Position numbers and translations under genes: made by a program. 32,229 nucleotides of DNA from IMG/VR virus record IMGVR_UViG_2529292920_000016, one strand, 5' to 3'. The first letter of the stretch is position 1, and each line of letters starts with the position of its first letter. The DNA comes from a virus (taxonomy: Duplodnaviria > Heunggongvirae > Uroviricota > Caudoviricetes). Shown piece by piece: positions 1-32,229 of this stretch. The notes beneath the pieces were generated by a model. The model made no database searches and was not told the DNA's origin. It saw only the letters and a list, made by a program, of their open reading frames with translations.

Positions 1-1119
1 TCAAATAACCAACTTAACCCATTCCTGACCTCGAGTATCGTTATAGCGATCGGTGGTTGCCTGGACTTTATGTCCTAGTAATGTTTTTGTATCAATACCC
101 TGTGCACGGTACAGCCGTTCTGATAGAGAGCGTTGTTCATGAAATGTTGGCGGAGTTTTTCCTGCTGGTGGAATTATCCCAGCCAGATCCCGTGCTTTGG
201 CAAAGTAGTCGCTCAGGTTGTCTTTACTCATCGGCTTCGGTTGTTTCTGGTGCCGACTATGGATTAGATATGGACTTAATATTCTGTCTCGGCACCCATC
301 AATAACTTCTTTTAACGTTATCCCAATGGCATCACAGCGTAGTGTAAGCGGTAACGCCAGACGCATTCCGGTTTTTCCCTGGGTGATATGCAAGTGTTCG
401 TTCCACACATCTGAAAAACGCATGTGGCAAATGTCATCACGGCGCTGACCAGTAACAATCGCAAGAAGCATTGCGTTACGGATAAAGTGTTTTTCAGGCG
501 TTGCATTGTAAATTTTTTGCCAGTCTTCCATGGTGAGCCTGGCTCTGGTTACTTTAGGGATCGGTTTACGGGTAGCCTCCGGAGGATTCCATCCAGGAGG
601 AACTTCCCCTGCATGCTGTGCTTCTTTATAAATATCAACCCATAATCCACGATTTACTCTCGCTGTGCTGACCATGTCTTTATCCAGCCACTCATCCAGT
701 ATTAATGCAAAGTCTCTTACTTCCAGTTCTTTCAATGGGTGGTTTCCCAGACGGGAAACCAGGTATGCAGCCATTCGGGTTTTTTCTTTGTGAGTTGTAG
801 CTGCAATATCTCCATTTTTCAGTCGCGTGTCCTGTATTTTCAGATATCGATCAACCCATGCCTTTAATCTGATACCCCGACGTTTTGTTGCTGACGGACT
901 TTCATCAATTTTGCGCATGAAATATTCAGCTTCTGCTGCAGCTATTCGCTGATTGGCTGTGGAAGCGATTTTTTCTGCCTTACCTTTGTCTGTTCCGAGT
1001 CCGTGAAATTTTCCAGTCACAGGATTTTTATACTGGTAGTAAACTCTGCCAGTTCTGCGATCAAACTTTTCGTAAAGACCGGCTACGTCAGTGCTGTTTT
1101 TTCGTGGCCTCGGTGACAT
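1..1119 (-). CDS. int: Prophage integrase (tyrosine recombinase)
   Basis: 372-aa ORF with its stop at positions 1-3. AGGAG precedes ATG 1119. Catalytic signature present: TGQRRDD (Arg), FHEQRSL (H-x-x-R), LLGH...TDRY (His/Tyr). Adjacent to xis. Confidence 0.9.
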   Translation of the reverse strand: MSPRPRKNSTDVAGLYEKFDRRTGRVYYQYKNPVTGKFHGLGTDKGKAEKIASTANQRIAAAEAEYFMRKIDESPSATKRRGIRLKAWVDRYLKIQDTRLKNGDIAATTHKEKTRMAAYLVSRLGNHPLKELEVRDFALILDEWLDKDMVSTARVNRGLWVDIYKEAQHAGEVPPGWNPPEATRKPIPKVTRARLTMEDWQKIYNATPEKHFIRNAMLLAIVTGQRRDDICHMRFSDVWNEHLHITQGKTGMRLALPLTLRCDAIGITLKEVIDGCRDRILSPYLIHSRHQKQPKPMSKDNLSDYFAKARDLAGIIPPAGKTPPTFHEQRSLSERLYRAQGIDTKTLLGHKVQATTDRYNDTRGQEWVKLVI

Positions 1120-1357
1120 GAGTTAAAATCTCCTTCAGTGCATCATCATCGCCAGTATGAATTTCCGGCGCAATTCCCGTTTCACCAGGCCCAACAAATA
1201 CTGCTCGGCGATCTATCAGCCAACGCCCACGAATTTTTTGTGGTCTTGGAACGATGTATCCTAGTTTTCCGTATTTCACCAGGGTAGTGTTTGTTATTGG
1301 GAGACTGAACCGTTTTGGTTTCCACTCGTCGAGCGTTATCAGGTACTGTTCGCTCAT
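1088..1357 (-). CDS. xis: Excisionase
   Basis: Small ORF overlapping the int start by 32 nt. GGAG lies 8 nt before ATG 1357; GTG 1366 is an alternative start. Basic protein in the lambda Xis position. Confidence 0.75.
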   Translation of the reverse strand: MSEQYLITLDEWKPKRFSLPITNTTLVKYGKLGYIVPRPQKIRGRWLIDRRAVFVGPGETGIAPEIHTGDDDALKEILTHVTEATKKQH

Positions 1358-1418
1358 GGCTATCACTCCGGAACGCGCCAGTTGCAGAATATCAACGACA
1401 ACTGGCGACGGTTGAACA

Positions 1419-3890
1419 TTAAAAATCAGCCTGATTCGGGATCAGTTTTTGCCAGATAGCTGAAACGTATTTTGCCTGGTGACGAGCGTCATCAAGTGCA
1501 TTATGGCGCTCACCTTCGAATGGAATAGCCGTTCTGGCATCGAAGTCTATGGCTTTCCCCAGCTCAACGATTGTGCGTACATCGCGATCGTTGTAGTAAC
1601 GCCACGGGCAGGGGATCCCCTGCCGTTCGTATGAACGGCGCAAAATCGTGTTGTCGAAGTTGGCTCCATTTCCCCAAACCTGAACAAAAAATTCACCGGA
1701 GTTTTCGTCGATAAATTCCCGCAATTGTAACAGTGCATCATCTAACGGGATTTCATCGGTCATAATGGCAGATTGCGCTTCGCGTGATTGCTTAAGCCAC
1801 CATTTAATGGTGTCCCGATCAATGACTCCGCCAGCAGTTTCCAGATCGATAGTCTTACTAAATTCCGGTCCCATATCTCCGGTTTGCGGATCGAAAAATA
1901 TTGCACCTATTGAGATGATCGGGGCATCAGGATTTTTTCCCATGGTTTCAAGGTCGATCATTAGATGGTCACACGTCCTGCTGGTGGATGTGATTTCGTG
2001 ATGACCGTTCACCTTAATTGAGTGATCTGCCGTCTCGCCAGTCTCATTATCGCTATTGTGATGCTGATTGCCGCCAGTGTTCTCCTTGTGTGGATGCTCA
2101 GCGCCTTCCATTTCCTCCGGATCATCTTCCTGAACTTCAACCTGATACTCTTCATCGAATGTTTCCTGGTATGTTGCGTCGCCCATCACCGCACCACAAT
2201 CAGGGCAGTTGCCGCCGCCGGTCTGACCGCAGGCGGTGCAGACTTTTTCCACTTCCTGTTGCACTACTGGTTCAGGTAGTTTCGTTTCTGGCTCGTTTTG
2301 TTGCGTATTTGGGCTGTTTTGTTCCGCTTTCTGGTCGTTCTGTTCCGTTTCTTGCTGGTTCTGGTTCACAGAATCGCGGGTTTCAATCCCCTTCACCCAT
2401 TTCGGATCATTCGGATCGCTAACCCCTGCAACAAATTCACCACGTGATACTGCAAGCAGTTCATCGGCGTCAGGCTGGCTGATATTGGCTGCCTGCATAA
2501 TTTTGTTTACTTCGTCAGCGGTAACTTTTACCGGCCCTGGTTGTGCGGTCGTGTCAGATGCACCAGTATTTTGTTGTGAACCTGAGTATGTACCGTTTTT
2601 GCGGGCGAAATATTCTTCTTTCGTGATTTCAGTAGCCCCTGTAGCCAGTGCCTTATCCAGACCAGAAAGTTTGTTTGCGCGACCGTATTTTTCGCTATCC
2701 TTGTCGGTGAAGAGGAAGTAGAACGGCCCTTCACGCTCTACAGATGGTTCGACTTCCACTTTGCATTCGGTTTTTTCGTTGTCTGGAATTGCCGTTTCCA
2801 CTGCATCAGTTTCTGGTACTGGCGACGAGAGAGTATCAGTTGCGCTCTGATTTCTTCCTTCATCTTCAAACACGCCCTTTGTAGTCAGGTATTCAGTAAT
2901 GTATTTGTTCAGTGCCACAGGGTCTTTGTGAATGTCGATCGGACGTTCACGGACAAGGCCAAAAATAGTCTGGCGGTCGTAGCGAAGGGCATCAGGCTGT
3001 TTGCGCATTGATGCCGAGATACGCTTCCAGTCTTCGCGGTCGTTGTCGATAACTTCTTTTTTTGCCCAGCGATGGATGCTGCCGTCAATGTTTCCGGCAT
3101 CCACATCACCAGGCCAGAGAGCGTAGGCCAGTTCGTCATCCAGTGTTTTCCATGTCTGCTTGTATTCGCGATGAGTGGCAGCAATGACCGGGCTGATTTT
3201 TCCTGTTGAATTTTCAGTGTTCTGTTGATTGGCTCTGGCGCGGGCGAGATCAACAACAGACGTGTATTTTCCGGTTTCCTTGCGTTCACCTTCGCGACGT
3301 TTTTTCCAGATGCGCATCTCTGCCTGAATTTCGGGCCATTTGGCACCAGGCTTACATTTATGCTTAACCCACCCGATGGCATGCAGCTTAAGCTCCGGAT
3401 ACATGGCGTTAACTTCTGGCATTTTCATCAACGCTTCAACGATATGTCCGTCGAATGTTGCCATGTCTTCCTGCAACAATTCCTGTGCGCTAATCACCAT
3501 ATCAACGGTGATGTTTTCACATGTGTCGAACTTAACCATGACAGCGTTCTGTACTTCAGGGGCCAGCTTGTCAAAAGTGACGTTCATCGGATCGGATTCA
3601 GTCTCAACCGGGACAAAAGAAGCAGAATCCTCATCCCAGCGGTTTTCCTGCATATATTCAGCATCCCATGAATCGAGGGCAGGGCGGGGTATGCCAGGTT
3701 TATCCTCGCAGACAATAAATTTATAAGCGCAGTCCTGAGCAGCCGGATAATGTTCCAGGAATTGCCAGTGAAATTTTGCTCGAGCACGGCGTTCGTCGCC
3801 AGCTTCAATGGCTGTGGCTACAGCCACAGCGCCTTCTTCCCTTGTTGCCAGTTCGTCAGGAATAGCGGCGCAAATAAAGACTTTACTCAT
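1419..3890 (-). CDS. ydfE: Large early-left protein with C-terminal DEDDh 3'-5' exonuclease domain (full-length YdfE-like)
   Basis: ATG 3890 has GAGG 9 nt upstream. C-terminal motifs: MIDLETMG, WGNGANFDN, HNALDDARH. Central CTACG...CPDCG zinc ribbon and a Q/N/E-rich linker. The N-terminal ~300 aa match my recollection of K-12 YdfE. Confidence 0.8.
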   Translation of the reverse strand: MSKVFICAAIPDELATREEGAVAVATAIEAGDERRARAKFHWQFLEHYPAAQDCAYKFIVCEDKPGIPRPALDSWDAEYMQENRWDEDSASFVPVETESDPMNVTFDKLAPEVQNAVMVKFDTCENITVDMVISAQELLQEDMATFDGHIVEALMKMPEVNAMYPELKLHAIGWVKHKCKPGAKWPEIQAEMRIWKKRREGERKETGKYTSVVDLARARANQQNTENSTGKISPVIAATHREYKQTWKTLDDELAYALWPGDVDAGNIDGSIHRWAKKEVIDNDREDWKRISASMRKQPDALRYDRQTIFGLVRERPIDIHKDPVALNKYITEYLTTKGVFEDEGRNQSATDTLSSPVPETDAVETAIPDNEKTECKVEVEPSVEREGPFYFLFTDKDSEKYGRANKLSGLDKALATGATEITKEEYFARKNGTYSGSQQNTGASDTTAQPGPVKVTADEVNKIMQAANISQPDADELLAVSRGEFVAGVSDPNDPKWVKGIETRDSVNQNQQETEQNDQKAEQNSPNTQQNEPETKLPEPVVQQEVEKVCTACGQTGGGNCPDCGAVMGDATYQETFDEEYQVEVQEDDPEEMEGAEHPHKENTGGNQHHNSDNETGETADHSIKVNGHHEITSTSRTCDHLMIDLETMGKNPDAPIISIGAIFFDPQTGDMGPEFSKTIDLETAGGVIDRDTIKWWLKQSREAQSAIMTDEIPLDDALLQLREFIDENSGEFFVQVWGNGANFDNTILRRSYERQGIPCPWRYYNDRDVRTIVELGKAIDFDARTAIPFEGERHNALDDARHQAKYVSAIWQKLIPNQADF

Positions 3891-3982
3891 TTGTTTTAAC
3901 CTCATGACAGATTTAAGGATGAACAAATCCCTGCCATTGCTGGCATATAAGAATGAAACCGGATATTTATTACGGAACTGTT

Positions 3983-4174
3983 TTAAAGACCTGCCGGGAT
4001 TTCGATATTATCCTGGTGAATAACTTTATCGACCGGGTAACAGTTACCGGGAATTTTCTGTTCGGTTGCTGCAGTCATACACTACTGCATTGTCCTGTGA
4101 ACACTGACTGCAATATCAACTGGCTCTCCGGAAACAAGAAAAACTGTCAGAACAAGCACAAATGCTGAATTCAT
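3983..4174 (-). pseudogene. ydfD: ydfD-like small lysis protein interrupted by an in-frame TAG
   Basis: ATG 4174 overlaps the dicB stop (ATGA). It reads MNSAFVLVLTVFLVSGEPVDIAVSVHRTMQ, then TAG (4082-4084), then CMTAATEQKIPGNCYPVDKVIHQDNIEIPAGL in the same frame. Together these are 63 codons, like K-12 YdfD as I recall it. Confidence 0.6.
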
Positions 4175-4359
4175 TGTGCACATCCTTTTGGCATCAGACG
4201 TAAACGAGCCAGCATTGAAACAATGCATATTTTATTTAATAGCTCCCGTTCTTGTTTTCTCTTGTTAATGGCATCTTCAGTAAATACTGGGTTACTGATA
4301 GTGACACCAATTTCAAAACAACCTTCAGACGTATTAACGTTTGGTAATAACGTTTTCAT
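4171..4359 (-). CDS. dicB: Cell-division inhibitor DicB
   Basis: 62-aa product MKTLLPNVNTSEGCFEIGVTISNPVFTEDAINKRKQERELLNKICIVSMLARLRLMPKGCAQ matches DicB as I remember it. It lies downstream of DicF, as in Qin. Confidence 0.85.
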   Translation of the reverse strand: MKTLLPNVNTSEGCFEIGVTISNPVFTEDAINKRKQERELLNKICIVSMLARLRLMPKGCAQ

Positions 4360-4533
4360 TATCGCGTCCTCAACAATGAATTTTGTGATGCAGTGCCTGG
4401 TGCCTCCAGGTGACGTTAACCAGTTAACAATTAACGCCGGATACAGAGAATCCACCCATAACACTGTTTTTGGTTTTAACTGTTCCGCGTGCGCTCAGCC
4501 GCATTCACCACATCACAAAATTCACTTTAAAAA

Positions 4534-4586
4534 GGGCGGCAGAGCAGTCACGGAGTAAAACTGATACCGCCAAACGTCACCAGAAA
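4534..4586 (-). ncRNA. dicF: DicF small RNA (ftsZ-targeting sRNA)
   Basis: The minus strand reads TTTCTGGTGACGTTTGGCGGTATCAGTTTTACTCCGTGACTGCTCTGCCGCCC followed by TTTTT (4529-4533). This is the 53-nt DicF sequence as I recall it, with its terminator. Confidence 0.85.
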
Positions 4587-4927
4587 ATTGATAACAGAGG
4601 GCGTTGCAGCGGGGTTGTCACTTAAGCGTATGGTCAACCTGACAACCCGGTGTCCTCAACGGGGGAAGGAATAACCCCGCCATACTTACCGCCGCGCCAT
4701 TTCGCGGATTGCCACAACCGGAAGCGCACGGTCGACGAAAATTTAACGACAGGCTATCTATGAACCAGCTACCTCGCCGTGCGCTTTCGCGTTATGGTCT
4801 GACTTTTCAGGGACATATCCTTTCAGTAAACTGTCAGTGCCGGATGCTCACCCGTGTCCGGCGCACGCACTCCACCTCATCCGTGGAGAACTCCTTAATT
4901 ACCAACCTTAGCTTCGTTGGTTAGCTA

Positions 4928-5146
4928 TTAACGCGGGTATGTAATCATTCTGGCAATGCTTAATGTCGCTGCTTTTTCCAGATTAGTGATATCCTGCTCC
5001 AGAGCGGACAGATTTTCAGCCTGCTTAGCCCTGGCTTCATTGGCCCATTTCAGATCCTGCGCTGCATTAATTTTCTGGCGCATCCACTCATAAAGTTCAT
5101 CATCGGTATAGTCTGGCGCGATGATGACGGGTTCTCGTTTCTGCAT
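4928..5146 (-). CDS. ydfC: YdfC-like small protein
   Basis: 72-aa ORF with GAGGA RBS before ATG 5146. Same order (ydfA-ydfB-ydfC-dicF-dicB) as the Qin dic operon. Confidence 0.75.
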   Translation of the reverse strand: MQKREPVIIAPDYTDDELYEWMRQKINAAQDLKWANEARAKQAENLSALEQDITNLEKAATLSIARMITYPR

Positions 5147-5175
5147 ACTGATTCCTCGCGGTGCTGTTTCGCTTA

Positions 5176-5304
5176 TCAGCCGTTAGATTTTGCCGAACTG
5201 GAAAGTGCCTGTTTAAATTCGCTGAAGCTGAGAGCTTCTTCGCCTTCGGCAAGACCTTCGAAGTATTCTTCGTAAGCCTTTTCCATGATTGTGTCGAAAT
5301 CCAT
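5176..5304 (-). CDS. ydfB: YdfB-like 42-aa protein
   Basis: Below the ORF-track length cutoff. ATG 5304 gives MDFDTIMEKAYEEYFEGLAEGEEALSFSEFKQALSSSAKSNG, with the stop at 5176-5178. It starts 1 nt after the ydfA stop. Confidence 0.65.
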   Translation of the reverse strand: MDFDTIMEKAYEEYFEGLAEGEEALSFSEFKQALSSSAKSNG

Positions 5305-5305
5305 A

Positions 5306-5461
5306 TCACCCACCTGAATTTCTTTCCAGCCAGCGACGCGCTCCAGATTCGGTTTTAAACGTTTTGCTTTTGGTATACGTCATCGCGGTGAACGTACCGT
5401 CCTGGTTGGGGAACACGCCACATACCAGAGATTCGCTGTTGCCAAGATCGATAGTATCCAT
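5306..5461 (-). CDS. ydfA: YdfA-like 51-aa protein, first gene of the leftward early operon
   Basis: Internal ATG 5461 with a GAGG RBS gives MDTIDLGNSESLVCGVFPNQDGTFTAMTYTKSKTFKTESGARRWLERNSGG. The longer track ORF start has no RBS. Confidence 0.7.
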   Translation of the reverse strand: MDTIDLGNSESLVCGVFPNQDGTFTAMTYTKSKTFKTESGARRWLERNSGG

Positions 5462-5554
5462 GTTGACCTCATTTCCCCTTAACGCCGGGGTAGCGGAACT
5501 GTTTGCTGAGAACACCGTGCGGTGTCTTGATGGATCGTAATTTAGTTTTCTCAT

Positions 5555-5652
5555 GAATATTGATCAAGTGCTTTTGATGATAAAACTCAATATTTAATGC
5601 AAAATAAAGCCAATACATTGAAATGTAAGGCTTTAAAATTTGTGAAGGGGGG
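5555..5652 (-). promoter_or_regulatory. Leftward early promoter/operator region (PL-equivalent)
   Basis: AT-rich gap between the repressor gene and ydfA. It holds TTGATGATAAAACTCAA (5574-5590) and the palindrome TTGATCAA (5560-5567). The 9-mer AAAACTCAA recurs at 6116-6124. Confidence 0.45.
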
Positions 5653-6060
5653 TTATTGATGTTTGTTACGTTTGCGAGCTTCTAGTAGCTCGGTGAATAG
5701 GCGATTAAAATTCTCAACGCGGGCACGGAGTTCGCTGATTTGTGCTTGCTGCTCTGATTTTGGAAGTGCGCGATACAATCGCAACATCTCCAACTCATCT
5801 TCCGATAAGTCTAAGGCGCTGTTGAGTGCAACTGGTGGATCTGGTGTTTTATCCTCGTCACCAAACAGTATCCAAGTTGGTGAACATTGCAATACCTCAG
5901 CCAGGCGATGCAAATTTTGCCCGCGCGGGGCTGTATGGTCGCTTTCCCATAGTGAAATTGATGAGCCAGATACGCCAGCAGCTTTGCTTAAATCGTTTTG
6001 ACTTAAACCAACCTGTTTGCGTCTTTCTCTAATTCGTTGACCTAAAGTTTTCTCGTTCAT
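5653..6060 (-). CDS. dicA: DicA/CI-like XRE-family repressor
   Basis: 135-aa ORF. N-terminal HTH (LSQNDLSKAAGVSGSSISLWE) and the LQCSPTWILFGDEDK block shared with DicA. Divergent from the cro-like gene. Confidence 0.8.
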   Translation of the reverse strand: MNEKTLGQRIRERRKQVGLSQNDLSKAAGVSGSSISLWESDHTAPRGQNLHRLAEVLQCSPTWILFGDEDKTPDPPVALNSALDLSEDELEMLRLYRALPKSEQQAQISELRARVENFNRLFTELLEARKRNKHQ

Positions 6061-6137
6061 ATTTAGATATCTTAATAACCCTTGACTTGAGATTCCTTGA
6101 GTGATTACTATTGAGAAAACTCAACTTTGGAGGGGTG
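6061..6137. promoter_or_regulatory. Divergent immunity promoter/operator region (PR/PRM-equivalent)
   Basis: TTGACT (6082-6087), an 18-nt spacer, then TACTAT (6106-6111) facing right. Palindrome TTGAG-AAAA-CTCAA at 6111-6124 overlaps the predicted start site. Extra TTGAG half-sites at 6087 and 6097. Confidence 0.5.
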
Positions 6138-6365
6138 ATGTTTAAATCAGACGTAATTAATTTTTATGGGACGAAAGCCAAAGTAGCGAAAGCTGCTGGT
6201 GTTGATCCATCTGCTGTTTCTCAATGGGGGGAACTGGTTCCTGAAGGTCGCGCGATGCGCCTGCAAGAGGCATCCGGCGGGGAACTTCAGTACGACCCCA
6301 AAGTTTATGACGAATATCGTAAGGCAAAGCGGGCGGGGCGGTTGAACAATGAAAATCACCCCTGA
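6138..6365 (+). CDS. dicC: DicC/Cro-like regulator
   Basis: GGAGG RBS before ATG 6138 gives a 76-aa product. The C-terminal block EGRAMRLQEASGGELQYDPKVYDEYRK matches DicC as recalled. Confidence 0.75.
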   Translation: MFKSDVINFYGTKAKVAKAAGVDPSAVSQWGELVPEGRAMRLQEASGGELQYDPKVYDEYRKAKRAGRLNNENHP

Positions 6366-6900
6366 ACAGGTTTGTGAGGCTCTGGATGCCTGGGTATGCC
6401 GACCAGGAATGACACAGGAGCAGGCGACGATATTAATCACGGAAGCATTCTGGGCTCTGAAAGAACGCCCGAACATCGATGTTCAACGCGTCACGTTTAA
6501 TGATGGCGAGGTTGATCAACGGGCGCTGTGCGTTAACCGGGTGAAGATATTCGAACGCTGGAAAGCTATCGACACCAGGGATAAGCGGAAAAAATTCACG
6601 GCGCTGATTCCGGCAATTATGGAGGCTATCCGAATTAGTGATTTCAGGCTGTATCGTGAGATCAGTGATGGAAAAAGCATTACGTACATGATCGCCGGAT
6701 TAAACAAAGAATATGGCGATGTGGTGGAGTCCGGGCTGCTTTTTGCGGATCCATCTGTTGTGGAACGTGAGACTGACGAGCTTATAGAAAAAGCTATTGC
6801 TTTCAAGCATGCGTATCGTCAGCAATATCAATATTACTTTGCAGATAAACAAATGTCTGCCAGGGGTTCGTATGAGTATCGATGCACTACGATGGGCTAA
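6349..6900 (+). CDS. YdaT-family protein (CII position)
   Basis: 183-aa ORF overlapping the cro-like stop. Position and helical character resemble Rac YdaT. Family call is from memory. Confidence 0.5.
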   Translation: MKITPEQVCEALDAWVCRPGMTQEQATILITEAFWALKERPNIDVQRVTFNDGEVDQRALCVNRVKIFERWKAIDTRDKRKKFTALIPAIMEAIRISDFRLYREISDGKSITYMIAGLNKEYGDVVESGLLFADPSVVERETDELIEKAIAFKHAYRQQYQYYFADKQMSARGSYEYRCTTMG

Positions 6901-7912
6901 AAAGGTGAAAACCGGCAGTTCATCCAGTAAGTCTGTATTGACCTGGCTTGCTGATATGTGCGGTGCCGATTTGTGTGCATACCCGTCTGTATCTGCACTG
7001 GCAGAAGTAACGGAACTGAACAAAAAGACTGTGCAGGACAGCTTACGACACCTGATGGAGATTGGGTTAATTGTTGATACCGGTGAGAGAAAAGGCAGAA
7101 CAAAGCAAATTGTGGTGTACCGACTTATCGGTGTAGAAGAAAGTGTTGCCGAGCCTGAATACACCCAAAAACGGGAGTCTTTAAAGGTGGGTAAAATCGG
7201 TGCTGTTAATAAAAACAGTACCGAAAATGGTTATGTTTCAGCACAAAACAGACCCAAAAACGGAACTCTTAGCTGCATGGAAAATAACCAAAGACACCCA
7301 AATTTTCCATCAAAGACACCCAAAAACGGATCACGGAACCCAAAGGAACCCAAAGAGCTAAACCCCACACATAACGCACGCGAGAGTGCTCCGACCAGTG
7401 AGCAGAAAGTTTTGTCGTTACAGGCTGCACCTCCTGTATTCCTGGATGGCCTGAGCGAACCCATCGAAAAATTTCCGATGACCGATAGCTGGTATTCGTC
7501 ACGGGATTTTCGACGACGGGCTGCGTTGTGGGGGATGGCTTTGCCGGAGACAGAATTCACACCTGCTGAACTTGCCGCCTTCCGGGACTACTGGGCTGCT
7601 GAGGGGAAAGTGTTTACGCAGATTCAGTGGGAGCAGAAATTCGCCCGTCACGTAAATCACGTCAGGGCGCAGGTTAAACCAGTCAGCAAGGGGGTAAACC
7701 ATGCAGCAGCACCAGGTGACACCGCATCACGGGCAGTTCAGGAAATTCGGGCAGCACGTGAGCAGTGGGAACGTGAAAACGGATTTATCAGCGACGGAAA
7801 CGGCCTGGAAGCTGTGGGAACTCATGGGGGAGGTTTATTCGAACCGCTGGACCCAGAAGAACGGGGCCGCACCTTCGAAGCTCTGGATTGCACAGATTGG
7901 TGCGATGACTGA
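6872..7912 (+). CDS. Replication initiator (O-like: N-terminal wHTH, C-terminal DnaT-like domain)
   Basis: ATG 6872 gives MSIDALRWAKKVKTGSSSSKSVLTWLADM..., a wHTH typical of phage replication proteins. DnaT-like block FPMTDSWYSS...FRDYWAAEGKVFTQIQWEQKF. Contains the iteron array. Confidence 0.75.
   Translation: MSIDALRWAKKVKTGSSSSKSVLTWLADMCGADLCAYPSVSALAEVTELNKKTVQDSLRHLMEIGLIVDTGERKGRTKQIVVYRLIGVEESVAEPEYTQKRESLKVGKIGAVNKNSTENGYVSAQNRPKNGTLSCMENNQRHPNFPSKTPKNGSRNPKEPKELNPTHNARESAPTSEQKVLSLQAAPPVFLDGLSEPIEKFPMTDSWYSSRDFRRRAALWGMALPETEFTPAELAAFRDYWAAEGKVFTQIQWEQKFARHVNHVRAQVKPVSKGVNHAAAPGDTASRAVQEIRAAREQWERENGFISDGNGLEAVGTHGGGLFEPLDPEERGRTFEALDCTDWCDD
7161..7357. repeat. Candidate ori iterons inside the initiator gene
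   Basis: The 12-mer ACCCAAAAACGG is exact at 7163-7174, 7252-7263 and 7318-7329. Related copies: AGACACCCAAATTTT at 7292-7306 and GGAACCCAAAGGAACCCAAAG at 7335-7355. An AT-rich stretch at 7177-7248 lies between copies 1 and 2. Confidence 0.65.
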
Positions 7913-8366
7913 GCAGAAAATCCGACAGGTCTGCCGCCAGTGCATGGACCGCTGCCGGGCGGGTGAAACATGGCCTCCGGACCTGGCTGAGTTTGTGGCG
8001 CTGATTTCTGAAAGCGGAGCCAATCCATTCGGTCTGACGGTGGATGCCGTGATGGAGGAGTACCGTCGCTGGCGCAACGAGTCCTGGCGATACGACGGGA
8101 GCGATAAATACCCGTGGTCTCAGCCTGTGCTGTATCACATTTGCCTCGAGATGCGTTCAAAGGGGATTGAGCGGCAGATGACCGAAGGGGAGTTAAAACG
8201 GCTTGCAGAACGGCAGCTGACGAAATGGGCAAAGCATGTTAGTAACGGCCTGAGTGTTCCGCCAGTCCGGCGACAACTGGCGGCACCCAAACGCCCGTCG
8301 GGGCCAACGCCAATTGAGTTGCTGAAACAGGAATATGAACGCCGGAAAGCGGCTGGGCTTGTCTGA
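7701..8366 (+). CDS. Replication protein P-like helicase loader
   Basis: ATG 7701 has AAGGGGG 6 nt upstream. Blocks ETWPPDLAEFVALI and YPWSQPVLYHICLEM align with lambda P as recalled. Overlaps the O-like gene by 212 nt in another frame. Confidence 0.7.
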   Translation: MQQHQVTPHHGQFRKFGQHVSSGNVKTDLSATETAWKLWELMGEVYSNRWTQKNGAAPSKLWIAQIGAMTEQKIRQVCRQCMDRCRAGETWPPDLAEFVALISESGANPFGLTVDAVMEEYRRWRNESWRYDGSDKYPWSQPVLYHICLEMRSKGIERQMTEGELKRLAERQLTKWAKHVSNGLSVPPVRRQLAAPKRPSGPTPIELLKQEYERRKAAGLV

Positions 8367-8398
8367 GTTGAGAAGTAATTTTTACCGGGAGGAAATTT

Positions 8399-8673
8399 AT
8401 GGAGACTGTTTTTGACGCACTGAAAGCAATGGGAAAAGCCACATCCATAGAACTTGCTGCGCGCGTGAAGAAGTGCTGAACGAACTATGGGAACTGAAAA
8501 AGGCTGGTTTTGTTGATAAAAGCGCGTACACCTGGCGTGTGGCTGATAACAACGTTCAGCAGGAACAGCCAGCGCAGGCAGAACTGCCGGAAGAAACCAC
8601 CACAATGAGTGAAGTTATGCAGCGCATACTGGCATTTTATCAGGGAAATGTTCGATATTTTAGACGTTACTAG
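8399..8673 (+). pseudogene. DUF1627-like winged-helix gene split by a frameshift
   Basis: GGAGG RBS, then ATG 8399 gives [26 protein letters not shown] (stop at 8477). It continues in another frame as [19 protein letters not shown]... to 8673. One missing base near 8465 would join the two pieces. Confidence 0.55.
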
Positions 8674-9045
8674 ATTAAAGAGCATTAGTTCAGATGTGAA
8701 TTGACATTGTGTGGCACAGGGTTGGGCTAGCGTGGGGGTTTGCTTTGTGTAAGAAACGGATGCTCTGCAAATTACTACTAATGCTTAATGTTAGTCTGAT
8801 CTGCTCCCCGATGATTAATACACCGCTATGTTAGTAATGTCTGTAGATCGCTGTGTGTTGCATCCATCGGTTGACCCCACAGTCCAAACCAGACTGTCAG
8901 CTTTGATTCGATTCTATCTACTCAACCTGTCAGGTAATGTCTGAGCTAATACACAGAGTACGGCTATCGCGAACTTTAAGCTAGGTATCTGATACGCACC
9001 GTTCACTTGGTCGTACTTCTTGCACTGACTAGCTATCGTGCGCAG

Positions 9046-9094
9046 TTATTTATAGGTAATCTCCAGTGTATAATTTTCCAACTTATGGGAGATT
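9046..9094 (+). promoter_or_regulatory. Promoter with flanking inverted repeat for the 280-aa gene
   Basis: TATAAT at 9069-9074 is directly preceded by TG. There is a weak -35, TTATTT, at 9046-9051. Inverted repeat AATCTCC (9058-9064) / GGAGATT (9088-9094) brackets the -10 and start site. Confidence 0.55.
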
Positions 9095-9112
9095 GTAAAA
9101 CAGGAGGAATAT

Positions 9113-9955
9113 ATGAGGAAAAAATCGTTTGGACGTTGCCCGTTTGATTTCGACGAAGATGTAAAAAAAATAGCCGCGATAAATAAATATATCCATGCGA
9201 AATTTGAGAGGCATAAAAATAAAATAGATAACCTAAAGGGGGTGGAACAAAAATTGATGGTTTTACATTACTTTAATGTACTGAATGAACTTAGTAATCA
9301 GGCTATATTTTCTTTGAGTACCGGAGCCTTTTCAGCATCGGAAGTATTAACTAGAGTTATAATGGAACAGGCTGCCAATCAATTTTATATAGCAATTGAT
9401 GATGGAAAAAATGCACAAGCATTACTCAAGGGTAGTAAGAAATTAGTTCATAGTAATGGGAAACGGTGGCTGGAGTGTTTAAAATCCAAAGAAATGACTA
9501 ATCCAGCAGCAGATGAAAGGATTCGTATCGGAAAAGAGCTAACTGATATGTTTAATAGATTGTGGCCAAATACACCTGAATATCCTGGAACCAAAAAGCT
9601 TTTCGAAGTAATTGGCTGGGAAACACACTATCATGCCTATTACGTCCCTCTTTGTGATTCAATACATACATTCTCTGATGATATGGCAAATATAGTATCT
9701 CTATATAATGCAATCCAAAGCGATAAAACTACTGCTATCGAACTCACTCTTGCAGTTAAACAAGAAAATAAACGGCTGGCAATTTATAATGTCGTAATTG
9801 CTATTGGCCTGCGGTGTGAGGCCTTAGTAAATGTATTTAACTCTTTAGGTTATCGAGATATTATAACTGAAATGGCGCCAACAATAGATGCAGTCAACCA
9901 GATTATAATTCGATATGATGATTTCGAACATTCCAGAATTTTTTATTGTCAATAA
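9113..9955 (+). CDS. Orphan 280-aa helical protein of unknown function (cargo gene)
   Basis: AGGAGG RBS at 9102-9107. Long uninterrupted ORF, visibly AT-rich relative to the backbone. I recognise no TM segment and no nucleotide-binding or nuclease motif. Confidence 0.8.
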   Translation: MRKKSFGRCPFDFDEDVKKIAAINKYIHAKFERHKNKIDNLKGVEQKLMVLHYFNVLNELSNQAIFSLSTGAFSASEVLTRVIMEQAANQFYIAIDDGKNAQALLKGSKKLVHSNGKRWLECLKSKEMTNPAADERIRIGKELTDMFNRLWPNTPEYPGTKKLFEVIGWETHYHAYYVPLCDSIHTFSDDMANIVSLYNAIQSDKTTAIELTLAVKQENKRLAIYNVVIAIGLRCEALVNVFNSLGYRDIITEMAPTIDAVNQIIIRYDDFEHSRIFYCQ

Positions 9956-10060
9956 TTAATTGGCAGAATTCGTACATGCACAACAACTAGTTATAGTTGA
10001 CCTATTTCGCTCTTGAGAGACAACCATACTCAAATCTTCCACATTGCAGGAGATTTGAGT

Positions 10061-10581
10061 ATGAATACGTCACCGAGGAACAAAGACAGTATCATAGGCC
10101 CAAAAAGACCACTTCAGATATCTCATATCTGGGGGCTCCAAATCCGGCTTGAACTGGAAGGTAAAACGCGTGATTTAGCTCGGTTTCAAGCAGAGCTACG
10201 GTGCTGCAACTGAAAAACTGGCAGTCCTATCCAATTTGAGATAACCAAAGGGACAAGAGAAGCTGTTTCTGCATTGATAAAGCTTGGCAATTTACGCAGT
10301 AAAGACTACTTGTTCCGATCTCGGGTCGGTACTAACCAACACATATCAATCCTGCAATATAACCGAATCTTTCATAGGGGGGAGAAAAGCTTGGTCTCGA
10401 AGATTCGCTTTACAGCACACATTCCATGAGAAGAACAAAACCTTGCCTTGTCTGCAAGAAAACTAAGAATCTCCGGGTGATCCAACTTCCGTTGGGCCAT
10501 AAGAAAACGGAAAGCACAGTTCGTTATCTGGGTATAGAAGTTGATGATGCATTAGAGATCTCTGAATCGATCGAAGTCTAA
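10061..10581 (+). pseudogene. Degraded short tyrosine recombinase
   Basis: GGAG RBS, then MNTSPRNKDSIIGPKRPL.... In-frame TGA at 10211 next to an apparent internal deletion. Frameshift in the G6 run at 10377-10382. The tail reads THSMRRTK...LGHKKTESTVRYLGIEVDDALEISESIEV*. Confidence 0.7.
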
Positions 10582-10993
10582 AGCTGTCAGGGCTGCAGCA
10601 GCAGCCCTGTGCCAAGAGCGTACCAATATATGTCTCAAAAAATTGGGCACAGGTCAATATCAATACCAACAACTCTGATTGTGCTCATGTGATTTACTCC
10701 TGTAGAAAACGCAGACAGTAAAAATATTTCACTGGCTGCTTCAGACAGGGCGTCCATCATATCATTACATAACAATAGCGGGGCACGATATCTAGACATG
10801 CAGCAACGATGGACATAGAATGAGTACAATCAAAAGCATGTTTAACTACTTTAATTTAAAAATCTTAGAATCTTAGGTGTAGAGTTCAATACTTAGTTAC
10901 ATACCCTTTTGAAAGCATCACAAATCATAACTATGAGCCTGTTAAAGGCATAGGTATTCTTAATTAAGAGCATTTTAATGAGAGAAAAATAAA

Positions 10994-12367
10994 ATGAAAA
11001 GACTATATTATACCCATCATGATAGTCGAACCTTAAAACTTGCTATAGAAGGTGATGTTTCTGATAATGCGAATATTTTTACAGTAATTGTAGGTAAAAA
11101 TGGCGTTGGAAAAAGCAGATTGTTATCTCAGATTGCTAAAGACTGTATTCAAGATATTCATTTCTTGAAAACTTTTAATCCATTATTTGACAGAGAAATA
11201 ACACCAAAGTTAATTGCCGTATCTACCAGCCCATTCGATAAATTCCCTCCAGGGCGTAGGTCATTAAATCACCAAAGGAAAGAAAATAATTATCGCTATG
11301 TGGGTATGCGTGGAGAAGGCCCCTTCGGCGTATCAAATGCCGTATCCCTTTTATCTTCAGCAGCGAGAGGTTGGCTAGAGAAACTTGCTTATTCAGAAAA
11401 TCCTGCAAATTTACTCGATGTTTTTCATTCTATTGATTTTGAGCCCCATATAGAGTTTGTATTTAAACCAACTTACAACGGACCGGACACTCCTGACTAT
11501 AACTTCATTGGTGTATATTCAGATGAGATATTAACGGAAGTTAAGGAGTTATATTTAAAATACAATATAAAAATTGACAGGAAGAATATTGAGAGTCTCT
11601 TAAAGTTAAACTCCGAATCACGTCATGATATTTACGAAGCACTGGTTGAAATTAATCGATTTGAACCTGAACGTAGGGCTGTAACCTTGTCAGTCGATTT
11701 TACCAATGGTGAAACATTGGTTGGCTCGACTTATGCGAATAATTATTTTTCTAGATCAATTCTTAAACTTATGAACGCTGGCTTCATGAGATTGATGGAT
11801 ATGCGACTCATAAAAAAAAGCTATGGTCCCATGTCACTTAAACGTGCGAGCTCGGGAGAACAATGTTTATTAGTGATGTTGCTTGGAATTGCAGGGCATA
11901 TAACTGATGGTTCTATAATACTAATTGATGAACCGGAAATAAGCTTGCATCCTCGATGGCAGGAAGAGTTTATCATTATGTTAACAAAAGCATTTTTAAC
12001 TTACTCAGGTTGTCAATTCATAATTGCAACTCATTCACCACAAATAATATCCAATTTGCCGAATAAAGGTTGTTATATAACATCTTTGTCGAAAAGTTAT
12101 CTTTATAAAGCAAAATACTTTAGCAACCGGTCTGCAGACTATCAACTTGCGGAACTATTTGATGCCCCTGGCATTATGAATGAATACATTGCCAGATTAG
12201 CTTTCAATTTACTTTCAAAAGTTAAGACTGCTAAGTTAGTAACAGATGATAATTGGCGTGAATTAAAACAACTCCAGCTTCTCCTTGAAAACGTTAATAG
12301 TAATGACCCTATTAATGAACTCGTAAATTCCGTATCTCAGGTGTGTGAAATTTATGCCAAAAATTAA
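10994..12367 (+). CDS. ABC/SMC-type ATPase, Septu PtuA-like
   Basis: Walker A GKNGVGKS (aa 34-41), signature-like ASSGEQ, Walker B IILIDEPEISLH and ATHSPQ His-loop. There is a long helical insert between Walker A and the signature. AT-rich. Confidence 0.8.
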   Translation: MKRLYYTHHDSRTLKLAIEGDVSDNANIFTVIVGKNGVGKSRLLSQIAKDCIQDIHFLKTFNPLFDREITPKLIAVSTSPFDKFPPGRRSLNHQRKENNYRYVGMRGEGPFGVSNAVSLLSSAARGWLEKLAYSENPANLLDVFHSIDFEPHIEFVFKPTYNGPDTPDYNFIGVYSDEILTEVKELYLKYNIKIDRKNIESLLKLNSESRHDIYEALVEINRFEPERRAVTLSVDFTNGETLVGSTYANNYFSRSILKLMNAGFMRLMDMRLIKKSYGPMSLKRASSGEQCLLVMLLGIAGHITDGSIILIDEPEISLHPRWQEEFIIMLTKAFLTYSGCQFIIATHSPQIISNLPNKGCYITSLSKSYLYKAKYFSNRSADYQLAELFDAPGIMNEYIARLAFNLLSKVKTAKLVTDDNWRELKQLQLLLENVNSNDPINELVNSVSQVCEIYAKN

Positions 12368-12983
12368 AAATCCAATTAGATTCAGCGCAGAGTCATTAGA
12401 TATTATTGAGAAAAAATTGTCTTCTCCAGATTTTAAGCATACCAACTGGGGAGATGATGATTTGCAAGTTCTCCGTGCAGAAATTAGAAATCATTACAGA
12501 GAAGAACAAAAGCTAGAATGTGTATATTGTCATGAGCCTATTGGGGTAAGAGCTGCACAAGCTGCTCCTATAGAGCATATTGTGCCAAAATCTCAATATC
12601 TATGTTTTATTTTTGAACCTAAGAATCTATGTGTAGTATGTCCTGACTGCAATGAATTCAAAGGTAAAAATGAAGTGTTATTTGAACCCGTAATAAATGG
12701 GGGGCGGCGCAAAAACTATCCAACTGCATCTGCATCATTTCGCATCGTTCATCCACATATAGATGATTATGAGATGCATATTATAAAAGCAAATCGTGTT
12801 TATGTGGACAAAACACCTAAAGGGCACTATACCATTGGAATATGTAAACTAAATAGATTTTTTCATTATTTTGGGATGTGTGATGAATTTGTTAATGATG
12901 CAAAAATTGCTGAGGCAAATGAAAATTTTTTCAAAAAGGTAGTATTACTACTAATGAATTATTGGATGATGACATTCATTTGA
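12354..12983 (+). CDS. HNH endonuclease, Septu PtuB-like
   Basis: ATG 12354 (or GTG 12345) overlaps the ATPase stop. HNH motif: CVYCHEP...IEHIVPKS...NLCVVCPDCNEFKG. Confidence 0.8.
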   Translation: MPKIKNPIRFSAESLDIIEKKLSSPDFKHTNWGDDDLQVLRAEIRNHYREEQKLECVYCHEPIGVRAAQAAPIEHIVPKSQYLCFIFEPKNLCVVCPDCNEFKGKNEVLFEPVINGGRRKNYPTASASFRIVHPHIDDYEMHIIKANRVYVDKTPKGHYTIGICKLNRFFHYFGMCDEFVNDAKIAEANENFFKKVVLLLMNYWMMTFI

Positions 12984-13242
12984 TTTAACTATGAATTATT
13001 ATATTGTAAAGTAATCAGGTAAGATATGTTAGACAGTGAGACTATTGCCTTACAGAATTCATTATTCTTATGGATCGCCTTTCTGACTGATTTCATATTG
13101 GCGGGGTAACGGGAGTTAAGTAGAATGGCTGCGGGTGCTTGAGGCTATCTGTCTCAGGCATGAACACCAAAGGCAGATAGAGAAAAGCCCCAGTTAACAT
13201 TACGCGTCCTGCAAGACGCTTAACATTAATCTGAGGCCAATT

Positions 13243-14331
13243 TCATGCTAGACACATGTAGGTTAGCCTCTTACGTGCCGGAAGGCAAGGAGATGTATGG
13301 GTCCACCACATATTGCAATTTTTATTCTCTTTTAAAATATATTCCACGGGCGTCATTAGTGCGAGCGCCTTGTGGGGTCTTTTGCTGTTATACAGCACCA
13401 GATATTCCGCCAGCTTCTGGTTAAATAGCGCCAGATCTTCAAAGAGTAAAATCTCATTAAATTCAATAAACTGCTCTCTTAACGTCCGGTTAAAACGTTC
13501 ACAGATAGCGTTCATTTTTGGCGTGTAGGGATAGGTCCAGAGGTGTTTGATAGCGGCTTCCTGCAGCGTTTTGTCGAAGTTTCCCAGGAACTCTTTTCCG
13601 TTATCTGTGATTATCTGGCTGATACCGACCGGGAACAACCGGGCTGCGCGGCTGAAGAAGTGATTGACGATATCACTGTTGAGTGACGGCACAGCCAGCG
13701 CCAGCGCGTAATTGCTGCATTCGTCGATCATGGTGATGACATAGCGACGCAGTTCGCCCATTCTGAGCTCAATGGCGTCCATCCCAATGAGCTCACCTGT
13801 CTTTACCGGGCGGTAGTGCTTTGGCCTGCGGGGTTTGGCAGACCGCTTTTTGACAAGCAGTGCCTTCCCCCGCGATCCCAGACGCACAGGTATCATCCGC
13901 ATTTTATCATGTGCGGCAGCGATCATTCTGCCGATGGTGGAAACACTCGGACAGGCCAGATAGCGCTGTTCGCACCAGGGCTTCAGGCGAACAAAAATCT
14001 GCTCTTTACCGAGGTTCGGCAGCTCTGTCCTGAGGCGTCGAATCTCTTTCAGCACATCGGGATGCCAGTGTTTTTTTCGTCGCACCAGAGGTGCCTTACT
14101 GTGCGGGATTAGCCCCTCAGGTCCTTCCTTGTTCAGTAACTGACGCCACCAGTAAAGCGTGCGGCAGGACACGCCAAAGGCTTCAGAAGCTGCAGAAATA
14201 CCGTGTTTATCCCAGAAGTGCAGAGCCTTCATTCTCATTGTTGCTATATCAGCCATCACTGAAAGCCTCAACGCATAATCGGCCGTTTGGTAGTACTTAG
14301 GATAGCCAACCATCAGATGCTGCATTTGCAT
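13243..14331 (-). CDS. DDE (rve-type) transposase, IS481-like single-ORF architecture
   Basis: 362-aa ORF with an N-terminal HTH. DDE candidates are GMDAIE, ITDNGKEF and NAICERFNRTL. The family guess is from architecture only. Confidence 0.75.
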   Translation of the reverse strand: MQMQHLMVGYPKYYQTADYALRLSVMADIATMRMKALHFWDKHGISAASEAFGVSCRTLYWWRQLLNKEGPEGLIPHSKAPLVRRKKHWHPDVLKEIRRLRTELPNLGKEQIFVRLKPWCEQRYLACPSVSTIGRMIAAAHDKMRMIPVRLGSRGKALLVKKRSAKPRRPKHYRPVKTGELIGMDAIELRMGELRRYVITMIDECSNYALALAVPSLNSDIVNHFFSRAARLFPVGISQIITDNGKEFLGNFDKTLQEAAIKHLWTYPYTPKMNAICERFNRTLREQFIEFNEILLFEDLALFNQKLAEYLVLYNSKRPHKALALMTPVEYILKENKNCNMWWTHTSPCLPARKRLTYMCLA

Positions 14332-14387
14332 AGTGCAATCTCCCCTTACTTATCCGGAGGCAATTGCAATATCTCTGTGAACTTACA
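13257..14387 (-). mobile_element. Insertion sequence (boundaries approximate)
   Basis: Candidate terminal inverted repeats are TGTAGGTT at 13257 and the reverse complement of AACTTACA, ending at 14387. I found no clear target duplication, so the ends are uncertain. Confidence 0.5.
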
Positions 14388-14402
14388 CAGGAGAAGCAGG
14401 CT

Positions 14403-14558
14403 ATGAAGCAGCAAAAGGCGATGTTAATCGCCCTGATCGTCATCTGTTTAACCGTCATAGTGACGACACTGGTAACGAGGAAAGACCTCTGCGAGGTACG
14501 AATCCGAACCGGCCAGACGGAGGCCGCTGTCTTCACAGCTTACGAACCTGAGGAGTAA
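14403..14558 (+). CDS. hokD: Hok-family membrane toxin (HokD/RelF-like)
   Basis: The 51-aa product MKQQKAMLIALIVICLTVIVTTLVTRKDLCEVRIRTGQTEAAVFTAYEPEE is near-identical to HokD as recalled. GGAG RBS. Confidence 0.85.
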   Translation: MKQQKAMLIALIVICLTVIVTTLVTRKDLCEVRIRTGQTEAAVFTAYEPEE

Positions 14559-14626
14559 GAGACCCGGCGAGGGAGAAATCCCTCGCCACCTCTGATGTGG
14601 CAGGCATCCTCAACGCACCCGCACTT

Positions 14627-14656
14627 AACCCGCTTCGGCGGGTTTTTGTTTTTATT
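14627..14656 (+). terminator. Rho-independent terminator of the hok transcript
   Basis: AACCCGC-TTCG-GCGGGTT stem followed by TTTTGTTTTTATTTT. Confidence 0.8.
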
Positions 14657-14774
14657 TTCAACGCGTTTGAAGTTCTGGACGGCGCCGGAATAGAATCAAA
14701 AATACTTAAGTAGCGCGCAGGGATAAGAGGGATGGTCCCTTAAAGGGGAGAGCTAATTATCCGGAAGGATTCTG

Positions 14775-15026
14775 ATGATGAACATCGAAGAACTGCGTAA
14801 AATTTTTTGTGAAGATGGCCTCTATGCTGTGTGCGTTGAAAATGGAAATCTTGTTAGTCATTACCGCATTATGTGTTTGCGAAAGAATGGGGCTGCGTTA
14901 ATTAATTTTGTGGATGGTCGAGTGACAGACGGATTTATCTTGCGCGAAGGTGAGTTTGTCACTTCATTACAGGCACTGAAAGAGATCGGAATAAAAGCAG
15001 GCTTTTCAGCTTTTGCAGAAGAATAA
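14775..15026 (+). CDS. rem: Rem-like small nin-region protein
   Basis: 83-aa ORF with a GGAAGG RBS. Its position next to hokD and upstream of ydfU is as in Qin. Identity to Rem is from memory. Confidence 0.6.
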   Translation: MMNIEELRKIFCEDGLYAVCVENGNLVSHYRIMCLRKNGAALINFVDGRVTDGFILREGEFVTSLQALKEIGIKAGFSAFAEE

Positions 15027-15092
15027 ACTCATCTACAATCTTGCGCGGGGCTGAACTCCCGCTGAGTAACACCGTGCCACCGGAGAAAACCG

Positions 15093-15371
15093 ATGGCACG
15101 CAACGTAAAATATTACAATTCTGATAATTCGCCCGTTCTTGCCTGCACGCACGAGCGGTATTCTCACGCATTCAAGTCTGAATGGTTCCAACACCCTCCA
15201 TGTACTGAAGAGCAGGCTGAATGGACAATTCAGTGTTACCGCAGGCGCGGATACGAGGTTAAGAAAGCCCTCAGCCTCGATTATCGTCACTGGATAATCT
15301 ATGTCAGGCTCCCTTATTCCGAACGCTCACCGCGCCCATCCCGCACATACCAGCAACGGATCTGGAGGTAA
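15093..15371 (+). CDS. Hypothetical 92-aa protein
   Basis: GGAGAA RBS before ATG 15093. Its last codons contain the GGAGG RBS of the next gene, so the two are translationally coupled. No family recognised. Confidence 0.55.
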   Translation: MARNVKYYNSDNSPVLACTHERYSHAFKSEWFQHPPCTEEQAEWTIQCYRRRGYEVKKALSLDYRHWIIYVRLPYSERSPRPSRTYQQRIWR

Positions 15372-15372
15372 C

Positions 15373-16431
15373 GTGCGGATATTACTTCGACCTGTTCTGG
15401 TACCGGAACTTGGGCTGGTGGTCCTTAGGCCGGGCCGTGAATCCATGCAAGTATTTCATAACCCTCGAGTGCTGGTGGAGCCTGAACCGAAAAGCATGCG
15501 CGGTCTGCCGTCCGGAGTCGTCCCTGCCGTTCGCCAGCCGCTGGCGGAGGATAAATCATTACTGCCATTTTTCAGCGATGAGCGGGTGATTCGTGCTGCT
15601 GGCGGCGCTGGGGCACTGTCTGACTGGCTGTTGCGTCATGTCAAATCCTGCCAGTGGCCTCATGGTGACTATCATCACAGTGAAATCGTCATACATCGTT
15701 ACGGTACCGGCGCGATGGTGTTGTGCTGGCACTGCGACAACCAGTTGCGTGACCAGACATCCGAATCACTCGGGCAACTTGCTCATCAAAACCTGTCAGC
15801 ATGGATGATTGACGTCATACGCCATGCAGTGAATGGCACGCAGGAGCGGGAATTATCGCTGGCTGAATTGTGCTGCTGGGCTTCTGTAAATGATGTAGTG
15901 GATGCCATGACCGAAAATATGGCGCGTCGAATCCTGAAGCTTCCGGGTGAAAAAATCCGCTCAGTATACCGCGAGAGCGACATCGTACCGGGAGAGCAGA
16001 CCGCCATCAGCATACTGAAGCAGCGCACAAAAAATATTGCGCCGTTGCCTCACGCCCACCAGCAACAGAATCCACCACAGGAAAAGACGGTGGTCAGCAT
16101 TGCCGTTGATCCGGAGTCACCGGCTCAGTATCTCCAGCGCCAGAAACCACAACGGGAAGAGATGCCTGTATACACGCGCTGGGTAAAAACGCAGAAATGC
16201 ATGACGTGTGGCAATCAGGCAGATGATCCGCATCACATCATTGGTCATGGACTGGGAGGGATGGGAACAAAGGCTGATGATTTGTTTGTTATTCCGCTGT
16301 GCCGTAAATGCCATAGCGAACTACACGCCGGGGTAAAAGATTTTGAAGAAAAACACGGCAGCCAGCTGTTGTTGCTGATTCGTTTTTTAATGCACGCGAG
16401 AAATTCGGGTGTCCTGAAGTGGAAAGCATGA
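15373..16431 (+). CDS. ydfU: YdfU-like DUF968 protein with HNH-like Cys/His module
   Basis: GTG 15373 follows GGAGG. The N-terminus VRILLRPVLVPELGLVVL matches YdfU as recalled. C-terminal motif: CMTCG...DDPHHIIGHG...IPLCRKCHSELH. Confidence 0.75.
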   Translation: MRILLRPVLVPELGLVVLRPGRESMQVFHNPRVLVEPEPKSMRGLPSGVVPAVRQPLAEDKSLLPFFSDERVIRAAGGAGALSDWLLRHVKSCQWPHGDYHHSEIVIHRYGTGAMVLCWHCDNQLRDQTSESLGQLAHQNLSAWMIDVIRHAVNGTQERELSLAELCCWASVNDVVDAMTENMARRILKLPGEKIRSVYRESDIVPGEQTAISILKQRTKNIAPLPHAHQQQNPPQEKTVVSIAVDPESPAQYLQRQKPQREEMPVYTRWVKTQKCMTCGNQADDPHHIIGHGLGGMGTKADDLFVIPLCRKCHSELHAGVKDFEEKHGSQLLLLIRFLMHARNSGVLKWKA

Positions 16432-16797
16432 ATGACTGAACGCATAGAATTTGTTTTGCCTTACCCGCCAACGGTGAACACTTACTGGCGACGTCGTGGC
16501 AGCACATATTTTGTATCAAAAGCCGGTGAGCGTTATCGCCGTGATGTGGCGCTTATTGTTCGCCAGCAGCGGCTGAAATTAAACCTGTCCGGAAGGCTGG
16601 CGATAAAGATTATTGCAGAGCCACCGGATAAACGTCGTCGTGACCTGGACAATATCCTGAAAGCACCACTGGATGCGCTGACGCATGCCGGACTTCTCAT
16701 AGACGACGAGCAGTTTGATGAAATCAATATTGTGCGCGGTCAGCGCGTTCCTGGGGGGCGGCTGGGCGTGAAGATTTACAAAATTGAGAGTGAGTGA
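16432..16797 (+). CDS. rusA: RusA Holliday-junction resolvase
   Basis: The ATG directly follows the ydfU TGA. Motifs YPPTVNTYW and DKRRRDLDNILKAPLDAL are typical of RusA. Confidence 0.9.
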   Translation: MTERIEFVLPYPPTVNTYWRRRGSTYFVSKAGERYRRDVALIVRQQRLKLNLSGRLAIKIIAEPPDKRRRDLDNILKAPLDALTHAGLLIDDEQFDEINIVRGQRVPGGRLGVKIYKIESE

Positions 16798-17294
16798 TCG
16801 TAAATATGATATATCCGGAAATTACAGGCAAAAGCGGCGAGCATTTACGTCTAAAAACGCTGGAAGCCGTCTGGATCCAGGGGAAATTACGGATGTGGGG
16901 GCGTTGGTCGTATATAGGTGGTGGCAAACCAGGAAATATGTTCAATCAGTTGCTGGCATCCAAAAAACTGACAAAAACCGCGGTCAATGAAGCCCTGCGT
17001 AGAATCAGGGAGTCAGGGATTGATAAACCAGAGCTGGAAGCATTCTTGCGAGAGATGATCGCTGGCAGACAGAAGAGCTGGTTGTCTCACTGTACTGATG
17101 CAGAGGCGTTACGCATTGATGGGGTGATAAGTAAAGCGCTTGCACGTTATCCTGGATTGATTGATATCCTGCGGCAAAGGTACGAAGGGCGGGGGATGAG
17201 TAAACGCAAAATGGCTGAATTGTTGAATGAGGTTCACCCTGAGTGGTGCTATGCAATGCCGCAATCGTATAGATATGTGGCTGAGAATAGCTGA
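16794..17294 (+). CDS. Late antiterminator Q-like protein (3' end apparently frameshifted)
   Basis: GTG 16794 overlaps the rusA stop; ATG 16806 is an alternative. The LRMWGRWS block resembles QuuD-type Q. The expected C-terminal helix RNRIDMWLRIAEFILYPLMRDAFSFTDA lies in another frame (17260-17346). Confidence 0.6.
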   Translation: MIVNMIYPEITGKSGEHLRLKTLEAVWIQGKLRMWGRWSYIGGGKPGNMFNQLLASKKLTKTAVNEALRRIRESGIDKPELEAFLREMIAGRQKSWLSHCTDAEALRIDGVISKALARYPGLIDILRQRYEGRGMSKRKMAELLNEVHPEWCYAMPQSYRYVAENS

Positions 17295-17510
17295 GTTTAT
17301 TCTGTATCCACTGATGCGAGATGCATTTTCTTTTACTGACGCTTAGAATCTGGAGGGCGTTTGTTGTTGCACGAAGAGGATTTTTGGCTGGTAGTAAGGT
17401 TTGTGCAGTTTTAGAAAAAAAGCTTGTATTTTTAGCCATAAACTGTTTCAATCCAGCTACGCTTCGCAAAGCTGTACCGCGAGGCGAATAGCAGACATGG
17501 ACACCTGAAA

Positions 17511-17537
17511 GAACCCGCTTTATGCGGGTTTTTTTAT
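17511..17537 (+). terminator. Rho-independent terminator downstream of Q (tR'-like)
   Basis: AACCCGC-TTTAT-GCGGGTT followed by a T6 run. A possible promoter, TTGTAT-17-TTCAAT, lies at 17424-17452. Confidence 0.75.
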
Positions 17538-17658
17538 GCCTGAAAAACGGCACAGAACATTAAACGCGCTGGTAGTTGTGAATACTGGTCTTTCAGCTTG
17601 CTGGCTTTTTCGACAAGAGGTATTGGTATGTCACGTTAACCGGAAAAGGGAAAAAAGC

Positions 17659-17856
17659 ATGCTAAAACAGCAGGATATGACCTAAACCGCCAGAGTGGTG
17701 TTTAATGAATTAAGCGTCACCGAACCGGCGACCGTCGGGGAAATTGCGCAGAATACTTACCTTTCACGCGAACGCTGCCAGTTAATACTGACTCAGCTTG
17801 TTATGGCGGGTCTGGCAGATTATCAGTTCGGTTGTTACAGACGCCTTCCGCAGTGA
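17659..17856 (+). pseudogene. Small winged-helix ORF with in-frame TAA
   Basis: ATG 17659 gives MLKQQDMT, then TAA (17683-17685), then TARVVFNELSVTEPATVGEIAQNTYLSRERCQLILTQLVMAGLADYQFGCYRRLPQ in the same frame. A restart at GTG 17695 is possible. Confidence 0.45.
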
Positions 17857-17865
17857 AGGCTTTTT
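17843..17865 (+). terminator. Short hairpin plus T5 overlapping the stop of the small ORF
   Basis: GCCTTC-CGCAGT-GAAGGC followed by TTTTT. Confidence 0.45.
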
Positions 17866-18006
17866 AATTTGTGGTAATGGGCGGCTGGTGGGTGTTAGCG
17901 GCACCTGCCAGCCATCTGCTCATGCGTTGGGGTCACAAGCAAACCTCAGGCCCATCTGCTTTGCGCAAAAGCGGTATGAGCCTATCAGAGAAGTGCTTAT
18001 TGATCT

Positions 18007-19056
18007 ATGATTAATACTGTAAAAATATCCAGTTGTGAGTTAATCAACGCTGATTGCCTGGAATTTATCTAGACCTTACCGGAAAACTCTGTCGATCTGA
18101 TAGTCACAGACCCGCCATACTTTAAAGTGAAGCCCGAGGGCTGGGATAACCAGTGGGAGGGCGACGATGATTACCTGAAATGGCTGGACCAGTGTCTGGC
18201 GCAGTTCTGGCGGGTACTGAAGCCTGCCGGAAGTCTTTACCTGTTCTGTGGTCATCGCCTGGCATCTGACACCGAAATCATGATGCGTGAGCGCTTTAAT
18301 GTGCTGAACCACATTATCTGGGCGAAGCCGTCCGGACGCTGGAACGGGTGCAATAAGGAAAGTCTGCGGGCGTATTTTCCGGCAACAGAGCGCATTCTGT
18401 TTGCAGAACATTATCAGGGACCGTATCGCCCGAAAGATGATGGCTATGTGGCACAGGGGCGCGAGCTAAAACAGCACGTCATGGCCCCGCTGATTTCTTA
18501 CTTTCGTGATGCGCGTAAATCACTGGGAATAACGTCAAAACAGATAGCGGAAGCCACCGGAAAGAAAAACATGGCTTCGCACTGGTTTGGTACCAGTCAG
18601 TGGCAGTTACCGAACGAGGGTAATTACAACAAATTGCAGGCGTTGTTTGCGCGTGTTGCGGCAGAAAAACATCAGCGCGGGGAACTGGAAAAGCCACACC
18701 ACCAGCTGGTCAGCACATACAGTGAGCTGAACCGGCAGTATACGGAACTGCTGAGTGAATATAAAAATTTGCGGCGGTATTTCGGTGTGACGGCGCAGGT
18801 TCCGTACACCGATGTCTGGACGCATAAACCGGTGCAGTACTATCCAGGGAAACATCCGTGCGAAAAACCGGCAGAAATGCTGCAGCAGATAATCAACGCG
18901 AGCAGTCGTCCGGGAGACCTGGTTGCAGATTTTTTTATGGGTTCAGGTTCAACGGTAAAAGCGGCGATGGCACTGGGGCGTTGTGCGATTGGTGTTGAGC
19001 TGGAGACAGGACGTTTTGAACAGACAGTCAGGGAAGTTCAGGATTTAATCGTTTGA
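18007..19056 (+). pseudogene. DNA methyltransferase (DPPY, beta-class order) with premature amber codon
   Basis: ATG 18007 gives MINTVKISSCELINADCLEFI, then TAG (18070-18072), then TLPENSVDLIVTDPPY... The AdoMet motif DFFMGSGST is near the C-terminus. The track ORF begins only at GTG 18127, after DPPY. Confidence 0.75.
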
Positions 19057-19105
19057 AACGGATGGGATTGCAGAATTAATTACGCACCATTATTATTCTG
19101 CTACC

Positions 19106-19181
19106 GGCCCTTTAGCTCAGTGGTGAGAGCGAGCGACTCATAATCGCCAGGTCGCTGGTTCAAATCCAGCAAGGGCCACCA
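19106..19181 (+). tRNA. tRNA with CAU anticodon, ileX/ileZ-like (Ile2) or Met
   Basis: Acceptor GGCCCTT/AAGGGCC, anticodon loop CTCATAA, T-loop GGTTCAAATCC and encoded CCA. Close to E. coli ileX as recalled. Confidence 0.85.
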
Positions 19182-19190
19182 TCACATACC

Positions 19191-19260
19191 GCCATTAGCT
19201 CATCGGCAGAGAGCGTCAGCTTTCGAAACTGGCTGTGTGGGGCCCGGGTCCCCGATGGCA
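19191..19260 (+). tRNA. Degenerate tRNA-like element (possible Arg-UCG pseudo-tRNA)
   Basis: Acceptor-like GCCATT.../...GATGGC and D-arm GCTCATCGGCAGAGAGC. The loop TTTCGAA sits on an imperfect stem. The T-arm GGGGCCCGGGTCCCC lacks TTC. Confidence 0.3.
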
Positions 19261-19278
19261 ATCCATTATCTGCATTAT

Positions 19279-19355
19279 GCGTTGTTAGCTCAGCCGGACA
19301 GAGCAATTGCCTTCTAAGCAATCGGTCACTGGTTCGAATCCAGTACAACGCGCCA
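19279..19355 (+). tRNA. tRNA-Arg (UCU)
   Basis: Acceptor GCGTTGT/ACAACGC, anticodon loop CTTCTAA, T-loop GGTTCGAATCC and encoded CCA. Confidence 0.85.
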
Positions 19356-19465
19356 TATTCATTCTTCCAGATTTCTTCCGGCAGAGCCTTATACTGGAAT
19401 ATACTTGGCTCAGGATATTGTTGAAAATATTATATGTTTGTCAAAAATAAAAGTTCTGTTAAGTA

Positions 19466-19819
19466 TTGATTGAGTGTTTGTTATACGGTCTAATGGTTTT
19501 TTCAGTATTAAATATTTATCATTCATATGGTGTGGGTAGAGTGAATATTGATGAGGCGTCGGGGTGTTTCATCCTTAGGCAGCGTATTGATATAGTCAAT
19601 GCAGCACGAGCAAAGGCCTTCAGCCGTTTGACAGTTTTGTTCTGTACTCCTGATCGTCTTTCGGGAAGAGACGTTATTCTTCTGAATAGTGATGCTATAC
19701 AGAGGGTTTGCGATGAGTTCATGGTTGCTAATTCAGAATTATTTGCTCTTGTTCAGGAGTACAACAGAATAGCCAGGACCTGTGGTATGGATGAACTTCG
19801 GATTACTCATCTGGGGTAG
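19466..19819 (+). CDS. Hypothetical protein in the slot where Stx phages carry stx (start uncertain)
   Basis: Open frame of 117 codons. Candidate starts are ATG 19493 and GTG 19541, neither with a good RBS. No family recognised. Confidence 0.35.
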   Translation: MIECLLYGLMVFSVLNIYHSYGVGRVNIDEASGCFILRQRIDIVNAARAKAFSRLTVLFCTPDRLSGRDVILLNSDAIQRVCDEFMVANSELFALVQEYNRIARTCGMDELRITHLG

Positions 19820-20195
19820 ATACATATCTGGATTATCACCTGTTACGGTAAAAAGTGATTGCTTACTGTTTTTGTGAATGGCATTGCAGCAGCCGGATAA
19901 TGTCAGTGCTGGCTGACTGTGTACTGGTGGCGGGTGTGGTGGTTGTTGCTTTCCCGTTGCTGAAAAAGAAAACGCCAGACTGTTAGTCGGAGAAATTTTT
20001 AAATACTTCACAATTCAGGCGGTTGACTGTTGTCTGGTTTGCGGGGAGTTTGTTAAAAGAAACTGGCATGGTGAATCCACCTGTGCGGAGGGGCAATCAG
20101 CGAGTAGGTATATGGGATAATCGCGGATTCAGGTGCTGGTACTGAATTCACCGGGAGGCACCCGGCACCATGCAATGGCACATAGCGCCACTCTC

Positions 20196-20231
20196 CAGCC
20201 CCTCTCCGGAGGGGCTGTTTATATTGATTTT
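20196..20231 (+). terminator. Strong rho-independent terminator
   Basis: CAGCCCCTC-TCCG-GAGGGGCTG (9-bp stem) followed by TTTATATTGATTTT. Confidence 0.75.
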
Positions 20232-20251
20232 GTCAGATGTGAGTAAACTCC

Positions 20252-20587
20252 TTATGGACTTTGTTGTTTTAGTCCATAAGGACATATTTGCAGAGTGCAA
20301 CGGTTATTAAAGCATTCATTCAATACGTTATCTGTATTTGTAGGGCATTCCTGGCTGTTTTTGATTAAATTCCAGAATGTTTTATTGAATGGTACTACGT
20401 TGTAAATGGTTACAGGTAGCACTTTGTTATTGAGCATGATACCTGTGTGAGTCAGTGTAAATATACTTTCAGGAGGTAAGAAAGCATCCGATTGATACCA
20501 GATTATTAATTTTATTTTACTCCATATGACTGAAAAAGATATTCCGCATGATGGCTGGATAACTGTATCAATCACAATCCACTTCAT
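20252..20587 (-). CDS. Hypothetical 111-aa Cys-containing protein, antisense to the late operon
   Basis: AT-rich ORF on the strand opposite its neighbours. An AT-rich divergent region (20588-20790) is shared with nanS. No motif recognised. Confidence 0.45.
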
Positions 20588-20801
20588 TTAGTTTCCTTGT
20601 TTATGCCTTGCTGGTGATGTTCTGAAAAGTATAAATGATATTTTTGATTGTAAACCATAGAGCAGAATTATTTTTCTGATGTAGTTTATCCATGCATATC
20701 TGCTTGATGATGAGGTTTTTATTTAAGGTATGGTTTTGTGTTTTTTCTGTATTACATGTCAGGTATTTTAAAGAATTATTCTTCAGATGGTGGAAAGAAC
20801 C

Positions 20802-22652
20802 ATGGCATTTAAACACTATGATGTTGTCAGGGCGGCGTCGCCGTCAGATCTTGCGGAAAAGCTGACACATAAACTGAAAGAGGGCTGGCAGCCGTTTGGT
20901 AGTCCGGTGGCCATAACCCCTTATACCCTGATGCAGGCGATTGCAGCAGAAGGTGATATGGTCGTCAGTGGTGCAACTGAGCCAGAGTGGTACTACGTCA
21001 TCGTACTGGCCGGGCAATCCAATGCCATGGCTTACGGTGAAGGGCTTCCGCTTCCGGATTCATACGATGCGCCTCATCCGCGCATTAAGCAACTGGCCCG
21101 TCGTAACACAGTGACTCCCGGTGGTGAAGTATGCGTATTTAACGACATCATTCCTGCTGACCATTGTCTGCATGATGTTCAGGATATGAGTACGATTAAC
21201 CATCCCCGGGCTGACCTGAGCAAAGGGCAGTACGGCTGTGTCGGACAGGGCTTACATATTGCCAAAAAACTGCTTCCGTATATCCCTAATAATGCGGGGA
21301 TCCTGCTGGTACCATGCTGTCGTGGTGGTTCGGCATTCACCCAGGGCACGGAGGGGACATTCAGCGAGTCCACGGGGGCCAGTCAGGATTCGGCTCGCTG
21401 GGGAGTGGGTAAGCCGTTATATCAGGATCTGCTTTTCCGCACGAAGGCAGCATTGCAGAAAAACCCGAAAAACGTTTTGCTGGCGATATGCTGGATGCAG
21501 GGGGAATTCGATATGACGAATGCCAGTTACGCCCAGCAGCCAGCAGCATTTCTTGCAATGGTACAGCAGTTCCGTGCTGACTTTGCCGGGCTGGCGGCGC
21601 AGTGTCACGGTGGAAGTCCGGCATCAGTCCCCTGGATTTGTGGCGACACGACATACGCGTGGAAACAAGAACACGGTACGCAATATGAAGTGGTATATGG
21701 TGCATATAAAGGTAAAGAATCCCAGCAGATTTATTTTGTTCCCTTTATGACCGATGGTAGCGGAGTTAATACACCGACAAACAACCCGTCAGAAGATCCT
21801 GATATTGCCGGGTCTGGTTATTACGGTTCGGCATCCCGAACGAACAAAAACTGGGTATCATCAAATCGCCCGACGCATTTCAGCTCATGGACGCGTCGTG
21901 GCATTATTCCCGATCGTATGGCAACTGCTATTCTGAACGTAGCCGGTCGCACCTTAGCCTTCATTAGTGGTAAGGCACCGGAAATCAAACCCTCGCCCGG
22001 CGGCGACACGCCATCGGGGCCGTCTGAAGATGCATCCGTACGCACAATCTCCCTGTTGCCGACAGCCGGAGATGCTGCTGCGCAGGGCTGGAGCATTAAG
22101 AATGGCGGAATTCAGTTGTCAGATGGTGTATTTAAGATCACCAAGCAGAGCAATAAAACCTGGTCCCTGATGCATCCGGTGGATGACGCAATTACCCTGC
22201 TGACACAGGGCGGCAGACTGACCTGTAAGTTCCGCCTCTCAGGCGCACTGACCAACAATCAGTTCGGGCTGGGGATTTATCTGTATACGGACGCTCCCGT
22301 TCCTGATGATGTGGCGATGACGGGTACTGGTAATCCGTTCCTGATGTCTTACTTCACTCAGACCACTGACGGCAGAGTGAATCTGATGCATCACAGGAAA
22401 GCCGGAAACACGAAGCTGGGGGAGTTCGGCGATTACGGTAACGACTGGCAGACGCTGGAGCTGGTGTTCACCGCCGGCAGTGCCACGGTTACTCCGAAAC
22501 TGAATGGAGTGGCTGGCCCGGCATTCCAGGTTATAAAAGACAGTCTGACACTGGGACTGAATGCGCTGACGCTGACGGATGTTACAAAAAATGCAGCGTA
22601 TGGCGTTGAGATAGAAAGTCTGGTGCTGGAGATAAATGCACCGGCAGCATAA
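20802..22652 (+). CDS. nanS: Prophage sialate O-acetylesterase (NanS-p type)
   Basis: N-terminal MAFKHYDVVRAASPSDLAEKL (DUF1737-like), then an esterase core (VLAGQSNA Ser motif) and a C-terminal beta-rich domain. This is the usual position downstream of the stx slot. Confidence 0.75.
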   Translation: MAFKHYDVVRAASPSDLAEKLTHKLKEGWQPFGSPVAITPYTLMQAIAAEGDMVVSGATEPEWYYVIVLAGQSNAMAYGEGLPLPDSYDAPHPRIKQLARRNTVTPGGEVCVFNDIIPADHCLHDVQDMSTINHPRADLSKGQYGCVGQGLHIAKKLLPYIPNNAGILLVPCCRGGSAFTQGTEGTFSESTGASQDSARWGVGKPLYQDLLFRTKAALQKNPKNVLLAICWMQGEFDMTNASYAQQPAAFLAMVQQFRADFAGLAAQCHGGSPASVPWICGDTTYAWKQEHGTQYEVVYGAYKGKESQQIYFVPFMTDGSGVNTPTNNPSEDPDIAGSGYYGSASRTNKNWVSSNRPTHFSSWTRRGIIPDRMATAILNVAGRTLAFISGKAPEIKPSPGGDTPSGPSEDASVRTISLLPTAGDAAAQGWSIKNGGIQLSDGVFKITKQSNKTWSLMHPVDDAITLLTQGGRLTCKFRLSGALTNNQFGLGIYLYTDAPVPDDVAMTGTGNPFLMSYFTQTTDGRVNLMHHRKAGNTKLGEFGDYGNDWQTLELVFTAGSATVTPKLNGVAGPAFQVIKDSLTLGLNALTLTDVTKNAAYGVEIESLVLEINAPAA

Positions 22653-22863
22653 TAAAAAAGCCAGCGCCCACTCTGAAGGACGCTGGCTAAAACGGGTAGA
22701 TGTACTTCACATGATACTTATACTTGGCAGTACATTTTCTGACAGACAGTGACGGATGTTGTCAAGATATTGTGTCATTTATAACCTGAATCAGGGGTTG
22801 GCCGGAATGTTATCTGGCATTTTTAGCAGAGCCTGAATGCCATAATCACGGCTCCCGGCGTTG

Positions 22864-22900
22864 GCCGTCAGTGGGTGACACTGGCGGCTTTTTTGTTTTT
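22864..22900 (+). terminator. Strong terminator upstream of the lysis cassette
   Basis: GCCGTCAGTG-GGTGA-CACTGGCGGC (10 pairs including one G-U) followed by TTTTTTGTTTTT. Confidence 0.8.
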
Positions 22901-22944
22901 CTTTACTTTCATTTTCTGTCGGCGGTGACGGAGACATACATCAG

Positions 22945-23151
22945 ATGGAAAAAATCACAACAGGTGTGTCATACACCACGTCAGCGGTGGGGACGGGATA
23001 CTGGTTACTGCAGCTGCTGGACAAAGTCTCTCCGTCCCAGTGGGTGGCAATAGGTGTGCTGGGGAGTCTGCTGTTTGGCCTGCTGACGTATCTGACAAAC
23101 CTTTATTTCAAGATTAAAGAAGATAAGCGCAAGGCTGCGAGAGGTGAATAA
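22945..23151 (+). CDS. Class II holin (phage 21 S / pinholin type)
   Basis: 68 aa with two TMDs. [40 protein letters not shown] is close to S21 as recalled. Confidence 0.85.
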
Positions 23152-23648
23152 TGCCTCCATCATTACGAAAAGCCGTTGCTGCTGCTATTGGTGGTGGGGC
23201 TGTTGCCATAGCGTCTGTGCTCATCACTGGTCCGAGTGGTGACGATGGCCTGGAAGGTGTCAGCTACATACCATACGAAGATATCGTTGGCGTATGGACT
23301 GTATGTCACGGACACACCGGAAAAGACATCATGCCCGGTAAAACGTATACCGAAGCAGAATGCAAAGCCCTCCTGAATAAAGACCTTGCCACGGTCGCCA
23401 GACAAATAAACCCGTACATCAACGTCGATATACCGGAAACAACGCGCGGCGCTCTTTACTCGTTCGTTTACAACGTGGGCGCTGGCAATTTCAGAACATC
23501 GACGCTTCTTCGCAAAATAAACCAGGGCGATATCAAAGGCGCATGTGATCAGCTACGGCGCTGGACATACGCTGGCGGTAAGCAATGGAAAGGGCTGATG
23601 ACTCGCCGTGAGATTGAGCGTGAAGTCTGTTTGTGGGGGCAACAATGA
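23151..23648 (+). CDS. SAR endolysin (R21-type lysozyme)
   Basis: TAATG overlap with the holin. The N-terminal Gly/Ala-rich signal-arrest-release segment is [18 protein letters not shown]. The E...D...T catalytic block is [22 protein letters not shown]. Confidence 0.9.
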
Positions 23649-24082
23649 GCAGAGTAACCGCGATTATCTACGTTCTGGTCATCTGCCTCATCGTCTGCCT
23701 TTCATGGGCTGTTAATCATTACCGTGATAACGCCATCGCCTACAAAGAGCAGCGCGATAAAGCCACATCCATCATCGCTGATATGCAGAAGCGGCAACGT
23801 GATGTAGCAGAACTTGACGCCAGATACACAAAGGAGCTTGCTGATGCTAATGCGACTATCGAAAGTCTCCGTGCTGATGTTTCTGCTGGGCGTAAGCGCC
23901 TGCAAGTCGCCGCCACCTGTGCAAAGTCAACGACCGGAGCCAGCGGCATGGGCAATGGAGAAACCCCAGGACTTACAGCAGATGCTGAACTCAATTATTA
24001 CCGTCTCCGAAGTGGAATCGACAGGATAACCGCGCAGGTTAACTACTTGCAGGAGTACATTAGGACGCAATGCCTTCGATGA
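23645..24082 (+). CDS. Rz i-spanin
   Basis: ATGA overlap with the endolysin. N-terminal TMD followed by a coiled-coil periplasmic domain. Confidence 0.85.
23844..24029 (+). CDS. Rz1 o-spanin lipoprotein embedded in Rz
   Basis: +1 frame inside Rz. AGGAG RBS before ATG 23844. Lipobox LLGVSAC followed by a Pro-rich mature part. Confidence 0.8.
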
Positions 24083-24154
24083 TAGCGATAATTTTCCCAT
24101 TATCTTTTATATGCGTGATTTTAGTTAGTTTTAGTCGCAACACGAATAAAACAG

Positions 24155-24181
24155 AGAACCACCCGCTATACGAGTGGTTCT
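24155..24181. terminator. Bidirectional hairpin between Rz and the antisense cargo gene
   Basis: AGAACCAC / GTGGTTCT 8-bp stem, A-rich upstream and T-rich downstream. Confidence 0.55.
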
Positions 24182-24198
24182 GATTTACACTTTTGAAA

Positions 24199-24429
24199 CT
24201 AAAAGCTAAATACTTGAGCAAGAACAGCTAACGCTGCGCAAAAAGCAGCCCGTTTATTCCATTTACTTTGTATTTCAATGGCTTTAAAACAACCCAGTGA
24301 TGAGAAACTGCCTTGTTCCGTTTTTGGTGGGTGTTCTTTGGAAGATGCAAAACATGAAATAATCCAAAAAATGGCGGAAAAAATTCCAAAAATTATTGAA
24401 GGCAAATGATGCTCTTTCAAAAACTCCAT
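24199..24429 (-). CDS. 76-aa two-TMD membrane protein (cargo in the slot where lambda carries bor)
   Basis: AT-rich minus-strand ORF with a GAGAG RBS. Hydrophobic segments: LPSIIFGIFSAIFWIISCFA and AAFCAALAVLAQVFSF. Confidence 0.55.
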   Translation of the reverse strand: MEFLKEHHLPSIIFGIFSAIFWIISCFASSKEHPPKTEQGSFSSLGCFKAIEIQSKWNKRAAFCAALAVLAQVFSF

Positions 24430-25104
24430 GACTTAACTCTCTTAAAAGTTGCTAAACATCGCTCGCAAACAAGAAAGAAAAGTTCTGTTGCGAGCACTCC
24501 ACAATTTAAACGCCACACAAGCAGCTATTAGGTGGACGGTTCCAAGATTGCTATCAACTGCCACCCGAATACCGTCAAAACTTGACGTCCAACCAAGAAT
24601 TATTGAGTTGTAAACTCAACGCAATGATCTGGTTGGTATAAATGTGACATATGTCATGAATCGACTAGTTGAGATAGTCAAGATGGGCTTGCTTGACATC
24701 ATCACCACAACCGGAGCCAACAATGGCAGATTGCGTTACCCAGATTTGATAAAGGCATTTTAGCCTGACATAACTATGCACTGTATCGTCGCCGTATTCC
24801 CGCATCAACAGAGACCACAGCCCGAGAGGGAGACTCCTCTGCGCGAGTGTGCGGGGATAATCAAAAACGATACACACCGGGGTTTACCGTGTTAACGGAG
24901 CGCGGCGTTGTCCCCTCATGGTCGCTGGTCCGGTGCGATGGTGGAAGAAACCGGACGATGTGTTACCTCGCAAACTCTGTTATGTCATGTGTCTGATTTG
25001 TGATTTAAGTCGGATAATTGTCATTGCCATTAAGCAGAGGATTGATGACCGACAGGGCTGCATTGTTAGAATAAGACTTATTCTTATCTATGCCGGGAAT
25101 AAAA

Positions 25105-25431
25105 ATGAAAAGAAATCTTCCGTTAATTATTTTGTTGTCTTCTTTGGTTATGGGCTGTACGCAACATAAAACAGATATGCCTCGACAGTTGGTTAAGGCA
25201 TTACCACAATATCCGGCCTATGCCGCGGCAAATTATATAAAGGGACGGGTTGATGTGAAGTTTGATATTGGTGCTGATGGTACTGTCACCCGAATTGAGT
25301 TTATCCGTTCAGAGCCGCACCATCTGTTTGATGAGCAGGTTGTAAAGGCGATGGCAAAATGGCGATTTGAGAAGGACAAGCCGCGTAAAGGCGTGAAGAA
25401 AACATTTATCTTTAGTCCTTCAGCACCCTGA
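25105..25431 (+). CDS. Lipoprotein with TonB C-terminal-like domain
   Basis: Signal peptide plus lipobox LVMGC. The YPAYAAANYIKGRVDVKFDIGADGTVTRIEFIRSEP...VVKAMAKWRF pattern is typical of TonB_C. Confidence 0.75.
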   Translation: MKRNLPLIILLSSLVMGCTQHKTDMPRQLVKALPQYPAYAAANYIKGRVDVKFDIGADGTVTRIEFIRSEPHHLFDEQVVKAMAKWRFEKDKPRKGVKKTFIFSPSAP

Positions 25432-25563
25432 TTATTTTATCAGAAGTTAATTATCACTCTGTTGCTATTCAGTACATCCCTGCAGGGTAAAGTCTTGTTT
25501 CGCCGGATATGAAGATGAAATATTGTTAGAAGACAGTAGCTACCGGTTCCTGTAACCGAACGT

Positions 25564-25704
25564 TCATTTCTCGTTATTTTTCATGCTGGCCGGGCGCAGG
25601 TGCTTTGCATCTGTTGCCAGCCTTCTCCTGCAGGCTTCAATAACCCATGCCGAAAAATTACCCGATCCCTTACGTTCAAGGGCAATATGGATTTGATTAA
25701 TCAT
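25564..25704 (-). CDS. Possible 46-aa ribbon-helix-helix protein
   Basis: Below the track cutoff. The MINQIHIALERKGSGNFSAWVIEACRRRL... pattern is RHH-like. There is no convincing RBS. Confidence 0.3.
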   Translation of the reverse strand: MINQIHIALERKGSGNFSAWVIEACRRRLATDAKHLRPASMKNNEK

Positions 25705-25911
25705 CTGGTTTGGGAAGCTTTATTTTTTGATGACATTGTGTTTTTCCGTGTTCAGTGCTGCTGATTTGTATTGTCTTAAGATGTCTTTACGTTAAGTTGA
25801 CACAGATCAATTAATGCATGACTTGGACAAAATTGATTATTTGTCGTGGTTTTATGGTGTACGTGGGATGTGTGATGGTATTTATATAAATGATAATTAT
25901 TATCATTTATT

Positions 25912-26100
25912 GGGTCCTTTCCGGCGATCCGGCAGGCTACGGGGCGGCGACCTCGCGGGTTTTCGCTATTTATGAAAATTTTTAGGGAAAAATCAGATCC
26001 GTTCTTCTTCTTTTTAACTGTTTGATTATCAATAGAATTTTAAAAATATAAAAGGATCTGACAAAGGCTGTCTTTGTTAGAAAACGCCATTTTCAGATCC
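25912..26100 (+). other. cos site (cosQ-like, cosN, cosB)
   Basis: GGGCGGCGACCT at 25942-25953 equals the lambda 12-nt cohesive end, with lambda-like flanks (GGGTCCT at 25912-25918). cosB carries TCAGATCC repeats at 25993-26000 and 26093-26100, plus an inverted copy at 26054-26061. Confidence 0.85.
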
Positions 26101-26122
26101 TTTCTGGTTCCCGGGGGAGTGT

Positions 26123-26671
26123 ATGAACGTCAATAAGAAAAAACTGGCCGATATTTTTGGCGTTGATGTCAGGACCATCACCGCCTGGCAGAGTCAGGGG
26201 TTACCACTAGTTTCTGGTGGAGGGAAAGGGACTGAATCAGTTTTTGATACAACTGCTGCCATTCAGTGGTATGCGCAGAGGGAAGCTGATATTGAAAACG
26301 AAAAACTCCGTAAAGAGATCGAGGATTTGAGGGCTGCCAGCGAATCAGACCTTCAGCCCGGCACCATTGATTACGAACGTTACCGACTGACGAAGGCACA
26401 GGCCGATGCACAGGAGCTGAAAAATGCTCGTGAGGAAGGCCTTGTCCTCGAGACGGAGTTATTTACCTACATCTTTCAGCGAGTGGCACAGAATATATCA
26501 GGGATCCTTGTCCGTGTCCCTCAGACACTGCAGCGTAAATACCCTGATATATCACCCGCACATCTTGATGCTGTGAAAACTGAAAGCGCGAAAGCATCCG
26601 ATGTGGCTTCTGAAGCCGGTGAGAATGTGCGCAGGTGGATTGATGATTTCAGACGAACTGAGGGCGGCTAA
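26123..26671 (+). CDS. nu1: Terminase small subunit (Nu1-like)
   Basis: The N-terminal w[31 protein letters not shown] parallels lambda Nu1. GGGGGAG RBS. Confidence 0.9.
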
Positions 26672-28571
26672 TTCTGCAGGAGCGATAGCAACCGGCCTCC
26701 TTGCGCTAAAAATTCCTGTCCCTCTGACGACAGTTCAGTGGGCAGATCGACATTATTACCTTCCGAAAGAGTCATCTTACACCCCGGGGCGGTGGGAAAC
26801 ACTGCCGTTTCAGGTTGCCATCATGAACAGCATGGGGAATGACCGGATCCGCACTGTTAATCTGATTAAATCTGCCCGTGTTGGTTATACAAAGATGTTG
26901 CTGGGAGTGGAGGCTTATTTTATTGAGCATAAATCACGCAACAGCCTTCTTTTCCAGCCCACGGATTCTGCTGCTGAAGATTTTATGAAATCTCATGTGG
27001 AACCCACGATCAGGGATGTGCCGGTTTTACTCGATCTTGCACCGTGGTTTGGGCGTAAACATCGTGATAATACCCTCACGCTGAAACGCTTTTCATCGGG
27101 CGTCGGTTTCTGGTGCCTGGGCGGCGCTGCCGCCAAAAACTACCGTGAAAAATCCGTGGACGTGGTCTGCTATGACGAACTTTCCTCGTTCGAGCCGGAT
27201 GTCGAAAAAGAGGGCTCGCCAACCCTGCTGGGGGATAAGCGTATTGAGGGGTCGGTGTGGCCAAAATCCATTCGCGGCTCGACGCCTAAAATCAAAGGCA
27301 CCTGCCAGATCGAAAAAGCGGCCAACGAGTCGGCGCATTTCATGCGTTTTTATGTGCCCTGCCCGCACTGTGGGGAGGCGCAGTATCTGAAATTTGGCGA
27401 TGAGTCCACGCCTTTTGGGCTTAAATGGGAGAAGGACAGTCCCGAAAGCGTTTTCTACCTCTGTGAACATCATGGCTGCGTGATCCATCAGTCTGAGCTT
27501 GACCAGAACAACGGGCGGTGGATCTGTGAAAACACGGGCATGTGGACCCGTGACGGTCTGACGTTTTTCAGCGCCCGGGGTGATGAAATTCCGCCGCCGC
27601 GCTCCATCACGTTCCATATCTGGACGGCGTACAGTCCGTTCACCACCTGGGTACAGATTGTCTATGACTGGCTGGATGCACTGAAAGATCCCAACGGCCT
27701 GAAAACCTTTGTGAACACCACGCTGGGCGAGACCTGGGAAGAGGCCGTGGGCGAAAAACTCGATCACCAGGTACTGATGGATAAGGTGGTGCGTTACACG
27801 GCGGCGGTGCCTGCCCGGGTGGTTTATCTGACGGCGGGCATTGACTCGCAGCGAAACCGTTTTGAGATGTATGTCTGGGGATGGGCTCCGGGAGAGGAAG
27901 CTTTTCTGGTGGATAAAATCATCATTATGGGGCGTCCTGATGAGGAAGAGACGCTGTTACGTGTGGATGCGGCGATCAACAAAAAATACCGCCATGCGGA
28001 TGGCACCGAAATGACTATTTCCCGTGTCTGCTGGGACACCGGGGGGATCGATGGTGAAATTGTTTATCAGAGATCAAAAAAACACGGTGTTTTCCGGGTG
28101 CTGCCGGTAAAAGGCGCATCTGTCTATGGCAAGCCGGTGATCACCATGCCAAAAACCCGCAATCAGCGGGGCGTGTATCTGTGTGAAGTGGGAACGGACA
28201 CCGCAAAAGAAATTCTCTATGCCCGTATGAAAGCCGATCCCTCGCCTGCGGATGAAGCCACGTCGTATGCCATCCGTTTTCCTGATGATCCGGAGATTTT
28301 TTCGCAGACAGAGGCGCAGCAACTGGTGGCGGAAGAGCTGGTGGAGAAGTGGGAAAAAGGAAAGATGCGTCTGCTGTGGGATAACAAAAAGCGGCGTAAC
28401 GAAGCGCTGGACTGCCTGGTGTATGCCTACGCGGCATTACGTGTGTCCGTGCAACGCTGGCAGCTTGATCTGGCTGTACTGGCAAAATCCCGGGAAGAAG
28501 AGACGACCCGGCCAACCCTGAAAGAACTGGCAGCGAAGCTGTCCGGAGGAGTGAATGGTTACAGTCGCTGA
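26643..28571 (+). CDS. A: Terminase large subunit (gpA-like)
   Basis: ATG 26643 has an AGGTGG RBS. Collinear with lambda gpA ([14 protein letters not shown]..., [10 protein letters not shown] Walker B region). Confidence 0.9.
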
Positions 28572-28782
28572 ACTGCAGGCGCTGCGTCAGGCGCGCCTTG
28601 ATTTATTAACCGGTAAACGGGTGGTGTCTGTCCAGAAAGATGGTCGCAGAATTGAATATACGGCGGCTTCTCTGGATGAGCTTAACCGGGCGATCAATGA
28701 TGCGGAGTCGGTACTGGGGACAACCCGGCGTCGCCGTCGTCCGCTGGGAGTGAGGTTTGAAACGAACGCCTGTCCTGATTGA
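28555..28782 (+). CDS. W: Head-tail joining protein gpW-like
   Basis: GGAGGA RBS. LLTGKRVVSVQKDGRRIEYTAASL parallels lambda gpW. The C-terminus is a few residues longer than lambda's. Confidence 0.85.
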   Translation: MVTVAELQALRQARLDLLTGKRVVSVQKDGRRIEYTAASLDELNRAINDAESVLGTTRRRRRPLGVRFETNACPD

Positions 28783-28802
28783 TGTGAACGGCGTTCCGCT
28801 TC

Positions 28803-30350
28803 GTGAGAGTCTCAGCTACGAACGGGGGCGGTGCAGGATTTGGCGGGCAAATGGCGGAGTGGTTGCCACCGGCGCAGAGTGCCGATGCGGCCCTGCTGCC
28901 CGCGTTGCGTCTGGGGAATGCCCGGGCAGATGATCTGGTGCGCAATAACGGAATAGCGGCCAATGCGGTGGCCCTGCATAAGGATCACATTGTCGGGCAT
29001 ATGTTTCTTATCAGCTACCGTCCGAACTGGCGCTGGCTGGGGATGCGGGAGACCGCAGCAAAAAGCTTTGTCGATGAGGTGGAGGCGGCCTGGTCGGAAT
29101 ACGCCGAAGGGATGTCTGGCGAGATCGACGTGGAAGGAAAACGCACGTTCACGGAATTTATCCGTGAAGGTGTGGGCGTTCATGCGTTTAACGGCGAAAT
29201 CTTTGTGCAGCCGGTCTGGGATACGGAGAGCACGCAACTGTTTCGTACGCGTTTTAAAGCCGTGAGTCCGAAACGGGTGGACACGCCAGGACACGGTATG
29301 GGGAACCGTTTTCTGCGGGCCGGTGTGGAGGTCGATCGATATGGTCGTGCCGTTGCGTACCATATCTGTGAGGATGATTTTCCGTTCTCCGGGAGTGGAC
29401 GATGGGAACGGATCCCGCGTGAACTTCCCACCGGGCGTCCGGCCATGCTGCATATTTTCGAGCCGGTGGAGGACGGGCAGACCCGTGGGGCCAATCAGTT
29501 TTACAGCGTAATGGAACGGCTGAAGATGCTCGATTCCCTGCAGGCAACACAGCTTCAGTCGGCCATAGTGAAGGCGATGTATGCAGCGACGATTGAAAGT
29601 GACCTTGATACCGAAAAGGCCTTTGAATATATCGCCGGTGCGCCGCAGGGGCAGAAGGATAATCCGCTTATTAATATTCTGGAGAAGTTCTCCAGCTGGT
29701 ATGACACGAATAGCGTGACGCTGGGTGGTGTCAAAATTCCGCACCTTTTCCCCGGTGATGATCTGAAACTTCAGACCGCGCAGGATTCAGACAATGGATT
29801 TTCGGCGCTTGAACAGGCGCTGCTGCGGTATATCGCCGCCGGTCTTGGCGTTTCCTACGAACAGTTGTCCCGTGATTACTCGAAGGTCAGTTATTCAAGT
29901 GCCAGGGCCTCTGCCAATGAGTCGTGGCGCTATTTTATGGGGCGGCGAAAATTTATTGCGGCCCGGCTGGCCACGCAGATGTTTTCCTGCTGGCTGGAAG
30001 AGGCACTTCTTCGGGGGATTATCCGTCCGCCACGGGCGCGTTTTGATTTTTATCAGGCGCGATCAGCCTGGTCACGGGCAGAGTGGATTGGTGCCGGAAG
30101 AATGGCCATTGACGGGCTCAAGGAGGTTCAGGAATCGGTGATGCGCATTGAGGCCGGACTGAGCACGTATGAGAAAGAGCTGGCGCTGATGGGCGAGGAT
30201 TATCAGGACATTTTCCGCCAGCAGGTCAGGGAATCTGCTGAGCGACAAAAAGCCGGACTCTCACGTCCGGTGTGGATAGCGCAGGCGTATGAGCAGCAGA
30301 TAGCGGAGAGTCGCAGGCCGGAAGAGGAGACAACACCCCGTGAGACGTAA
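28803..30350 (+). CDS. B: Portal protein gpB-like (N-terminus apparently frameshifted)
   Basis: Collinear with lambda gpB from GGGAGFGGQ onward. The expected first 22 codons, (M)KRTPVLIDVNGVPLRESLSYE, start at TTG 28757 after a GAGG RBS but are in a different frame. Confidence 0.8.
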   Translation: MRVSATNGGGAGFGGQMAEWLPPAQSADAALLPALRLGNARADDLVRNNGIAANAVALHKDHIVGHMFLISYRPNWRWLGMRETAAKSFVDEVEAAWSEYAEGMSGEIDVEGKRTFTEFIREGVGVHAFNGEIFVQPVWDTESTQLFRTRFKAVSPKRVDTPGHGMGNRFLRAGVEVDRYGRAVAYHICEDDFPFSGSGRWERIPRELPTGRPAMLHIFEPVEDGQTRGANQFYSVMERLKMLDSLQATQLQSAIVKAMYAATIESDLDTEKAFEYIAGAPQGQKDNPLINILEKFSSWYDTNSVTLGGVKIPHLFPGDDLKLQTAQDSDNGFSALEQALLRYIAAGLGVSYEQLSRDYSKVSYSSARASANESWRYFMGRRKFIAARLATQMFSCWLEEALLRGIIRPPRARFDFYQARSAWSRAEWIGAGRMAIDGLKEVQESVMRIEAGLSTYEKELALMGEDYQDIFRQQVRESAERQKAGLSRPVWIAQAYEQQIAESRRPEEETTPRET

Positions 30351-31845
30351 TCTTTCACACATTATTGCCGCAGCATTCAATGAACCGCTGCTTCTGGAGC
30401 CCGCCTATGCGCGGGTTTTCTTTTGCGCGCTCGGGCGCGAGATGGGGGCATCAAGTCTTTCGGTACCACAACAGCAGGTACAGTTTGATGCTCCCGGAAT
30501 GCTGGCTGAAACGGACGAGTACATGGCCGGAGGTAAACGACCGGCCCGTGTTTACCGGGTGGTGAACGGTATTGCGGTACTGCCGGTGACCGGCACGCTG
30601 GTGCACCGGCTGGGGGGGATGCGGCCATTTTCCGGAATGACTGGCTATGACGGCATTGTCGCCTGTCTTCAGCAGGCAATGGCAGATAGCCAGGTGCGGG
30701 GCATACTGCTGGACATTGACAGTCCGGGCGGGCAGGCCGCCGGCGCGTTTGACTGCGCTGACATGATTTACCGCCTCCGTCAGCAGAAGCCGGTCTGGGC
30801 ACTGTGCAATGACACGGCCTGTTCTGCAGCCATGCTGCTGGCGTCGGCCTGCTCCCGACGGCTGGTTACCCAGACATCCCGTATCGGCTCCATTGACGTG
30901 ATGATGAGCCATGTCAGCTATGCCGGTCATCTGGCGCAGGCCGGTGTGGATATCACGCTGATTTACTCAGGGGCGCACAAGGTGGATGGCAATCAGTTTG
31001 AAGCCTTACCGGCAGAGGTTCGCCAGGACATGCAGCAGCGCATTGATGCGGCGCGCCGGATGTTTGCCGAAAAAGTGGCCATGTTTACCGGTCTGTCTGT
31101 TGATGCCGTCACGGGAACAGAGGCCGCCGTTTTTGAAGGTCAGTCCGGCATTGATGCCGGGCTGGCGGATGAATTAGTCAATGCGTCGGATGCCATCAGT
31201 GTGATGGCCACGGCGCTGAACAGTAATGTCAGAGGAGGCACTATGCCGCAATTAACTGCAACGGAAGCCGCCGCGCAGGAGAACCAGCGAGTGATGGGGA
31301 TCCTGACATGCCAGGAAGCGAAAGGACGTGAACAGCTTGCCACGATGCTGGCAGGACAACAGGGCATGAGCGTTGAACAGGCCCGGGCGATTCTGGCCGC
31401 GGCGGCACCGCAGCAGCCGGTGGCATCCACGCAGAGTGAAGCCGATCGCATTATGGCGTGTGAAGAAGCGAACGGTCGTGAACAACTGGCGGCAACGCTG
31501 GCGGCGATGCCGGAGATGACGGTGGAAAAAGCCCGCCCGATCCTGGCTGCTTCACCGCAGGCGGATGCCGGACCCTCACTCCGTGATCAGATCATGGCAC
31601 TGGATGAGGCAAAAGGGGCTGAGGCGCAGGCTGAACAGCTGGCTGCCTGCCCGGGAATGACTGTGGAGAGCGCCCGGGCTGTGCTGGCTGCGGGATCAGG
31701 TAAGGCAGAACCGGTCTCTGCATCCACAACCGCCCTGTTTGAACGCATCATGGCGAACCATTCACCGGCAGCGGTACAGGGTGGCGTGCCACAGACGTCA
31801 GCAGACGGTGATGCGGACGTGAAAATGCTCATGGCCATGCCATGA
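30340..31845 (+). CDS. C: Head maturation protease / scaffold (gpC-Nu3-like, S49 family)
   Basis: GTG 30340 overlaps the portal stop. Motifs LDIDSPGG and catalytic-Ser region ACSAAMLLASA. The C-terminal scaffold part carries a triplicated motif. Confidence 0.85.
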   Translation: MRRNLSHIIAAAFNEPLLLEPAYARVFFCALGREMGASSLSVPQQQVQFDAPGMLAETDEYMAGGKRPARVYRVVNGIAVLPVTGTLVHRLGGMRPFSGMTGYDGIVACLQQAMADSQVRGILLDIDSPGGQAAGAFDCADMIYRLRQQKPVWALCNDTACSAAMLLASACSRRLVTQTSRIGSIDVMMSHVSYAGHLAQAGVDITLIYSGAHKVDGNQFEALPAEVRQDMQQRIDAARRMFAEKVAMFTGLSVDAVTGTEAAVFEGQSGIDAGLADELVNASDAISVMATALNSNVRGGTMPQLTATEAAAQENQRVMGILTCQEAKGREQLATMLAGQQGMSVEQARAILAAAAPQQPVASTQSEADRIMACEEANGREQLAATLAAMPEMTVEKARPILAASPQADAGPSLRDQIMALDEAKGAEAQAEQLAACPGMTVESARAVLAAGSGKAEPVSASTTALFERIMANHSPAAVQGGVPQTSADGDADVKMLMAMP

Positions 31846-31881
31846 AGCCAGTGCTGACCATCAACAGGAGGTTTTTACAAT

Positions 31882-32229
31882 ATGGTGACGAAAACTATCA
31901 CTGAACAGCGTGCGGAAGTACGTATTTTTGCCGGTAATGATCCGGCTCATACCGCCACAGGCAGCAGCGGGATTTCCTCGGCAACACCGGCACTGACGCC
32001 ACTGATGCTGGATGAGGCCACCGGGAAACTGGTGGTCTGGGACGGACAAAAAGCCGGTAGTGCGGTTGGCATACTGGTACTGCCGCTTGAAGGCACAGAG
32101 ACGGCGCTGACCTATTACAAGTCGGGGACCTTTGCGACGGAGGCAATCCGCTGGCCTGAAAGTGTGGATGAACACAAAAAGGCCAACGCCTTTGCCGGCA
32201 GTGCCCTGAGTCACGCGGCGCTGCCGTAA
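31882..32229 (+). CDS. D: Head decoration protein gpD-like
   Basis: AGGAGG RBS. DPAHTATG...TPLMLD...YKSGTF...AFAG blocks parallel lambda gpD. The stop is at 32227-32229. Confidence 0.9.
   Translation: MVTKTITEQRAEVRIFAGNDPAHTATGSSGISSATPALTPLMLDEATGKLVVWDGQKAGSAVGILVLPLEGTETALTYYKSGTFATEAIRWPESVDEHKKANAFAGSALSHAALP

What the first reader, a model, noticed from the sequence alone, without database searches (positions are those of the whole stretch)
25105..25431. Prophage lipoprotein consisting of little more than a TonB C-terminal domain
The lipobox LVMGC is followed by a roughly 85-aa TonB_C-like fold (YPAYAAANYIKGRVDVKFDI...AMAKWRF). There is no TonB TMD and no Pro-rich spacer.

A periplasmic, outer-membrane-tethered TonB-box binder could compete with host TonB at TonB-dependent receptors. 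That would block TonB-dependent phages and colicins, functionally analogous to Cor-type exclusion of FhuA-using phages. This is a hypothesis only.
Basis: inference. Interest (0 to 1): 0.5.

Follow-up and report, generated by a model that had tools for sequence, protein, structure and literature searches.

The report
Prophage lipoprotein copying TonB's C-terminal domain
A lambda-like E. coli prophage encodes a small outer-membrane lipoprotein that is essentially a copy of the receptor-docking end of the host's TonB energy-coupling protein; it is widespread and conserved, has no tested function, and may interfere with TonB-dependent uptake of iron, phages and colicins.

Summary
Window 25105-25431 (+) encodes a 108-aa protein made of a signal peptide, the lipobox LVMGC and one TonB_C domain. 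The domain hits Pfam at E=2.4e-15 and is 41% identical, gap-free, to E. coli TonB 153-230. The AlphaFold2 model superposes on solved TonB C-terminal domains at 1.0-1.1 A. There is no membrane anchor and no Pro-rich spacer.

The gene lies between Rz/Rz1 and terminase Nu1 and evolves under purifying selection (dN/dS 0.10-0.14). This allele occurs in 414 of 5426 complete E. coli genomes. A 70%-identical allele, also carried by classical phage 21, occurs in 1221 of 5426.

It belongs to an Enterobacterales family of stand-alone secreted TonB_C proteins. Members occupy the same lysis/terminase slot in Sodalis, Rahnella and Klebsiella phages and are chromosomal in Pantoea, Erwinia, Salmonella and Serratia. 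Many relatives have strong Fur boxes just upstream; the window has only a 13/19 match.

A related complete prophage has a phage-434-like J tip, so masking of the phage's own receptor, as Cor and Llp do, is unlikely. The Fur link keeps open a rival role as an iron-regulon modulator.

The parts
25105..25431 (+). Gene for the 108-aa TonB_C lipoprotein, stop codon included
   Evidence: ORF listed. RefSeq annotates the identical protein WP_000828067.1 as 'TonB family protein'. dN/dS is 0.10-0.14 against diverged alleles.
25105..25158 (+). Signal peptide with lipobox L14-V-M-G-C18. The Cys18 codon is 25156-25158 and the +2 residue is Thr.
   Evidence: Sequence. The lipobox pattern is matched in 29 of 34 family members and +2 is never Asp. 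Outer-membrane sorting is inferred from the Lol +2 rule, which is established knowledge and was not tested here.
25180..25416 (+). TonB C-terminal domain, residues 26-104, aligned to E. coli TonB 153-231
   Evidence: AlphaFold2 pLDDT is 95-98 across the domain. Foldseek matches 1u07, 2gsk_B and 2grx_C at rmsd 1.0-1.1 A.
25045..25072 (+). Candidate sigma-70 promoter: -35 ATGACC, 16-nt spacer, extended -10 TGtTAGAAT. It ends 33 nt upstream of the ATG.
   Evidence: Consensus scan gives 9 of 12 matches with a TG before the -10. The block ATTGTyAGAATAAGAC is conserved between the two diverged alleles. It is a prediction only.
25068..25088 (.). Palindrome AGAATAAGaCTTATTCT (25068-25084) overlapping a weak Fur-box-like 19-mer (25070-25088, 13 of 19 matches)
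   Evidence: It lies at the same -35 position as the 16-17/19 Fur boxes of the Pantoea, Erwinia and Sodalis relatives, but only 2-4% of shuffles reach this score. The phage 21 allele has a 13-nt deletion here. Status inconclusive.
25095..25099 (+). Shine-Dalgarno-like GGGAA, 5 nt before the ATG
   Evidence: Sequence. GGAAT(A/G)AA(A/C)ATG precedes the start codon in all compared alleles.
23633..24082 (+). Context: Rz i-spanin, with Rz1 o-spanin embedded at about 23814-24029
   Evidence: Pfam Phage_lysis 1.1e-34 and Rz1 4.5e-20. The phage therefore already has a complete spanin.
26123..26671 (+). Context: terminase small subunit Nu1, the downstream border of the accessory-gene slot
   Evidence: Pfam Phage_Nu1 1.4e-85.

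Best explanation
The gene encodes an outer-membrane-anchored, periplasm-facing paralogue of the TonB C-terminal domain. It was captured from an enterobacterial TonB lineage and is carried as an accessory ('moron') gene in the lysis/packaging junction of lambdoid prophages.

After lipidation at Cys18 and Lol sorting, a tether of about 8-15 residues would hold the domain just under the outer membrane. There it can offer its beta3 edge strand to TonB-box peptides. These could belong to TonB-dependent transporters or to incoming TonB-box-bearing colicins and phage proteins. Alternatively it could pair with TonB itself.

It has no membrane anchor and no ExbB/ExbD-coupled part, so it cannot transduce energy. 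Binding would therefore be non-productive and would damp TonB-dependent import. A lysogen would gain tolerance to TonB-dependent phages (T1, phi80 type), group B colicins and microcins.

**Shown:** the architecture, the fold, purifying selection, the phage slot and the prevalence.
**Inferred:** outer-membrane location, TonB-box binding, inhibition, and expression in lysogens.
For: - **Architecture and fold.**
- **Conserved TonB residues.** The TonB aromatic residues Y163, F180, F202, W213, Y215 and F230 correspond to Y36, F53, F75, W86, F88 and F103. The P-x-Y-P motif is kept.
- **Beta3 strand.** It is predicted with the same inward hydrophobic periodicity as in TonB.
- **Lipobox.** It is conserved across the family and +2 is never Asp.
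- **Selection.** dN/dS is 0.10-0.14.
- **Same slot in unrelated phage backbones.** The gene sits between the lysis genes and terminase in E. coli phages with different packaging modules, in Rahnella and Sodalis prophages at 33-50% identity, and in a Klebsiella phage.
- **Moron-like features.** G+C is 36-44% against about 50% in the flanks. A candidate extended -10 promoter is conserved. In UTI89 and phage 21 the gene sits beside iss/bor. It is kept intact in decayed prophages.
- **Iron link.** Strong Fur boxes lie upstream of relatives.
- **Precedent.** Over-produced periplasmic TonB domain inhibits transporter-mediated iron import (citing Howard 2001). From my memory of Howard 2001 and Koedding 2004 (PMID 14665631, listed), exported fragments as short as TonB-86 also protect against phi80 and colicin M.
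Against: - No binding or phenotype data exist. No paper was found.
- Residues of TonB implicated in TonB-box contacts are not all kept. Q160 aligns with L33 and is variable in the family. R166 aligns with Y39.
- A pure TonB inhibitor induced by iron starvation, as the Fur boxes of chromosomal relatives imply, looks self-defeating.
- Up to 4 copies per genome are tolerated, and pathogens that depend on TonB carry the gene.
- Many copies of the phage-21-type allele have C-terminal frameshifts that remove beta3.
- The gene is co-oriented with the late operon, so expression may be late only.
- The promoter is a 9/12 consensus match.
Confidence: 0.45

Rival explanations
1. It is an iron-regulon accessory or modulator. 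On this view the family is an endogenous, Fur-controlled outer-membrane partner of TonB-dependent transporters. It might hold or prime TonB boxes, limit futile TonB cycles, or gate transporters when they are over-produced. Phages would carry it as a fitness or virulence factor alongside bor/iss, not as an anti-phage device.
For: - Fur-box matches of 14-17/19 lie 12-54 nt upstream of the start in chromosomal Pantoea and Erwinia genes and in the Sodalis prophage gene. Shuffled controls usually reach 13-14, and 15 at most.
- Contexts in Salmonella, Pantoea, Erwinia and Serratia are chromosomal and non-phage.
- The Pantoea-type branch is almost absent from viral contigs.
- The gene is adjacent to iss in UTI89.
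- Several copies per genome are tolerated.
Against: - The protein lacks every part needed for energy coupling.
- The engineered analogue summarised in PMC9841981 inhibits uptake rather than helping it.
- The window's own upstream element is only 13/19, and the phage 21 allele has none.
- No family gene examined sits next to a transporter or siderophore gene.
Confidence: 0.25
2. It is a late-phase lysis or release accessory factor, as the PHROG label 'Rz-like spanin' suggests. On this view the lipoprotein is made from the late transcript and acts at the envelope during lysis.
For: - It matches phrog_1267 over its full length (E=3.4e-42, category lysis).
- It lies directly after the lysis cassette on the late-operon strand.
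- Like Rz1, it is an outer-membrane lipoprotein.
Against: - The phage already has Rz and an embedded Rz1.
- The protein has a globular TonB_C fold rather than a Pro-rich o-spanin.
- Homologues are chromosomal and far from any lysis genes.
- The PHROG label most likely comes from position.
Confidence: 0.05
3. It is a decaying remnant of a captured host tonB 3' end with no function.
For: - Old annotations call it a 'partial tonB-like membrane protein' or 'TonB fragment'.
- Frameshifted copies are common.
Against: - dN/dS is 0.10-0.14.
- It has acquired a signal peptide and lipobox that are conserved across genera.
- Identity to TonB is only 41%, yet the fold is intact.
- All 80 IMG/VR copies listed are full length.
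Confidence: 0.05

Closest known systems
C-terminal domain of the TonB energy transducer (E. coli TonB 153-239; PDB 1U07, 2GSK chain B, 2GRX chain C)
   Same: It has the same domain family and fold: 41% identity with no gaps, rmsd 1.0-1.1 A. The YP motif, all six aromatic residues of the domain and the beta3 strand are retained.
   Different: It has no N-terminal membrane anchor and no Pro-rich rod. Instead it carries a lipoprotein signal peptide, so it would be anchored in the opposite membrane. It ends 4 residues short of TonB's C-terminus. The TonB-box-proximal residues Q160 and R166 are replaced by L33 and Y39.
Engineered periplasmic TonB fragments (Howard et al. 2001; Koedding et al. 2004)
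   Same: These are stand-alone exported TonB C-terminal domains. The mature protein (91 aa) is about the size of the TonB-86/TonB-96 fragments. Over-production of such fragments inhibits transporter-mediated iron import. By my memory they also block phi80 and colicin M.
   Different: The fragments are soluble, artificial and over-expressed. The protein here is natural, lipid-anchored, diverged from TonB, and expressed at an unknown level and time.
Cor (phi80, N15, HK022) and Llp (T5), exclusion lipoproteins acting on FhuA
   Same: They are small phage-encoded outer-membrane lipoproteins that act from the periplasmic side on a TonB-dependent transporter.
   Different: - The fold is unrelated; the PDB fold search listed only TonB and TolA domains among its significant matches.
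- Cor and Llp mask the receptor of their own phage. Here a closely related complete prophage has a 434-like J tip.
- Llp works allosterically on FhuA loops, not by TonB competition.
Bor/Iss lipoprotein morons of lambdoid phages
   Same: They occupy the same genomic slot between Rz and cos/Nu1. They are also small outer-membrane lipoproteins, and sit adjacent to this gene in phage 21 and UTI89.
   Different: There is no sequence or fold relationship. Bor/Iss is transcribed from the opposite strand and is linked to serum resistance.

Membership tests
TonB_C domain family (Pfam PF03544 / TIGR01352) | Profile score above the curated cut-off | tested here: met
   PF03544 scores 57.2 bits against 24.6. 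TIGR01352 scores 57.1 against 27.1.
TonB_C domain family (Pfam PF03544 / TIGR01352) | The alpha-beta-beta-alpha-beta fold of the TonB C-terminal domain | tested here: met
   The AlphaFold2 model has pLDDT 86. Foldseek gives rmsd 1.0-1.1 A and TMt 0.88-0.92 to 1u07, 2gsk_B and 2grx_C.
TonB energy transducer (TonB system transport protein) | N-terminal cytoplasmic-membrane anchor that couples to ExbB/ExbD | tested here: not met
   The only hydrophobic segment is a cleavable lipoprotein signal peptide. NCBIfam equivalog models score 50-74 bits against cut-offs of 265-448 and align only with their C-terminal ~80 positions.
TonB energy transducer (TonB system transport protein) | Pro-rich (Glu-Pro / Lys-Pro) periplasm-spanning spacer | tested here: not met
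   Only 7 residues separate Cys18 from the start of the TonB-homologous segment at P26.
TonB energy transducer (TonB system transport protein) | Binding of transporter TonB boxes by beta-strand pairing with beta3 | not testable with these tools
   The beta3 strand is predicted (residues 94-103), but no complex prediction or binding assay was available.
Bacterial outer-membrane lipoprotein | Signal peptide ending in a lipobox with an invariant Cys | tested here: met
   LVMGC is at residues 14-18. The PROSITE-type pattern is matched, and the Cys is conserved in 29 of 34 relatives.
Bacterial outer-membrane lipoprotein | No Lol-avoidance Asp at +2 (outer-membrane sorting) | tested here: met
   The +2 residue is Thr here and S, T, A or V across the family. 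Actual lipidation and localisation were not tested.
Cor/Llp superinfection-exclusion lipoproteins | Cor/Llp sequence family or fold | tested here: not met
   Pfam and PHROG give no Cor or Llp hit. The significant fold matches are all TonB domains. BFVD gave no significant viral match.
Cor/Llp superinfection-exclusion lipoproteins | Blocks infection through the receptor of the encoding phage | not testable with these tools
   Indirect evidence only. The J C-terminus of the closest complete prophage is 94% identical to phage 434 J, which argues against a TonB-dependent receptor for this phage.
Rz1-type o-spanin (PHROG 1267 label) | Pro-rich outer-membrane lipoprotein partnered with, and usually embedded in, the Rz gene | tested here: not met
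   Rz (PF03245) and an embedded Rz1 (PF06085) are already present at 23633-24082. This protein has a globular TonB_C fold.
Moron (independent accessory transcription unit in a prophage) | Own promoter and terminator, with composition atypical of the flanks | tested here: inconclusive
   G+C is lower, 36-44% against about 50%. There is a conserved candidate extended -10 promoter. No convincing terminator was found downstream, and no expression data exist.
Fur regulon | Fur box overlapping the promoter | tested here: inconclusive
   Relatives score 14-17/19. The window scores only 13/19 at the homologous position, reached by 2-4% of shuffles. The phage 21 allele scores 10/19.

The most novel reading that the evidence does not exclude
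Temperate phages of Enterobacterales have co-opted a Fur-regulated, stand-alone TonB C-terminal domain. They deploy it as an outer-membrane-tethered dominant-negative mimic of the host's own TonB. This would be a host-mimicry form of lysogenic conversion that lowers susceptibility to every TonB-dependent phage, colicin and microcin at once. It is carried by roughly a quarter of sequenced E. coli, including classical phage 21, EPEC, STEC and ExPEC prophages.
Probability: 0.3. Interest if true: 0.75.

Novelty: new variant of a known kind. Interest (0 to 1): 0.55.

Why it matters
If the protein damps TonB function, a very common prophage gene would alter several traits of pathogenic E. coli at once. 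The gene is present in 414 + 1221 of 5426 complete E. coli genomes. The affected traits would be:

- iron acquisition;
- sensitivity to TonB-dependent phages, which matters for phage therapy and for T1-type contamination;
- sensitivity to group B colicins and siderophore-microcins, which matters for probiotic competition;
- uptake of siderophore-conjugated antibiotics.

It would also be a clear natural example of a phage using a truncated copy of a host protein as a competitive inhibitor. The Fur-regulated chromosomal relatives would point to an unrecognised modulator of TonB-dependent transport. The system is easy to test, because phage 21 and E2348/69 are standard laboratory material.

Tried and rejected
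- **Spanin reading.** I rejected the PHROG 'Rz-like spanin' label because Rz and Rz1 are already present.
- **Known defence systems.** PADLOC gave no hit for this protein or its two small neighbours.
- **Viral structure library.** BFVD gave no significant match.
- **afdb50.** The fold library was unavailable.
- **Literature.** Ten full-text searches found no study of a phage TonB_C lipoprotein. Howard et al. 2001 could not be opened and is cited second-hand through.
- **Locus search with the broad family alignment.** It failed because no stretch was conserved enough. Narrower alignments worked.
- **First structure prediction.** With 6 sequences it was poor, pLDDT 58. It was replaced by the 34-sequence run.
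- **Colicin link.** Pore-forming colicin and immunity genes lie next to the Serratia and one Pantoea homologue. Sister strains keep the TonB_C gene but have a different island at the same spot. I therefore treat this as adjacency to an insertion hot spot, not an operon.
- **Fur box in the window.** The window's palindrome as a true Fur box is not convincing: 13/19, and each half needs a 1-nt insertion to fit.
- **Masking of its own receptor, as Cor does.** I judged this unlikely from the 434-like J tip of a related prophage. The window itself ends before the tail genes.

Full report
**1.

Window 25105-25431 (+) is an intact ORF of 108 codons plus stop. The product begins MKRNLPLIILLSSLVMGC.
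- It has a basic n-region, an 11-residue hydrophobic core and a lipobox (L14-V-M-G-C18) that fits the PROSITE-type pattern.
- Thr follows the Cys. [quoted passage not shown] This is an inference and was not tested.
- The in-frame ATG at 25090 is not the start. RefSeq uses 25105. The sequence GGAAT(A/G)AA(A/C)ATG precedes the start codon in all alleles compared, and the diverged allele lacks the upstream ATG.

**2. The rest of the protein is a TonB C-terminal domain and nothing else**

- Pfam TonB_C: E=2.4e-15 over residues 34-101.
- TIGR01352: 1.7e-15.
- Solved enterobacterial TonB C-terminal domains: E about 1e-16 over residues 26-104.
- NCBIfam models for full-length TonB match only with their last ~80 positions and fall far below their cut-offs. 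The membrane anchor and the Pro-rich spacer are therefore absent.
- AlphaFold2 with six close sequences gave a poor model (pLDDT 58). With 34 family sequences it gave mean pLDDT 86.3, pTM 0.71 and 95-98 over the domain.
- Foldseek against the PDB returns TonB domains only at the top: 1u07_A (E=4.9e-8, rmsd 1.1 A, target-normalised TM-score TMt 0.88), then 2gsk_B and 2grx_C (rmsd 1.0 A, TMt 0.92). TolA domain III appears only at E>0.09.
- With the offset of 127 residues, TonB Y163, F180, F202, W213, Y215 and F230 align with Y36, F53, F75, W86, F88 and F103. The P-x-Y-P motif is invariant in the family.
- By my memory of the BtuB and FhuA complexes and of suppressor genetics, TonB Q160 and R166 contact TonB boxes or the plug. 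They align with L33 (variable in the family) and Y39 (nearly invariant Tyr in the family).

**3. Setting in the window**

The window is a lambda-like prophage running from integrase (1-1119, minus strand) to the head genes.

The gene lies in the slot between the lysis cassette and packaging.
- Upstream are the lysozyme (23151-23648) and Rz (23633-24082) with embedded Rz1.
- Downstream is Nu1 (26123-26671).
- Both flanks are on the same strand as the gene, which is the late-operon strand.
- The slot has 36-44% G+C against about 50% in the flanks.
- It also holds a 76-aa two-helix membrane ORF on the minus strand with a strong terminator and a DUF3950 ORF.

Upstream of the gene there is a candidate promoter (ATGACC, 16-nt spacer, TGtTAGAAT; 25045-25072), 33 nt before the ATG. 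Its -10 block is conserved between alleles whose flanks have otherwise diverged. No clear terminator follows. Whether the gene is expressed in lysogens, late in lytic growth, or both is unknown.

**4. It is a functional, widespread gene**

- Between this allele, a 90%-identical allele in a prophage with a different packaging module (HNH/Terminase_2/HK97-type) and the 70%-identical allele, Nei-Gojobori dN/dS is 0.14, 0.13 and 0.10.
- The ORF occurs at 95% identity or more in 414 of 5426 complete E. coli genomes, with up to 4 copies per genome.
- The 70% allele occurs in 1221 of 5426, at 99% identity or more in 1203 of them.
- Carriers include EPEC E2348/69, Stx1a phages, phage JLK-2012 and Lys8385Vzw.
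- Classical phage 21 carries it as CPT_21_73, annotated 'TonB C-terminal domain protein', just after bor.
- UTI89 carries it beside iss.
- 176 IMG/VR contigs encode it, and the 80 listed are all full length.
- It survives intact in prophages that have lost their structural genes.
- Frameshifted copies that lose beta3 also exist.

**5. The wider family**

An exhaustive profile search found 5442 TonB_C proteins at E of 0.001 or better. The best-scoring full-length hits of 104-133 aa are nearly all short signal-peptide or lipoprotein proteins with a single TonB_C domain.

A second search named Salmonella, Rahnella, Pantoea, Erwinia, Sodalis and Serratia as sources.

Genomic contexts split in two.
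- **Prophage.** In Rahnella (33-36% identity) and Sodalis (50%) the gene sits in the same lysis/terminase slot of prophages with different lysis genes. The same is true in Klebsiella phage ST13-OXA48phi12.4.
- **Chromosomal.** In Salmonella, Pantoea, Erwinia and Serratia it is chromosomal with no phage genes nearby. The Pantoea-type branch is nearly absent from viral contigs.

The Serratia proteins have an ordinary signal peptide instead of a lipobox. They are natural soluble periplasmic TonB domains.

**6. An unexpected link to iron regulation**

I scanned 120-250 nt upstream of family genes with the 19-bp Fur consensus.

| Locus | Match | Position relative to ATG |
|---|---|---|
| Pantoea L014/L025 | 17/19 | -36 |
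| Sodalis prophage | 17/19 | -30 |
| Pantoea L003 | 16/19 | -36 |
| Erwinia L016 | 16/19 | -35 |
| Seven further Pantoea, Erwinia and unclassified loci | 14-15/19 | -30 to -54 |
| Window (25070-25088) | 13/19 | -35 |
| Phage 21 allele | 10/19 | -78 |

- Shuffled controls usually peak at 13-14 and reach 15 at most.
- By eye, the 14-15/19 loci contain TGAGAATGATTATCA, a 14/15 fit to the 7-1-7 form of the Fur box.
- The Fur box explains the spurious N-terminal extensions of two database proteins.
- The window's match overlaps an 8-1-8 palindrome. Only 2-4% of shuffles reach its score, and each half needs an inserted base to fit, so I call it inconclusive.
- The phage 21 allele has a 13-nt deletion at this position.

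The family therefore appears to belong to the iron-starvation response in several genera. This supports a role connected with TonB-dependent transport but does not say whether that role is inhibitory.

**7. Mechanism**

The best-supported reading is an outer-membrane-tethered, energy-dead TonB C-terminal domain. It would bind TonB boxes, or TonB itself, non-productively and so damp TonB-dependent import.

The precedent is experimental. [quoted passage not shown] 2001). From memory, Howard 2001 and Koedding 2004 (reference confirmed) also showed protection from phi80 and colicin M by exported fragments down to 86 residues. That is about the size of this mature protein (91 aa).

The short tether would place the domain at the periplasmic rim of the barrels, where TonB docks in 2GRX and 2GSK. 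This is an inference.

Arguments against simple inhibition:
- the cost under iron limitation;
- Fur induction of the chromosomal relatives;
- replacement of Q160 and R166;
- tolerance of several copies per genome.

I put this explanation at 0.45. The Fur-regulon modulator or accessory rival gets 0.25. The rest goes to the minor rivals and to readings not considered here.

**8. Comparison with known systems**

- **Not a TonB.** Anchor and spacer were tested and are absent.
- **Not a spanin.** Rz and Rz1 are present and the fold is different. The PHROG label is positional.
- **Not Cor or Llp.** It shares with them only the lifestyle of a small phage outer-membrane lipoprotein acting under a TonB-dependent transporter. 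Cor and Llp protect against the phage's own receptor route. Here the closest complete prophage (O111:H2 12A) has a J C-terminus 94% identical to that of phage 434. By my memory that phage uses the porin OmpC. Any exclusion would therefore be aimed at other phages or at bacteriocins.
- **Bor/Iss.** It shares their slot, but they are unrelated.

**9. Novelty and score**

The gene is already annotated as 'TonB family protein' or 'TonB C-terminal domain protein'. No functional study was found in ten full-text searches, and it is absent from PADLOC.

I classify it as a new variant of a known kind: a lysogenic-conversion outer-membrane lipoprotein, here built from a host TonB domain. Interest is 0.55. 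The case combines a neat, cheaply testable hypothesis with high prevalence in pathogens and an unanticipated Fur connection, but it has no phenotype yet.

Noticed in passing
window 10994-12983 (+): The prophage early region carries a complete Septu type I anti-phage system. PtuA (10994-12367) hits PADLOC at 1.9e-165 and PtuB, an HNH nuclease (12345-12983), at 5.7e-82. A DUF5677 gene precedes it at 9113-9955.
   Followed up: partly
window 13243-14331 (-): An IS transposase (rve/HTH domains) is inserted just after the Septu genes.
   Followed up: no
window 24199-24429 (-), terminator 24155-24181: A 76-aa ORF with two predicted hydrophobic helices lies on the minus strand, in the position bor occupies in lambda and phage 21. 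It is followed by a 12-bp-stem intrinsic terminator. It has no Pfam or PADLOC hit and is annotated hypothetical in RefSeq.
   Followed up: partly
window 24947-25003 (+); phage 21 locus L022 2846-2983: A short ORF starting MVEETG-C-T lies upstream of the TonB_C gene. Its first codons are conserved between the two diverged alleles and it is annotated as a hypothetical protein in phage 21. It could be a leader peptide or simply conserved DNA.
   Followed up: no
L006-L008 (Serratia) 6001-8510; L014 (Pantoea) 2885-6327: The Serratia periplasmic TonB_C homologue lies directly upstream of a colicin-E1-type immunity gene and a 575-aa pore-forming colicin. The colicin N-terminus contains DSMTV, which by my memory resembles a group B colicin TonB box. 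A Pantoea homologue lies next to an integrase islet with another pore-forming colicin. Sister strains keep the TonB_C gene but carry other cargo at the spot, so this may just be an insertion hot spot.
   Followed up: partly
L003, L011, L014, L016, L025-L031, L035, L037 (12-54 nt upstream of the family genes): Strong Fur boxes (14-17 of 19 matches) precede chromosomal Pantoea and Erwinia family members and the Sodalis prophage copy. The Fur box is read as coding sequence in the over-long database proteins P0195 and P0186.
   Followed up: yes
proteins P0035, P0038, P0041, P0055 from the representative search: Secreted proteins of 296-513 aa contain 3-5 tandem TonB_C domains and no TonB anchor. 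They score better against the lipoprotein-family profile than canonical TonB does.
   Followed up: no
window 19106-19355 (+) and 20787-22652 (+): tRNA-Met (anticodon CAT; the homologous tRNA in L019 is annotated tRNA-Ile) and tRNA-Arg(TCT) lie downstream of the Q-like antiterminator. They are followed by a 621-aa SASA-family carbohydrate esterase (NanS-p type), as in STEC and EPEC lambdoid prophages.
   Followed up: no
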